This document shows, piece after piece, positions 1 through 64,000 of a stretch of DNA of 64,000 nucleotides. Under the pieces are notes generated by a model. The model had not been told where the DNA came from. It ran no database searches and worked only from the letters and a program-made list of their open reading frames with translations. The stretch comes from an uncultured Acidobacteriaceae bacterium (GTDB lineage: Bacteria > Acidobacteriota > Terriglobia > Terriglobales > Acidobacteriaceae). How positions within the stretch are numbered: position 1 is the first letter of the stretch; the number at the start of each line of letters is the position of its first letter. The stretch is from positions 46,482 through 110,481 of the forward strand of contig CAWCMW010000006.1 of NCBI GenBank assembly GCA_963796785.1, in the 5' to 3' direction. A program made the position numbers and the translations under genes.

Positions 1-1702
1 ACTATCCGAACCCGACGGGATCAGTGACCCTGACCAGCGGCAGCTTTAGCCTCAGGACCGATCGCGCTTGTGAACCAAAGCGCGACGTTCACCATTCCCG
101 CCGGAACTCTGGCCGTAGGCAGCGATACGCTGACGGTGACGTATACGCCGGATGTGCGCGAGCGCGCCGAACTATCTGGCGACATCGAGTTTGGTGACAG
201 TGCAAAACGAAGGCGCGAAGCTCACGCCAAGCATGTCGTTGTATGCGCCGAATCCCCAACACTGCGACGACCGCGCAGCCATCGCGTTCTCGGTCAGGTG
301 GGCCGGGTTCTACGGCGATCCGATGCCAACGGGAACGGTGGTTGTGACCGGCGGCAGCTACACCTCTCCGCCTGCCAGCCTGAGCGATGGAAGCGCGTCA
401 ATCACCGTGCCGGCAGGAACATTTCCCCTCGGGCCCAACACTGTGACTGCAACCTATACGCCAGATGCTCAGAGCGCCGCCCTCTACGGCAGCGTCGGTG
501 CATCGAGCACCGGTAACAATCTATCTTGCCTCAACTCATCACCCCGACCGTGATGGTGACACCGGCCACGCCAAGTTCCAGAACCATCGATCCCCTTTCA
601 GTCACGGTGACGGTGAGCGGCGGGGCCGGCAACCCCACACCAACCGGCAGCGTGAGCGTTGGGATGACTGGCACGAATGTTTCCGGCGCGCTGGTGGGTG
701 GCACAGCAACTGTGATTTTCCCGGCCGGAACCCTTCAACAAGGCGCAGATACCGTCTTCGCGAACTACATTCCAGACGCAATCGCAAGTTACGCCTACGT
801 CGACTCATCGGGGATGGCTCCGGTGAATGTATCAAGGGTGACTCCGACGGTCACCGTCACGCCGTCGACGTCAAGTTTTTCAACGCAGCAGGCGATTCAG
901 GTGTCGGTTTCAGTGAGCGGCGGATCGGGCGCGCCACCCCCCGCCGGCTGGCTCACATTGACATGCGGATACTTCACGGCACAACCGGTTAATCTCAATT
1001 CAGGCAGCACCGGCAGTATTACGATTCCGGCTGGTTCGTTTGCACCGGGCGCAGACACAATCTCAGCTTCATATGCTGCAACCGATAACAACTACAATTC
1101 CACAACTGGAACGAGTACAGTGACGGTGTCCGCGCCGGGAAATGCGGCGTTCACAATCACGGGAGGTTCCCTCGATGTGGCGAAGGGGTTTTTGCTTGCG
1201 AGTAACCTGACCTTGACGGTGACGCCGACAAACGGATTCGTCGGCACAGTGGCCCTGACTGCCGCGATCACCGCGAGCCCGGCGGGCGCGCAAGATTTGC
1301 CGACGATGAGATTCACCTCAGCCTCGCTGGACCTGGTCGGATTCAACGCAGGTTCTTCGGTACTGAGTTTCACGACAACGGCAGCGACTCGGGCAGGACA
1401 ATCGATCCGGCGGGCCCTGTGGCGCGCTGGGCTGCTGCTACGTCGCCCGTGCTGGCCTTCTTAGCGCTCTGGCTTGTGCCGCGGCGACGCCGCTTGTGGC
1501 GGAACTTGACGATGTTCGCGGCTCTCGGAATTTTCATCGCGGCGGCGTCGGGGCCTGCGGCGGATCGGGCGGCGGCACCGGTGGAGGCGGCGGTGGGGGT
1601 GGAGGCAACTCCGGCACGACGTCGGGGCTATACACGATCACTATCACCGGCACGTCCGGTTCGATGACCGAGACCAGCACCATTACTCTCACAGTGCAGT
1701 AG
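1..1702 (+). CDS. Ig-like (Big_3-type) repeat surface protein, C-terminal part; 5' truncated by window edge, several frameshifts
   Basis: Repeated T/S/V-rich Ig units (PTPTGSVSV..GGTATV..PAGTL..GADTV.A.Y) across ORFs 70-516, 152-553, 526-1464; tail pieces in 1419-1667 and 1496-1702 (TM-RRRR-TM-CGGSGGG..GTTSGLYTITITGTSG). Confidence 0.8.
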
Positions 1703-1762
1703 ACAGCATGGGCTCACGCAGGGGCGCGGCTCTGCCTGAACGCTGCGAGTGTGTCTCCCCGC

Positions 1763-3365
1763 TCAGCGCTGAAAGATATCGATCGGCTGAGTAAAGTCCG
1801 TGACCCGCATGTGCGCCGCAAGCGTGGGGTATTGGCTTTGGAGCTTGAGGTACATCTCCCACGCGACGCGGCGATAACTGAAGTGGCCGGCGGGACCGGA
1901 GCGGAGTTCGGAGATGTATTGCGCCTCGGCAAAGTCCATTTTGAAGAGGGCGCGAATCCGCGTGGCCAGCGGATAGAGATAGGTGGCGGATTGCGCGGCC
2001 TCGACGACTGGAGCGGCGGCGATGACGCTGGCAGTGCGATGGGCGGCGTCAATCGCTGTGCGGTATTCAGCAAGAATGCCGGCCTCGGCGAGAATATCCG
2101 AGCCAGCCGGCAAGTCACCGCAGCCGGGCGTCTCATACCCATGCAGAGCGGTGAAGTCCTGGATGATCTGCGTACAGCGGCGATGGCGGTGAAAATCGCG
2201 GAAGCCGCCGATATCCATCAGAATGTCAAAACGAATGGCGGCGCCTGCATGAAACGCGCGGAGCGTTTCGTCGTGCCTGCCGCGGTTCTTCAGGCCCAGC
2301 TCGATGATTTCAGTCGTGCGGGCGGCGGGCAGGCCGGAGACAAAGTCGCGAAGCTGGCGATAGGGGTGGCGGCTGACGGAGTAGAGCGAGCGTGGCGGCG
2401 AGCTCGACTTCGAGAGACTCGGTGCGCTCAACGAGATCGACGAGCGGGGCCGCTGCGGGAGGAACGTTCTTGAGCAGTTCTGCAGCGGCGCGGGAGAGCT
2501 CTGCGCGGGTCTGGATGAGGTAGTCGCTGGGCTGGGCGTATTTGACGAGAGTGGGCGCTGTGCGGACTTCGCGCGTAAAAATTGCTGCCGCCTGGGCAGC
2601 GAGATCCGGCGCGGTTTCTTCGTCGAGGGCGGCAATCTTGTCGATGATCGTCTGGGCAGCCTTGGCGTTCAGGTTCCATGCCGGGCCGATCGCCGCTTCG
2701 CGGAGCTTCTCGCCGAGGTGGCGGATTTCGGCGGCGGGATGGGAAAGCAGGCGCGAGACCTGGGTTTCAAGCGTGCGTGCGCTCACGATCTGGCCGAGCG
2801 AAGTGTTGGTGGCAAGAGGAAGCAGATAGCGCGCAACGTCGAAAGCACGGGCGCGGAGCGTGCGCTCGTAGGCATCCGGCTTCAGGCCCTCAGGGCGGCC
2901 GACGCGACGCCGAAGGAGATCGACGACGGCGACCGTGGTCCGCTTGTAGGCTGCCATGAGCGAGTCAATGGTCCGCTCGTATTGCTCCTGAGAGTGGGCG
3001 TCGCCCGCGAAATCGGGATAGTAGAAGCCGGACTCGAGGAAGTTCTGATAGCGCGTGGACCGCTCCTGCCCATCCCAGCGGGTTTCGTCGACAAGGACGA
3101 TGGCGGCGAGGAGCGAGAGGCGCTCGACAGCGAATGCAATGTGGGCAAGGTCGGCGATGGACCGATGGCCGTATTGAAAATAAAAGGTGTTAAGGAATTG
3201 CTCCGCCCGCTGCGCGCTGATTTCGGCGAGTGAATCACGCATCGAAAGTGCCGAGCGGGAGTACTTGGCCATGGCGTAGGCGAGTATTTCGGGGTCGGCG
3301 CCGTGGATGGCGATGACTTCGGTTTGGTTGCGCGCGGAAAGAGGAAGCGAAGATTCACTGGACAT
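1763..3365 (-). CDS. thyX: FAD-dependent thymidylate synthase ThyX-like, tandem two-domain form; frameshift near 2395
   Basis: Motifs FQYGHRSIAD, QERSTRY, ARYLLP in ORF 2310-3449; second domain GFRDFHRHRRCTQ in ORF 1763-2635. Confidence 0.75.
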
Positions 3366-3451
3366 GAGGATGGTCTCGCGGACAGAATACGTCATAAGGG
3401 AGCATCCGCGCCCGAGCGGCGGAGTGGAAGCCCTGGAGCACGGGAGCATTC

Positions 3452-4259
3452 ATGCGGGAGTTTCTGGTGCGAACGTCGCACAAACCGCGGCCCTTGCCGG
3501 CGGGGCGCTGGGCGATGACCCAGCGCTGGAACGATCTGCTGTTTGCGCACTGGCCCATCGCCACGGCCAAGATGCAGTCGCTGCTGCCGGATTGGCTTGA
3601 AGCCGATACGATCGAAGGCTCGGCGTGGGTAGGCGCGGTGCCGTTCTGGCTGGACCGCATTAAAGTTCGCGGCATGCCCGCCGATTCCGGGGCTGCGAAG
3701 CTTTCCTGATCTGAATTTGCGAACCTACGTGCGCGACCGGTTTACCGGAACGCCGGGGTTCTACTGCTTCAGCGTGGATTCAAGCAACCTGCTGGCAGTG
3801 GCGGCGGCACACCTGGTGTATCACCTGCCGTACCGGCTGGCGGAGATGTACCTTGAGCCGCGTTCGGAACGCGAGTTTGCGTTTTATAGCCGGCGGCGAT
3901 TTTCGCGGCAGCCAGTGATCTTCAAAGCCCGCTACCGGGGCCTGGGTCCGACTCGGCAGACGGCGGAGATGCGGCCGGGGTCGCTCGAGTACTTTTTTAC
4001 GGAACGGCCCTGCGTGTTCTCGACCAACCGTACGGGAGAGCCGATCAGGGCCAATCTGCATCACGTTTCGTGGCCTTTGGAAGAGGCTGAAGCGGAGATT
4101 GAGCGCAATGACCTCGCGACAGCGGTGGGCCTGAAGCTGCCCGACCGGGAACCGGTGCTGCACTATTCGCGCCGGCTGGCAGTCTATGTGTGGCCTGCGG
4201 AGCTGGCGCGTCCCGCACTGGCTGCGCGCCCGGTAACCGTCGCGGCAACGCCGACGTAG
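3452..4259 (+). CDS. DUF2071/YqjF family protein; frameshift near 3680-3710
   Basis: MTQRWNDLLFAHWP..AWVGAVPF, then LNLRTYVR..PGFYCFSVD..YHLPY..SLEYFFTER. Confidence 0.85.
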
Positions 4260-4484
4260 AGGCCACAACTGGCTTCTAGTCGTTAGCTCTCTGTGCGGCC
4301 CGCCGGCGGTGGCTTTCGGCTCTCTCCTTCTCCTCTCTCAGGCTTGTACTCGGCGGTGAGCTTTGTTTGAGCCGGGCATTGTTTGCTGCGATTTCACCGC
4401 ATGTAGTTTCCTTGCGCAGCAATCCTGCAAGCGAAAATCGGGCAGGCCACGGCGAGAGCGCCAAGGTTTGCAACAAACGGTCCG

Positions 4485-5273
4485 CTACTTTGTCAACAAT
4501 GTCGCGGCAAGCGCGCTGCAACTTGGTGTCGTTTGCGCCTGCACCCCATACTGAACAGTTTGTGCGGGCAGCGCGATCGTGCACCGAGCTTCCTGGGTGT
4601 TGCCGGTTCCGGGGTTGCCATTCGAGCAAAGTCCGGCCGGGAAACTGGATGTGTTCAGCGTAAACGGCTTGGGGCTGATCCAATATACGGTCTCGCCGCT
4701 TGATGCCGTGATCGTCGTCAAAGAGTTGCCGTTCGGATCGTTCAGCGCCGTGGCTCCATTCACGCAGGACACATAAGCGGTAATAGAGTTGGTGGCAGCA
4801 TGACCGGCGCTCGGTTGTGCCGGTGCGGGGCTCGCCACGGATGCGTGCTGGCTTCCGATGAGATGAGCGAAATCCTTCTCTACGGCTCGCCCGTAACTGA
4901 AGTTGTTAAGAGGACCTGTCGGAGATTGCTGGATTCCCGGATCAGGGCAGCTATACCCGTTGGGAGAGGAACAAGTGAAGAGATAGGGACCGGGCGACGC
5001 CTGGGGATCAATGGTGCAGGTCGATGAATCCCCGCCGGGCACGCAAGGGTTATAGCCTCCCACAAAACTCATCGCGAGCCCCGACCCATTGCCACCCGCC
5101 GGTGGCACCAGAGTGATCGTGTCTCCGCCATTCACCAGCAGATTGGCCATGGGGTAGTTCTGCACTTGATAGACGAAGTTCCGTCCTCCGGCCGGCGATG
5201 CCGACCAGTCCATCCATATCCCCATAAACACCCCGGCAACAAACACAAACAGAAGCAACAGCAAAGTTTTCAT
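4485..5273 (-). CDS. Hypothetical exported Cys-rich protein
   Basis: 262 aa ORF with hydrophobic N-terminus (MKTLLLLLFVFVAGV), 8 Cys, two beta-rich halves; upstream AAGGAAAGGA SD. Confidence 0.7.
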   Translation of the reverse strand: MKTLLLLLFVFVAGVFMGIWMDWSASPAGGRNFVYQVQNYPMANLLVNGGDTITLVPPAGGNGSGLAMSFVGGYNPCVPGGDSSTCTIDPQASPGPYLFTCSSPNGYSCPDPGIQQSPTGPLNNFSYGRAVEKDFAHLIGSQHASVASPAPAQPSAGHAATNSITAYVSCVNGATALNDPNGNSLTTITASSGETVYWISPKPFTLNTSSFPAGLCSNGNPGTGNTQEARCTIALPAQTVQYGVQAQTTPSCSALAATLLTK

Positions 5274-5309
5274 TCGAATGTCCTTTCCTTTCGCTGGATT
5301 GAGAAACGC

Positions 5310-8015
5310 CTAGCCTGAAGATGTCTCCCCATTGCTCTTCAAACTCTGAAGCTTAGATCGATACGGCTCCATGCTGCGCAGATCTTTCAGATCCACTGCC
5401 AGGTCGACCTCCGCCGGAGAGAGCCCCTTGTCCATGCACCACAACAACAGATCGAGTGCCTCTTTCCTCCTTCCCAGCACATCCAGGGCCTGCACGATCA
5501 TGAAGCGAGACGCCACGTCGTTGGCGCCGTGCGAAGCAGCGTTTTCCATGTCCATCTTGGCGTCCTTGGTGTCGCCGATTTTCGCATGGTAGAAGGCCAG
5601 GTTGGCCCATCCAAACCCATCGCGGGGATTGGTCTGAAGCCACGCGGACAACAGTTGCGCAGCCCGCCCGTAGCACTCTTTGGCCATCGCGGTATTGCCG
5701 AGCATGGTGTAACAATCGCCCATGTTCCGCTCGATCAGATGATTCCTGGGGTTGAGCGTGGCAGAGTGCCCATAATCGATCAGGGCGTCGTTGTACTTGC
5801 CATCCTCAAAATCCATGTCGCCAAGCGTAAGATAGGCATCCTCGCTCTGAGCACGCGCAAGGCTCTCTTTCAATGCGGCGCGGGCATCGTCGCGCCTTCC
5901 CAGTTCAAGGTAGGTCTGTGCCAGGTTGGCCATCGGTTGGGCAACCTTCGGCGCGGCTGCACCGGCTGCCGCAAAAGCCTTGGCCGCCTCGTCGTATTTG
6001 GCCTCTCGCGTCAGAATCACTCCGAGGTTGTTATACGCCGGCCAAAAATTCGGCCTTTCGATTAAGATCTCGCGGTACGTCTGCGCAGCCTCGGGCAGCA
6101 ACCCCTGGCGTTCAAGCGCCCACGCTTTTTCATAGAGAATCTCGGGGTTTCCGGGGTCCGCCTGCTGCGACCTCTGAAAATAGGCCTGCCCATCTTCCGC
6201 TTTGCCCTGCGAAACCAGGACCAGCGCCTGGCTCAGCAGTCCCATCGCGGAAAGAGGGTTGTAGCGCAGAGCGTGGGCCGCATTCCTGCTCGCCAGGTCC
6301 AGGTTGGCTGGTTCCCTGGTTGCGTAGAACTGGCGCAAATAGGCGATGGCCAGCTCGGCGTAACCCAGGGCAAAGTGTCCATCAAGGTCGAGAGCATGCT
6401 GGTACTTTTCAATCGCCTGTTCCAGTCCGGCATGATTCGGTTCACTCACCAGTTGTTCCGCTTCGCTGAACGCCTGGTACACGTCGGGAGGAACGCTCTT
6501 CAGTTCCTCGGGATCGCTCAACTGCACGTCGCCGCTGGGAAGCTGCAGCAAAGACGCAGCCTCGTGCGAGGCCTTCTCGGCAAGGCTGCCGATCGCATTC
6601 AGTGCGCACTCTACAGTTCCTTTGCGCAGCACGCGCTGGGAGTGCGCGTCCAGCAAGCGCAGAAACAACTTCGCCTGGGATCCAGTCAGCTCAAGCGATG
6701 CAACCAGGACCAGATTCGCGCCAAGCGTGCTCTCGGTCTTCGCCGGCGAATCGATCGCTTCCCGGGGCCCAGGCCTGTCCTGCGGAGTGATGATCATCAG
6801 GTTTTTCACAAACGCCTCTGCGCGCGAAAGGCGCTGGCCGATGGAGTCCAGCACCGTGAACAGGAGCGCCGGGGGACGTTCCGCAGGCATCGGCATCAGA
6901 GCTACAAACCTCGTGGAGGGGAGCGGGTCCAAAACATTCAGGATTTGCGCCCAGTCCAGCCACACCGCAAGTGCCCCGCCTGCGCCTGCGCCCGCCCCGA
7001 GTATCACCATCTTCCTGCGCGAGATGTGCGGTCCGCTCGAGGAGAGGCTCTCCGCGCGCACTTCCGGCGCGGGCATCGCAAGCATCGCATCGGGGACCGT
7101 CCGGAATCGCTCCTCCACCGCGGGCTTGAGGCACCCCACTACAAAACGTCTCCATGGTTCGGGAATATCGGCCGCATTGAACGGCATTTTCACGCTCTTC
7201 CCGCGCCGCATGGGGACACGCGGCGCGTGTCCCGTTAAAACCAGATGTGCGACTACTCCCAGCGCATACACATCGCTGGCCCTCGTCGGCGCGGCTCCAT
7301 AGAAGAGCTCCGGCGCCATGAATCCGGGCGTTCCGGCAACCCCATCAACGGTAAGTGCCGTCTCCTCACCCAACGCCGCCCGCGCAAGGCCAAAGTCCGT
7401 GACCCAGGCAATCACGTCGGTGCCCGAGCCTTGCAGAATGATGTTCGCAGTCTTGATATCCCGATGCAGGATTCCTGCCTGATGGGCGGCGGTTATCCCC
7501 GCTGCCACCTGTCTCAAAATGGACATCGCTTCATCGTCCGGCAAAGGACCCACGCGCGAAAGCCGCGCTGCAAGACTCTCGCCCGCCAGGAGCTTCATCG
7601 TCAGGTAAGTGAGTTGCCCCTCCGTCCGCTTCCAGTGCCCAAGATCGTACATCGGACAAAGATTCGGGTGAACCACTTCACGAGCGCTCAGAACTTCCCG
7701 CTCGAATCGCTGACGCATCAAGGGATCGGCCGCATAGTGCGAAAGAATCGTCTTGAGCGCCACGTGAATGCCGCGCAGTTGCCGATCCTCGACCTCATAG
7801 ACCTCCCCCATACCGCCGCGGGCAATGAATCGAACCACCGAGAAGCGGCCGTCAATCAGGTCGCCCGGCTTAAACTGCGAGCCGCCCTCTTGCGCTGCCA
7901 GGTCCTCCCTGGGCGAGCCCCGGGCGGGCCCCGCCGCAGCGTCCAGCCGTTCGTCCAAGCCGAGCCCCGCGGCCGGCGGTGACGCGCTGTCGGTGTTGGT
8001 GGGAGGGTTGTCCAT
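5310..8015 (-). CDS. Hanks-type Ser/Thr protein kinase with TM segment and C-terminal TPR repeats
   Basis: ARGGMGEVY, VALK, HRDIKTANI, DFGLAR, GTPGFMAPE, SDVYALG; TPRs such as AYNNLGVILTREAKYDEA. Start taken at MDNPP. Confidence 0.92.
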   Translation of the reverse strand: MDNPPTNTDSASPPAAGLGLDERLDAAAGPARGSPREDLAAQEGGSQFKPGDLIDGRFSVVRFIARGGMGEVYEVEDRQLRGIHVALKTILSHYAADPLMRQRFEREVLSAREVVHPNLCPMYDLGHWKRTEGQLTYLTMKLLAGESLAARLSRVGPLPDDEAMSILRQVAAGITAAHQAGILHRDIKTANIILQGSGTDVIAWVTDFGLARAALGEETALTVDGVAGTPGFMAPELFYGAAPTRASDVYALGVVAHLVLTGHAPRVPMRRGKSVKMPFNAADIPEPWRRFVVGCLKPAVEERFRTVPDAMLAMPAPEVRAESLSSSGPHISRRKMVILGAGAGAGGALAVWLDWAQILNVLDPLPSTRFVALMPMPAERPPALLFTVLDSIGQRLSRAEAFVKNLMIITPQDRPGPREAIDSPAKTESTLGANLVLVASLELTGSQAKLFLRLLDAHSQRVLRKGTVECALNAIGSLAEKASHEAASLLQLPSGDVQLSDPEELKSVPPDVYQAFSEAEQLVSEPNHAGLEQAIEKYQHALDLDGHFALGYAELAIAYLRQFYATREPANLDLASRNAAHALRYNPLSAMGLLSQALVLVSQGKAEDGQAYFQRSQQADPGNPEILYEKAWALERQGLLPEAAQTYREILIERPNFWPAYNNLGVILTREAKYDEAAKAFAAAGAAAPKVAQPMANLAQTYLELGRRDDARAALKESLARAQSEDAYLTLGDMDFEDGKYNDALIDYGHSATLNPRNHLIERNMGDCYTMLGNTAMAKECYGRAAQLLSAWLQTNPRDGFGWANLAFYHAKIGDTKDAKMDMENAASHGANDVASRFMIVQALDVLGRRKEALDLLLWCMDKGLSPAEVDLAVDLKDLRSMEPYRSKLQSLKSNGETSSG

Positions 8016-8112
8016 CTCTCTCGAGCGAACCGGCCAGGCGCGAAAGTCCGGGAGGAGTGGCTCAAACGGAGTCGAAGTTGGACTTAGGTGAGGAAGCGAG
8101 CCGGCTACGCCG

Positions 8113-11100
8113 TCACGATGAGTGTACCCCGGAACCCGTGAATTGCAAGGTTCTTTTGCCAAACACCTGGCTCGGGTCAAGCGGCGGGCTAGAGCTTCGG
8201 CACCGGGTCAACGCGCCTCCCATCGAATCGCTCAAGACATCTTGAGTGGATTCCAAAAACCCCCTAGTGACGGGAGGCGGTTGGAAAGGGTTTCGATCCA
8301 TCCCCCACAATCACATCCGTGGTGCCCACGTTTCCATTGCGGATGTAGCCTACAGCGGCCTTCGTCCCCGGCTTCATCGCGAAAATCCGGCCGATCACTT
8401 CTTCAGTGTCCTTGACAGACGTACCGTCGATGGCCACGACGATATCGCCTTTAAGCAGTCCGGCCTTTTCCGCGGGACTGCCGGGAACAACCGTCGCCAC
8501 CAACGATCCCGGCCTGACCACGTGCATCTGTGCGCCGGTGCCACTGGTCACATCTTCCAGTTGCATCCCGATCACGCCATATGGTTTGATGACGCTCACT
8601 GACATCAAATCGGCGTCGCTTCCGCTCTTTTCCGGCGACCAGGTGGCTCCGCCATCGCTGGTATGCAGGATGATGCCTTTTCTGCCGACCACCCAGCCCG
8701 TTTGCGGAGACGTAAAGTTGATTTCAACCAGGTCTACCGCCGTGCCGCTGCTCTCTGTGGTCCACGTAGCGCCGGCATTCGTCGGTGTGGAGAATCACAC
8801 CGTCATATCCTGCCACCCAGCCGATTTCCGGCGTAACAAAACAAACTGACAACAGGTCGGCACGGGTTCCGCTGGACTGAACTTTCCAGGTGTTGCCGCC
8901 ATCGTCGGTATGCAGAATCGTGCCTCTTCTGCCCACTACCCAGCCCCAGGCCGGGGTGGCAAACGTCATCCCAATCAACGCTCGAATCGTGGGAGTCTTT
9001 TGCCGTTTCCAGGTGTTGCCGCCATCCGTTGTGTGGACGATGATGCCGTTTGACCCCGATGCCCAGCCCGACTGCCGGTTGATGAAGGTGACGAACGAAA
9101 GAAAGCTATCCTCTCCCGTTTTCTCCTGCTTCCAGGTCACTCCCGAGTCCTCGGTGTGCAGGATGATTCCGTCGTCTCCAGACGACCCAGCCAAAATACG
9201 GGTCAACGAACGTGACCTCGCTGAGGTCTTGGGTAGTGATGTCCTTCGCCTGCTGGTCCCACGATCCGCCGCCGTCGTTGGTGTGAAAGACGGCGCCGCC
9301 GCTGCCCACAACCCAGCCCGAAGACCGTGTGGGGAATGCGACCGAGTAGAAGGTTCCCTTGCTTGTGTTCTTCGAGACCCACGTAACGCCGCTGTCATCA
9401 GTCTCGAGCATTTTTGCTTCGGTGCCCACCGACCAGATCGTCCACGGCCCACCGGATTCAGTGCCTGCGCCCGCAACACCTGCCCCGGGGGGCGAATTCA
9501 ATGCGCTATGTTGACTCGATTCCGACAGGAGATGCGCCCAGAACGCCAGGGACACTCCAATCACGACGACGGTATACAGCGGCGGTCGTGATCGCCGGCC
9601 GGTATTTGTTTTCCGGTTGCGCCGGCCGGTCTTGGCCGAGCGCGGCGCGCGCATTCGAGAACCGCGCTGCGGATCAGCGCAATGGACACAAAGAGCAGCG
9701 CGACAAAGAAGAACGCAAAACTCATTGCGCCCCAGTCAGGCTTCTGAGATCAATGCCTGGCAGGAATCGCTGAAGCGATAACTGATCAAGGTCCCGGTGA
9801 GCCAACCCGGAGCATTGCCATGCCAGATGGTGGCGCAACTCCTCAGGCTGAGAAATCCCAATGGCGCGATGATCAGCCCAAGGCAGCCGCAGAATCCCTT
9901 CGTCAGCGCGAGCACGCCGGGACGCAGGTAACCCAGCCCCGGCGCCGGAGCGACTCCGCCACGGCTCCTGAACTTATGCGGCCACATCGCCCGCATTCCG
10001 AGGCGGACGATCAGATAACCAAAGAGAATGATGACGGCGTGCTCGCCGACCCACCAAAGCACTTCCAGCCATGGATGGTCGTGGACGATCAGCCACGCCG
10101 AATCAACGTCTCCCCCTATCCAGCTAAGCCACTTGGGGGTAGTGCCGTTGGTGATGATCGGAGTGCAGTATTTGACCAGGCCGAAGAGCCCCACCAGTCC
10201 CCAGACGATCATGATGCAGGCTCCGACGCCGAGCAGTATCCATCCGAGGATTCTGAATTTTAGCGGCTGAAGTGTGGGCAGGGCCTCCGCGGCTTCGCTG
10301 GGAGTGTGGCGGCGATAACGCCTGAGCCGACGCAGGCCCGACCGGAACCACGCCAGACCGCCCGCGCCCACGAACAGCGACAGAAACGCGAAAAGAGAAA
10401 GGCCGAATTGAGAGGCGGTCGTATTCGACGTGCCGAAAAAGACCGTGTACAGGCACAGCATGATGAACGCGGCCGCAGCGAGGCAGACGACGGACCCGGC
10501 CAGAACCGCGGCCCAGCTGACGACCATGGCCTGTACCCGCCGGCTGGCGAGCACCGGTTGCACCAGAGCGTCATGACTCAGTTCGTAGTAGGTGCTGTCC
10601 GATCTCCGGTCCGTACGCAGCAGGCGGCGGTCGACCAACTGGCTCAATGTTTCGCGGGGCAACTTCAGTTGGCGAAGCAGCTCGCGCTCCTCGACGCTGA
10701 GTCTTCGGCCTTCCGGGCTGATGAGATATTGCTCGCACAGAACCCGCACCGCGCCGCGCAGGTATCTCACCGGAAGCGACCGGATCGCATCCGTATAGAA
10801 ATTCTCAAGCGTCTCCGTCAGCGCGGCATCGCCTCCCAGATCCTTGAAGCTGACAACGATTTCCCCGCTCGAGAGCTTCTGTTTGAAGGCGGCGATGCTC
10901 TCAATGCGCTGGCAAATCAACTGCAGGTGGAAGGGCTCCACCTGGCGGCCACCTGAGCTGCGAGCTCCGGAAGCCGACTTGGTGAGATAGGCAAGAATCG
11001 AGGTCACCACGTCGGGCTCCAGGCGAAAAGCCCGCGTGGAGGCGTCGGCGGACTCGATTGCCGCAGGACCGGTGATGGCCTTCGATGCCATCTCGTACGT

Positions 11101-11748
11101 CAGCGGCGCCAGCCGATAGCGATGATCCAGGATCTCCGGTATGTGATCCGAAGCTTCTTCAAGCAGCCCCAGAAAATCTTCGCGCAGTGACAGCACCACG
11201 CGGATCGATGGTGGACCCTCGCTGACGGCGGACTCAATCGCCGGCTGCGACGGCGGAGCGATGCCGCGAATCAGATAGCCCAGCTCGGAAAGAAACCCCT
11301 CCCGCGCTTCCTGCGATTGCAGGGTGAACAATTCCTCGAATTGATCGAGAATCAGCACCGGCGTCAGGAGAAGGTCGTTGCGCCAGAATTCAACGGTCTT
11401 AAAGAAGCTCCAGAGAGAAGTTGTGTCGCCGGGAACGTATTCGATCTTCTGCCGCTCGGCTTCGGCCTTCACTCCTTCTAAAACAGAAACCAGCGGGCCG
11501 TTCTTGAGGTCGTTCACGCGCACGAAAAGCGGCAGGCTGTTGGCTTCGCGAAGGCGAGGCGCGACGCCGGCGTTGAGCAGAGAAGTCTTGCCCAGGCCGG
11601 ACTTGGCATAGACAATCACCAGACGATTGGCGAGGATCTGGTCAGTCAGCGCGACAGAGGCCGGCTCACGACCGAAAAATGTGCGGCGAGAAAATTCGTC
11701 GTCGCGAAACGGTTGAGCGCCGGGATAGCGGTGGAGCGTTTCCATCAT
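8113..11748 (-). CDS. nSTAND1-type NTPase with multiple TM helices, probably fused (via frameshifts) to a YCF48/BNR beta-propeller and a PDZ domain
   Basis: YPGAQPF..FFGRE, Walker A AKSGLGKTS, VLILDQFEE, SLREDF, YELSHDALV; hydrophobic helices continue in shifted frames past 9736; repeated GWVVG..GTILHT.DGG.TW; PDZ VVPGSPAEKAGLLKGDIVVAIDG. The fusion is inferred. Confidence 0.75.
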
Positions 11749-11753
11749 TCTCT

Positions 11754-13091
11754 CTATCGGTTTCGGCGCTGATACTCGCGCTTCAGGGTTGAAATGACCT
11801 TGGAGAAGTCTTCGTCGAAATCCGTTTCCCGCAACTCCATTTCATCGAATTTTCGGAGAGCGTCAACACGGTCTTCCTCAGACAGTACCGCCGTGCGAAC
11901 AGGAATCAGGAACGAGCCTCGCACGCGAAGTGCGCGCTCGCACGCCAGCGCCACTTCCTTGTTCACGTAGCTGTCGGTCTTCTGGCAGAAGGCCGGCGTG
12001 TAAAGCACCAGCACAAAGTCAGAGGCGTCCAGGTCATTCTCGATGCGCTTGTTCCAGTCATCTCCGCCTTGCAGGGACTCCTGATCGAGCCAAGGCTCAA
12101 AGTATGCCTTTTGCAGGGCGTCAAACACTCTCGAGGCCAGCGCCGCATCCTCTCGCGCATAGCTGATGAACACGCGGGGGCGAGGTCCCAGCGGCATCGC
12201 TTGCCCCACAAACCCGCCGTCGGCCTCCAGTCGTTGCGAAAGCTTGGTCAGAAAATCCCCAACGTCATCGTCTTCCAGTTCCACACGCGTGCCGCGCTGG
12301 TAAAACAGAATCATCTCGTCGCGATCCGATTGGATCAGGCCGTCAAGTGGCTCGGCCGCGATCGCCGGGCCGCTGCGATTGAGCTCCAGTGCGCGCAGCA
12401 AAATCTTGAGAAGAATGCGAAGGTCCCAGTGCTTGATTCCGAAACCGACGAACAGAAAACTCTGGCCAACTCGCTTGAGAACACGCAGCAGGCTATTGGG
12501 AAGTGGCGGCCGTTCAGAAACGACCCTGATCAAAAAGTCGAGAACGTCATTCTCGCTGAGCACGAGCGACGATGGCTCTTCGGCGCTGCCGAACAGATGG
12601 AATACCACGGGCGAAGCCGGAGTACCGGGCAACACAAACTCGGGATTCTCCCTTTTGTCGCCGCGCAAATGATAACGGTGCGAGATCGGCGTCTTACCCG
12701 CCGCCTTCAGCGCCTGCTCCAGCATGGCGTCCTGGCCGGTGGTCACAATGAGCGAAAACGGAAGCGCCGCCAACTGCTCGTGCACCGTGGAGGGACTGTA
12801 CTGGCGCGACGCCAGGACCATCTCCGCAGTGGCGCGGAGAGTGGTCGGCCCGAATCCTTCTGTGTCTTCGTATTGCTGGGCGAGTGCCGCCAGGGTATTC
12901 CCGCTGGGGGAACGGTCATCCTCTTCGAGCTCGTGGGCCAGGCGCAGCCGCAGTTCCTCAGCCAGCGTGTTGCCACTCTTCGATCCGTTCGTCGTAGAAG
13001 ACGACTTGACGGGAATCTCGGAGCCAAGCATGAGGACGCAGTTGCCATGCCGGAGAGAACCAACCAGGTTATTCCAGTGCCGCTCTTTCAC
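11754..13091 (-). CDS. SIR2-like (SIR2_2) plus TIR (TIR_2) fusion protein
   Basis: N-terminal CVLMLGSE, IVTTGQD, VFHLFGS, SLVLSENDVLDF, FLFVGFG; C-terminal VFISYAREDA, WLD, DFVLVLYT, SYVNKEV; GTG start with GGAGG SD. Confidence 0.85.
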   Translation of the reverse strand: MKERHWNNLVGSLRHGNCVLMLGSEIPVKSSSTTNGSKSGNTLAEELRLRLAHELEEDDRSPSGNTLAALAQQYEDTEGFGPTTLRATAEMVLASRQYSPSTVHEQLAALPFSLIVTTGQDAMLEQALKAAGKTPISHRYHLRGDKRENPEFVLPGTPASPVVFHLFGSAEEPSSLVLSENDVLDFLIRVVSERPPLPNSLLRVLKRVGQSFLFVGFGIKHWDLRILLKILLRALELNRSGPAIAAEPLDGLIQSDRDEMILFYQRGTRVELEDDDVGDFLTKLSQRLEADGGFVGQAMPLGPRPRVFISYAREDAALASRVFDALQKAYFEPWLDQESLQGGDDWNKRIENDLDASDFVLVLYTPAFCQKTDSYVNKEVALACERALRVRGSFLIPVRTAVLSEEDRVDALRKFDEMELRETDFDEDFSKVISTLKREYQRRNR

Positions 13092-13367
13092 TCGTCCTCC
13101 ACCGGCGACTTGGCAACATCGGTGCTGAATCCAGGGTCTCAATCAGGAGCACTGCCAAAACTCCGGCGGCTGCGCTACTCATAGGACGTTCGAATGCTCT
13201 GCGGGGACGCTGGTTTCAACCGGGGATTCCATTCTAACCCGCAGGAGCGGCTTAATCTACAGCAGCATTCTCGTCGCCGTAAGGTTTCTCCGGTCCGGAC
13301 GAGCGCCGCGGCAGGGACCCGAGGTTAGCTCGGATCCCGCGCCCGGCGCTCACTGGAATGTGTCCGT

Positions 13368-16300
13368 TCAGAAAGTCAGTTTGAGAGCCAGTTGAATCAG
13401 TCGAGGATTGTTTACCGTCGAATTCACGCCGCCGAATCCAGCCGCGTTGACATCGTTCACCGGGCTGCCGAACTCCGGATGATTGAAGAGGTTGAAGAAC
13501 TCGGCGCGGAAATTCAAACCCGTCTCTTTGCCCGGCAACGCGATCTGCTTGACCAAAGAGAAATCCGTGTTGATGAAGTCGGGACCGATGGCCGGGACAC
13601 GCGACGCATTGCCCAACTTGCCAGGGGCGGCCGCGGGGAAGCAGGCAGCGTTGATCCACTGATGCTGGCCGTGGTTTGCCTTGTTGGGGTCGCAGCCGGA
13701 GAGTTGATCGGGCCGATTGAAATTGTTGTCGTTGCCGCCGGCATTGAAGGTCGTGCCCGACTCGTTAAAGCTGTTGATCAATGGAACCGGGAACCCCGAC
13801 GAGACTCTCTCGATCAGAGTGAATTGGATGCCGCCGAAAATGGCGTTGGTGGTGTCATTCCAACTGCTGCCGAACTGCTTTCCGTGGCCGAATGGCAAGT
13901 CGTAAATCACGCTGCCGGTGAAGCTGTTATCAAGATTGATCTGCGACAAGGCCCAATCGAGATTTTGCCAGTTGGGCAGCCCGAAATAGGGGGCGCTCAG
14001 CTCCGAGCCCAGGCCGTCGGAGAGGCCGTTGTCGTAGGTGCGCGAATAGGTGTAGGCCAGCAGGGCGTAGAGACCGTTCTTGGCTGTCTTGGTCTCCGCT
14101 TTCACCTGGAACGAGTTGTAATGCGTCTTGCCTGGGTCACCGTAGAGCAAGATCGAGTTGAAGTTCGAAGGAGTGTAGGGATAGGAGAAGGGCGCGCCGC
14201 CGGGCAAACAGCCAATCGTGTAGCCGGCGGTTCCGCATGCCGTGGGGCTATTGACAGTCAGAGCGTTGCCGATCACCGTCAGATGGCCGCCCACCGATCC
14301 GGCGTAGCCCGCGGTGAGCAGAATATTACCGGGCAGTTCGCGTTCGACGTTGGCGTTATATTGGTGGACCCGGCCCGGCTGGAAGTTGGTTGGCTGGTAG
14401 GCGTATGTGCCCACAAAGCTGGACGTATCCTGCGGCGTGGGCAGCGCTGGAAAGCCGGTGGAGAGGGTAAAGTTCAACTCCGGTGTCTCGTCGCCCACGG
14501 TGGCGCAGTATGAAGTTGCAAAGGCGCAGCCGGTTGAAAATGTGGCGGGAAGCTGATCGGATTCGCCGAGGGTTGGCGGATTTTGCCAGAGTCCCTGCGC
14601 GCCCTGGTTCCAGGACGAATCGTGATAGATGCCGAAGCCTACGCGAACCACGGTCTTATCGCTGCCCAGAACTTTCCATGTGGCGCCCACGCGGGGTTCG
14701 TACGCGCCCCAGAACATATTGATGCCCGCCGAGTTGCTCACCCCGTTTTTCCCGGCGATGAGAAGCTTTCCCGTTGAGGGGATGTAGTCCGCCATCCGGT
14801 TATGCACTTCGGTGACGGGCGTCGTCATATCCCAGGCAAGGCCGAGGTTGAGGGTGAGCGACGGGGTAACGCGCCAGTCATCCTCGACGAAGGGCCGGTA
14901 GATCTTCCAGCGGCGGCCGGTGACGGCGCCGCCGTATGTCTGGTCATGAACGCCCAACCCGGTCATTCCCATCAGCAGGTCGGCTTCGGTATTGCCAGGG
15001 GCGCTGCCGACGCCGGTGAAAGCTCCGAAGAGGCCGACGATCCAGAAGCCATCTTGAAATGCTTCGGTGCCGACATTCATTTGATTCGCGCGTAGATCGA
15101 TGCCTGCGTGAATTTCATGTTTGCCGCGGATCAGGTCGAGATCGTCCTTGAAGGAGTAGATGTCGGTTCCACCCTGAAACGGAGCGTAGCCGCGATCGCC
15201 GAGAGACCAATAGCCTAGAACCTCAGTCGAGACCAGGCCTTGACTATAGGAACCACCGGCGGCCGGTGTACCGCCGGACGAGCAGCCCAGGTTGGCATTG
15301 GGAATTCCCAGCTTGGCCGATGCGCAGGTGAAGTTGTCCTGCGAGGCAATGTAGTCAAAGATGCGGTCGTATCCAAGTGTGGCCAGATTGAGCGTATTGG
15401 GCGAGAAGACGTGGGTTTCGCCGATGGCGGCATTGCGCGCGTGGTTGGTGAGTGTCTCATTGCTGCCGAACGCATTGCCTTCGGCGAGGGACGGCGCAGG
15501 CGCGCCGCCCGGCGCGTAGACCCGCGCTTGATCGTAGCTGAATCGAGCGAAGGCATTGTCGCTGGCGGTAAACGTCTGATCGAGGCGGACGTCGAACTTG
15601 GTTTCGTTCAGGGCGCGGACCGGTTCGGTGACGAAGTTATAGCTTGCGCCGGCGACTCCGGCATTCGCGTCAGGCGCGGGATAGAAGCCGATCATGCCCT
15701 TTCCGACGCTATCAATGAGGTTCGATGGGATCTTGTTGCAGTTAGCCCCCTGGGGCTGGCTTCCGTCGGCATTGGCAGCCAAAGGCGCGCCCGTGGAGGC
15801 ATTGCACTGAAAGTAGACATTGGGAAAGGCGGCCGGGTCAGAAGATGCGCCCACCATATTCGGGTTGGCAATTTCCGGGACGAAGGTAGAGCCGATTCCG
15901 GAGAGCGTGTTGCCGAAAGGATCGGCAGAAAAATCGCCGCCGCGCATGGCCAGCGAGGGAACCAGACCGGTGAAGACGATTCCCCGGCGCTGATACTTCT
16001 GCTCGCCATCGACGAAGAAGAAGGTCTTGTTTTTGCGAATGGGGCCGCCGACGGAGCCGCCAAACTGGTTCAGGTTGAACTTCGCGGTTGACGTGGCGAA
16101 ATCTTCCCTGGCGTCGAAGGCGGTGTTCCGGACGAACTCGAACAGCGATCCATGGAGGTCGTTCGATCCCGATTTCGTGGTGACCAGAACGGTCGGTCCG
16201 GCCCGTGTGCCGTATTCGGCGGAGTAGGTGTAGGTGAAGACCTTGAACTCCTGAATGTCGTCGATCGACGAGAAAATGCCGATGCCGCCGGCCGTGAGCT

Positions 16301-16994
16301 CATTGTTGTCGACGCCGTCCAGCAGCCAGTCCGTGCTGTTGGGGCGCGATCCGCCCACAGATAGCGAGTACGAGCCGCGGGCCGACACTTCGCTGTCGGT
16401 GCCCCCGTTGAAAAAGCTGCCGGTACTGGTCTCCGCGGTCGCGCCGGCGGTGAGCGTGGCGAGCTGCACGAAGTCGCGGCCATTCAACGGCAGTTGCGAA
16501 ACTTCCTGCGAAGTGATGACCTGACCGAGTGATGGATTGGTGGTCTCGACTGCGACGGCCTCGCCGGAGACTTCCACAGTAGTGGTTACACTGGCAGGCA
16601 CGAGCGCGAAATCAAGCTCGCGAGCCTCATCGACCTGCAGACGCAGGTCTTTTGACACGGCGCTTTGAAAGCCGGTCGCATCGACTTTGATGTCGTAGGT
16701 TCCGACCGGGAGCAGCGGGAGCAGATAGTGCCCAGAGCTGTCGGTCTTCGTGTCTCGCACAAGGCCGGTCGCCTGAGAGGTGACTGCAACCGATGCGCCG
16801 GGGATCGCAGACCCGGACTTATCGTCGACATTGCCGGAGAAGCTGCCGGTGGCCTGGCCACGCAACGCAGGAGAGATCGCGAGTGTGATTGCGCAGAGAA
16901 GGGTGAGAACAAGTGTCTTGAGAGGATTTGTCCTGGCCAAAGAATTCATCGATCTGAAACAATGTGCGCCGAGCAAAGTGCTTTTCATTTTCAA
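13368..16994 (-). CDS. TonB-dependent receptor with N-terminal carboxypeptidase-regulatory-like domain (Oar-like)
   Basis: LPLNGRDFVQLATL, LDGVDNNE, IQEFKV, TKSGSN..HGSLFEF, FRAEFFNLFNHP, C-terminal PRLIQLALKLTF. Confidence 0.95.
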   Translation of the reverse strand: MKMKSTLLGAHCFRSMNSLARTNPLKTLVLTLLCAITLAISPALRGQATGSFSGNVDDKSGSAIPGASVAVTSQATGLVRDTKTDSSGHYLLPLLPVGTYDIKVDATGFQSAVSKDLRLQVDEARELDFALVPASVTTTVEVSGEAVAVETTNPSLGQVITSQEVSQLPLNGRDFVQLATLTAGATAETSTGSFFNGGTDSEVSARGSYSLSVGGSRPNSTDWLLDGVDNNELTAGGIGIFSSIDDIQEFKVFTYTYSAEYGTRAGPTVLVTTKSGSNDLHGSLFEFVRNTAFDAREDFATSTAKFNLNQFGGSVGGPIRKNKTFFFVDGEQKYQRRGIVFTGLVPSLAMRGGDFSADPFGNTLSGIGSTFVPEIANPNMVGASSDPAAFPNVYFQCNASTGAPLAANADGSQPQGANCNKIPSNLIDSVGKGMIGFYPAPDANAGVAGASYNFVTEPVRALNETKFDVRLDQTFTASDNAFARFSYDQARVYAPGGAPAPSLAEGNAFGSNETLTNHARNAAIGETHVFSPNTLNLATLGYDRIFDYIASQDNFTCASAKLGIPNANLGCSSGGTPAAGGSYSQGLVSTEVLGYWSLGDRGYAPFQGGTDIYSFKDDLDLIRGKHEIHAGIDLRANQMNVGTEAFQDGFWIVGLFGAFTGVGSAPGNTEADLLMGMTGLGVHDQTYGGAVTGRRWKIYRPFVEDDWRVTPSLTLNLGLAWDMTTPVTEVHNRMADYIPSTGKLLIAGKNGVSNSAGINMFWGAYEPRVGATWKVLGSDKTVVRVGFGIYHDSSWNQGAQGLWQNPPTLGESDQLPATFSTGCAFATSYCATVGDETPELNFTLSTGFPALPTPQDTSSFVGTYAYQPTNFQPGRVHQYNANVERELPGNILLTAGYAGSVGGHLTVIGNALTVNSPTACGTAGYTIGCLPGGAPFSYPYTPSNFNSILLYGDPGKTHYNSFQVKAETKTAKNGLYALLAYTYSRTYDNGLSDGLGSELSAPYFGLPNWQNLDWALSQINLDNSFTGSVIYDLPFGHGKQFGSSWNDTTNAIFGGIQFTLIERVSSGFPVPLINSFNESGTTFNAGGNDNNFNRPDQLSGCDPNKANHGQHQWINAACFPAAAPGKLGNASRVPAIGPDFINTDFSLVKQIALPGKETGLNFRAEFFNLFNHPEFGSPVNDVNAAGFGGVNSTVNNPRLIQLALKLTF

Positions 16995-17462
16995 ACCCCT
17001 TTCGGATGAGGTGGTCGTGTACCGGAAGCGCCTTACAGGCGCTGGGCCTTGTGAAAAACGTGCAGTAAGTTTTTAGTCGTATGAGGAAGAATTGTTTCAC
17101 CAGTCCCGCTGTGTGAGAACGATCGGTCACAGTCAGTGGACGGTGAGGCCCTTGTCTTCTCCCTCGTAATGGGAAGGAATGCAGCGAAGCTTGCGAGAAC
17201 GTGCAATGAACCGCAGAGGGAGGACTCTCGGTGATTAGACTGTATGAATTTGCCGCTTAAAAGTCAACGCAAGTTCTGCTCAACTGGATGTTAATCGCAG
17301 CCAGCCGCACTGGACGGCGTCGCGCTGAAACGTGCTCATGTGCGCCGTTCCGCCAGCTCTGGAGAATAGCCAGGATACGCCCATCTATAATGAGCGCTGG
17401 AAAGAACGAGCCATGGAAAGGCGCATCTCGCGATAACGAGGGCGAAGAGGTCAACAAAAATC

Positions 17463-18212
17463 ATGGGAGATTTGCAGGGAAGAATTGCCCTCGTAACAGG
17501 CGGAGCGCAGGGAATCGGCCGCGCGATTGCCGAAGAGCTGGCCGCGGCCGGTGCCACGCTTGCGCTGGCGGATGTGAACGAGGCCAAGCTGGCCGAGACG
17601 GTGGCCGAGCTAACGGCCAAGGGGATCGATGCGACGGCGTTCACCGTGAACGTGTCGAGCCAGGAATCAATTGAAGCCGGTGCGAAGGCGATCCTGGAGA
17701 AGTTCGGCAAGGTGGAGATCCTTGTCAACAACGCCGGAATCACGCGCGACAATTTGATGCTGCGCATGAAGCGCGCGGACTGGGATTTGGTGTTGAGCAT
17801 CAACCTGACGGGAGCGTTCCTGCTTACGCAGGCGCTGCTGAGCCCGATGCTGAAGAACCGCTGGGGAAGGATTGTCGGAATTGCCAGCGTCGTGGGACGC
17901 GCGGGGCAGGCGGGACAGGTGAACTACGCCGCGTCAAAGGCCGGGCTGATCGGATTTACCCGTTCGCTGGCGCGCGAAGTCGCGTCGCGCGGCATTACGG
18001 TGAACGCCGTCGCGCCGGGTTTTATTGAGACACCCATGACGGCAGTGCTGAGCGAGGAACAGACCAAGGCGATGCTGGCGACGATTCCGCTGGGGCGTCG
18101 GGGCACTCCGAAGGACGTCGCGCAGGCGGTGAAGTTTCTGGCCTCGGATGCGGCGTCGTACATCACCGGACACGTGATCGACGTGAACGGCGGAATGTAC
18201 ATGGGCGGGTGA
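17463..18212 (+). CDS. fabG: 3-oxoacyl-ACP reductase
   Basis: TGGAQGIG, NNAGITRDNL.LRMK, GQVNYAASKAG, VNAVAPGFI. Confidence 0.9.
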   Translation: MGDLQGRIALVTGGAQGIGRAIAEELAAAGATLALADVNEAKLAETVAELTAKGIDATAFTVNVSSQESIEAGAKAILEKFGKVEILVNNAGITRDNLMLRMKRADWDLVLSINLTGAFLLTQALLSPMLKNRWGRIVGIASVVGRAGQAGQVNYAASKAGLIGFTRSLAREVASRGITVNAVAPGFIETPMTAVLSEEQTKAMLATIPLGRRGTPKDVAQAVKFLASDAASYITGHVIDVNGGMYMGG

Positions 18213-18317
18213 GAAATGCAGGGCAGTCCAGCTTCCAATCCCCCAAAGTAATCAAAATGCTTAAAGTTCTGCCGCCAACCTGCCGATAAACGGGCGGGAA
18301 GGTTCGCATGGCGGCAC

Positions 18318-19585
18318 GTGCGGAAGCAGCGGATCCAGTCGAAGCGTCCGATCAATCAGTGTGCTCGGCGCACGCCGGTGGCAGGAGTGCGTTACGTGGC
18401 GCGGCAGCCGATCCTGGACCTGCGCGGCAAGGTGCACGGCTACGAATTGCTTTTCCGGAACGGCCCCGAGGCCATGTTTCGCGGCGATGGCGACATGGCC
18501 ACTCGCACCATGCTCGACAGCACAGTGCTGTTCGGGCTGGGACGGCTGACAGCGGGGCTGCCGGCATTTGTAAACTGCACCGAAGAATCGTTGACGCGCG
18601 ACCTGGTTCATGTGCTGCCCTCCGGCATGACTGTCCTGGAGATCCTGGAAGACATCGAGCCTTCGCCTCCGGTGATCAGGCGTGCCGCCGACTGAAGGCA
18701 TCGGGATTCCGGCTGGCGCTCGACGATTTTGTCTGGCGGCCTGGAATCGAACCTTTGGTTGAGATTGCCGATTACATCAAGGTTGATTTTTGCGTCACGG
18801 ATCGCCAGGAGCGGCGCGGGCTCCTGGACCGGCTAAGCGGCGTAACGGTGGCGCTGGTCGCGGAAAAAGTCGAAACGCAAGAGCAGGTGAGCCACGCGCG
18901 TGAAGAAGGCTTTACCCTGCTCCAGGGCTATTACTTCTGCCGGCCGGTGCTGATGGAAAACCGCAAGATTCCAGCCAACCGGCTCTCTCACGTCGCAATT
19001 CTGCGGCTGATGGAGAGCGAGAACATGGACCTGCACGATCTGACTCGGCAAGTAGAGCGAGACACTTCGCTCACTTACCGCCTGCTGCGGCTGATCAACT
19101 CGCCGGCATGCGCCATGCAGCAGGAAGTGCGCAGCATACAGGCAGCGCTGATCGCTGTTGGCGAGGAGACATTCCGGCGCATGGCCACATTGGCCATCAC
19201 CAGCGAATTGAATGCGGGACAACCGGCGGAGCTGTTGCGCATGGCATTTGTGCGCGGGCGATTCTGCGAGCTGGCGGCATTGTTTGCCGGGCTGGACCAC
19301 ACCGAGCAGTATCTCCTGGGCCTGCTGAGCCTGCTTCCGGCAATGCTGCGAACGCCCATGACGGAACTGGCGCCGACGCTGCCGCTGCGCGATGAGATTC
19401 GCCGGGCCCTTCTGGGCGAGAAGATTCCGGAACGCAGCCTCCTGTGCTGGCTTGAAGGACACGAGCGCGGCAAATGGGAACTGTGCGACCTGATCGCGGA
19501 ACGGCGGGAGTTGCGGCAGGAGGACCTGTTCCAGTGCTATGAGGAAGCCTTGGGATGGGCTGAGGCTGTTCTGCAATTCTCATGA
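18318..19585 (+). CDS. EAL-HDOD domain protein (YuxH-like), copy 1; frameshift near 18690
   Basis: VARQPILD..GYELLFR, VLEILE, LALDDF, LVAEKVET, QGYYF, then HDOD (DTSLTYRLLRLINS..RGRFCE). Confidence 0.88.
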
Positions 19586-19667
19586 CAATCGGGCGGCCGC
19601 GCCGAGATTCGACGGCCTCTTCAAGTCCACCACCAGCAGTGCCGATAGGCACTTCGGAGGGCCAACT

Positions 19668-20930
19668 GTGGCAACGGACATGCTTCCCGCGCAATGCGCA
19701 GAAAGCTCAATGGCGGAGCCGGGCGACGGCGTGCGCTATGTGACGCGGCAGCCGATCCTGGACCTGCGCAGCAAAGTGCATGCCTATGAATTGCTGTTCT
19801 CGAGCGGGCCGGGCAATGCGCCCAGCGGCGATCGAGAGGCGGCTGCGCGAGCCATGTTGGACAGTACGGTCCTCATCGGCCTCGAGAAGCTGACCTGCGG
19901 ACTGCCAGGATTCGTGAAATGCACGGCGGAGATGCTGACCGGATCGCTGGTTGAGATGCTGCCGGCGGCAATGACCGTGCTGGAAATCGTGGACGCAGCC
20001 AATGGTCCACCGGAGCTGCTGGACGCCTGCCGAAGCCGGAAGGCAGCGGGGTACCGGCTGGCGCTGGACCAATCAATTTGGGATCCGCGCGCCAAGCCTT
20101 TCGCGAAGATCGTCGACTACCTGAAGGTGGATTTTCTGCGCACCAATCCTCGCGAGCGGCAAACGCTGCGCGGACAGGTTGGCGACACCACAGCAGCCCT
20201 GGTGGCGGAGAAGGTGGAGACGCAGGAACAGTTTCGCGCGGCGCGGGATGAGGGATTTGCACTCGTGCAGGGCTACTACTTTTGCCGGCCGGTGGTCCTC
20301 GGAAGCAGACAGGTGCCGGCCAACCGGCTGTCGCAACTGGAAATTCTGCGGCTGCTGAAGGACGACTCGCTGAATCTGCATAAGCTCACGCAATTGGTGA
20401 AGCGCGATGCTTCGCTCACTTATCGACTGCTCAAGCTGATCAACTCTCCGGTGTGCGCCATGCCGCAGGAGGTACATAGCGTGCAGGCGGCGCTGCTGGC
20501 GGTGGGCGAGGAGACGTTCCGGCGCATGGCCACGGTGGCCATTACTAGCGAGATGAACGTCGGCCAGACGCCGGAGTTGCTGCGCATGGCTTTTGTGCGC
20601 GGGCGATTCTGCGAGCTGGCCGCGCGAGCAAGCGGGCTGGACGCCACCGAACAGTACCTGTTGGGACTGCTGAGCCTGCTGCCGGCAATGCTGAGAGCGC
20701 CGATGAAGGACCTGGCGCCAACGATGCCTTTGCGCGAGGAAATCCGGCGGGCGCTGATGGGCGAGGAGATCTACGAGCGGTGCCTGCTCCACTGGATCGA
20801 GCGCTACGAGTTGGGCGACTGGGCAGGATGCGGCGAGATTGCAACCGCGCGGGCATTGAACGAAAACGGATTGCTGTGCAGCTACCAGGAGGCCGTGGCC
20901 TGGACGGAAGCCGCGTTGTATTTTGCCTGA
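19668..20930 (+). CDS. EAL-HDOD domain protein (YuxH-like), copy 2
   Basis: RQPILD..YELLFS, LALDQS, AEKVET, QGYYF, HDOD; GTG start after GGAGG. Confidence 0.9.
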   Translation: MATDMLPAQCAESSMAEPGDGVRYVTRQPILDLRSKVHAYELLFSSGPGNAPSGDREAAARAMLDSTVLIGLEKLTCGLPGFVKCTAEMLTGSLVEMLPAAMTVLEIVDAANGPPELLDACRSRKAAGYRLALDQSIWDPRAKPFAKIVDYLKVDFLRTNPRERQTLRGQVGDTTAALVAEKVETQEQFRAARDEGFALVQGYYFCRPVVLGSRQVPANRLSQLEILRLLKDDSLNLHKLTQLVKRDASLTYRLLKLINSPVCAMPQEVHSVQAALLAVGEETFRRMATVAITSEMNVGQTPELLRMAFVRGRFCELAARASGLDATEQYLLGLLSLLPAMLRAPMKDLAPTMPLREEIRRALMGEEIYERCLLHWIERYELGDWAGCGEIATARALNENGLLCSYQEAVAWTEAALYFA

Positions 20931-21062
20931 GCTCTTTGGCGGCTGCAGCGCCTAAGCAGCCGGCTTCGATCAGACTCTTGACGGTTGAACTGCGCACAGC
21001 GCCGAGTCGAGCGCCGATATAGAATCCCTGCGAGTCGTTAACCTGACCCTCGGAGGGATCCA

Positions 21063-22065
21063 ATGAGCGAAACCGGCCTTCCTGCTCCATCCTTTTCATC
21101 TGTTCCGCCGTCCTCACCACGCGGACCGATGACCTTCGGACAAATTCTGGATCGCGTTCTGCAACTCATGCGGACAAACTGGCGGCTATTCGTCAGGATC
21201 GCCCTGGCGCCTGGCGCTGGCCTCATTGTCTACTTCGGGATTATCTTTGCCGCTCTCTTCCCGGTGCTGAAACTGGTCATGCTGCATCAGACGGTGGGTT
21301 TTTCGCCGACGAAAATCGCATCGTTAGCCGCGCCATTATGCGTGGCCTAGCATTCTCGGCATCACGCTGTTGGTTGTGATTTATGCGCTCTACGAGCCCG
21401 CGGGGGTTTACGCCGCGCTCCAGGCAAATACCGGAACGCAGGTGACATTCCGAAAGGCGTGGGCGGTGGCGTGGAGCAATGCCGGGCGCTACATCTGGCT
21501 CGCGATCCTGCGCGCGCTGATCGTCATGTTTCCGATCCTGATAATCGGTGCACTGATTGTTGGGTCGGTCGGGCTCACAATGGCGCATGGACCGGGCGGC
21601 ATGGATCCTTCACTGATGATGGTGATCGTTCCGCTTTTCATGCTGCTCTACCTCGGATGGCTCGTCTACACCGTGCTGATCATGCTGCGGCTGGTGCTGG
21701 CGGTACCGGCGAGCGTGTCCGAAGATTTAAGCGCCTGGCAGAGTTTGCGACGGAGCAATGATCTGACCAACGACGCCAAGGGACGCATCTTTCTGCTGGG
21801 GCTGTTGATCTATGCCATCGCGTACGCCGTATTTCTTGTAGTTGAAGTGGTGATCTTCTTTCTGGTTGCAATGGCCGGCCTGGTGGGAATGATGCTGCAT
21901 CTGGCCATGGCTCCATGGGGCTACGTCGGCATCGGCATTGGGGCGACCGTGTTCGCGTGCGCATATTTTGTTTGGATTGCCGCTGTCGCCTCGGCGTACT
22001 GCACTTTATTTGCGGTTGTGTACCAGGATCAGCGGCTGCGGCTGGGCGGGGCCGCAACTCCGTAG
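21063..22065 (+). CDS. Polytopic membrane protein (PMTFGQILDR-type family); frameshift near 21345
   Basis: ORFs 21063-21350 and 21370-22065; PMTFGQILDRVLQL, AWQSLRRSNDLT, VVYQDQRLR. Confidence 0.7.
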
Positions 22066-22143
22066 GCCGGTTGAGGCTGCGCAAAGACGCAAAATGGCTG
22101 CCCTCATGAATCCCCGTGCGCCTCTGCCTCATCTGAGAAAATA

Positions 22144-23634
22144 ATGGAAGTGAAACGACAGGAACAACTTGCCCCGCGAAGGGTCGCGGCCGTTAATCTT
22201 ACGCCGCGCGCGGGCTGGCTCCTCGCCTTTCTGGTTCTGGCCGGCTCCCTCGCCGTGATTGCGCGTGCGCAGAATCCTTCATCTGCTGAAAATCCCTTCT
22301 GGGGCAGCGTGACGGCACAGCCGGTTACCGGTGAGCCGCTGAAGCTGTCGCTGGACGACGCCATTCAGCGAGGCCTCAAGAACAATCTCGGGCTGAAGGA
22401 AACCGAAAACGGCGAAAAGATCTATCACGCGGAATATAACCAGGCGCTGCAACTCTTTCTGCCAACCATCACGCTTACCGGAGACACCGGCTTCTACATG
22501 CACGACCTGGCGGCGTTGGGATTCAATCCCAAGGTTATTAGCGAGTTCTCGTCGGCCTTTCCTGGCGGCGTGGCGCCGGCGGGGCTGTCGCTGATTACGC
22601 GCGACACCCTGACTGAAGGCAAAATCCAGTACAACGAGATTCTTTTCTCCGGGCCTGTCATCGCGGGCTTCAAAGCTGCAGGAGCAGCCGAGCGCGCGGC
22701 GCACTTTGCCAAAATGACGGCGCGCGGCCAGGTCGTGCAGGACGTTGCCGAGGGCTACCTGAGAGCAATCGCGGACCAGGGCGAAGTCGAGAATGCGAAG
22801 GCGCTGGTCCAGCAGGCGCAGGTGTTCGCGGATCACGCGCACGAAGCGCATGAGGCAGGAACAGCGGCAAATCTGGACGAGCTGCGGGCGAAAGTGCAAT
22901 TGCAGACGCAGCAGCAATCGCTGATTGCAGCGCAAAACCAGCAGGCGAAGGATTTGATTTTGCTGAAGCGGGAAATCGGCATCGATCCCGAACAGGCGAT
23001 TGAGCTGACCGACCCGGCTCCTTATAGCGAATTGGCCGAGCACACGCCGGAAGAAGTGAGGGCGACTGCCTACCAGAACCGGCAGGATTACCAGAACCTG
23101 CAGAATCAGTCGGTCGCATACAGGGCGCTGCACAATGTGTACCGCGGCGAGCGGCTGCCGACGTTGAGCTTCTACGGCAATTACGGCACCAGCACCGTGA
23201 ATGGCGCGGGCACGCACGGCGACTTCATCGCCATGGGCATTTTGAGCCTTCCCATTTTTCGCGAGGCCAAGCTGCGCGGCGACGAAGACGCGTCAAAGGC
23301 GCAGATGGAGGCCGTGAACGCACAGCTAGACGAGCTTCGCAACCATATCGACGAGCAGGTGAGGGCGGCGCTGCTGGACGTGAGCGCGAACAAGCAACTG
23401 GTGGACGTGGCGCGGTCCAACGTGGACCTGGCCACGCGCGCCTTAAGCGACGAAATCGACCGCGTGAACGCCGGCGTCGACGATAATCTGCCCCTGGTGA
23501 CGGCCCAAGCCACTCTCGCGACCGCCGAGAACAATCTGGTGGAGAGCCTGTACGCGTATAACGTGTCGAAGATCGGGCTGGCGCGCGCGGCGGGCGTGCT
23601 GGAGCAGCAGTATCGGGATTATCTGGGAAGGTAG
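22144..23634 (+). CDS. TolC family outer membrane protein
   Basis: Signal peptide, LSLDDAIQRGLKNN, LPTLSF, LPIFRE, helical repeats. Confidence 0.9.
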   Translation: MEVKRQEQLAPRRVAAVNLTPRAGWLLAFLVLAGSLAVIARAQNPSSAENPFWGSVTAQPVTGEPLKLSLDDAIQRGLKNNLGLKETENGEKIYHAEYNQALQLFLPTITLTGDTGFYMHDLAALGFNPKVISEFSSAFPGGVAPAGLSLITRDTLTEGKIQYNEILFSGPVIAGFKAAGAAERAAHFAKMTARGQVVQDVAEGYLRAIADQGEVENAKALVQQAQVFADHAHEAHEAGTAANLDELRAKVQLQTQQQSLIAAQNQQAKDLILLKREIGIDPEQAIELTDPAPYSELAEHTPEEVRATAYQNRQDYQNLQNQSVAYRALHNVYRGERLPTLSFYGNYGTSTVNGAGTHGDFIAMGILSLPIFREAKLRGDEDASKAQMEAVNAQLDELRNHIDEQVRAALLDVSANKQLVDVARSNVDLATRALSDEIDRVNAGVDDNLPLVTAQATLATAENNLVESLYAYNVSKIGLARAAGVLEQQYRDYLGR

Positions 23635-23711
23635 CTCCCTCCGAGCTGCCCAAATTCCTCCATGAACATCGCATCGCTCCGATGTAACGTAGAAGCGATA
23701 GGTGCACGCCG

Positions 23712-24509
23712 ATGCCTCAAAATCTGAAGATCGTTTACTACGTTGAGCCGAATGCTGCGGCCTTGGCGCGTCGAGCCGCAGATTTCTTTGTGGACCAGGC
23801 ATTGCAGGCGGTAGCAGCTCGCGGCGTTGCGCGCATCGCCATCAGCGGCGGCTCAACGCCCAAGGCGGCCTTTGCCACTCTCGCTGAACAAGGCGAAGAG
23901 TGGCGCGAGCGAATGCCTTGGAACAAGCTCGACCTGTGGTGGGTGGATGAGCGGTGCGTGCCACCGGATGACGCCGAATCGAACTACCGCATGACGCGCG
24001 AGGCGCTGCTGGACCACGTCCCGCTGAAACCGGAACAGATTCACCGCATGGAGGGAGAGCTCGAGCCCGATGATGCGGCAGCCCGTTACGAGGCCGATCT
24101 GCGGAAGAGCTTCGGGCTCACGGGCACGGAAACGCCACGATTTGACTTGGTTCAACTGGGGATCGGCCCCGATGGACACACCGCTTCCCTTTTTCCGCAC
24201 ACTGATGCTCTCCGCATCTCCGACCGGCTGGTAACTGCCAACTACGTTGAAAAACTGGATATGTGGCGCGTCACTCTGACGCGGCCAACGATCAACCATG
24301 CGAGGCAAGTGTTCTTCCTGATCGCGGGTACGGATAAGGCGATGGTCCTCAATGAAGTATTAGAGGGGCCACTCGATCCAGAGCGGCTGCCAAGCCAGTT
24401 CATCGCACCCGTGAACGGTATACTGACCTTGCTTCTGGACCAGGCGGCGGCCGCTCTGCTGCCCGCGCCGGACGCGCAAGGCTACGGGGTAATCGAGAGG
24501 ACTGAATGA
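23712..24509 (+). CDS. pgl: 6-phosphogluconolactonase
   Basis: ISGGSTP, VDERCVP..SNY, LGIGPDGHTASLFP. Confidence 0.95.
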   Translation: MPQNLKIVYYVEPNAAALARRAADFFVDQALQAVAARGVARIAISGGSTPKAAFATLAEQGEEWRERMPWNKLDLWWVDERCVPPDDAESNYRMTREALLDHVPLKPEQIHRMEGELEPDDAAARYEADLRKSFGLTGTETPRFDLVQLGIGPDGHTASLFPHTDALRISDRLVTANYVEKLDMWRVTLTRPTINHARQVFFLIAGTDKAMVLNEVLEGPLDPERLPSQFIAPVNGILTLLLDQAAAALLPAPDAQGYGVIERTE

Positions 24510-25525
24510 TTCTGGCAGGCGATGTAGGCGGCACCAAGGTTCACCTGGCGCTGTTCGATTTTACCGATGGAAATCTGAAGCACACCCGCGATAAGCAGTT
24601 CCCGGCCAAGGAATATGCCGGCCTCGAAGAGATCGTGAAGGAATTCATTCTGACGGACAAGGTGACGTCAGCATGTTTCGGTGTGCCTGGCCCAGTGCGG
24701 GAGGGGCGTCTGCGTCTGACCAACCTGCCGTGGACGCTCGACAGCCGCGAGTTGGCCAAGCATCTGAAGATCGACTACGTTTTTTTGATTAACGATTTGC
24801 AGGCGAACGGTTACGGAATTGCAGAGTTGGCGGCGGACCAGATTTACACCCTGAGCGATGGCGATTCGCGCCAGGTGGGCAATCGAGCGCTGATCTCGGC
24901 TGGAACCGGCCTTGGCGAAGCGTTTCTCGTCTGGGATGGGCGCGACTACGTACCGTATCCATCGGAAGGCGGCCACTCGGATTATGCGCCGCGCAACGAC
25001 GACGAGATCGACCTGCTCCGCTTCCTGAAGCAGAAGTACAACGGGCGCATCAGCTTTGAACGCGTCGTGAGCGGACAGGGAATCACAAACTGCTATGAAT
25101 TCCTGCGCGAAGTGCGCGGCATGGAAGAGCCGGCATGGCTGGCAGAGCAGATGACGCAGGAAGATCCGAACGCCGCGATCACCGAGGCGGCGCTGAAAGC
25201 CAAGTCAGGCATTTGCGAGAAGGCTCTGGACATGTTTGTCTCGGCGTACGGAGCTGAGGCCGGCAATCTGGCGCTGAAAGTTCTGTCGGTCGGTGGACTG
25301 TATGTGGGCGGCGGAATCGCGCCGCGCATTCTGGAAAAGCTGAAGGACGGAACGTTCATGAAAGCCTTCACCGACAAGGGGCGGTTGAGCCAGCTTCTCG
25401 TGAACATGCCGGTGCGCGTGATTCTGGAAAGTCGCACGGCGCTGATGGGCGCGGCGGCGTACGCTGAAGCGCGAGCGGCGGAGCTGAGCGGGATTTCCCC
25501 GCGGGCTGCGAGCGTGAAGTTCTAA
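24506..25525 (+). CDS. glk: Glucokinase
   Basis: LAGDVGGTK, GVPGPV, INDLQA, AGTGLG, SEGGH, GGGIAP; ATGA overlap with pgl. Confidence 0.95.
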   Translation: MILAGDVGGTKVHLALFDFTDGNLKHTRDKQFPAKEYAGLEEIVKEFILTDKVTSACFGVPGPVREGRLRLTNLPWTLDSRELAKHLKIDYVFLINDLQANGYGIAELAADQIYTLSDGDSRQVGNRALISAGTGLGEAFLVWDGRDYVPYPSEGGHSDYAPRNDDEIDLLRFLKQKYNGRISFERVVSGQGITNCYEFLREVRGMEEPAWLAEQMTQEDPNAAITEAALKAKSGICEKALDMFVSAYGAEAGNLALKVLSVGGLYVGGGIAPRILEKLKDGTFMKAFTDKGRLSQLLVNMPVRVILESRTALMGAAAYAEARAAELSGISPRAASVKF

Positions 25526-25604
25526 GAAGCTGCCTTTTTGCCATTAGCTGAGGCCCCGGAAGCGCGAAGTTTCGTTTTCCGCCGTTGGCCGTTCGCATTA
25601 AGCT

Positions 25605-26495
25605 TCATCGTGCCGCGATTGCCGAGGGTGCGCCCGACTGCGCCAGGATAAGCGCTTCTACCTTGTCCCAAACGGCGGCATCATTCTCAATCTCAATATG
25701 GGGCTTCATAAAGGCGCGCGCGTACCAACTGAATCCGGCGCAAGATACCGGGTGGTTCTTATAGGTAGATTCATAATTCCCCATAATTGTTGTGAGCTGC
25801 GGATTTGCGGCTTGAATCGAACTCCTGCCGTGAAGCAAGCCGTCTAACTGGTAAAAATTAATCGCTTCCCGCACGTTTGGAGGAATGGTTCCGTCGTCCT
25901 GGCCCGATTTTGTAACGCTGTCGACCTGAATCGTAAGCAGGACCGGAATGCCAAGCCGGTTAAGTACCTGGGCGAAGTTGACCGTCTCGGAGCCTCCCCA
26001 GCTATGACCGTAGATGACAATCCTGGCGGCGTTTTTCTCCTCCGCGCTCAGGTGGCCATCGTTCCTGACATCAAGAAGATGAAGGACGGTGCGAAGAGCG
26101 TCGGCTCCATGGCGGTTCGCGAAAGTCGCGGCATAGATTGCGCGGGGGTACAGCCGATCCAGGTTGCGGGCAAGAAGCGCTTCTTTATGCGCAAAATCGT
26201 TGGCGCGGACACGGCCGCCCATGAAACCAATGACGATCAACGGCTCAAGTCCACCAGCCGCGCTCGCATGAAATCGAGTCGGGGCAACGCTCGAACTGGC
26301 CACTGCTTTAGCGGGGCTACCGGGAGCGGCAACGGCCAATGCCGGGAGATTCTGTGCCTCCGTTTTTCCAGGTGCTGCCGCCGTCAAGACAGCGACCGCC
26401 AGCGAAGCCGACAAAAGAGCGGTGACTGTCACGCGTGATCGGGCGCGGCGGCCGGCACAAAATGCTGGTTCGAGATTCCGAAGAGTGTTTTGCAA
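25605..26495 (-). CDS. Exported alpha/beta-hydrolase-fold hypothetical protein
   Basis: Signal-like N-terminus; nucleophile elbow IYGHSWGG; LTIQVDSV; late HIEIE. Confidence 0.7.
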   Translation of the reverse strand: MQNTLRNLEPAFCAGRRARSRVTVTALLSASLAVAVLTAAAPGKTEAQNLPALAVAAPGSPAKAVASSSVAPTRFHASAAGGLEPLIVIGFMGGRVRANDFAHKEALLARNLDRLYPRAIYAATFANRHGADALRTVLHLLDVRNDGHLSAEEKNAARIVIYGHSWGGSETVNFAQVLNRLGIPVLLTIQVDSVTKSGQDDGTIPPNVREAINFYQLDGLLHGRSSIQAANPQLTTIMGNYESTYKNHPVSCAGFSWYARAFMKPHIEIENDAAVWDKVEALILAQSGAPSAIAAR

Positions 26496-26762
26496 TGGTC
26501 CGTCGCTGGCATCTGCCCGAAAGTGTCAAGATATGGACCAGCGACTTTGCAGGTTCACACTTGCGTCTCGCTCGATAAAGGAGTGCCCAACCTCACGAGA
26601 AGTTCGCCTCATTCTACGCTCGAAGATCAACGCTGTGCGAACCGTCCATCGCTCGCGGCCTCGTGGTTTTGATGGGCTCAATGTACCTGTTCTCGCCGCA
26701 AACGAATCGATTCGGGTACGCTTAAGCCAATCGCTGTCAATACACCCTTAGGATGTAGAAAG

Positions 26763-27050
26763 ATGATGCGCTGGCTCGGACGGTGGCTGTTGCGGGTTCT
26801 GGTGGCGTTTGCGGCAATCTCGCTGGCCACATTTGCCGTCGACTGGACGGTCTACAAGCTGCGCGGTTCGCCTCAATCTACGGTGACCGTAAACCAGTTT
26901 ATGTCCGTCCCCCTGAAGGGCCAGAAAACAGAGCTTGACTATCTGGGGACGGTGAACGTTTCCTGCGCAGTGGCGCTGTTTCCTCAGGGAGGGCAAGATC
27001 CCTGCTGGTATCTCAGGCGGAATACGAACCAGTGGGAAAAGCTCGGATAG
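26763..27050 (+). CDS. Small membrane-anchored hypothetical protein
   Basis: 95 aa, N-terminal TM, C..ALFP..GQDPCWYLRR. Confidence 0.7.
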   Translation: MMRWLGRWLLRVLVAFAAISLATFAVDWTVYKLRGSPQSTVTVNQFMSVPLKGQKTELDYLGTVNVSCAVALFPQGGQDPCWYLRRNTNQWEKLG

Positions 27051-27181
27051 CCGGCGTACTGAAAACACTGGCGCGTGATGTGCGGCCGAAACCAGCACCC
27101 GTAAACATGCCTACGTGATGCGAGTCACGACCAGAGAAAGCAAATCGCGCCTACGATTTGAGGGTATTTCCTCAGATCGCC

Positions 27182-27376
27182 ATGTATAGCCGCACACAAA
27201 ACGAAAATGGCAGCTTCAACTCGCGCTGCCTGGATTGCTTTTTGACGATTGCCTCGTGCGTTGAAACAGAAAAAGAGCTGGACGAACGCGAGGCGCATCA
27301 TCTGTGCCCGGAAAAGGTGCTGGCACAATTGCTGGCCGAGGAAAGGGCGACGGCTGCGCACCCTACCCTGAACTGA
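27182..27376 (+). CDS. Small putative Zn-binding protein
   Basis: 64 aa, NENGSFNSRCLDCFLTIA..E..HHLC (CxxC ... HxC). Confidence 0.65.
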   Translation: MYSRTQNENGSFNSRCLDCFLTIASCVETEKELDEREAHHLCPEKVLAQLLAEERATAAHPTLN

Positions 27377-27716
27377 TCTGGGTGTCAGCTTCCCTTCTCC
27401 GGCGCCGCCGAGTGGGCGCAAACGTCTGAGCGCGCGCGAGTTCCCTGGCCGCACTTTGCGAATCGGGAAAACGGGTGCATACTGCCTGCAGGCCGGGCTT
27501 TGCGCCATTGATTGACTGATCGAGAAATCTTCCCTTTTTCAAGCTGACCCCAGGCAGGATTCCAATCTAGACTTCCTCACCAGTGCCGGCCCTTCGAGCG
27601 GCGAGCCCTTTGCACTCAAAGCGAGCCATCTTGGCACGGCCGCGCCGTTTCACCGCGTCGAACGTCTTTCTAATTACAGCCGGTTTTCCCCGACAGAACC
27701 ATACAGGAGGCCACGA

Positions 27717-29255
<1,539 letters not shown>

Positions 29256-29359
29256 AACAGGGACCAGAGCTCAGGGCTTAGAGAGTAAGGCCGGGGAAGA
29301 GCGAACACTGTCCACCGTTCACCGTTTACGATCCACCGCCCTCGGCCCCAAGGAGCGCA

Positions 29360-30608
29360 ATGAAGCGCGTTCGATACACAAAATATAACGGCGATCTGGC
29401 CTCGGAGATCGATCTCGAGAGCCTGCTGCAGGCGCTGTCTGACTATTTGCTCGACTCCGGCTACTACGATCCGTTCAATGGCTTCCAGGATCTCGACCAT
29501 ACCATGGACGATCTGCGCGAAGCGCTGCGGCGAGTCCTTGAGTCGGGCGACTTCTTCGACGGCGAGATGCGCGAGCTGCTCGATCGAATGATGGCCGAGG
29601 GCACGCTCGACGAATTAATCGAGAAGCTGATGGAGCGAATGGAGAAAGAGAACTACATTTCCTCGATGCCCCAGAATGGGCCGACGCGCATCGACGAAGC
29701 CAACGGGCAGGTGGGCAATGCGGAGGGCCGCGATCGCGAGAACGTGCGCTTCGAAGTGACCGACAAGAGCCTGGACTTTCTGGGCTTCAAGACGCTGCGC
29801 GATCTGATGGGATCGCTGGGCAAATCGAGTTACGGACGGCACGACACGCGGCATTGGGCGACGGGAATTGAGACAAGCGGCGGTTCAGCGGCGCTACGAG
29901 TTCGGCGACACGCTGAATCTGGACACCACCGCCACATTGAGTTCGGCCATCGCGCGCGAGGGCCTGGAGCTGCCGCTGAATCTTGAATACGACGATCTGC
30001 AGGTGCACCAGTGCGACTATCAGAGCTCGTGCGCAACGGTGGTCATGCTGGACTGCTCGCACTCGATGATTCTGTACGGCGAGGACCGGTTCACGCCGGC
30101 CAAGCGCGTGGCCATGGCCCTTTCACACCTGATCCGCACGCAATATCCGGGCGATTCGCTGTCTCTCGTGCTGTTTCACGATTCGGCCGAGGAGATGCCG
30201 GTATCGCAGTTGGCGCGGGTAAAAGTGGGGCCGTGGCACACCAATACGCGCGAAGGCCTGCGCGTGGCGCAGCGCGTGCTGGCGCGGCAGCGCAAAGACA
30301 TGAAGCAGATTGTGATGATCACCGACGGAAAGCCCTCGGCGCTGACCTTGCCCGACGGAAGGATCTACAAGAACGCCTACGGGCTCGATCCTCTGGTGGT
30401 GAGCGAAACTCTGGAAGAAGTCGCGCGCTGCAAGCGGTCGAACGTAATGATCAATACGTTCATGCTGGCGCAGGATTATGGGCTGGTGCAATTCGTGCAC
30501 AGAGTTTCAGAGATGTGCCGCGGCAAAGCGTACTTCACCACGCCTGCGACGCTGGGGCAGTACGTGATGATGGATTACATGCAGCGGAAGTCGAAGACGA
30601 TCCACTGA
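29360..30608 (+). CDS. VWA domain protein (partner of the AAA ATPase); frameshift near 29885
   Basis: [18 protein letters not shown]; [10 protein letters not shown]. Confidence 0.85.
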
Positions 30609-30670
30609 CGCGCCGCCAAACACAACTGCTTTCTCGCTCTTAGAGAAGCAAACTCAAGCTCTCCTCTTGC

Positions 30671-31487
30671 TCACCGCTTCGTCTCCAGAAAGACAAAGAT
30701 ATTGCCGTCAGGATCCTTCGCGAAAACGAGACCGCCGTCGCGCTGTGCGTTCACACCCGCGTATTCCATCGCCTGGAAAGCCTTCTTCGCATCGGGCACC
30801 GGAAACAGGAACTCCGGCTGCGAGCCGGGCGTGGCCGCGCGCAGTTCCATATGCAGATCGGGTGCGCCCGGAGCCGTGAGGCGCACGTTGCCGTTGGTGT
30901 TTTCTGCTTCGAAGCCGAGATCGGTATAAAACTCCTTCATTGCGGCGCCATCTCTCACCGGCAAATCGATTCCCATCAACTCAGTGGAGATGCGTCCGGC
31001 GCCAAGGTGCTGGCCCATGTCGAGCGTGTGGCGCGAGCCGGGCATGTACTGCGTGAATTCGGTAACGCCGTGCTCGGGATCGTTCATGGAGGAGATTAAG
31101 TTTCCGGCGGCGGCCTTGCGCACGGGCGTGGGATTCAGGCCTTCGGTGGCGTAGTAGCGTTGGAGCGCGTTGAGATCCCCAGCCTCATAACAAACGTGCA
31201 TCCAGCCGAGCGGCTGCGAACGATCGGTTTGCGGATACAGCTCGATGAACTCGTGGTCGTTGATCTTGATGAAGGCTTCGGTCGTTTTGCCGTAGGTCAG
31301 GGTGAAAGCTTCCTGGTACCCCAGCTTGCCGAAAAAGACGATCTCGCGATCGAGATCGCTGACGCGAAATGCGATGTTCGCGATGCCGATAATGCCCTGA
31401 TTGGGCGGGGGCGGCTGCGCGATCGAAAACGCCGAGCCGGCAAGGACAAAGCGCTGACAACAAGCAGGATTTCGACAGAATTCTCAA
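30671..31487 (-). CDS. Exported VOC/glyoxalase family protein; frameshifts near the 5' end
   Basis: IANIAFRVSDLDRE..FFGKLG, IKINDHEFIELY, MHVCYE, KDPDGNIFVF. Confidence 0.75.
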
Positions 31488-31553
31488 AAGACCTCCAAAG
31501 CCCGTTAGGGGCAATACGCAAGGCAAAAAGGGAAAAAGTGGAGCAGCTGAACG

Positions 31554-31892
31554 CTAAGCGTATTCCTGGCGGTAAGGGGTAAAGACGTCAAGAACCTCGG
31601 AAGGCTCGAACGCGGAGGCCTCGTGCTCGACGCCGCCTTCGACTACGATGCTGTCACCGGCGCGCATCTCCCAGCTCTTGCCCTGGGCCTGAAAGCGGAT
31701 GTGGCCGCGGACCACGTAAACCATTTGATGATGTGGATGGCTATGGCGAGCGCCCTTCCAACCCGTTTCGAAGGTGTGACGCACAAGCATGAGATGGGGG
31801 TTGTACGCCAAGACCTGCCGGATCATGCCCGGCTCAGGAGAGGTGGCCTTGGTGGCGTCGGTTGCGGTGTAAATAACTCCGCTATCGCTCAT
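31554..31892 (-). CDS. Cupin, KdgF-like pectin degradation protein
   Basis: RQVLAY..LMLV, HSHPHHQ..YV, EH..EVLDVFTPYRQEY; adjacent to kduD. Confidence 0.85.
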   Translation of the reverse strand: MSDSGVIYTATDATKATSPEPGMIRQVLAYNPHLMLVRHTFETGWKGARHSHPHHQMVYVVRGHIRFQAQGKSWEMRAGDSIVVEGGVEHEASAFEPSEVLDVFTPYRQEYA

Positions 31893-31946
31893 CGAATCTG
31901 CCTCATGCGCGGCCGCCGCATGCGCGGGGAGCCGCAAGGAATAGGA

Positions 31947-32752
31947 TCACCGGTTGAGCCAGCCTCCGTCCACTACCAGAATGTGGCCGTGGATATAGTT
32001 GCTGGCCTCGGAGGCTAGAAAAACGGCGGCGCCGGCCAGGTCCTGCGGCTTGCCCCAGCGGCCGGCGGGAATGCGCTCCAGGATTTGCCGGGCGCGCTCG
32101 GGGTTGTTGCGCAGCGCCTCGGTGTTGTCGGTGTCCATATAACCGGGCGCAATTGCGTTCACGTTGACGCCTTTCGATGCCCACTCATTTGCAAACGCCT
32201 TAGTGAGCTGGCCAACACCGCCCTTGGCCGCTGCATAGGAGGGCACGAGGATTCCGCCCTGAAAGGTGAGCAGCGATGCGATGTTGATGATTTTGCCGGA
32301 GCCGCGCTTGAGCATATGCCGGCCGGCGTGCTGGGTGAGGCGAAAGACGCTGGAGAGATCAACGTCAATCACTGCCTTCCAGTCTTCTTCGGAGTGCTCC
32401 GCGGCGGGTGACCGGCGAATGATGCCGGCGTTGTTAACCAGGATGTCGATGGTTCCGAAATGCTGAACGGTTTCCTCGACCAGGCGCGCGCAGACCGCCG
32501 CATCGCCGACGTCGCCAGACGAGAGCGGCGGAATTGACGCCTAGACCGCGCAGCTTTTGCTGAATGGCTGTGGGAGCGGAGCCGGAGCCATGCACAGCGA
32601 CGTTGGCGCCGGCCTCGGCCAATGCCACCGCGATAGCCGCGCCCAGCCCTCGCGATGAGCCTGTGACCAGGGCGGATTTTCCCTTGAGGCTGAACTGATC
32701 GAGGATTGCTTCTGGGCGGGTCAGTGCTAAATTCCTTTCCGGCTAGCGCCAA
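31947..32752 (-). CDS. kduD: 2-dehydro-3-deoxy-D-gluconate 5-dehydrogenase; frameshifted
   Basis: FSLKGKSALVTGSSRGLG, VNNAGIIRR, NIASLLTFQGGI.VPSYAAAK, LVVDGGWL. Confidence 0.88.
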
Positions 32753-32864
32753 ACCGCAATTCTACCTCTTCCTATGATCTGCGAACGAAATGCGGAGAAA
32801 GCAATAGACGGTCTGAATGGCAAGATGCCTCAGGCGTTAATCTAAAGCTCAACGTCGGGTATCC

Positions 32865-33941
32865 ATGCAAATTGCTCTGCTGATTTTCTGTTTTCTCACC
32901 ATCGTCGGCGCTTTCAGCGCATGGCGGCGGAGTCCGCTTTATTCCATCAAGACCACGTTGAAGCTGGCCGGCGGCTTTCTGCTGATCGTCGCAGTTGTTG
33001 CAGGCACAACCTATGCGATCGTGAATAGCTCGCTGAGCCGATCACCGGTTGCGGAGGGAATTGCGAGCTTGGTGGCCGTGATCGTGCTGGCATCCGGTGC
33101 CAGCATCTTTATCGTCCGGATCACTGACTCGCATGTTGCCGCGCTGCCTCCGGCGGCCAGGCTGGTCAGCTTCAATCGGCACAAGGTCTACCGCTGGATC
33201 TGGCGCCTCGTGGTCTTCTTGCTGATCAATGCTGTTGCAGCTCTGGTGCTTCCATCCAACTGGCAATGGCTGCCAGAGGGCCTGGGCGGTTTTGTGCTGG
33301 TCGCATGCGGCCCCATGCTTTCGATCTCTTACATGATGGCAAGGCGAAACGACCGCGGGATGTCGGCCGTAATCGCCAATCCATGGGCGCACTGGCAATA
33401 CACGCCGGAGAAATGGGCGCAATGGGCGGAGAATCAACGCGAGTGGGAGAAAGCCCAGGAGGGCCCATGGAGATGGAAGGGCGTTTTCGGGTTCGTAGGT
33501 TTGTGCGGCGGACTTTTTGCGTTAGGCGCCCTGTTTACCGGAGCAAGCCTCAAAGAAAACGCGATTATCGTGGGCGGTTTGACCGGTTTTGTCATCGTGC
33601 TCGTGCTGGTGGCGTACTGGTTCAAGCGCACCAACTTTGACCGGCGCTACCGCAGGCTGCTCGCGGCAGCGCCGGAATCCTGGTTCGGCGACGAGGGCGT
33701 GTTCTGCAATGGGGCATATATGCCGTGGATTCTTTCCGGACGCTATCTGCAAAACGCCACCGCCGCGCTTGATCAGCCGGCCCGGTTGATGTTGATTTTC
33801 GAGTCGTTCAACGGATCCTCGTCAACGCAGATCACTCAGCGGGTCGCCATTCCTGATGGGCATATTACCGACTTAGCCCTGCTGCAGCAAAAGCTCAGCG
33901 CACATTGCCCCACTGCCTCTGTTCATCTGAGCGCGCAATAA
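32865..33941 (+). CDS. Hypothetical polytopic membrane protein
   Basis: 358 aa, about 7 hydrophobic helices, PWAHWQYTPEKW. Confidence 0.75.
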   Translation: MQIALLIFCFLTIVGAFSAWRRSPLYSIKTTLKLAGGFLLIVAVVAGTTYAIVNSSLSRSPVAEGIASLVAVIVLASGASIFIVRITDSHVAALPPAARLVSFNRHKVYRWIWRLVVFLLINAVAALVLPSNWQWLPEGLGGFVLVACGPMLSISYMMARRNDRGMSAVIANPWAHWQYTPEKWAQWAENQREWEKAQEGPWRWKGVFGFVGLCGGLFALGALFTGASLKENAIIVGGLTGFVIVLVLVAYWFKRTNFDRRYRRLLAAAPESWFGDEGVFCNGAYMPWILSGRYLQNATAALDQPARLMLIFESFNGSSSTQITQRVAIPDGHITDLALLQQKLSAHCPTASVHLSAQ

Positions 33942-33960
33942 GCGCATTCCACCGCGGCCT

Positions 33961-35070
33961 TTAAGCGTCGCGCAAAAGCGGCTCAGGCTTGAACCCTCGC
34001 TGGATGGCCATAAGGCCCGCGCGCAGAAAGCCGAGCGTGTGCGCCATCCCCGCATGCCAGGGCGCTGAACAGGTCATCTGCGGGGCGTGGTCGGGAATCA
34101 CAACGCCGTCGAAGCCGTTCTTGTCGAGAAGATAGAGGATGCGCAGCATGTCAACTTCGCCGTCATCGATAAAGGTTTCGTGATAGTGCGGAGCCTTGCC
34201 GGCAATATTGCGAAAGTGAACATAGGCGATGCGATGCTGGCTGCTGTAACGATCGACGGTGTCGTAAATATCGCCTTCAGTCATCTCGGCCAGCGTGCCT
34301 AGGCAGAACTCAAGCATGTTTGACGGGCTCGGTGAAATATCGATCAGCCGTTGATACATGGCCTGCTGATAAACCAGCCGCGGCTGGTGGCGCATCGTCG
34401 GCGTGGGCGGATCGTCAGGATGCGCTGCGAGGCGGACACCGGCTTTTTCCGCAACCGGCAGCGCCTCCTCAAGGAACCGCTGGAGACGCCGCCACAACTC
34501 GTCGTGCGAAATGATCGGTAGCGTGCCCGGCGGCGCATTGGGGTCGACAATCATGTTCCAGACCTGGCCGTTGGGGATGGGCGTATCGACCAGGCCGTCC
34601 ATGCCAACGGATTCTGCTCCGCCGCGCGCAAAGGGTCCGCTGGTGCGGCCTGCGACACCTGCAATCGAGAAGTTGTAGCCGAATGTCGGAATGCCGGCCT
34701 CGCCCACGGCGCGCAGGATCGCGAACACATTCTGCATATGCTGCGCGCGCCGGGGCCCGTCGAGAAGAACGTCGTACCAGTGGGCGGGGTCGAAGTTTTC
34801 TATCGCCTCGAGTTTCAGCCCGGCACCCTCGACTTGCTTGCGAAGCGCGATCAGCTCTGCGGCCGTCCAAAGGCGATTGGGATCCCCGGCCACGCCCCAC
34901 GGCTGATCTTTGCCGCCGGTCGGCTGATTATTGGATGGATTCGCGCTCCCCTGCCGGAAGTAGTCGACCAGGTGGACGATCACATGGGTGCAACCAGCCT
35001 GCACGGCGAATGCATAATACTCGTCGTTCAGCATGTGCCGGTAAAGTCCCAGACCGAGCTTCATATTCAT
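33961..35070 (-). CDS. uxuA: Mannonate dehydratase
   Basis: AEKAGVRLAAHPDDPP, FCLGT, VHFRN, ETFIDDG, PDHAP. Confidence 0.9.
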   Translation of the reverse strand: MNMKLGLGLYRHMLNDEYYAFAVQAGCTHVIVHLVDYFRQGSANPSNNQPTGGKDQPWGVAGDPNRLWTAAELIALRKQVEGAGLKLEAIENFDPAHWYDVLLDGPRRAQHMQNVFAILRAVGEAGIPTFGYNFSIAGVAGRTSGPFARGGAESVGMDGLVDTPIPNGQVWNMIVDPNAPPGTLPIISHDELWRRLQRFLEEALPVAEKAGVRLAAHPDDPPTPTMRHQPRLVYQQAMYQRLIDISPSPSNMLEFCLGTLAEMTEGDIYDTVDRYSSQHRIAYVHFRNIAGKAPHYHETFIDDGEVDMLRILYLLDKNGFDGVVIPDHAPQMTCSAPWHAGMAHTLGFLRAGLMAIQRGFKPEPLLRDA

Positions 35071-35138
35071 CCTGAGCCAGTGTAGTTCAGGCCGCAAAAA
35101 GAGCGGCGAAAGGCCGGCGAAACTGGCGTTTCAAATAC

Positions 35139-35168
35139 TTGTCAAAAGATAAAAAGTTCGTGTATTGT
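35139..35168 (+). promoter_or_regulatory. Putative sigma70 promoter
   Basis: TTGTCA (35139-44) - 18 nt - TATTGT (35163-68) in an AT-rich patch. Confidence 0.5.
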
Positions 35169-35174
35169 CAAATA

Positions 35175-35361
35175 CCTGCCGCCGGCCTCCCTCGCCGGTG
35201 CGCCCAACCGGGCCTTCCCTGTTTGCAGGCCGGATGGGCACGAAGGCTGCGCGCCGAAGGTGCGTTGCCTGGTACTTGTTGCGGCGGCGCGCACCACGAG
35301 GGTCCAACATCAAGCCTGCCTCCCCCGTAGGCCACAGGACTCAATCGTGGAGGAGGCTTGT
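35175..35361 (+). promoter_or_regulatory. Structured 5' leader, candidate riboswitch-like element
   Basis: Multibranch fold closed by CCCTCG(35189-94)/CGAGGG(35297-302); hairpin CAAGCCT-g-CCTCC(35311-23)/GGAGG-AGGCTTG(35349-60) covers the SD of the downstream gene. Confidence 0.45.
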
Positions 35362-35907
35362 GTGATCGAAGTACAAGAGCAATTCCTGTCGCCTTCAACG
35401 GGGGTCAGGCGGCCCATTCATCTGGTAGGCGAGCAGCCCACGCTGCTGCGCAACAACCGCGTTTTGATCTTCCTCACCTTCTTGGGCAGCATTGCCGCGC
35501 TTGGCGTGTCGCTGTGTATGGTTGTCGTCGCGCTCATGTCCTTTCTCCCGTTCAGCGCGCTCAACCCTGATCGCTTTGCGGCCGGGGCGCTCTGGGCGCT
35601 CGGAGCGTGGCTCATGGCGATGTCGCAGGTCTATCTGTGGAGACAGGGAAACCTGATGGCCCAATGCTCGGTCCTGCTCGACAAGCGCGGAGCGTACTTC
35701 CGCCTCGCCAACACGAAGGGCGAGGTATTCATGCCTTGGAACCAGATTGAGGCTGTCCGCTACAAGCGGATCGAGAATGCACAGAAGTTCACGATCCTCG
35801 GTTCGGATACGAGCATTGTGACCTTCACGTCTTACAGCTTTTACCGGCCAAGGAGAGTGGCGCGACTGATCGCGGAACATGCCGGACTGCCGCTGGTGAG
35901 AGGATAA
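35362..35907 (+). CDS. Hypothetical membrane protein (2 TM plus possible PH-like domain)
   Basis: GTG start after GGAGG; two TM helices, then LDKRGAYFRL..FMPWNQIEAV. Confidence 0.7.
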   Translation: MIEVQEQFLSPSTGVRRPIHLVGEQPTLLRNNRVLIFLTFLGSIAALGVSLCMVVVALMSFLPFSALNPDRFAAGALWALGAWLMAMSQVYLWRQGNLMAQCSVLLDKRGAYFRLANTKGEVFMPWNQIEAVRYKRIENAQKFTILGSDTSIVTFTSYSFYRPRRVARLIAEHAGLPLVRG

Positions 35908-35979
35908 CGCGCAAGTTGCGCTCACATCATCTTGCAGCGCACAAGCGATCGCGTGCATCTGAAGCCAGCGCGAACTCCG

Positions 35980-36555
35980 TCATCGTTCGACGCGCGGATC
36001 AGCGAGTAGCGCGTTCACCTGGCTCTCGATCACCCGCACATCCGTTTCGCCCTGAAAGCGGGCGCGCACCACGCCGTTTCTATCGATGAGGAAAGTAAGC
36101 GGCAACCCGAGCACGCCGCCATAGCGCGCGGCGAGCCTTTCATCGCCCATGGCCACGGGGTAGTTCAACTTGAGCCGCTCCAAAACGCGGCGCGCGGGGG
36201 CAGCGCTGTCATCCATGGAGATGCCAATCACCTGGAATCCCTGCTGGGCGTGCTGCCGTTGCCATGTGGCAAAGACCGGCATTTCCACCAGGCACGGCGC
36301 ACACCACGTGGCCCAGAAGTTGAGCAGCACAACCTTGCCGCGAAAGGCAGCGAGGCGCAGCGGATGGCCGTCAAGGCCGTTGAGCGTGAAGCCAGGCGCT
36401 TTCTGGTTGATTAGATGGTCCGCCGCCAGGCCGGCGGGCGCCGACACCGCAAGAAACCCAGCGAAGAAACCGGCGATCAAAACGCGGCGCCAGGTGCGGC
36501 TCAGGTTGCAGCGCGCAGCACGCGGCCACGACGCCGGATTAACGGCCGCCTGCAA
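35980..36555 (-). CDS. TlpA family thiol-disulfide oxidoreductase
   Basis: GKVVLLNFWATWCAPC, GLPLTFLIDRNG. Confidence 0.9.
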   Translation of the reverse strand: MQAAVNPASWPRAARCNLSRTWRRVLIAGFFAGFLAVSAPAGLAADHLINQKAPGFTLNGLDGHPLRLAAFRGKVVLLNFWATWCAPCLVEMPVFATWQRQHAQQGFQVIGISMDDSAAPARRVLERLKLNYPVAMGDERLAARYGGVLGLPLTFLIDRNGVVRARFQGETDVRVIESQVNALLADPRVER

Positions 36556-37037
36556 CGGGAAACCCCTTGCTCACCCAATCGTCGCCGAAGTTCTGGGCCA
36601 GATAGAGGACCTTCACGCGCGTGAATCTCATCTCGTGCAGCAGGCTATACGCCGGGCCAACATTGGGGCAGCGATTCCACGGACAGCACCCGCAATAAAG
36701 GACGATGAAGGTCGTGCGCGGCAGTGAGGAGACGCGGCCGCGCAACAGCGCGATGCCTTCAGCCTGCGAGCCGGCTCCGGCATATTCCGCGCCGGGAATG
36801 TGGGCCTGGTCAAACATCATGCGCGAGCCCACCTGCAAAATGAGCGGCTTCTCCGCGCCGCTGCGCGCGAAGCAGCAGATTGAGTTCATCGGGCTGGATG
36901 AGCTGTGCCGCTGGAATGGTGGATGCGCTCGCAGGCTGCGGCTCTGCCCATTGTGCCGCCGCTCGAGCCGGCTGCAGCGCCAGACAAAACATCGCCGCGG
37001 CGGCAACGACCGCCGTTCTTATGAAACTCGATGACAT
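36539..37037 (-). CDS. Exported rhodanese-like domain protein; frameshift near 36880
   Basis: Signal peptide, AHIPGA, IVLYCGCCPW..CPN, DWVSKGFP. Confidence 0.8.
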
Positions 37038-37172
37038 AAAGGATTCTCTGTACCCAGTGTAGTCCCGAATGACACATTTCGACGGCGCCGCCGGGCGCGG
37101 GCAACTGTGAGTCCCCGAAAAAACTAGCCGCAAAATGCAAGCCACGCAGTGCGACCCGGAAAAAATGCCCCC

Positions 37173-37207
37173 AAATTGAAAACGCCAGAGACCGAAGCCT
37201 CTGGCGT
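37173..37207 (-). terminator. Intrinsic terminator
   Basis: Minus strand ACGCCAGAGGC-TTCG-GTCTCTGGCGT followed by TTTCAATTT. Confidence 0.75.
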
Positions 37208-38046
37208 CTCAATCTTGATGATCAGGTAGTACAACCGGCTGTCGCGTCCCTCGGCTACCCCAGCGGCGAACCTGCAGCTTTCGCTGCCGCTCCTTCCTCT
37301 GGCTGCGCTGGTGCGCTGCTTTCAGCTTGCGCCTACTCACCCGCTCTCCGGCTCGACCGAAGGCCGACTTCCCCGGCTCGGATCGGTGTTTTCTCGCCTG
37401 GCTCGACTGGTGGCAAGCACCCGGCTTTCACCGCATGCTACGCACTTCCTGCCGACTGGCTGCCAACCTCCCAACTTGCGTTGGTGTCCAACCTCCAGCT
37501 AGGCCTGCGATTACTCCCGACTCACATCTGGCGTCGTCCTTCAGCTCGGCTGGCTCGAACAACCTCCGGCTTTCGCCGTCTGCTGTTGCAGCTTCCAGCT
37601 TGCGCCTTCCGCTGCTGCAACCTGCAAGCTTGCGCCCGCCTGTCGCCCCCGTTTGCCAAACCGGTGGTGATCCTCCGACTCGCATCGGCTGTTTCACCCT
37701 CCGGCTTTACCGGTTTCGATCCGCCGGGCTTGCGCCTGGCGTCTCATACCTCCGGCTGGGCCTTTGATACGCCCCTAACTTCAACCGAACCTTGCATCGC
37801 CAGCTGAGCCGTCGATGAGTATTCCGTTTCCGCCGGTTCGCGTATCTTCCGGATCTGTCAGCTAAAACAACTTTCGGCTTGCGCCGACTTTTGCATCCTC
37901 TGACGCGGCCAGCGATCCCTCTTCGGCTTTCGCCTCAGGTTTCACCCTCTGGCTGGGTTAGCGGCGATTTTCCGATTCTCATCGGCTTTTCGTTCCACCA
38001 ACCGTTCCGGCAACCAACTCCCGATGCCCTACTAGGCTCATCAGTT
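37173..38046 (-). ncRNA. Candidate large structured ncRNA made of ~49-nt GNRA-capped hairpin modules
   Basis: No credible ORF; 13 GNRA tetraloop hairpins, all on the minus strand, mostly 46-51 nt apart; covarying basal stems; 5'/3' end pairing; flanking promoter and terminator. Confidence 0.75.
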
Positions 38047-38052
38047 GAAGTG

Positions 38053-38082
38053 ACAGTACGTCCGTTGAATCTGTGGATGCAA
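38053..38082 (-). promoter_or_regulatory. Putative sigma70 promoter of the ncRNA
   Basis: Minus strand TTGCAT (38082-77) - 18 nt - TACTGT (38058-53); predicted start near 38046. Confidence 0.55.
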
Positions 38083-39052
38083 GTGCAAAAGACAAGTAAA
38101 TTTGTGGATTTCACCAAGGTTGGTGCAGAGTGAAGACTTTCTGAATTTGCGCCGGTGTTATGGCTCACATTTGCACAGCAGCGACCGCGAAAACCGAGAG
38201 ATGGCCGGTGGATTTTTCTCCGGACGCGCGAGGAAATTGGCCGCGCAATCCGCATTTTTCGAGGGGTCCCCCCCACTGGGGGCCCCCCGCCCCTTTTGGC
38301 CAAATACGTCATGCGACAGGAGCTTGCGAGCTGGGTTCTCCTCTAAGTCTTTTGTTCTAAGGAATCATTTCTGCAAAGTCGTCCGTCGATTACAGTTGTC
38401 TGCGTTCTCGCAGACGGTGGATGGAGAGCGGCGAACCGCTGCGCTCCTCGAAACTCGAATTGCTCTCAGTATGCGCCGGAAGCCGGAAATAATCGGCAAA
38501 CTTGGCGGAAATATTTGGCGAGTGGATTCAGGGGGTTGCGAGGAAAATGTGCGAGGAGGGGCTTGACGTGGACCGTTTGATCGTTGTGATTGCTTTACCG
38601 GTGAAGCTTCGCTTGGGCCAAAGAGAGCGACTATATCGCAGGAGCGCGACGAAGAAGGATTTTTCCAGGGAACGGATGGGCCGCTTTCCAATGCACGAAA
38701 CAGGCCTCCTGAGCGCGCTCTTCTCCTCTGCTATAACTTAGATCACCGTCATCATGGAAGATTCATCTGTCAGGGAGATTGGGGCGTGCGTTCACGTTGC
38801 ATTCGGGTGAGCCCCAGCAATTCGGGTACTAAGAGGGCGCGACGCTCACGCAGTCCGGACTGACATTGGCATGGGTGCAAGCTGGCTAGGATTTGACAGC
38901 GATTTCCGTACGGCGGAAGAACGCAGCAGGAGGGACAATATGGAAGTAAAGAAGAATAAAGCGCGCTCGTCGCCGCGCCCCTCAAGAAGAATCTCCCGCC
39001 TGGTCCTGTTTACAAAGAGACCGGCGAGCCCTCGTGGCGAGCTTCGCTGGCT

Positions 39053-40843
39053 ATGAATGAATCGTCTGGTTTCATGAGAAAACCGACCTTGCGAGCGACG
39101 GCTCAGAACTATCTGCCTGCAGTCGGTTGCGCGCTGACGCCAATTCTCTGCTTCTTGGCGATTCGCCCGTTTGCTGAGATCGGGATTGTCGATGATTGGT
39201 CTTACATCAAGACAGTGCAGGTTCTCGCCCAGACCGGTCACATCGTCTATAACGGCTGGGCGACCGCAATTCTCGGTTGGCAACTCTACTTTGGAGCATT
39301 GTTTGTCAAGGTCTTCGGATTCTCCTTCACAGCGGTTCGCTACAGCACAGTCGCCGAAACCATGGCGACAGCATTTTTGCTGCAACGCACTTTCGTTCGG
39401 GCGGGCTTGAACTCCTGGAATGCAACGCTCGCTACCTTCGCCTTGATTCTTTCGCCGGTCTGCTTTCCCCTGGAATTCACCTTCATGACCGACATTTCTG
39501 GACTCCTGATCATTGTGGTCTGCCTTTACATGTGTCTGCGGGCTTTGGCTGCGGAAAGCGAACGCTCGGCCATAATCTGGATTGTCTCCGCCGGATTGTT
39601 GAATGCACTGGCGGGGACTGCTCGGCAGATCGCCTGGCTTGGAGTGCTGGTCATGGTTCCCTCCACGCTCTGGTTGTTGAGGCGAAACCGGCGAGTACTC
39701 GTTGCGGGCTGCGTGTCCTGCGTTGCTGGAGCGTGCATTGTCGTATCCGCGATGCACTGGTTTGCCGGGCAACCGTATTCCATTCCGGAACCTTCGGTTC
39801 GCGACGCGATTAACCTGACCTCGTTGGGAAAAGCCGCAATCGTTGGCCTGCACATTACCGGTCAATCTGCGGTTCTGGCACTGCCGATGCTGCTGGTATT
39901 CGCCGGGGCTCTCCGCTCTTGGAATCGTCGCATGGCCGCGGTCTATTTGACCGGGCTTTGCTGCTTCGCCTTCCCTGTGATTGCTGCGATCCTCGCCGGA
40001 AAGTTGAGCCCGAGGTTCGTTCTTTTTTATAACGACCACTGGATTATAAGCAGATTCCAAAACTTGAAAGCCATTTCGGCCTGGGGAATTCACCTCGGCG
40101 CTGGTTACAACATTCTTCGGCTGTTGATTCTTCTGGCGACGCTGCTGGGCGGTCTCAGTCTTATTGCTTGCTTGTTCGCGGGGGCGCATTACCGTCCCAC
40201 ACATCAACGAGCTGCAACCGCTATCACATGGCAGAGACTGGGAGTTATACTGGGCCCCTTTACAATCACTTACCTCGGTTTCCTGGGGCCCAGAGCATTG
40301 CGCGGCTGGTTCGACGATCGATACCTGGTGCCGCTGCTCGCAATTCTCCTTCTTGTGCTGGCCCGCTTTTACCAGGAACATGTGAGAGAAAATCTGCCAG
40401 CGGCGTGCGTCCTGTTGATCGCCATCTTTGGCGCATTCAGTCTTGCGGCGACGCACGATATGTTCGCTCACTATCGCGGGTATATATCAGCAATTGGCCA
40501 GCTTCGCTCAATTGGAACGCCGGATACTGCCATTCTTGGGCCGTGGGAATTCGAGGGGTGGACTGAAGTTGAGAAAGCGGGATACATTGACGACATCAGA
40601 CTTCGGGTTCCTAAAGGAGCCTGGACCCCTCCGCCGGTGCGTTCACTGCCGGCTAGCTGTCAGGGGTTAAACGTCCTCTTTCTGCGAGGAACCCCGGCAA
40701 TCAAGCCTGTTTACGCGATCGTTGACGATCCAACAGGGTGCGGCGGACAACCGGCTCTTCCCCCGGTCACATCTGGAACCTGGATTGCTCCACAGAGCGA
40801 TTCGATTTATACGGTTCGGCTGTCTGTCGCCTCTGGTGACTGA
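39053..40843 (+). CDS. GT-C-like membrane glycosyltransferase (ArnT/PMT-like)
   Basis: First loop DDWSY, FTFMTD, RQ, DRYLVP; about 13 TM helices plus soluble C-terminus. Confidence 0.7.
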   Translation: MNESSGFMRKPTLRATAQNYLPAVGCALTPILCFLAIRPFAEIGIVDDWSYIKTVQVLAQTGHIVYNGWATAILGWQLYFGALFVKVFGFSFTAVRYSTVAETMATAFLLQRTFVRAGLNSWNATLATFALILSPVCFPLEFTFMTDISGLLIIVVCLYMCLRALAAESERSAIIWIVSAGLLNALAGTARQIAWLGVLVMVPSTLWLLRRNRRVLVAGCVSCVAGACIVVSAMHWFAGQPYSIPEPSVRDAINLTSLGKAAIVGLHITGQSAVLALPMLLVFAGALRSWNRRMAAVYLTGLCCFAFPVIAAILAGKLSPRFVLFYNDHWIISRFQNLKAISAWGIHLGAGYNILRLLILLATLLGGLSLIACLFAGAHYRPTHQRAATAITWQRLGVILGPFTITYLGFLGPRALRGWFDDRYLVPLLAILLLVLARFYQEHVRENLPAACVLLIAIFGAFSLAATHDMFAHYRGYISAIGQLRSIGTPDTAILGPWEFEGWTEVEKAGYIDDIRLRVPKGAWTPPPVRSLPASCQGLNVLFLRGTPAIKPVYAIVDDPTGCGGQPALPPVTSGTWIAPQSDSIYTVRLSVASGD

Positions 40844-41058
40844 AAAGCCCATCGAAACGGCGAGGCTCTGAATCCGCTTGGCGGCATCAGGACGTGCCCG
40901 GCCACCACGGATTGATGGCGAACTCGCATGGCCTCAAGTTCTGTGTCGAAGACGCTATAACCTCCTGAGCGCGCCAGGAGCGGGAGACGATGGTAGCAAC
41001 TGAAGGTGATGAAGTGGAAAGCGCCGGAGTGATGGAACCGAACGAGTCCGCGAGGCAT
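40807..41058 (-). pseudogene. Truncated REP-associated tyrosine transposase (RAYT, Y1 family)
   Basis: MPRGLVRFHHSGAFHFITFSCYHRLPLL..VVAGHVLMP; similarity ends just before the HUH motif. Confidence 0.75.
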
Positions 41059-41129
41059 TGTGGCTGGATTCTACTTCGGGATTGGTTTGTAACCGTGTGA
41101 CGGGCGGCCGTCGTGATCCGAAATGACGT

Positions 41130-41174
41130 TGCCCTATCCTTTCCGCAGTCTCACCGCGGAAAGGGTGGGAGACC
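41130..41174. repeat. REP-like palindrome next to the RAYT remnant
   Basis: TGCCCTATCCTTTCCGC-agtctcacc-GCGGAAAGGGTGGGA hairpin. Confidence 0.6.
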
Positions 41175-41209
41175 TCATATGTTTTCGGCGCGGACAATTT
41201 GGTCGGGAT

Positions 41210-41488
41210 CTATTTGCCGAAGACTTTCTTCGCAGCGGCTCCGGCGGCGGCGTCCTCAATCACCGGATAGATCTCCAGCTCCAGAACGTCCGCCCATTGG
41301 GCGGCGTGCTCGGCAAGAGCCGCCGGGGCACTCGCTTCAATCAGGTGCCATCCGAGAATTGATCCCGGAACGTGCCAGCGTCCGAGCGTCTTGGCGCCTT
41401 CGGGCGCAGGTCCGCCCGACTTCAGAAATTGATCGAGCGCAGTTTTGTACTTACCGGGGACAGTCTTCCATACGACCATGAATTTCAT
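41210..41488 (-). CDS. DUF3303-like small protein
   Basis: MKFMVVWK..GRWHVPGS..GW..AQWADVLELEIYPVIED; GGAGGAG SD. Confidence 0.8.
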   Translation of the reverse strand: MKFMVVWKTVPGKYKTALDQFLKSGGPAPEGAKTLGRWHVPGSILGWHLIEASAPAALAEHAAQWADVLELEIYPVIEDAAAGAAAKKVFGK

Positions 41489-41632
41489 GATTTCTCCTCC
41501 TCGGGGAAAGTTGGTTTGTTGTGATTGGTTTGCACGACCCGTAAGGCTCAACTTGGTCCAAGAACAGCGGGCTTAAGGCTATACCGCTTGAGCGCGAAAT
41601 GGGAAAGAAAATTCTCGGGTTGCACGCGGTGA

Positions 41633-42235
41633 TCATCGCGGATTCGGCTTCTTCTTATATCTCCAAAGTGGGTAGGGCAGCCCCGCCAGCCGATTGATGA
41701 CGAGGGCCTGCGCCACCAGCAAAAAAACCGCCACTTCAATAATGACCAGCGCTTTGGGCTTCGAGATAATGCCGAGCGAAACAATAAGCGTCGTGGCCCC
41801 CGCAGGCGGATGATCGGCGCGCAACAGAACCATCAGTGCGCCTGTCGCCGAGAGCGAAAGCGCGGCGGCCAGAATGCGCGGCCAGTAGACGCCGGGATGC
41901 ACGCCGAAGGGCATGTTTCCGGCGCCGGTAAGGTAGTACGCGGCATAGCCGCAGACGAGGCCGATGGCGTGGCCCAGGATAGCGTTGCGCGGGCTGGAGT
42001 TCTCAGCCAGCGGCGCGATAAATAGCAGGTAGGCCGTGGGGCCGAGCGACGGAAAGACGAACGGGCTGCCGGTGACCACCGCCAGCAGCGCCAGCAGAGC
42101 AATGGTGAGAAAGCCGTTGATGGCGACATAGATCGCCCAGACCAAGCGGGGCGGAAAATGGTCAAGCAGCCACGCCAGCCGCAAATGCCCGAGCAGAACT
42201 CCAACGTGCTCAGGCCCTCTATCGCTGGTGCTCAC
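41633..42235 (-). CDS. HPP family membrane protein
   Basis: PSLGPTAYLLF..SSPRNAILGH, DHPPAGATTL. Confidence 0.9.
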   Translation of the reverse strand: MSTSDRGPEHVGVLLGHLRLAWLLDHFPPRLVWAIYVAINGFLTIALLALLAVVTGSPFVFPSLGPTAYLLFIAPLAENSSPRNAILGHAIGLVCGYAAYYLTGAGNMPFGVHPGVYWPRILAAALSLSATGALMVLLRADHPPAGATTLIVSLGIISKPKALVIIEVAVFLLVAQALVINRLAGLPYPLWRYKKKPNPR

Positions 42236-42268
42236 GCCATCAACTCGCAAAATGCGTCCTTCAATTCG

Positions 42269-43938
42269 TCAGATGTTGGGCAGAAGGTCGAAGTACTCAT
42301 CGTCTTCGTTCTTTCCGCCTTCTCCAGCGCCGAGTTTCTTTTCGGATTCGACAAACTCGATGCGCTCGATCCACTTGACCATCTTGTATCCGAGCTGGTT
42401 TTCGACCCGCAGCCGTAACGGAGCGCCGTAGACTTCGGGGAGCGGCTGGCCGTTCATCTCGGAAGCGAGCAGGCATTGCGGCTTAAGCACGTTCTCAAGG
42501 CTCTGCGTGTCGTAGTAGGGTCCTCCGTAGAGTGCTTCGCCAAAGGAGAAAAAGGCCACGGTGTGCACCTCAGGCAGGGGGCGAACGAGTTCGATCAGTT
42601 TCGTCATGGGGATGCCGCCCCACTTGGCAATGCCGCTCCAGCCCTGGATGCAATGATGCATGGCGATGTGCTCCAACTCGCCCAGATCGCGCAGGTCGGC
42701 CAGCGAAAGCTCGACAGGATTCTCGACCAGGCCGCCAATCTTCAGCTTGAAGTTGCGGAAGTGGTCCTCGGCCAGGTGCTTCCAGTCGTCGCGCACGGGC
42801 AGCTTGCCATTCGGCCACATGTAGGGCGAAATGTCTTTCTCGGAATATGTCTGCTGCGGCATCAGCCTGTTCAGCGTGAGCAGTTGCATGGGATAAGTGA
42901 CGAATTTGAGCGCGTGTTGCAGCGCGCGCGGCTGAAGCCAGGAGAGATAGTGCGCGGCGATCCAGCAAAGCACCACGACGCCAATGCCCACGAAGCCCAG
43001 CCAGACGCCGAGCCGTCCCTGATCGTTGGTGCCGAGCACAATGTGGTTCATATTGCGCGCAAAGCCGGTCATGACCACGAGGGTGATGTGAACGACAAGA
43101 AACGCGAGAAAGCTCAGCATGGTGAGGAAGTGGATGGAGCGCGCCGATTGCCGGCCGCCGAAGATCTTCGCGTACCAGGTGAAGTGATTCACCACCGCAG
43201 GCGACATGGCGATGCCGGTAAGAATGGCCAGCGGACCGAACACGAAGACGACGGTGAAGTAGGCGATCTGCTGCAGTGCGTTGTAGCCGTAAAAGCCGTT
43301 TGGCTCGGCGGGCAGATGAAAGGTGGCGTAGTGGACCCAGGTATTCCACGCCTGCAAGACGACCGTGGGTGAAGCGGGCACCAGGCGCTTCCACTGGTCG
43401 GTGGTGAAGAGCATCGTGATGAAGTACAGGCCGCAGAGGATGAAGCCATGCACGTTGATGAAGTGCCACACGCGCGCGATGCCGATGGTGTGCCGGTAGC
43501 CGGGAGTGCCGATGAGTGGAGTGAGGTAGCGGGCGTCGTCTTTCGCCGTCCAAAGGCGGTCGCGCGGAACTTTCAGGGGCGTGAGGCGGATCCACTCGCT
43601 GTTCGGCGTGCAGTCGTCATTGAAATAGAGCCGGGGATGATCGGCGAGGATGGAGAAGCCGCTGCGAATGAGCATGGTGACGAAGAGGAAGTTGAAGAAG
43701 TGGGAGTAGCGAACCCAGAGCGGGAAGCCGTGCGGCCCGGCGAAGTCGCTGGGATAGACGAGCGGGACGGGTCGGAATATGCGGCAGGCCGGCTACGGCC
43801 ATCTCAATCCACGCCGCGGCCACCAGCGATCGCAATCACGGCAGCGATTCCGATCAGAATCGAAGGACGAATCCAGAGGCGGTGGCGGCGATCCGCGGGA
43901 AAGTGGACCGCTCCATGCTCAGCATCAAATGCAATCAT
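42269..43938 (-). CDS. Cytochrome b/b6 - sulfite-oxidase-family molybdopterin oxidoreductase fusion; frameshifted near the 5' end
   Basis: RYSHFFN, RVWHF, YNALQQ, ARSIHF; HHCIQGWSG, YGAPLRLR..GYKMVKWI. Confidence 0.85.
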
Positions 43939-44192
43939 GACCCCCAAGCCCCGCGTGCGGCTGGGAAGATTCCGCGCGGCGGGCCGACAGCTTCGTTATA
44001 CGCCACAGTGGAGAAATGCGTCCCAGATTTACGGCTTTGCAACGCGTGTGGTACTGCGTACTTGGTTATTTCGCGAAAAACGAGCCGGGGTCCCCGGGCT
44101 GGCGTCGTGGATATTTTCTTGCGCTCCTGAGTTTTTAGGGCTAGGAGCGCGCTCCGCCCTCGAACAGAGATGCGCCAGGTAGTGCAGCTCGC

Positions 44193-44510
44193 TTATTCGG
44201 GCGTTGCGGGTTCCGGGGCCTCGAACAATTGCGGCAGGTCGCGGCCGCCGTAGACGACACGCTCGATGCGGACTGTTCTGGCGATAACGCGGAAGAGCAC
44301 AACATAACGGCCCACAACTGCGAGGCGCGCCCCTTCCCCAATTTCGGGACGAAGCTGATAGAGAAGCGGCTGCTTCCCGATCCTGACAATCGCATGCCAA
44401 ATCTCGTGGATGAACGAAACAGCCCGCTGGGGATTGTCTTCGGCGATGAAATCGGCGATGGCTTCAAGATCGCCTTCGACAAAGCGGGAGAGTTCTAGAA
44501 CCGGTCTCAT
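44193..44510 (-). CDS. ParE/RelE family toxin
   Basis: DLEAIADFIAEDNPQRA, RPEIGEGAR, YVVLFR, IERVVYGGRDL. Confidence 0.9.
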   Translation of the reverse strand: MRPVLELSRFVEGDLEAIADFIAEDNPQRAVSFIHEIWHAIVRIGKQPLLYQLRPEIGEGARLAVVGRYVVLFRVIARTVRIERVVYGGRDLPQLFEAPEPATPE

Positions 44511-44607
44511 AAGCCATCTTTTTCAATTTGCCGAAATCGTGGGACCCGCCTTGTGGTTGGGTCCCATTCGTGCCCGTGATGCACCAGCTGCACTTATGAG
44601 ACCGGTT
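44499..44607. mobile_element. 109-bp MITE-like element inserted in the toxin 5' end
   Basis: Perfect 15-bp inverted repeats AACCGGTCTCATAAG (44499-513) / CTTATGAGACCGGTT (44593-607), flanked by CTAG and GTAG. Confidence 0.7.
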
Positions 44608-44619
44608 GTAGGCGCATCC

Positions 44620-44904
44620 CTACGGCTTTCCCTCGGTATCCGCGATGGCCTGGTACTTGCGCTCAAGCCGTTCGAAGACGCCTTGGGGCGGGACACCCGG
44701 CGATGGGTCCTGCAAAGCTTGTTGCCACACCCTGCGCAACTCTTTGAGACCTTTCTTCCGTAGCGCGCGCTGGCGGCTCCATTCGCGCAGGGCCTCGCGC
44801 ACCACCTCGCTTGAAGAGGAGTATTCTCCAGCCTCAACTGCGGCGCGAACCGTGGAAACCATCTCCGGCGGAAGAGCAATGCTGACTTTTTCTACGGTTG
44901 GCAT
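44620..44904 (-). CDS. ParD-like ribbon-helix-helix antitoxin
   Basis: EKVSIALPPEM..AVEAGEYSSSSEVVREALREW. Confidence 0.9.
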   Translation of the reverse strand: MPTVEKVSIALPPEMVSTVRAAVEAGEYSSSSEVVREALREWSRQRALRKKGLKELRRVWQQALQDPSPGVPPQGVFERLERKYQAIADTEGKP

Positions 44905-45227
44905 TGGCGCACCATGGTAGGAACAATTCCTACCAAACGATAACATGGGTTTAGGGATTTTGGCGACACGCCCGGACGACGCCTCGATTCTCAATCGGCT
45001 GTTGGCCGATCCTCTGCTTTCCGTGTCAAGCCCCCGCCACGGCCCTTCCCGATCCACCCCAACCGCCAACTCGTTGGCCCTCCTTCACTTAGTCACCGCT
45101 TCACGCCCTCACTTTTTCTTCTCAAGTTTGCCGATCATTTCTGCCAAATCTCTATACTTGTCTTAGGTGGATGCGAGCCGCAGGCTCGTAAATCTCGTCT
45201 CCACTTGAGAGAAAAATAATTAAATAA

Positions 45228-45948
45228 GGGGCTATCCTAGATAAACTAGCGAAGTATGTTGTTTAACCCATAGATTGAATTGTAGTAGTTGAATGTAGGG
45301 GTTTGGGTTATTGAATCGCCATTCGCATTCCTTGAGAAACAGAGAGAAACTGCTGTCTGGGAATGCCATTAAAACGACGGAAATGGCGCTTGGCCTGGTT
45401 CCAGAAATTCTCGATACCGTTGATGTGATTCTTGCAATCGGCAAACAGTTTCGCATGGTTGATCCTGTAGTGCTTGAAGGCCGAAACATCCAGAACATTG
45501 TAGGAGGAGAAGGTGTCGGAATAGACGATCGAGTCGGGCACGATTTTCTCCTCCATGATGGCTTGCAAGGTAGAGCTTTTGATGTCGCTGATCATCCTGG
45601 CATAGACCTTGCCGCCTCGCTTTAACAGGCCGAAAACAGGTACCTTCCCAGCTGCTCCACGGCCGCGTAGTCCTTTACGCCGGCCACCAAAGTAACTCTC
45701 ATCCACTTCCACTTCTCCAGAGAACGGAGTGGCATCCTCGCTGGCCTGGTGGATGAGCTGCCGCAGGCGACAAAAATAATACGTCGCAGTCGTCTTGTTG
45801 ACGCCCACCAAACGGCAGCCGTGCGGGCTGTCGTACCGGCAACAAAGTGTTAGATCAGCCGTTACTGTTGGCTCCAAAGCAGACGGCTCTTGTGCATCTT
45901 CGCCATATTAGAAACCTTAGCTCTTCGCTACTTATCTAGGATAGCTCA
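45228..45948 (-). mobile_element. IS1595-family (IS1016-group) insertion sequence with degraded transposase
   Basis: IRs GGGGCTATCCTAGATAAACTAGCGAAG / TGAGCTATCCTAGATAAGTAGCGAAG; flanks TTAAATAA / TTAAAAAA; EVEVDESYFGG..RGRGAAGK, IVYSD, HINGIENFW; stop codons near the N-terminus. Confidence 0.92.
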
Positions 45949-45994
45949 TTAAAAAAATATCGGATATTTCGCCAAATATTCGCCATTTAACTCG

Positions 45995-46140
45995 TTTAGA
46001 ATCAGTAAACCTACTCCGAAATCGTCTGCAAACTGCATCGAATTGCGCCGAAATGGCTACAAACAACCCTTTTAGAATCAGTCTTTCCATCGCAGAAATT
46101 CGCGCGCCCGAAGATACGCCGTATCTCGCTCATTCTGAAG
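45995..46140. repeat. Short intergenic repeats TTTAGAATCAGT
   Basis: Exact copies at 45995-46006 and 46071-46082; inverted variant at 46129-46140. Confidence 0.45.
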
Positions 46141-46216
46141 ATCTTGTTTTCAAAATGAGTCCCAAGCGGCTCCGCCCGGAACGAGACCTTGAAGAGAGGC
46201 GCACAACTGACGCAGC

Positions 46217-47406
46217 CTACGCCGGCACAACACCCTTTGCCAGCATCGCCTTGATCCCCCGCAACGCCTGCCTCGTCCGCTCTTCGTTCTCAATGAGGGC
46301 GAAGCGGACGTGGTTGTCGCCGTAGTCGCCGAACCCGATGCCAGGCGACACCGCCGTCTTGGCTTCCGTCAGCAGCAGCTTTGAGAACTCGAGCGACTTG
46401 AGGTCGCGGTAGGCCTCGGGAATCTCGGCCCACACGAACATCGTCGCGCTGCGGCTTGGCAACTTGCCAGCCGGCCTTGTTGAGGCCGTCGACGAGGACG
46501 TCGCGGCGGCGGCGGTAGTTGTCGCAGATCTGCGCGACGCACTCCTGCGGCCCCTCCAGTGCGGCAATAGCCGCGACCTGGATGGGCGTGAAGGTGCCGT
46601 AGTCAAAGTAGCTCTTGAGCCGCGCAAGCGCGCCGACCAGCTTCTTGTTGCCGACCATGAAGCCGATGCGCCAGCCGGGCATGTTGTAGCTCTTCGACAG
46701 AGTGAAGAACTCGACGGCCACGTCCTTAGCGCCCGGAACCTGAAGCACGCTGGGCGGCTTGTAGCCGTCGAAGGCGATGTCGGCGTAGGCCAGGTCCTGG
46801 ATGAGCCAGAAGCCGTGCTCGCGGGCGAGCGCGACGAGCCGCTCAAGGAAAGGCAGCTCGACACATTCCGTCGTCGGGTTCGACGGGAAGTTGACGATCA
46901 GCGCCTTGGGCCGCGGCGTCATGCGCGGGAATGATCTCTTCAAGCTGCGCCAGGAAGCTCTCCTGGTTGTGAACGGGGACGCTGACGATGTGCGCGCCGG
47001 CGATGACCGGGCCGTAAATGTGGATCGGGTAGCTGGGGTTGGGAACGAGCACGGTGTCGCGCGAGTCGAGAATGGCGAGACAGAGGTGGGCGATGCCCTC
47101 TTTGGAGCCGATGGTGACGATGGCCTCGGTGTCGGGATCGAGATCGACGTCGTAGCGCGACTTGTACCAGTTGCAGACGGCCTTGCGCAGGCGGGGAATG
47201 CCGCGGGAGACGGAATAGCGGTGGGTGGGCGGCTTGCGGACGGCCTCAACGAGCTTATCGACGATATGGGCGGGCGTGGCGCCGTCGGGGTTGCCCATAC
47301 CGAAGTCGATGATGTCTTCGCCGCGGCGGCGGGCGGCCATCTTCATTTCGCCGGTGATGTTGAAGACGTAAGCGGGAAGGCGCTGAATGCGGGAAAACTC
47401 GTCCAT
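46217..47406 (-). CDS. alaC: PLP-dependent aminotransferase (alanine transaminase AlaC-like); two frameshifts
   Basis: [51 protein letters not shown]. Confidence 0.85.
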
Positions 47407-47894
47407 GATGACTCCAGTGTAAAGCGAGCGGACAGCGGAGATAGCGGAGCCAGCGGAGTTAGGCAGAGGAATGCAGCGGTAACCGCAAGCTCAGTGCTGA
47501 CACCTGAAACTGCGAGCTGATGATTTGGGGATGAGGTGGAGGCGGAGTCTAGGCGGCGCGAGCCGCCGCAGGCGCTGGCGGCGACGATGAGGGCGCGGCG
47601 AGTGGCGTGGTGGTGCATGGGTCAATTATAGCGAATGGGCGCAATGGAGTTGGACAGACCAGGCCAGAGCATCATGTTCGGTGGCCAGTGGGCCGGGACG
47701 GGTTGCGCAGCCGGTTTGCCGCGCAACTGTTCACTTTTGACCAGTTTTTGACCCATTTGGTGGGAGAATGGATGCAGGACCAGTTCGCCGCTACGAGCAG
47801 GGCCGCACTGCTTCCACGGGGGGAAGCACGGCCTGAATCTGCCGATTGCGCCCGCGCAGCCACTCTTCCTGCTGAATCTGCTGAGAGATGGCCG

Positions 47895-49481
47895 ATGAAC
47901 GTGCTGCTGATCTATCCGGAATTTCCTGAAACATTTTGGAGCTTCAAACACGCGCTCAAGTTTTTGGGCAAGCGGGCGGCACAGCCTCCGCTGGGCCTGA
48001 TGACGGTGGCGGCGCTCGTGCCGCGCGGCTGGAAGAAGCGGCTGGTGGATACGAACGTGGAGCGGCTGCGGGACCGCGACCTGAAGTGGGCCGATGTGGC
48101 TTTTGTGAGCGGGATGCACATCCAGCTTGAGTCGCTGCTTGATATCGTGGAGCGTTGCCGCGCACTCGGGTTGCGCACCGTGGTGGGCGGGCCGATTGCA
48201 AGCAGCGTGCCGGCGGCCGAGCTGAAAGCCGACCATGTAGTGATCGGCGAGGCGGAGAGCCTGATTGGCGAGCTGGCGCGGGAGCTGGAAGCCGGGACGG
48301 CGCGGGTGGTTTATCAAGCTGCCGAGCGGCCGGAGATGGCGGCGAGCCCGCTGCCCGATTTGAGCCTGATCAAGATGAAGCGCTATTCGACGATGACGGT
48401 GCAGTACTCGCGCGGGTGCCCGTTTAATTGCGAGTTCTGCGACATTATCGAAATTTACGGTCGGCGGCCGCGGACCAAAGCCGTGGCGCAGGTGCTGGCG
48501 GAGCTGGACCAGTTACTCGCCGCGGGCTGGCGCGAGACAGTGTTTATCGTGGACGACAACTTTATCGGTAACAAGGCGCGGGCGAAGGAGCTGCTGCGCG
48601 CAATGGCGGAGTGGCGCGACGCGAGACCGGCGCGCGGTTCGACTTTATTACTGAAGCGTCATTGAATCTGGCCGACGATGTTGAGCTGATGCAGCTGATG
48701 AAGGACGCGGGCTTCAGGTCGGTGTTTCTTGGCGTGGAGACGCCGGATGAGTCAGGGTTGATTGCGAGCAACAAGCTGCAGAACACGCGGCGGAGTTTGC
48801 TCGACAGCGTGGCGACGATCCAGAGCTACGGGATGCAGGTGATGGGCGGATTCATCCTGGGGTTCGATACGGATAAGGAAGACATTTTCGACAGGATGGT
48901 GGAGTTCATCCAGAAGAGCGGGATTCCGATTGCGATGGTGGGGCTGCTGCAGGCGATGCCGGGGACGCAACTGTTCCGGCGATTGCGGAGCGAGGGACGG
49001 ATCGTGGACGCGGGCGGCGGCAACAACACTTTTTGCGACAAGCTGAACTTTTTGCCGCGGATGGATTCGGCCAAGCTGGTGGAGGGCTACCGCGACGTGA
49101 TGAAGAGAATCTATAACTGCGAGGCCTACTACGAGCGCGTGAAGCTCTACCTGAACCGGGCGCATCCCAAGCCGGCGAAGCGAGCGGCTGGAGAGCGCGC
49201 GAAGAAGCAGGCGAGTCCCCCATTTCTGACTCGCGACAATATGCGCGCGCTGGTGAACTCGATCGTGCGGCAGGGAGTCTTCGGGCGGCACCAGTGGAGC
49301 TACTGGAAGTTTCTTGCGTCGGCGGCGACGCAAGTACCGGCGCTGCTTTGGCGCGGCGATGACGCTGGCGGTGATGGGATATCACTTCCAGGTGATGACG
49401 CGAAAGCTCGGCAAGGCGATGGACAAAGCGACGAAGGCGGAGACCGAACTGCTCGCCGAGACAGCCAGATCGGCTGAGTAG
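47895..49481 (+). CDS. B12-binding radical SAM protein (DUF4070-type); frameshifted
   Basis: LIYPEFPETFWSF, PPLGL, SRGCPFNCEFCDI, VDDNFIG, FILGFD. Confidence 0.9.
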
Positions 49482-49492
49482 ATTCCTGTTGA

Positions 49493-50519
49493 TTAGGCTG
49501 CCGGTTGTGATGACGACGCGGAAGCGCGCCTTGCCGCTCATCATGCGGTTATAGGCCTCCTCGGCCTTTTCAAGAGGGTAAGTTTCAATCATGGGCTTGA
49601 TGCCGGTAAGGGCACTGAAGTTGAGTGTGTCTTCAGAGTCCATGCCGGTGCCGGAGGGCCAGCCCGCGATGGTGCGACGGCCGAGGACGAGTGCGCCGGC
49701 GTTGACTTCGAATGGCTTGTTCGGGACGCCGACGACGATGAGCTTGCCATTTGGAGCGAGTCCAGCGACCGCGGAGGCAAGGGTCTCAGCGTCGGTGACC
49801 GTGGAAAGGATGACTTTGGCGCCGCCAAGTTTTTGCAATTCGGCCGCAGCATCCTGCGTTGTGGAGTCAATGTAAATTTGCGCGCCGAGTTGTTTAGCGA
49901 GCGGGCCTTTGTCGGCACCCCGCGCAATAGCCACAGTGCGGTAGCCGCTTTTGGCCGCGTATTGCACGCCGAGATGGCCGAGACCACCGATGCCGAGGAT
50001 GGCGACGGTGTCGCCGGGGCGCGCACCGCTGTTGCGGAGTGCGTTGTAGGTTGTAATACCAGCGCAGAGAAGCGGCCCGGCGTCAACGTCAGAGAGGTCG
50101 CCTGGAATGAAGGCGAGGGCGTTGGCAGGGGCGATGACGTAGTCGGCGTACCCGCCGTCGAAGCTGATGCCGGAGATGAGCTGATTTTCGCAGAGCGCGA
50201 AGTCGCCGCGACGGCAGGGTGCGCAGAAGTTGCAGTGGCCGCCATGCCAGCCGAGGCCGACGCGCTGGCCAACTTTAAAGAGCGGGACGTCGGGGCCGAC
50301 GGCATCGACGACGCCGGCCACCTCATGGCCGGGAACACGCGGGTATCTGAGGCCGGGCCAATAGCCGAGCTTGGTGAGCGAATCGCTGTGGCAAACGCCG
50401 CAGGCTTGAACGCGAATGCGAACGTGGCCGGGGCCGGGATCGGGAAATTGCTTTTGGATAAGTTCGAATGTTCCGCCGGCAGCGGAAACCTGCATGGCTC
50501 GGCCAGTCACTGAGGGCAT
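49493..50519 (-). CDS. Zn-dependent alcohol dehydrogenase; stop codon probably shifted by an indel
   Basis: CGVCHSD, PGHE, CNFCAPC, GIGGLGH, GKARFRVV. Confidence 0.9.
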
Positions 50520-50668
50520 GTGGGAAATTCTCCTGTCGTTTGGAGAGATGACCTGCGCTGGCGGGAGGATGCAGGGAGATGGATGTGGGAATGTGAATTG
50601 TGGATGGGCAGGCGGCGGGGCGAACGGCAACCACGGTGGCAGGCCCTGAAATTTATACTTGTTGGGAC

Positions 50669-51927
50669 ATGCAAGGATCACATTCACAAAAGTTTCTGCC
50701 TGTTGACGAGCAGATGGATCTGCTCCAGAAGGGCGCGGCGGAGATTATCCGCGTAGCCGATCTGCGGGAGCGCCTGGAAGAAAGCCGCAAAACCGGACGG
50801 CCGCTGCGCGTGAAGGCCGGTTTCGACCCGACTGCGCCCGACCTGCATCTGGGGCACACCGTGCTGATGCGGAAGCTGCGGCACTTTCAGCAGCTGGGGC
50901 ACACCGTGATCTTTTTGGTCGGCGATTTCACGTCGCTCATCGGCGACCCCACTGGCCGCAACGTCACGCGCAAGCCGCTCACGCGTGCCGAGATCGACAA
51001 GAATGCCGAAACCTATAAGCAGCAGGTGTTCAGGATTCTCGATCGAGAAAACTGACCGAGGTGCGCTACAACTCGGAGTGGTTGGGCAAGCTCGGCTACG
51101 AGGAGACGATACGGCTGACTGCGCACTTCACCGTGAGCCAGATGCTCGAGCGCGACGAGTTTCACAAGCGATTCCAGGAAGAGCAGCCGATCAGCCTGCA
51201 CGAGCTTCTGTACCCGGTGATGCAGGGGTACGACTCGGTGTGCCTGGAGTGCGACGTGGAGCTCGGCGGGACGGACCAGAAATTCAATCTTCTCTGCGGG
51301 CGCGAGTTGCAACGCCACTACGGGCAGAAGCCGCAGATCGTGCTGATGACGCCGATTCTGGAGGGGCTGGACGGCGTGCAGAAGATGAGCAAGTCGCTGG
51401 GCAACGCCATCGGGATCAATGAGCCGGCGAGCGAGATGTACGGGAAGCTGATGAGCATCTCGGACGAGCTGATGTGGAAGTACTGGGTGCTGCTGACGGA
51501 CCTGAAGCAAAGCGAAATCGACGCGATGCGGGCAGAGGTTGCTGCGGGCAAGCTGCATCCGATGGAGACCAAGAAAAAACTGGCGCGGACGATTGTGGCT
51601 GGATTTCACGGCGAAGCGGCTGCCGAAAGCGCGGACGAAAACTGGGCGCGGATGTTTCAGCAGAAGGGCGAAAGCGAGGACCTCGAAGAGGTTACGATCG
51701 CGTTCGCGGACGTGGCCGGCGCGGAAGCGAATCAGATTCGGCTGCCGAAACTGCTGGTGGCGATTGGCCTGGCCGCGAGCGGAGCCGAGGCCAACCGGAA
51801 GATTGCGGAGAAGGCCGTTAAAGTTGACGGCGACGTGGCAGGCGGTGCGATGATTTCGGTGGGTGCGCTGCCAGTGCGGTTGGTAGTGCGGTTGGGGAAA
51901 AGGGCGAAGGTGGCGGTGATTAGTTAG
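50669..51927 (+). CDS. tyrS: Tyrosine--tRNA ligase; frameshift near 51050
   Basis: [29 protein letters not shown]-terminal S4-like domain. Confidence 0.95.
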
Positions 51928-52271
51928 AAAGTCTGCGACCGCACTAAGCGGCAAAGACGAGAATGCGAGCAGAGGCGAGATGCCGGATGAACCGGATGAA
52001 CTTGAAGGGATAAGGCCTCGGTTCTTTTCGCGGCGGAGTCGGATCAAACCGTCATCGTGAATACTGAATCACACCGAGCCACGTTGGCGCCCCCTGACGT
52101 GCGGCAGGTCACATCAGATAATCCCAGAACAGGCTATCGTCATCGAATCGATCCGACCAGGGAAGAACTGTGCCTGGCGATGCAAGGCCAATTGAAGTTG
52201 CCCGCTTTCCATAGCGGATTGCCTGCAGTGCGCAGGCGTTTTCCGGCGTTGATTCTTGCGGTGTGCTGCTT

Positions 52272-53222
52272 ATGGAAAGTCATCCAGACAAGACAGTCTC
52301 ATCAGGTTCGAAAGCCATAAGGGCCTATTGCGACGGCATCGATCGTCCGGTGCAGAATCTCGGCGATGGGCTGGGTATCCACATATTGCACGCCTTGGGA
52401 TTCAGGTGCGTAAGGACGCGCGCGCGGACGCGGGATGTGGTGAACCCGGGAAGGTTTTTGTGTTCGACGGGGTCGCTTCTCACTTCTGAATCGATTCAAA
52501 AGTTCACCTGCCCCGTCGACATTTGGGGAAGCGGTTGGAAGGGGCGCGACCGTTGGCAATTCGTGGAAGCCGACATGAAGGTGCATGCGGTTCGCGGACC
52601 GCTAACCGCAGAGGGGCTTGGCCTGGCAAAGGAAACACCACTCGGCGATCCAGCCCTTCTGGTGCCATGGCTGTTTCCGATCAAGGCCCAAAAGCACCAG
52701 AAATCAATTTTGATGCAGCATCTCTTCAGAATCGGCTCGCCTGCTGCGGACCAGGCTGCGCTGGCTACCGGTTGTGACGAAATCCTGACGAGCCTGGTCT
52801 ACGCACCGATGAATCGGAACAGCTTGGCGCTGATCGATTTGCGGGGAATCCTTGCAAACGCGTGGCTATGGAGCATTTACCGGAACGCCACCATCCACAC
52901 TGTGTGGGATTTGCTGGCAAAGATCGCCGGAGCCTCGTTCGTACTGACCGGCAGTCTTCATGGCGCTGTGCTGGCTCAAGCCTTCGGAGTTCCCTGGGCC
53001 GCCTATACCGATGGGTATGTGGATGCACCGCCAAAATGGGCGGATTGGGGAGCGTATCTGGGGATTGAGATCGAATTCGTTCGGAGACGCCAGGAAGCGG
53101 ATGAATGGTGGAACGAAGTCGGCCGGCATGCGAGGCTCAGATCTCTGCGGCCACTTTTGGAGGCCTTTCCCTACATCGAACATTCACCGCGAGCGCAAAA
53201 CCTGGCGAGGGTCGTCGACTAA
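52272..53222 (+). CDS. Polysaccharide pyruvyl transferase-like protein
   Basis: NLGD, WGSG, AVRGPLT, GDPALL, VLTGSLHG..AQAFGVP. Confidence 0.8.
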   Translation: MESHPDKTVSSGSKAIRAYCDGIDRPVQNLGDGLGIHILHALGFRCVRTRARTRDVVNPGRFLCSTGSLLTSESIQKFTCPVDIWGSGWKGRDRWQFVEADMKVHAVRGPLTAEGLGLAKETPLGDPALLVPWLFPIKAQKHQKSILMQHLFRIGSPAADQAALATGCDEILTSLVYAPMNRNSLALIDLRGILANAWLWSIYRNATIHTVWDLLAKIAGASFVLTGSLHGAVLAQAFGVPWAAYTDGYVDAPPKWADWGAYLGIEIEFVRRRQEADEWWNEVGRHARLRSLRPLLEAFPYIEHSPRAQNLARVVD

Positions 53223-53300
53223 GAAGAAAGCTCATATCCCAGATGCGAATGCCGACAAGGGCATTTGTTCAGGAGGACAAGCAGGTGTTGACAGCCAACG

Positions 53301-54752
53301 CTAGCTGCTGAGGGCAAACGCGCGCGCGGAGTCGAGGAGCTTGGCGACGGATTCCTTCGAGCAGGACTCGGCGTAGATGCGCAGAAGGGGCTCGGTGCCG
53401 CTGGCGCGCAGCAGCAGCCAGGTTTCGGCGGCCTTCGGCTTGGTTGTCGCTTCAGGGTTGTCGAGATAGAACTTGACGCCGTCCAGATTCTCCTGGTTGT
53501 AAATGGCCATGCCGGCAAAGACCGGGTCGCCAGGCTTGAGCGAGCGGGCGCGGGCGATGGCGGCGTTTTTCTGCTCGTCGGGAATGTGGAGATCGATGCG
53601 GCCGTACTGGTGCTCGCCGTACTCTTCCTGAAGATCGGCGACAAGCTCGCCAAGCGTTTTCTTTTCCTGCGCCATGACGTTCGCGAGCATCAGGCAGTTG
53701 AGCAGGCCATCGCGCTCGGGTAGATGGCGCTGGAAGCCGATGCCGCCGGACTCCTCGCCGCCCATCACGATTTCGCGCTCGAGCATGAGGTCGCAGACAA
53801 ACTTGAAACCGATGCCGTGCTCGATGAGCTCGCGGCCGTGCTTCATGGCGATGCGGTCGAGCATCTTGGTGGTGTTGAAGGCGCGGGTGACAGCGCCGGG
53901 CCAGTCTTTATATTTCAAGACCCAACTGAGAAGCACGGAATAGATCTTGTGCGGGTCGACGAAGTTGCCGTGTTCGTCTGTCGCGCCGATGCGGTCAGCG
54001 TCGCCGTCGGTGCACAGGCCCGCCTGGCAACCGTTGGCCACAACCGCCTCGCCAAGGGCGCGGATATTCGGCTCGATAGGCTCGGGATTGATGCCGGGAA
54101 AAAGCGGATCGGGATTGGAGCGGATCGGAACGTTGGCCACGCCGATGCGATTAAAAATGTCAGACAGAATCGTCGCGCCCGCTCCGTACATGGAATCGAT
54201 GCAGAACTTCATTCCGGATTTCGAAATGAGATCAAGGTCGGCGAAGTTCTCGATGGCCTTGAGATAGGTGGGCAGGAAATCGACTTCCGTAATGGTCGCG
54301 GGTTGCGAGGCGCGCGGGACGGGTTTGCCGAGATACGACTCAATGGCTTTGATCATGGAGGGCTTGCCCGAGCCACCGTACCAACCCTTGTACTTGACGC
54401 CGTTCCACTGCGCCGGGTTGTGCGACGAGGTGATCATGATGCCGCCGGCAGCGCCATGCTCGCGCACGCCCCAGCTGAGCGCCGGGGTGGGCGTGACGGC
54501 CTTGGCCAGCATGACGGGGATTCCGGTGGTCGCGACGACTTCAGCACAGGCATGGGCAAAATCTTTCGACCCAAAGCGCGTGTCGTAGCCGATGCAAAGG
54601 CCTCTCGAAGGATCCTCCTGCGCCGAGCACTTCTGAGCGTGGATGTAAGCGCCAATGGCATCGGCAGCGATGCGGACGTTGGCGAACGTAAAGTCGTCGG
54701 CGATGACGCCGCGCCAGCCGTCGGTGCCGAATTTGATGACGGGATCGGGCAT
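53301..54752 (-). CDS. Phosphoglucomutase/phosphomannomutase
   Basis: FGTDGWRG, TSSHNP, DGDADR, GEESGG, RASGTEP. Confidence 0.95.
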   Translation of the reverse strand: MPDPVIKFGTDGWRGVIADDFTFANVRIAADAIGAYIHAQKCSAQEDPSRGLCIGYDTRFGSKDFAHACAEVVATTGIPVMLAKAVTPTPALSWGVREHGAAGGIMITSSHNPAQWNGVKYKGWYGGSGKPSMIKAIESYLGKPVPRASQPATITEVDFLPTYLKAIENFADLDLISKSGMKFCIDSMYGAGATILSDIFNRIGVANVPIRSNPDPLFPGINPEPIEPNIRALGEAVVANGCQAGLCTDGDADRIGATDEHGNFVDPHKIYSVLLSWVLKYKDWPGAVTRAFNTTKMLDRIAMKHGRELIEHGIGFKFVCDLMLEREIVMGGEESGGIGFQRHLPERDGLLNCLMLANVMAQEKKTLGELVADLQEEYGEHQYGRIDLHIPDEQKNAAIARARSLKPGDPVFAGMAIYNQENLDGVKFYLDNPEATTKPKAAETWLLLRASGTEPLLRIYAESCSKESVAKLLDSARAFALSS

Positions 54753-54856
54753 GGATCGTTTTCAGCGCTTCGTATGAAGCAAATGAAAACAATAACAGGC
54801 TGAGCGGTGCGTGTACACGAGTCGGAGGGTGAGGAGTCCCGACCGGGAGTATTCTT

Positions 54857-56059
54857 GTGAAAACAATGAAAGTTGCGATTATTGGCGGCGGCATTGTGGG
54901 GCTCGCGACGGCGCACCAGCTTCTTGAGCGGCATCCCTCGGTGCAGGTGATCCTGCTGGAGAAGGAGAGCGGGCCGGGCCGTCACCAGACCGGGCACAAC
55001 AGCGGAGTGCTGCACTGCGGCCTCTATTACAAGCCGGGCTCGACAAAGGCGCGGCTGGCGGTGGATGGGTTGCGCAGAATGACGGCATTCTGCGAGCAGC
55101 ACGGCGTGCCTTACGAGCTGTGCGGCAAGACGGTTGTGGCCACGGAGGCGGAGGAGATTCCGCGACTGCATGCGCTGATGGAGCGCGGCAAGGCTAACGG
55201 TTTGGAAGGCCTCGAACTGTTGGGGCCGGAGAAGATTCGCGAATATGAGCCGCACGCGGCGGGATTGGCGGGAATCCGCGTTCCGCAGGAAGGGATCGTG
55301 GACTACGGCGCGGTTTGCGCGGAGATGGTGAAGGAGATTGGCGCAAGGGGCGGGGACCTCAAGTTCTCATCGGAAGTAACGCGTGCGAAGAAAGCCGGCG
55401 CGTGGACGATCCATACAAAAAGTGGCGAATACGAAGCGGACTTTCTCATCAATTGCGCCGGATTGCAGTGCGACCGTGTGGGCCGCATCGCGGGGAGCGG
55501 TGACAGAGCGAAGATTGTGCCGTTTCGCGGCGAATATTACAAGCTCCGGCCGGAGCGGCAACACTTGGTGAAGAATCTGATCTACCCCGTGCCTGATCCG
55601 AGTTTTCCGTTTCTCGGAGTGCACTTTACGCGGCAGATCGCCGGCGGGGTGGAGTGCGGACCGAATGCGGTGCTGGCCTTTAAGCGCGAGGGATACCGGC
55701 ACACGGATTTTTCGTTGCGCGATACGCTGGAGACGCTCACCTACCCGGGGTTCTGGAGATTTTTTGTTCGCTATCCGCGCATGTGCTGGGAGGAATTCAA
55801 GCGGTCGAATAGCAAGAAGCTTTTTTGCCAGTCGTTGCAGCGGCTGGTGCCGGAGCTGACGATAGACGACCTGGCACAAGGCGGGGCGGGCGTTCGCGCG
55901 CAGGCGCTCTCGCCGACGGGCGAGCTGATGCAGGACTTCTATTTCGTGCAGCGGGAGGGCGCGCTGCATGTACTGAATGCGCCGAGCCCCGCAGCGACGG
56001 CTTCATTGGCGATTGCGGACGCGATCCTGGATCAGGCGCGAGAGGCGCTGGAGGCCTGA
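54857..56059 (+). CDS. lhgO: L-2-hydroxyglutarate oxidase
   Basis: GGGIVG, HQTGHNSGVLH, YPVPDP.FPFLGVH, NAPSPAATAS. Confidence 0.9.
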   Translation: MKTMKVAIIGGGIVGLATAHQLLERHPSVQVILLEKESGPGRHQTGHNSGVLHCGLYYKPGSTKARLAVDGLRRMTAFCEQHGVPYELCGKTVVATEAEEIPRLHALMERGKANGLEGLELLGPEKIREYEPHAAGLAGIRVPQEGIVDYGAVCAEMVKEIGARGGDLKFSSEVTRAKKAGAWTIHTKSGEYEADFLINCAGLQCDRVGRIAGSGDRAKIVPFRGEYYKLRPERQHLVKNLIYPVPDPSFPFLGVHFTRQIAGGVECGPNAVLAFKREGYRHTDFSLRDTLETLTYPGFWRFFVRYPRMCWEEFKRSNSKKLFCQSLQRLVPELTIDDLAQGGAGVRAQALSPTGELMQDFYFVQREGALHVLNAPSPAATASLAIADAILDQAREALEA

Positions 56060-56136
56060 TTCGGCGGGGACGCGCAGCGGTGTAAACTAGCAGAGACCCT
56101 GAGCCGGTTCGCCAAGGCGGACCGGCTGCATTATGT

Positions 56137-56213
56137 CGGGACGTGGCTCAGCCTGGTAGAGCACTCGCTTGGGGTGCGAGGGGTCGGCAGTTCGAATCTG
56201 CCCGTCCCGACCA
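56137..56213 (+). tRNA. tRNA-Pro (GGG)
   Basis: CGGGACG acceptor stem, D-loop AGCCTGGTA, anticodon arm CTCGC-TTGGGGT-GCGAG, TTCGAAT T-loop, CCA end. Confidence 0.95.
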
Positions 56214-56347
56214 TTTCAGTTTTGCCAATACTCTTCGTCCAGCAAATCTCTTCGTGGCCGACCCACGAAGCACCCCAACCAGCGCCGTAGCGTCAGCGAA
56301 GGCGCCGAGTCCAGCCTGCGAGGGGTGCGAGGCAAAGCCGAGCATGC

Positions 56348-56478
56348 GCAGTTCGAATCTGCCCGTCCCGACCAATTAACCTTCTGATCCCTCGACTTCG
56401 CTCGGGATTTCGCCTGCGGGCTCGCGCTTCACTCACGCCCGCAGAACGGCTCAAGTTCGAATCTGCCCGTCCCGACCA
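56348..56478 (+). repeat. Two direct repeats of the tRNA-Pro 3' end
   Basis: GCAGTTCGAATCTGCCCGTCCCGACCA at 56348-74 and AGTTCGAATCTGCCCGTCCCGACCA at 56454-78. Confidence 0.9.
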
Positions 56479-56746
56479 TATAACCTTCCCTTCTCCAACC
56501 ATCTTTGGAATGGCTGTCCTCTGCGGGGCTACCCGAGTACCAACGGCGCGCGGCCTGTTGACGACAGCACCAACATGACTTTTGTCATGTACCCAAAAAC
56601 AGATTCTTCGCGCATTGTGAAGAGACAGGGCAAAGAACCCTACAAGGGTCTATGGCCGGCCGCTCGTGATCCGCGTGGACCGGTTCATCGAGCGCCTGCG
56701 GATTTTTTGAAGCACGACATTTTCCCCCAGGGCTGCGCATCCTCGA

Positions 56747-58759
56747 ATGGCTCAAAAAACGCTGCCGCGAATAGACGATGGCGAGCAGCGGGTAACTCGA
56801 CCATCGAGGGAAAGGCGGCACATGCATTTCCCCCAATCGCGTCACGCACTGCAATCAAGCTCGGACCAGAGCAAAGCTCCAGCGATCCGCACGAGGCCAG
56901 GGAACGGACTCCGCGCGCTCGTGCTTTTATCGGTTTTCGCGGGACTCGCTGGTTGCACGCAGAAGATCCCGACCGTTAAACAGGTTGCCATGCCTGCGAT
57001 CAGCTCGTTTTCCGCGAGCCCGACGTCGATCATCAATGGCTCAACGACCACTGTAAGCTGGGCCACCGCGGGAGCAACCAGCATCGCCATTACGCCGGGA
57101 ACGTTTGCGTCGACGTCTGCGAATGGATCGGTGGTTCTGAGTCCGACGGCGACGACGACCTATACATTGACAGCCACGAATACTACGGGCTCTGTTACCG
57201 CGACGCTGGTGGTGACCGTGACGCAGCCGACGCTGCCCACGATCAGCTCATTCACAGCGAGCCCGGCGAGCATTACGCTGGGCGGGATCAGCACGCTGAG
57301 CTGGACAACTACAGGCGCGACGACGCTCAACATTGCGCCGGGGAGCCTGGCGTCGACTTCGGCAATCGGATCGGTGAACGTAAGCCCGGAGACGACGACA
57401 ACGTATGTGCTGACGGCGACCAATGCGGCGGGATCGGTGACGGCGTCGGCCAAGGTGACGCTGACATCGGCGGGCGGACCGTTATCGATTACGACAACGA
57501 GCTGCCCAGGAGGAACGCAGAACACGGCTTATGCGGGATGCACGATCGCGGCGACTGGCGGGAATCCCCCCTACACATTTTCGGTGGACGACAGCGGTGA
57601 CTATCCTCCGCTGCCGGAAGGGTTGACGCTGGACGCGTCGTCAGGCGAGATTACAAGCCCGTTGATCGGCGGCCAGGGAACGTACATGCCGGAGATCATC
57701 GTGACCGATGCGACGAGCGCGACAGCAAAGGCACAGGTCGCGTTCGCGATGAACGGGAACAACGCGTTTTTGGCAAATGTCTTCACCTCGGCTTCGATCT
57801 TCCACCATCGCGTGGATGCGGCGACCACGAATCTGCCCGTGGACACGTCGCCCGCGGCGCCGATGTACAGCGGCTATTTGCCGGCGACGGTCAAGCCGTT
57901 TTTCGGGAACAACTCCAACGCGCCGTTCCCGAATGGAATTCCGGCGATCGAGGTGCCGGCGAACCAGCCCGATGTTTCGGTGGCGACGACGATATACCAG
58001 TCGGATTTTATTTCCGGACCGATTCCGGCCTATGCGCCGGTGGAGGGCACGAGCATCTCGAACGGAGACCGGCACGTCCTGGTGTACCTGGAGCCGGGCA
58101 GCGGAACGAATCCGGCGCTCTACGAGATGTGGCAGGGAATTTATCTGGACGGACCGTGGACCGATTCCTCGAACGCGGAGTGGCCGAACGTGGCGACGGA
58201 TGCGCTGACGCCGCAGGGTCAGGGAACGTCGGATGCGGCGGGCCTGCCGGTGGGGCCGCTGCTGGCCAATGCGGATGAGGTGATTGGGACGGGCACGCCG
58301 ACAGCGCCGAATGGAACGATCAAGCATCCCATTCGATTCACGCTCAACCACATGCTGAACTACTGGGTGTGGCCGGCGACGGAAACGGCGGGCGTGGGAA
58401 GCTGCAAAGACAGCGGCGGCGGATCGATTTCCACCGAGAGCGAAATTTCGCAGGCGACACCGCCGTCAAGCTGCACGATGAGCGGTGCGGCTGGCGAGAT
58501 TTACCGGCTCAAGGCGTCGGTAACGACGCCCACATGCGCAGCAACGAGCCCGCAGGCGGCGATCATCATCACGGCGTTCCGGAATTACGGAATCATTCTG
58601 GCCGACAACGGCGACAGCGGCGGGCTGATCGGGACTCCCGACGCCCGATGGAACGACGAGGATCTATCGTGCCTGACGAGCCTGATACTCGGGGACTTTG
58701 AGCCGGTGAATGTGTCGAGCCTGATGGTTTCCAACGACAGCGGGGCGACGAGCCACTAG
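56747..58759 (+). CDS. Putative lipoprotein with Ig/PKD-like repeats and an uncharacterised C-terminal domain
   Basis: Lipobox-like LAGC; two PxISSFxASPxSI..TTTYxLTATN repeats; GGNPPYTFS Ig unit; C-terminal GDRH..YEMW..DAAGLP..HPIRFT..YGIILADNG. Start uncertain. Confidence 0.8.
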   Translation: MAQKTLPRIDDGEQRVTRPSRERRHMHFPQSRHALQSSSDQSKAPAIRTRPGNGLRALVLLSVFAGLAGCTQKIPTVKQVAMPAISSFSASPTSIINGSTTTVSWATAGATSIAITPGTFASTSANGSVVLSPTATTTYTLTATNTTGSVTATLVVTVTQPTLPTISSFTASPASITLGGISTLSWTTTGATTLNIAPGSLASTSAIGSVNVSPETTTTYVLTATNAAGSVTASAKVTLTSAGGPLSITTTSCPGGTQNTAYAGCTIAATGGNPPYTFSVDDSGDYPPLPEGLTLDASSGEITSPLIGGQGTYMPEIIVTDATSATAKAQVAFAMNGNNAFLANVFTSASIFHHRVDAATTNLPVDTSPAAPMYSGYLPATVKPFFGNNSNAPFPNGIPAIEVPANQPDVSVATTIYQSDFISGPIPAYAPVEGTSISNGDRHVLVYLEPGSGTNPALYEMWQGIYLDGPWTDSSNAEWPNVATDALTPQGQGTSDAAGLPVGPLLANADEVIGTGTPTAPNGTIKHPIRFTLNHMLNYWVWPATETAGVGSCKDSGGGSISTESEISQATPPSSCTMSGAAGEIYRLKASVTTPTCAATSPQAAIIITAFRNYGIILADNGDSGGLIGTPDARWNDEDLSCLTSLILGDFEPVNVSSLMVSNDSGATSH

Positions 58760-58816
58760 ACGGCTTCGGCGATCACTGAAGCCGGCATGGTCTCCCATCG
58801 AGTTGGTGTCGGAGGA

Positions 58817-59089
58817 TCAGTGCGCCGGGGGAACGTAGTCGGCGGGCAGGGCTGCGCCAGAGCCGAAGAAAAAGTCTTCCATTTGCTCGACGAGGAACTG
58901 CTGCGCCTGCGGAAGCCAGGGCTGGAGGCGGTACTCATTGAGCAGCATCTTCTGGCGGCCAAGCCACTCCTCCCAGGCTGCCTTGGAGACGTTCTTGTAG
59001 ATCTTCTGGCCAAACTCCGAGTCGAAGGGCGGCTCGTCAAGGCCCTCCATTTCCTTTTTATTACGAACGCAAAAAACCATGTGCGCCAT
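58817..59089 (-). CDS. yggX: Fe(II)-trafficking / oxidative damage protection protein
   Basis: MVFCV..EGL..PP..GQKIYKNVSKAAW.EW..QKMLLNEYRL. Confidence 0.9.
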   Translation of the reverse strand: MAHMVFCVRNKKEMEGLDEPPFDSEFGQKIYKNVSKAAWEEWLGRQKMLLNEYRLQPWLPQAQQFLVEQMEDFFFGSGAALPADYVPPAH

Positions 59090-59310
59090 CGAAATTGCTC
59101 CCAGATGTCATTGTAAATTGGATGGGCGGGAGGGCGGATGGATGCGGAGGGTGCGTAAATTCTCTTGACAAGGAGATGGGCGGCAGGTTGTCCTATCTCC
59201 ACCTCGCTTGACGCGCGGCCTCATGAGCTGAATCTGCCGGTGCGCATGGCGTGTACAGAAGCGAAGAACCCCTCCCCATCAACCGTTTTTCCTTAAAAAG
59301 GAGAGTTGCT

Positions 59311-59658
59311 ATGGCCGATGAACCGAATGCAGCAGCAGCCAGCTCAGGACTGTCAGACGACGCCGCCAGCGGCCTTGCCTATCTGACGGTTATTCCGGCG
59401 ATCATTTTTCTGATCGTTGCGCCGTACAACACAAATCCCAAGATCAAGTTCCACGCCTGGCAGAACGTCTTCCTCACGATCGGATGGTTTGCATGTTCGG
59501 TCGTGATGATCATTCCGATTCTCGGCTGGATCGTGGGTGTTCTAGGCGTCCTTGCGCTCTTCGTTTGCTGGCTCATTGCCATCATCCAGGCATTCCAGGG
59601 AAAAAGGTTCATGATCCCGTTGATCGGACCCCTTGCCTTAAAGCAGGCAGGCGCTTAA
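59311..59658 (+). CDS. DUF4870-like membrane protein
   Basis: ASGLAYL..KFHAWQ..IPILGW..QAFQGK.FMIPLIG; AGGAG SD. Confidence 0.8.
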   Translation: MADEPNAAAASSGLSDDAASGLAYLTVIPAIIFLIVAPYNTNPKIKFHAWQNVFLTIGWFACSVVMIIPILGWIVGVLGVLALFVCWLIAIIQAFQGKRFMIPLIGPLALKQAGA

Positions 59659-59700
59659 GGAGCTGCGGCCGGGCTAATCGGCCCGAATGCCGTTCCAGGT

Positions 59701-62309
59701 TCATCGCCTTTTGCCCTTCTTGAATCGCCGCTTGCTTCCACCCGGAGGCTGCGGCGATGCGTTTTTGCGTTTGTTCTTCTTCGATTTTGAAGAGGACGGC
59801 GCGGCCCTTTTGCCGGTGAGCGGCAACTCTTCTTCCACCAAGGCAAATTGAAGCTTGCGTTCCTGCGCGAGGACGCGGTCGAGGATGACCTGGACGCGGT
59901 CGCCCGCGCGGAAGCGGCGGCCGGTGCGCTCGCCGATGATTTCGTGCGTGTTCTCGCGCCAGGTGTAGCGGTCGGCGCGCAGAGTGTCGATGGGGACGAG
60001 GCCCTCGACGAAGAGATCGGTGAGCTCGACAAAGAGGCCGAATTTGGCGGGGTTCAGGACGAGAGCGGCGAACTCGTCGCCGACGCGGTCTTGCATGAAG
60101 CGGACCTTCTTCCATTCGACAAGCTCGCGCTCGGCCTCGGCGGCGCGGCGTTCGGTGTAGCTGGTTTCTTCAGCAATCTCGGCGAGTTCGGGTTCGGAGA
60201 TGGGGGGTGGAGTTGGCGGACTGCGGCTTCTGTTTCGGAGGGCGCATGGTCCCTTCACCCGGTGCGCGAGCGAGGATCGGGGCACCCGCATGTTGTCGCT
60301 CGGCCTTCATTGGGATGCGACCATGGCGAGCTCAGGCGCGATGCAGTGATGGTGCGATGGCTCGGGACGCCGGCACGGAGAAGCGCTTTGGCGATGCGGT
60401 GCACGATGAGGTCGGGATAGCGGCGGATGGGCGAAGTGAAGTGGGTGTACGTGGGCGCGGCGAGAGCAAAGTGCCCCTCGTTGACCTCGGAGTAGCGGGC
60501 CTGCGAGAGCGAGCGCAGCATGAGGTAGCTGAGAATGCGCTCTTCTGGCTTGCCCTCAATGCGCGCGGCGAGTTTTTGATACATGCGCGGCGTGACGGCG
60601 ATGTCCTCAGGCACTTCGTGCTGACGGGGATTGCGGCCCTGACCATGAGACTCGCGGCGCTCGGCGCGGGTGACGACGCGCTTCACAGGGAGTGGTCCAA
60701 GACCAAGAGAAAAACCGAAGCCGGCGGCGAGTTCTTCGAATTGGACGACGCGCCGCGGGTCGGGCTTCTCGTGAATGCGATAGAGCGAAGGAACGCCGAG
60801 GTCTTCAAGCCAGACGGCAACGCACTCGTTGGCGGCGAGCATGAACTCTTCTATCAGGCGATTGGCCCATGTGCGCTCGGCGCGGGTAACTCCGCGCATC
60901 TGGCCGTTCTCGTCGAATTCGATGACCGGTTCGGGCAAATCGAAATCGATGGAGCCGCGCTCCTCGCGGCGCCGATTCATGAGGACGGCGAGTTTTTTCA
61001 TGCGCTCAAATTCTGGTACGAGTTGTGCGTACCTGGCGCGAGTCTCTGCGTCGTCCTCAATGATCGCGGACACCGCAGTGTAGGTCATGCGCGCGGCAGA
61101 GCGTATGACGCCTTCGACGACCTCGAAGCTCTCGATGTTGCCCGCGGTATCAAGCTGCATGATGCAACTGAGAACGAGACGGTCTTCGTTGGGACGAAGG
61201 CTGCAAATATCGGTCGACAGTTCCTGCGGCAGCATGGGGATGGCGCGATCTGGGAAGTAAACGCTGGTGCCACGGATGCGGGCCTCGAGATCGAGGGCCG
61301 AGCCGGCGAGGACATATTCAGACACGTCGGCGATATGAACCTGAAGTTCGTAGCCGCCGTCGTTGCGCTCGCGGACCAGGACCGCATCGTCAAAGTCGCG
61401 CGCGGTCTCGCCGTCGATGGTCACGATGGGCAGCGAGCGGAAGTCGGCCCTGCGGTCGGCAATGTCCGGGTCGAGGTGCGCGACGCGACGGGCTTCGGCC
61501 AGCACGGCTTCAGGAAAGATGCGTGGGAGCTGATGCTTGCGGATCATCATCTCCACGTCGACGCCGAAATCGTCCGGCGAGCCAAGGACTTCAATGACGC
61601 GGCCGATGGGAGGGCGCGTAGGCGTGGGCCAACTGGTGATCTCAACATCGACGACGATGCCTTCGCAGGCGCCTCCGCGCTTTCGGGTTTTGGAGCAGAG
61701 CGTGCCTCGCGCCCAAGCACGCGATGCGGCGTGGAGGAGCCGGCGACCGGCGGGATTTCCGCGCCAGGAGGGATCACGATGGGCTGCGTCATGCGATCGT
61801 CGAAGGGAATGACGACATTGTTGCGCCCACGATCTGGACGGGCGATGCGAAACGTGCCGACCACCGTGGGGTTGCGGCGCTCGAGAATTTGCACGATGCG
61901 GCCCTGCTGGCGGCCATCGGCTTTGGGAGGCTCGAGCTCGACCAGAACCTGGTCTCCCTGCATGGCGGCATTGATTTCACTGGGCGGAATGAAAATGTCC
62001 TGCAGCCGCGGGAGCAATTTTTGCGTCCGCCGCGGAGGGTTTGCGATTGGGGCGGACGAAGCCGTAGCCATCGCGGTGCAGATCGAGGCGCCCGGCGACG
62101 AGATTCTCCCGCGATGCAGCGCGGGGAAGAGTCCAGTGCTCGCGGTCCGGTTGGATGAGCTGGCCGCGAACAGTGAGCCGGGCCAGTTGCTCAAGGAGCA
62201 GACGCCGCGCCCGCCCGCCGGGGAGCGAGAGCTCGCGGACCAACTGCTTGTATCCGGCCTTTTGCCCGGATGAGGCGGCGATCCGGGCGAGCAACTCGCG
62301 ATCGGTCAT
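59701..62309 (-). CDS. rnr: Ribonuclease R; several frameshifts
   Basis: HRDGYGFV, TIDGETARDFDDAV, VHIADV, IEEFMLAAN, HFTSPIRRYPD, S1 domain, basic tail. Confidence 0.93.
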
Positions 62310-62592
62310 ACGCCAAGACTAGAGCATGCCATTCACTTTGGGGACAGGCGGCGGTCGGAGATGACTTTGGGGTGCCGCGCTTGCACAGAAATCGCAGAGT
62401 TGCCGTAGAATGGGTTTGCGCGTCATCCTGGCGGAGCCTGAAGATTGACTCGACCGATTGCAGGCAGCCAAGGAGATGGCCACAGCGTGAGCGGCGGCAA
62501 GCGGAATTATTGATTTTGGGCTCGAGCCATTGGCCTTGCCTTGGCATCCCCGGTCCTGAAGCGGACAGAATAGGAAGAGAACCTTGAGCGCA

Positions 62593-63114
62593 ATGTGGAA
62601 ACCAAGTCAGACTGGATCTTCGATCCCGAATGCAACGCCGGAGCCGCAGCACGCGGCGCCCCCGGCACACGTGCCTGAGACACCTGCCCGGATGCAGGCC
62701 GGAAACGCCGAACAAGCCACGCTCGGCAAGAGCCTGTTCATCAAAGGTGAAATTACAGGTTCGGAATCTTTATATATTGACGGCAAAGTGGAGGGCGCAA
62801 TCAACCTTCCCGGCAACCGTGTGACGGTGGGCCGCAACGGCCAGGTTGGAGCTAACATCACCGCGCGCGAGGTTGTGGTGCTCGGCAAAGTAAAGGGCAA
62901 CGTCTCGGCCACCGATCGCGTGGACATTCGCGCGGAAGGGTCGCTGCATGGCGACGTCGCGGCGGCGCGCATCAGCATTGAAGATGGCGCGTTCTTCAAG
63001 GGCGGCATCGATATTCGCAAGCCCGATTCGAAGCCGTTGCAGGCAACCGGGACTTCGGGTCCGGTTGCGGTCCCCGGCCCGGCGCCGTCGATTCACGAAA
63101 CGCACAACAGCTAG
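62593..63114 (+). CDS. Bactofilin (polymer-forming cytoskeletal protein)
   Basis: LGKSLFIKGEI..LYIDGKVEG..GKVKGNV..GDV..RISIEDGAFFKG. Confidence 0.92.
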   Translation: MWKPSQTGSSIPNATPEPQHAAPPAHVPETPARMQAGNAEQATLGKSLFIKGEITGSESLYIDGKVEGAINLPGNRVTVGRNGQVGANITAREVVVLGKVKGNVSATDRVDIRAEGSLHGDVAAARISIEDGAFFKGGIDIRKPDSKPLQATGTSGPVAVPGPAPSIHETHNS

Positions 63115-63257
63115 GCTCGCTGTTGCACGCGTAGCAAGAAATCATAGCGTCGAGAGCAAGCGCTTCCGCGTCGCCGGGAGCGCTTGCGTTTTTGCGCGAC
63201 GATTCGCGGTGCATTCGCGCGGGTTCGGGCGCGAGCAGTGCTGTTAGTTGCGAAGAT

Positions 63258-64000
63258 TCAGCTGAGCCGCAGGCGGCGTAGGGCGACGCGGGGCAGCGCT
63301 GAGCCGGAGATATCGAGGACCCACATGGTGACAGCGGTCCAGATTGCGGTGCCGCCGATGAGAATTGCCGTGTCAGCGATGGACCGGGCGTGATCAAGCT
63401 CGGCCAGGCGCGGCAGATGGTGGAACAGGCCGGCGACGATCCAGGCAACGAACCACGCGGCGGCGCCACCTGAAAATGCCCCCAGCAGGCAGCGGCCCAA
63501 CTCCGCATAGTCAAGGCTGGCGAGGGAGACCATGCGGCGCTGGTGCAGAAGCAAGGCAATGGTGAGAGTCTGGAGCAGGATGCCGACGTCGGATGCGAGG
63601 GCCAGGCCCATGGCGCCGCGCCAATGAAAAAGAAGGTCGTAGATGGGCAGGGAAACGGCCGTAACGATGGTGCTGGCGACCATAGGCACAAAAGTGTTTC
63701 CGGCGGCAAAGAAAGCGCGCGAGTAGATGGCCTGCGCAGACCAGAGAAACAGTGAAACCGAGAAGACAGCAAAGTAGGCGGCGCACAGGCGCGCGTCGTC
63801 TGGCGAGAAGCGGCCGCCGGTAAAGACCAGATCGATTGCCGGCCAGCCCAGCGCCACCATGATGGATGCGAAGAGAAGGCCGAGTGCGGCCACGCGGGAG
63901 ACTGAATCGGCGACGCCGGTCGCGAACTCGAAGCGGCGATCGCGCGTCCACAGGGTGGCAAAGAAGGGCAAGGAGGCAGCGCCAGCGGCCTGCGCCAAAA
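63258..64000 (-). CDS. murJ: Lipid II flippase MurJ, C-terminal part (truncated by window edge)
   Basis: LPFF, GGRF..D, SRAFFAAGNTFVP, GLALAS. Confidence 0.85.
   Translation of the reverse strand, partial: LAQAAGAASLPFFATLWTRDRRFEFATGVADSVSRVAALGLLFASIMVALGWPAIDLVFTGGRFSPDDARLCAAYFAVFSVSLFLWSAQAIYSRAFFAAGNTFVPMVASTIVTAVSLPIYDLLFHWRGAMGLALASDVGILLQTLTIALLLHQRRMVSLASLDYAELGRCLLGAFSGGAAAWFVAWIVAGLFHHLPRLAELDHARSIADTAILIGGTAIWTAVTMWVLDISGSALPRVALRRLRLS

Follow-up and report, generated by a model that had tools for sequence, protein, structure and literature searches.

Large non-coding RNAs (ncRNAs) are rare in bacteria, and several of them form RNA-only cages. The MISL (Mostly Independently Structured, Large) RNA of Verrucomicrobia is a large RNA with many largely independent hairpins, a description that applies equally to the RNA considered here. 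MISL has a membership in Rfam, according to a preprint (bioRxiv 10.1101/2024.02.24.581671). For GOLLD, ROOL and OLE, a cryo-EM report (PMC12286853) describes RNA-only multimers formed through A-minor and kissing contacts; ROOL is also reported to match 16S rRNA in abundance, although it was non-essential in the one strain concerned. The naRNA4 RNA of E. coli, a repeat-derived hairpin RNA, condenses DNA with HU (PMC4550694). Engineered tectoRNA dimers employ an 11-bp loop-to-receptor spacing, and GCRA loops bind the tested 11-nt and IC3-type receptors poorly (PMC2275092, including its Table 1).

The stretch considered here is a stand-alone gene for an ~870-base folded ncRNA built from repeated ~49-base hairpin arms ("spokes"). 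It lies in a 64,000-nt window, i.e. the whole stretch of DNA analyzed (GCA_963796785.1, CAWCMW010000006.1, 46,482-110,481), in which all coordinates are plus-strand positions; the query genome (G000) comprises 4.28 Mb and is 88% complete. The RNA resembles GOLLD, ROOL and OLE in its 600-900 nt size class, its stand-alone gene and its multi-junction fold. It differs from these three in being composed of one ~49-nt unit in variable number, rather than having a fixed fold, in having no Rfam match, in that no pseudoknot or kissing loop was noticed in it and in being Acidobacteriaceae-restricted, and from GOLLD and ROOL in that it is not in a prophage or tRNA island, its neighbors being metabolic and transport genes and the nearest tRNA being 18 kb away. 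Like CsrB, RsmY and RsmZ, it is stand-alone and terminator-ended, with repeated hairpins in variable number; unlike them, its loops are GNRA rather than GGA, ANGGA is depleted, its arms are long and rigid, and no CsrA was found in G000. As in tectoRNA (PMC2275092), the GNRA tip and an internal motif of the same hairpin are separated by roughly one turn of helix, but the RNA is natural and multivalent, with no recognized 11-nt or IC3 receptor and a dominance of GCRA loops, and its assembly is predicted. Like naRNA4/REP325 (PMC4550694), it is an ncRNA of tandem palindromic repeats, but is single-copy and far larger, with no dispersed DNA repeat family behind it. The design, i.e. a single hairpin unit in variable number and with fixed geometry, has not been seen in those families of large bacterial ncRNAs. 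Literature searches, the coverage of which left out most subscription papers, returned no description of this RNA; it represents a real, and apparently undescribed, family of large ncRNAs with a repeat-built design.

Results

Locus and hairpin array

The features of the locus, all on the minus strand, are as follows.

37178..38046 (-): RNA gene, ~870 nt, from +1 at 38046 (plus or minus 1) to the terminator U-tract, as placed by contig joints
38021..38043 (-): closing helix P1, 5' strand, interrupted; pairs with 37238-37216
37216..37238 (-): closing helix P1, 3' strand; pairs with 38021-38043
37855..38010 (-): 5' domain with three GNRA spokes (37977, 37928, 37879) and a multiway junction, from loop conservation and compensatory stem changes
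37766..37846 (-): core rod, two adjacent repeat units with strands swapped, from covariation
37245..37760 (-): main spoke array with GNRA loops at 37730, 37680, 37630, 37600, 37571, 37522, 37476, 37426, 37327 and 37279, and CCGA at 37378, from loop conservation
37173..37207 (-): intrinsic-terminator-like hairpin with UUCG loop and U-rich tail, conserved across loci
38053..38082 (-): sigma-70-type promoter, -35 TTGCAT at 38082-38077 and -10 TACTGT at 38058-38053; conserved, consensus scanner negative
38078-38070 (-): second TNCACA box, overlapping the end of the -35 element and the spacer; conserved
38101..38109 (-): first TNCACA box; conserved, but part of the search pattern
38110..38127 (-): palindrome TGCACC-N6-GGTGAA, putative regulator site ~65-80 nt upstream of +1; near-invariant in 52/52 promoters

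All of the GNRA loops listed above had been assigned by an earlier note on this DNA, made from the letters alone, and each was found at its position with a stem of 3-6 bp. The restriction to the minus strand also held: counting stems of 3 bp or more, that strand has 14 GNRA hairpins and the plus strand 0, the 14th being an overlapping GGGA at 37469. The degenerate CCGA loop at 37378 is likewise present, and is CCGA in 19/19 close relatives. The loops are spaced 46-51 nt apart as described, save for a cluster at 29-30 nt (37630/37600/37571) and two longer gaps. When only stems of 4 bp or more are counted, the nine GNRA hairpins per 878 nt are the maximum for the genome (all windows, 4.28 Mb), the runner-up locus having seven and lying inside protein-coding sequence. 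The minimum free energy of the minus strand is -389.7 kcal/mol (z -7.2), and 0/20 shuffles were equally good.

With respect to the proposed promoter, TTGCAT, the 18-nt spacer and TACTGT are present as claimed, but a consensus scanner returned 0 sites and only 6/12 letters agree with consensus. Similarly, the C(UUCG)G hairpin (37207-37182) is present, but was missed by a consensus terminator scanner, its tail having only 4 T. Both assignments stand because they are conserved in relatives and placed by contig joints.

Transcription and ends

Words of the stretch occur in 24 RNA runs, which come from 19 studies of wetland, peat and soil, and in the contigs of the seven runs (seven studies) examined 37224-38023 was covered throughout. 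In one run (X1), 12,416 of 1,138,385 contig records (1.1%) fell on an 8-kb stretch; summed contig depth was 2e4-3e6 on the element versus at most 10 on its flanks in four runs, with depths of just 77-2,206 in another run (X23), cover was absent at 38056-38119 in 4/4 runs and fell sharply below 37224 in 3/4, values that measure neither level nor strand nor ends because they derive from contigs, the runs were chosen for the element and the flanks are strain-variable. Among 120 metagenome-collection loci, 17 of the 80 with flanks are on contigs that begin no more than 40 nt into the RNA and lack the promoter; we infer these 17 to be RNA assemblies. Contig starts cluster between +11 and +20, which might reflect trimming across P1.

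In two loci (L229 and L271), the terminator tail is joined directly to the +1 base, with ends equivalent to 38046 and about 37178, which would be fitting for a minus-strand reading. A circular RNA was considered, since L229 is circular across the terminator-to-+1 joint, but was rejected because L271 has the same joint between two copies that are only 70% alike; library ligation or template switching would explain both. Separately, contigs in several RNA runs skip ~560 nt (window 37308-37869) between two similar spokes, representing either a short natural variant or template switching.

Distribution and genomic context

G000 has a single copy of the RNA locus. BLAST searches gave matches in 16/36 same-genus genomes and in 0/24 from another family, and a search with a promoter pattern returned 118 loci (35/64 parts of the GTDB collection scanned; about 220 estimated in total), the titles of which bear Terracidiphilus, Acidobacteriaceae or higher Acidobacteriota names with one exception, a Muribaculaceae record without the RNA. 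A model of the core matched in 96/120 genus genomes, 91 of them at E < 1e-5, and a promoter model recovered six more among 25 retested weak or negative genus genomes. The RNA is thus present in at least 97 of the 120 sampled same-genus genomes, nearly always at one locus, and was not found by either model in 19/120, some of which are near-complete.

Two members lie outside the genus, in two other genera of the family (G283 and G166), the latter being the one positive when the promoter model was run on 148 genomes of the family from outside the genus. A strong core match was found in none of 136 non-genus genomes of the order, nor was there any match in phage or plasmid collections. Ten of 11 core-pattern matches outside the genus were discounted, being without a profile match and, where inspected, looking coding; only that in G283 is real. 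Judging from these searches, the family is restricted to the Acidobacteriaceae lineage. Occurrence in viruses was also rejected, as 15/17 pattern matches in a viral collection are due to chance and two are chimeric contig ends. Pieces of the RNA are fused to RNA-virus-like and rRNA-like contigs at the contig ends of L188 and L196, and in L206 and L260; given the fusions to RNA-virus-like contigs, the RNA contaminates assembled virus records as chimeras.

The neighbors differ by clade (rhodanese-like and thioredoxin-like, MFS, TonB receptor, aminotransferase, cytochrome c). A gene-neighborhood search gave no partner gene accompanying the RNA, with neighbors being unrelated across clades, and no transposase, integrase or reverse transcriptase (RT) was among the recurring neighbors scanned. 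The same downstream rhodanese-like gene occurs in 22/86 loci and is absent in L002-L004 and other clades. The earlier note had called this gene a rhodanese, a name given by eye with no Pfam or NCBIfam match behind it, and had held that the ncRNA is not its leader, which is borne out by the changing neighbors. That gene (window 36539-37145, minus strand) is apparently split over two frames in G000 and is in one frame in L046. On the other side of the RNA gene, a short minus-strand ORF (window 40807-41058) is similar to a 175-residue ORF at G000:C7:174984 and has no Pfam match; by eye, we take it to be a fragment of a REP-associated tyrosine transposase-like gene. A second promoter block is present at a contig end in another genome (G220:C23:47037-47091), possibly reflecting a second copy or an assembly duplicate.

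Comparison with known RNA families

A search of positions 35000-40000 against Rfam 15 (including OLE, GOLLD, ROOL and introns) gave four chance-level matches (E 3-4), far below cut-off; the same search on 12 homologous loci gave two chance-level matches, and on the whole window one tRNA. There was no Rfam match to MISL at E up to 5 here or up to 2 on the 12 loci, the model being without a positive control. The absence of Rfam matches agrees with the earlier statement that the RNA belongs to no known family.

Several specific identities were rejected. The genome has its own candidate for 6S RNA (RF00013, an ~190-nt rod with a central bubble) on C3 (G000:C3:480387-480571; 45.9 bits versus a cut-off of 46.4), its own RNase P RNA (RF00010) on C7 and its own tmRNA on C2. 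The RNase P RNA (C7:1122869-1123400) is itself unusual, comprising 532 nt versus a 367-position model, with long extra helices. Acido-Lenti-1 (RF01687, a 46-nt motif) has 21 matches elsewhere in G000 and none on contig C6; it behaves like a dispersed repeat in this genome, occurring at 21 places on C1, C2, C3, C5 and C7, nine of them over cut-off. Acido-1 (RF01686, 64 nt), which is not counted among the rejected identities, had no match in G000 or in the Rfam scans, but its control also matched nowhere. No 16S rRNA is assembled in G000. Hammerhead ribozymes have the signature CUGANGA, followed by stem II and GAAA; this identity was discarded because many members have UGGUGA in place of the 5' CUGAUGA, which moreover is base-paired to the 3' end, and there is no Rfam match.

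An array of variable length and constant geometry

By a strict terminator rule, 88/97 long-flank loci yield a promoter-to-terminator element, and four more do so by a looser rule. The 88 include 82 distinct full-length copies of about 420 to 1,160 nt, in which the promoter block, closing helix and terminator are kept, whereas the middle consists of tandem ~49-nt GNRA-capped spokes in variable number, i.e. about five to over 20 across the genus. Loop-to-loop spacing is 47-51 nt in 642/1,032 intervals of the 82 copies, with harmonics near 98 and 147, and this geometry is kept while the sequence drifts (30 clusters at 75% identity). Arrays grow by duplication of whole units, with tandem periods being seen in L055 (period-100 x3.3, 92%) and L014 (period-148 x3.6, 76%), the latter a regular member of about 950 nt, as compared with about 420 nt for the short member L098; no recent tandem period is visible in the query array, which has diverged too far. 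The 5' spoke is duplicated in L008 (1384-1846).

Across 19 close relatives, GNRA is kept at 246/247 loop positions, with its inner letters being swapped: each of the ten GNRA loops of the main array is GNRA in 19/19 relatives, as are the 5'-domain loops at 37977 and 37928 (19/19 each) and 37879 (18/19). More widely, 883 hairpin loops are predicted across 52 representatives; GNRA accounts for at least 603, including 419 GCRA. Selection, as judged from these comparisons, is retaining arm length and GNRA tip class, and neither arm sequence nor arm number. In the query's clade, the spokes have become highly degenerate in sequence; a divergent clade (L322, L333 and L335) has an irregular array.

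Fold and core module

For the 19 close relatives, RNAalifold predicted 256 pairs, 34 of them with compensatory changes, though some long-range pairs look wrong. The most conserved part of the RNA is a core module (37825-37813 with 37799-37786) consisting of a GAUG/CAUC helix, a CA bulge, a 2-bp helix, a small loop and a GAA/UUC helix. Among 45 distinct sequences, 94.8% of cells in the module are paired and covariation is 0.208 versus 0.120 +/- 0.009 in shuffles (0/500), a control that ignores relatedness, with slid controls giving at most 0.099; the outer pairs of the core rod also covary. A K-turn reading of the core was rejected by eye, because the would-be bulge GAA pairs with UUC and covaries (six compensatory cells).

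The core model also matches downstream spokes, and a spoke-type module pattern has 78 matches in 30/52 representatives versus 3.2 +/- 2.0 in shuffles. Divergent members have the two strands of the module in the opposite order, with the entire array lying between them. We infer that the core would be formed by the 3' half of one unit pairing with the 5' half of the next. L031, L057, L334 and L340 have no CA-bulge module, or none that could be recognized; members of this sort may still keep the spokes. For P1, cognate 5'/3' duplexes average -20.8 kcal/mol versus -18.3 kcal/mol for non-cognate ones (52 representatives), with a weak covariation signal, and every clade retains paired 5'/3' ends interrupted by internal loops.

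With respect to possible receptors for the tips, the distance from the loop down to the CA bulge is 9 nt in 91/141 motif occurrences (562 spokes). CCGG is 2.3-fold over shuffles (875 versus 384) and at fixed offsets from the tips, an excess that is in part expected in GC-rich stems. Halves of the 11-nt receptor are absent or depleted (5 versus 10.8 and 1 versus 3.5 expected), and no IC3-type receptor was recognized. Plain CC:GG helical receptors are present, and are indistinguishable from ordinary stems; tetraloop identity does not covary with positions within 26 nt on either side (corrected mutual information at most 0.025).

Promoter and a palindrome shared with dnaA

In 52 representatives, the A and T of the -10 element, the TTG of the -35 element, two TNCACA boxes 31 bp apart and the palindrome are invariant or nearly so. 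The search pattern included the palindrome right half, the first TNCACA box and the -35 TTG, the conservation of which is therefore partly by selection; outside the pattern, yet invariant in 52/52, are the -10 A and T and T, C, A, C and A of the second box. The TNCACA boxes are presumably DnaA-box-like, going by consensus; no cluster of perfect DnaA boxes was found in G000 against which to compare them.

A matrix derived from the RNA promoters ranked the dnaA-rpmH intergenic region second in G000 (25.9 versus 29.6 for the RNA itself), followed by sites at an XRE-type gene and an imuA-like operon (family matches below cut-off). This ranking, from a matrix built on the RNA promoters alone, is the independent one; a later re-ranking, seeded with its own top matches, is circular. 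The palindrome is upstream of dnaA in 3/3 same-genus genomes with sequence there, and was not seen upstream of dnaA in two genomes of other genera, for which the stretch compared may be too short. In the form TGCACC-N6-GGTG(C/A)A, it marks a small candidate regulon (G000:C7:998814, C2:440282, C7:220157 and C3:72285) comprising dnaA/rpmH, an imuA-imuB-dnaE2-like operon, the XRE-type gene and a helix-turn-helix-like gene without a family match. The XRE-type gene (G000:C7:220311), bearing the palindrome in its own promoter, is a possible autoregulator and a candidate for the protein that binds the palindrome. For an NtrC or LexA regulon the result was negative: the palindrome was absent from the 350 nt preceding glnA/amtB/glnK and recA/lexA/uvrA, genes that were identified through short motifs and whose starts are approximate.

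Discussion

The central proposal of the earlier note, i.e. an independently transcribed, periodic and structured ncRNA of ~870 nt, is upheld by homologues, covariation, frame-breaking indels, varying neighbors and metatranscriptome contigs. The variable array length, the strand-swapped core pair and the dnaA-like promoter palindrome are features beyond those it described.

Most plausibly, the RNA would work like GOLLD and ROOL, while being a member of neither family. Our tentative model, to which we assign not quite an even chance, is that the spokes pack on one another via their GNRA tips, building an extendable RNA scaffold. Transcription would be driven by a sigma-70-type promoter belonging to the RNA gene and controlled by a regulator that also acts on dnaA, and the 5' and 3' ends would pair, closing and protecting the array. 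Each GNRA tip would dock into the minor groove of a neighboring spoke, the GCAA, GCGA and GAAA tips making A-minor contacts with tandem C:G pairs or with the CA-bulge module, which lies roughly a turn of helix beneath a tip, to give a compact scaffold that could grow or shrink by whole units. Such contacts could be made within one molecule or between molecules, and the resulting particle or lattice would be an abundant multivalent structural RNA. The A-minor self-assembly is a model borrowed from GOLLD, ROOL and OLE, as described in PMC12286853. The retention of arm length and GNRA class, with arm sequence and number left free, is the pattern that tertiary packing of this type would be expected to give. 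Docking is also favored by the CA-bulge distance, 9 nt being close to the 11-bp spacing of tectoRNA, by the CCGG excess at fixed offsets, by whole-unit growth and by the lack of an accompanying partner gene. It is in part disfavored by the depletion of 11-nt receptor halves, by tetraloop identity showing no covariation with nearby positions, by the poor binding of GCRA, the commonest loop here, to the tested receptors and by the members with no recognized CA-bulge module or with an irregular array, and the GNRA caps may only stabilize hairpins.

An arm number that varies is as compatible with a sponge as with a lattice. A multivalent protein sponge or scaffold, in which each spoke is one site (the CA-bulge module or the GNRA hairpin) for an abundant non-CsrA protein and copy number sets capacity, is the main rival, a rather unlikely reading that nevertheless accounts for a stand-alone gene with one module repeated well beyond shuffled expectation, in both strand orders, as a portable binding site would be, and in variable copy number; against it are the failure of gene neighborhoods to reveal a partner and the strong degeneracy of spoke sequences in the query's clade. 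The CsrA-type version of this idea is rejected, since GGA is only 1.14-fold enriched and lies outside hairpin loops and ANGGA is depleted (331 versus 399 +/- 20); moreover, CsrA (PF02599) was not found in the 88% complete G000 (the control was positive in 3/14). The palindrome in common with dnaA and the two TNCACA boxes in the promoter, together with the precedent of naRNA4 (PMC4550694), would suit a nucleoid-organizing RNA with bulged arms that bind HU-like proteins and bridge DNA like naRNA4, its synthesis being tied to replication. We give this a slim chance, because there are no dispersed DNA repeats, with the unit and full-length profiles matching only the RNA locus in G000, and because both the regulator and the DnaA-box reading are inferred and the palindrome also precedes the imuA-like operon and two helix-turn-helix-like genes.

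An RNA-polymerase-binding RNA of the 6S or Ms1 type, in which the function resides in the interrupted closing helix, with the spokes serving as stabilizing decoration, would be consistent with the paired ends and internal loops in every clade and with a stand-alone, near-universal gene in the genus. It is improbable, given a full-length 6S candidate elsewhere in G000 and no 6S or Ms1 match here, and it leaves the strict spoke geometry unexplained. Recent tandem duplications, and the failure of two models to find the RNA in 19/120 genus genomes, might instead suggest a transcribed neutral repeat or mobile element without RNA function, but a single locus per genome in nearly all cases, compensatory changes, the retention of GNRA at 246/247 positions, the lack of a transposase, integrase or RT among the recurring neighbors scanned and of matches in phage and plasmid collections make this very improbable; covariation already largely refutes it. 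We attach next to no probability to a protein-coding gene or a leader of the downstream rhodanese-like gene. Although ORFs of 89-146 residues overlap the stretch, and the same gene follows in 22/86 loci, 174/175 pairwise indels relative to the query (18 relatives; counts not independent) are not multiples of 3, there are no Pfam matches, a terminator intervenes and L002-L004 and other clades lack the downstream gene; this reading is refuted by the indel pattern and the changing neighbors.

The spoke-packing model, if correct, has a wider form, in which the RNA would be a counterpart of solenoid proteins, i.e. a ~49-nt unit in 5 to over 20 copies that swaps strands and self-assembles into an extendable filament, lattice or condensate, making it a major component of the cell in a common peat and soil bacterium, regulated with dnaA. 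We regard this extended version as distinctly unlikely in full. The family offers a natural size series (about 420-1,160 nt) for structural work and a direct test of extendable RNA repeat architectures. Because it is near-universal in a common genus and strong in metatranscriptomes, the RNA is likely an unannotated read sink in soil RNA studies. A link with replication or growth is hinted at by the promoter site in common with dnaA; given the putatively shared regulator, the RNA is likely tied to one or other of these processes.

Follow-up and report, generated by a model that had tools for sequence, protein, structure and literature searches.

Large structured noncoding RNAs are rare in bacteria, and their origins are largely obscure. 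GNRA loops contact helical receptors through A-minor docking, CsrB acts on CsrA as a multisite sponge, and type III toxin-antitoxin systems contain tandem RNA repeats followed by a terminator. The natural RNAs ROOL and GOLLD are described as assembling via A-minor and kissing contacts (PMC12286853) and as RNA-only cages tied to tRNA loci, with ROOL reported to be abundant and, in one strain, nonessential (PMC12286853, PMC5737381).

Here we describe an RNA gene in a 64,000-nucleotide stretch of DNA (the window) from an uncultured Acidobacteriaceae bacterium. It belongs to a real family of large noncoding RNAs with a traceable, unusual origin, for which a scaffold mechanism is predicted. No description of the family was found in Rfam 15 or in the literature searched, a search that did not extend to most subscription papers; within these bounds, a large repeat-built family of noncoding RNAs is apparently undescribed.

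Borders, strand, and transcription signals

Minus-strand positions 38046 to 37179 are a stand-alone noncoding RNA gene with a promoter-like site and a terminator (Table 1), present as a single copy in the source genome. From 38050 to 37170, the minus strand folds with z = −6.8 and the plus strand with z = −1.8 (20 shuffles per strand), in keeping with the original prediction of a structured RNA read from the minus strand. We assign the minus strand because structure points there: G-U cells outnumber A-C cells on this strand in an alignment of 50 orthologues (1277 versus 104), and each RNA has on average 13.0 GNRA hairpins on the sense strand and 0.3 on the antisense strand. The locus is noncoding, 49 of the 50 orthologues being out of frame and the variable columns per codon position (158/165/163) following no codon pattern. 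Purines make up 62.5% of the RNA.

Against Rfam 15, whose families include ROOL, GOLLD, OLE, Acido-1, Acido-Lenti-1, and CsrB, nothing in the window reached the gathering score except a tRNA-Pro, and the best E value within 37100 to 38300 was 0.73. There was also no match inside any long member among 26 loci scanned. Identity with 6S RNA, SRP RNA, RNase P RNA, or tmRNA was rejected, each being located elsewhere in genome G000 (the 6S match just below the cutoff). The RNase P RNA of that genome (G000:C7:1122869-1123400) is 532 nt long compared with a 367-position model and thus has long insertions. A hammerhead was likewise rejected: although the 5′ end contains CUGAUGA, the candidate for the GAAA core is not conserved (GAGA, GAAG, GAGG), and Rfam gives no match.

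The strong promoter match is the only one in the genome (score of 68; next best, 3.4). A strict consensus promoter scan did not call the −10 hexamer TACTGT, and a simple promoter/terminator scan picked up neither the promoter nor the terminator of the gene. The two CCACA boxes at 38072 to 38109 are three helical turns apart and are kept across very divergent members; we assume that they may resemble DnaA boxes. About 1 kb of the window at 38100 to 39050 is without a convincing gene and has a G/C-run hairpin near 38290 to 38260. The genome has 10 copies of a short motif, AAAT(G/C)ACTT, like those adjoining several relatives.

Environmental sequence data agree with the predicted ends. The stretch is present in 20 of the 24 runs listed, and RNA runs of wetland, peat, or soil origin make up 15 of these 20. 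Four RNA runs aligned to 34000 to 41000 contributed 473 to 11,993 contigs each; the bins covering the RNA have a summed contig depth of 4,000 to 3 million, and no other bin exceeds 4.2. In three further RNA runs, cover ends in bins 37173-37213 and 37993-38074, which contain the predicted RNA ends, while a DNA run used for comparison has ~8-fold cover continuing on both sides. Since the RNA-run data are contigs, they hint at borders and not at strand or level, and missing cover over the flanking genes was not taken as a basis for ranking genes. In seven RNA runs from wetland, peat, and soil, family sequences account for 0.05 to 1.05% of all the contig records, a share of records and not an expression level; the family is unannotated despite this share.

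Table 1. Features of the RNA gene and its surroundings in the window
Feature	Positions	Strand	Basis
Whole noncoding RNA gene, ~870 nt including terminator	37179..38046	(-)	Folding z = −6.8; RNA-run contig borders; no reading-frame signal
AUCCACA-type box, distal, 31 nt before second copy; possible regulator site	38103..38109	(-)	CACA unchanged in 34/34 aligned promoters
−35-like hexamer TTGCAT (38082-38077), overlapping second CCACA box	38072..38082	(-)	CTTG and CACA in 104/104 promoters, a set selected on these letters themselves
−10-like hexamer TACTGT, 18-nt spacer	38053..38058	(-)	T 91%, A 100%, last T 97%, middle variable (104 promoters)
Ring-closing helix, 5′ half; like reverse complement of tRNA 3′ end (CCA, acceptor strand, T stem, T loop)	38007..38046	(-)	Pairs with 37255-37216
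Spoke 1, GAGA loop	37957..38002	(-)	Alignment pairing and register test
Spoke 2, GAAA loop	37908..37953	(-)	Alignment pairing and register test
Spoke 3, GCAA loop, strongest covariation	37857..37904	(-)	37884:37877 top pair; basal double changes compensatory 4/4
Branched domain (earlier spokes 4 and 5): GAUACG/CGUAUC, CGAACC/GGUUCG, hairpin CAUCG..UCA..CGAUG (37817-37795)	37760..37853	(-)	37843:37769 covaries
Spoke 6, GCAA loop	37709..37756	(-)	Alignment pairing
Spoke 7, GCGA loop	37660..37705	(-)	Alignment pairing
Spoke 8, sub-junction of three short GNRA spokes, each ~30 nt	37551..37658	(-)	Basal-strand and alignment pairing
Spoke 9, GUGA loop	37503..37545	(-)	Alignment pairing
Spoke 10, GCAA loop	37455..37499	(-)	37481:37474 and 37482:37473 covary
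Spoke 11, GAAA loop	37406..37452	(-)	Alignment pairing
Spoke 12, GNRA loop absent, apical sequence nearly invariant	37356..37402	(-)	Alignment
Spoke 13, GCAA loop	37307..37352	(-)	Alignment pairing
Spoke 14, GAAA loop	37259..37303	(-)	Alignment pairing
Ring-closing helix, 3′ half; like reverse complement of tRNA 5′ end (D loop, D stem, U8-A9, acceptor strand)	37216..37255	(-)	3′-end profile
Intrinsic-terminator-like hairpin (C-UUCG-G loop) and U run	37179..37207	(-)	Seen in sequence; kept across size classes and minis
ORF without Pfam match, downstream in most class members	36539-37006	(-)	
AhpC/TSA redoxin gene, downstream in most class members	35980-36555	(-)	
tRNA-Pro(GGG)	56137-56213	(+)	

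A wheel of GNRA-capped spokes

The fold was assessed on an alignment of 50 distinct members of the window's class, which are 77 to 99.9% identical. Over these orthologues, the 196 pairs of a hand-set structure (in which column 37912 is counted in two helices) are 97.1% paired and show 66 compensatory events, compared with 4.2 ± 2.1 when partners are re-dealt and 2 to 7 when they are slid. The basal stems contribute 11 events on the tree versus 0.8 ± 1.0 in the control. Between cognate basal strands, 50 of 70 pairs are Watson-Crick, compared with 35.9 ± 3.3 when partners are permuted, a result favored by the hand-chosen cuts. When all columns were compared with all others under a tree-based null, 37884:37877, 37481:37474, and 37843:37769 exceeded every value of 25 null alignments, and all three are canonical in the hand-set model. 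Paralogous apical stems covary as well, in segments that had been selected for having hairpins. Thirteen GNRA loops stay GNRA in all 50 orthologues (650/650) while using seven sequences, and in the family the interval from one GNRA loop to the next is 48 to 51 nt in 922 of 1585 cases, with a peak at 49.

An alternative register, with hairpins formed across the linkers, has 4 compensatory events in 55 pairs, all at the UCA junction, compared with 11 in 65 for the spokes, and was rejected everywhere but at that junction. The wheel of spokes thus holds, spokes 4 and 5 excepted. Selection on a repeated structural module, as proposed in the original prediction, is borne out by the covariation among orthologues, by the better performance of the spoke register, and by the constancy of the GNRA loops. 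The basal stems that it had listed are all found in place (GUUGG 38002-37998/CUAAC 37961-57, GCCAG 37953-49/CUGGC 37912-08, GUCAG 37904-00/CUGAC 37861-57, GCCGG/CCGGU at 37756/37709 and again at 37705/37660, GCUGG/CCAGU at 37499/37455, and GCCAG/CUGGG at 37303/37259). Of the 12 linkers between adjacent simple spokes, 11 have the 3-nt length that it described and 10 end in A (in order CCA, CGC, AGA, UCA, CCA, AAA, CUA, CG, CGA, CGA, GCA, GUA), and the triplet following the basal strand, described there as purine rich, is all purine in 10 of 13 cases.

The two segments at 37853-37808 and 37804-37760 are not independent spokes, their supposed 5-bp basal stems being 58 to 59% paired with no compensatory event. 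Read as one branched domain, 37760 to 37853 is 99.3% paired with 5 compensatory events, and the pattern of its central hairpin occurs in 81 of the 132 complete long members described below. The relative L009 is without most of the spoke 8 stretch. The tip of spoke 12 (37364-37386) is, besides the branched domain, the most conserved internal sequence of the class; no partner was found for it, and a kiss between it and the UCA loop was rejected, as no covariation was visible on inspection by eye. The ring-closing helix (38046-38007/37255-37216) is paired in 97.6% of cells and has zero compensatory events in the 50 orthologues because it is too conserved. A pseudoknot of the 5′ loop with the 3′ end was considered and is better read as this single co-linear helix.

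Distribution of relatives

A pattern combining the promoter with the 5′ end retrieved 113 loci from GTDB genomes, 70 of them with an extra promoter motif. Acidobacterial labels are carried by 68 of these 70; L052, labelled Verrucomicrobiae, coincides with genome G219 of the window's family, and L070, labelled "Ca. Aquilonibacter" of another phylum, may be misbinned. A metagenome scan yielded 120 of ~200 stretches, and metagenomes contain hundreds of further members. With the corresponding promoter/5′-end model, matches were obtained in 119 of 150 genomes from the window's genus, in 14 of 41 from genus g117, and, in a family-wide sample, in 3 of 150, all in these two genera; nothing real was found outside the family in 150 genomes of the phylum. 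Arrays detected with a two-spoke model are confined to the same two genera and were not seen in four genomes negative by the promoter/5′-end model, two of them closed. The closed genomes G696 and G648 have no match by either model. Single weak matches to a module model in 7 other genomes were discarded, being without the 46- to 52-nt hairpin spacing, and two weak matches to the promoter model (L260 and L261) are unrelated. In 40 stretches around weaker matches, each of the 43 loci examined has the promoter followed by a related 5′ end; the family terminator was recognized by reading in 35 of 45 rows.

Complete long relatives in Acidobacteriaceae number 132, with lengths of 284 to 1155 nt, in a set that is redundant and includes at least one miscut member (L318). 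A BLAST-type search with the whole RNA in 150 genomes of the family gave 3 weak matches, of which L003 is real, by virtue of its terminator, and the other two are due to chance. Two short members of ~285 nt each are located 3.4 kb apart at L294 (G486:C103). Adjacent modules are at least 80% identical in 14 of 129 relatives, and within the window RNA modules share 53% identity on average and 67% at most. The original argument against a recent tandem duplication therefore stands for this RNA, with the amendment that an older tandem duplication likely gave rise to the modules.

No neighbor gene is common to all size classes. The ORF directly downstream in the window (Table 1) may be rhodanese-like. 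In the window, an aminotransferase gene precedes the long RNA by ~8 kb in the same orientation, and a homologue directly precedes two of the short members that we call minis (see below). At 46217 to 47406 (minus strand), this gene is split over overlapping frames, while the copy in L495 is a single 403-amino-acid ORF, and frameshifts or assembly errors are both conceivable. Between the aminotransferase gene and the RNA, positions 44193 to 45877 encode a ParE toxin, a ribbon-helix-helix partner, and an IS1595-family transposase; in G263, a mini is found right behind the same ParE/ribbon-helix-helix pair. Acido-Lenti-1 elements (L263:1325-1372 and L296:1066-1110) are located <0.6 kb from two minis, and a 40-nt stretch of L495 near one of them matches window positions 41130 to 41170.

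Viral contigs contain no true member among the loci checked (14; 0; 123 of ~170; and 1), and a phage origin was accordingly not found in these searches. The viral-contig loci L400, L407, and L422 have GNRA-rich inserts within phage genes, which are unrelated to the family and which we take to resemble self-splicing introns.

Probable descent from a tRNA read backwards

Six mini members have the family promoter and terminator flanking only ~80 nt. On the strand opposite the promoter, all six score as tRNAs in Rfam (44.8 to 61.4 bits), and four of the five compared are 71 to 76% like tRNA-Arg(UCU/UCG), while L337, which has an internal duplication, is 61% like it. Traits of a functional tRNA, namely a stable anticodon, U55 in the T loop, and CCA, are not consistently kept on the plus strand of the minis: the anticodons are drifting (GCU or CGC), 4 of the 5 minis compared have C in place of U55, and CCA is absent in 2 of 5. 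Gene callers misannotate the minis as Ser, Ala, or Thr tRNAs. Four genomes (G263, G490, G512, and G580) have a mini and a second, separate promoter-model match, and G761 has two minis. Arg-like pseudo-tRNAs without the family promoter and terminator (L338, L340, and L342; anticodons CGU, ACU, and ACU) form a possible outgroup.

The ends of the long RNAs very probably descend from the reverse complement of a tRNA (mirror tRNA). Profiles of these ends, built from 61 long members with minis and tRNAs left out, score higher on the mirror than on the sense strand for 40 of the 41 tRNAs of the source genome, with three tRNA-Arg species ranking first. The 3′-end profile matches 30 mirror and 0 sense tRNAs (69 each), while the 5′-end profile by itself is weak (5 mirror versus 4 sense). 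Pairwise alignment gives a weak signal: mini ends are above shuffles in only 14 and 21 of 142 RNAs, and for the ends of the window RNA mirror tRNAs have no advantage in score over sense tRNAs.

Judging from sequence comparison, the repeat unit also probably descends from the mirror-tRNA core, with less assurance than for the ends. The stretch from T loop to D loop in a mini is 47 to 49 nt, the same length as the repeat, and in L307 a series of 11 consecutive, in-register copies of the mini core tiles the RNA, starting from the first mirror T loop. In the window RNA, the best match of the mini core is at 37828 to 37780, inside the branched domain, and this hairpin region would be the best-preserved copy of the mirror-tRNA core. 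Over 250 loops, mini-core matches peak at the predicted offset of +3 from the GNRA loops (9.0 versus 0.3 for shuffled cores). The tRNA-strand core scores equally (116 peaks versus 110 for the mirror, with 12.5 at offset +1); the unit being nearly palindromic, the two are not told apart. With a generic module profile the signal is weak, the mirror being preferred for only 14 of 29 tRNAs. Tandem copying of the mirror tRNA long ago is the likely source of the spokes, given that the ends resemble a mirror tRNA and that the repeat has the length and register of its core.

The course of events may be pictured as follows. A pseudo-tRNA would first have become transcribed in reverse, framed by a dedicated promoter and terminator, and its T-loop-to-D-loop stretch (47 to 49 nt) would have been duplicated up to ~23 times. 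Pairing between adjacent copies would then join the mirror D loop of one to the mirror T loop of the following one, across their border and under a GNRA cap, and the 3-nt linker ending in A may be a relic of the mirror anticodon loop.

Possible functions

Tentatively, and with the balance tipped slightly toward doubt, we read the long RNA as a predicted self-packing GNRA scaffold, whose function would reside in a shape that recurs many times. GNRA loops and purine bulges would dock in CC:GG-rich stems of other spokes or other molecules, giving a solenoid like that of repeat proteins or a cage, with its size set by the number of units. Strict GNRA loops with free choice of sequence, constant spoke length, purine bulges, and CC:GG-type strands fit such A-minor docking, and CCGG/CUGG strands number 3067 in the family versus 1212 expected (2.5-fold). 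The several-fold variation in repeat number between lineages fits poorly with one fixed cage. The RNA gene is accessory and not essential in every genome of the carrier genera.

Helical CC:GG-type receptors for the GNRA loops gain from the enrichment of such strands and lose from a search for covariation of the third GNRA base with CC:GG or CU:AG pairs, which found none beyond the loop's own stem, at low power and with unaligned offsets. The original suggestion of kinks or receptors in the purine bulges is not supported as regards k-turns and 11-nt GNRA receptors, both being at or below chance when counted by their consensus: k-turn-like patterns number 7 versus 5.0 in shuffles, and 11-nt receptor halves number 0 in the window RNA and are depleted in the family. 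In class L307 (570 nt), GCAA/GAAA-type hairpins are wholly absent. GNRA may be retained for stability alone.

More doubtful, though possible, is the complete picture of an RNA counterpart to solenoid repeats: a backwards tRNA that would have been amplified to 0.3 to 1.2 kb, self-assembles by GNRA docking, and is a major nonribosomal RNA of peat and wetland Acidobacteria, with the ancestor (the minis), non-GNRA intermediates, and derived forms surviving.

The main rival reading, unlikely in our estimate, is a multivalent sponge, in which every spoke is the site for one copy of an unknown RNA-binding protein (not CsrA) and spoke number acts as the dose. Like units in variable number, a dedicated and strongly conserved promoter, abundant matching contigs in RNA runs, and conserved C-G pairs 3 to 4 bp from the loop followed by R-A-R would all suit a sponge. 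However, a sponge does not require the tight 49-nt period, and a candidate partner is hard to name: CsrA was found neither in a carrier genome that is 88% complete nor in any of five carrier genomes that are 97 to 100% complete, ANGGA is depleted in the family (627 versus 942 expected) and occurs 5 times in the window RNA, the size classes share no neighbor gene, and Ro60, present in 1 of 5 carriers and 1 of 5 noncarriers, is not codistributed.

That the RNA acts as an antisense or decoy for tRNA-Arg, its fragments, or tRNA-cutting enzymes, with spokes merely stabilizing it, is improbable for the long forms, which have diverged from the tRNA, whose selection falls on the spokes, and whose ends, in the window, show no mirror preference by pairwise alignment. 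An anti-tRNA role is more plausible for the minis: they are largely complementary to tRNA-Arg along their entire length, and two are directly downstream of an aminotransferase gene, one of these right after a ParE-type toxin pair. A pseudo-tRNA within a longer regulatory RNA is described for Bacillus cereus (PMC3399842).

A stable by-product or purine store, meaning a strongly transcribed relic kept just as double-stranded, degradation-resistant RNA, would account for the patchy presence (the closed genomes without a match by either model), the freely changing unit number, and the purine content, but strict GNRA retention, the tight period, a near-constant length within classes, invariant stretches, and the conserved promoter make it distinctly improbable. 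A function of the plus strand as a tRNA-like RNA containing a large insert, of the DNA as an attachment-site relic, or of an encoded protein is highly improbable: the minis are formally tRNAs on the plus strand, upstream genes vary as in an integration hot spot, and several chance ORFs cross the region, but it is the minus strand that shows the excess of G-U over A-C and the GNRA loops, the promoter and U run point the same way, and the orthologues are out of frame with no codon pattern.

The family would offer a natural, repeat-built RNA of tunable size, useful for studies of GNRA docking and for RNA design. It appears to retain its whole history, from the backwards tRNA to forms with 23 hairpins, and the birth of a large RNA therefore becomes testable.

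Comparison with known RNAs

The window RNA may act in the manner of ROOL and GOLLD or of CsrB, but by the traits examined it is a member of neither group. Like CsrB and RsmZ, the window RNA is a stand-alone RNA with many like hairpins and a terminator; it differs from them in having GNRA and not GGA loops, in the depletion of ANGGA, and in that CsrA was not found in the 6 carrier genomes searched. Tandem RNA repeats are also the basis of its likeness to type III toxin-antitoxin RNAs and to STAXI (PMC2864571). Compared with both, it has no pseudoknot repeats and is predicted to be a single unprocessed ring; no constant toxin gene is present 3′ of the terminator, where the genes vary by class.

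Like ROOL and GOLLD, the RNA is a large stand-alone bacterial noncoding RNA. Those RNAs often occur in phages or prophages and beside tRNA islands. The window RNA differs in having a tandem unit of ~49 nt in variable number and no pseudoknotted, ornate core, in that no member was found in the viral contigs searched, and in a tie to tRNA that is one of opposite-strand descent and not of neighborhood. Acido-1 and Acido-Lenti-1 are likewise orphan structured RNAs of Acidobacteria; they are two-hairpin motifs of 46 to 70 nt, and they have no match inside the window RNA (PMC2864571).

A pseudo-tRNA root is shared with two described kinds of RNA, from which the family differs in using the opposite strand. 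The bacterial Y RNA YrlA (RF02553) is a tRNA-derived noncoding RNA in which a T-arm-like part stands ahead of a D-arm-like part, as here, but it keeps the sense tRNA sequence and adjoins Ro60. The Ro60 gene of the source genome is on another contig with a YrlA-like neighbor of its own; at this locus (L334, G000:C3:182628-185900), the YrlA-like RNA, which at 29.8 bits falls short of the gathering score, and a tRNA-like element that is truncated precede the Ro60/TROVE gene. The tRNA-Other of B. cereus is a pseudo-tRNA at a variable genomic site that was recruited to a longer RNA, as appears to be the case here; unlike tRNA-Other, the present family appears to transcribe the reverse complement of the tRNA and to have amplified its core (PMC3399842).
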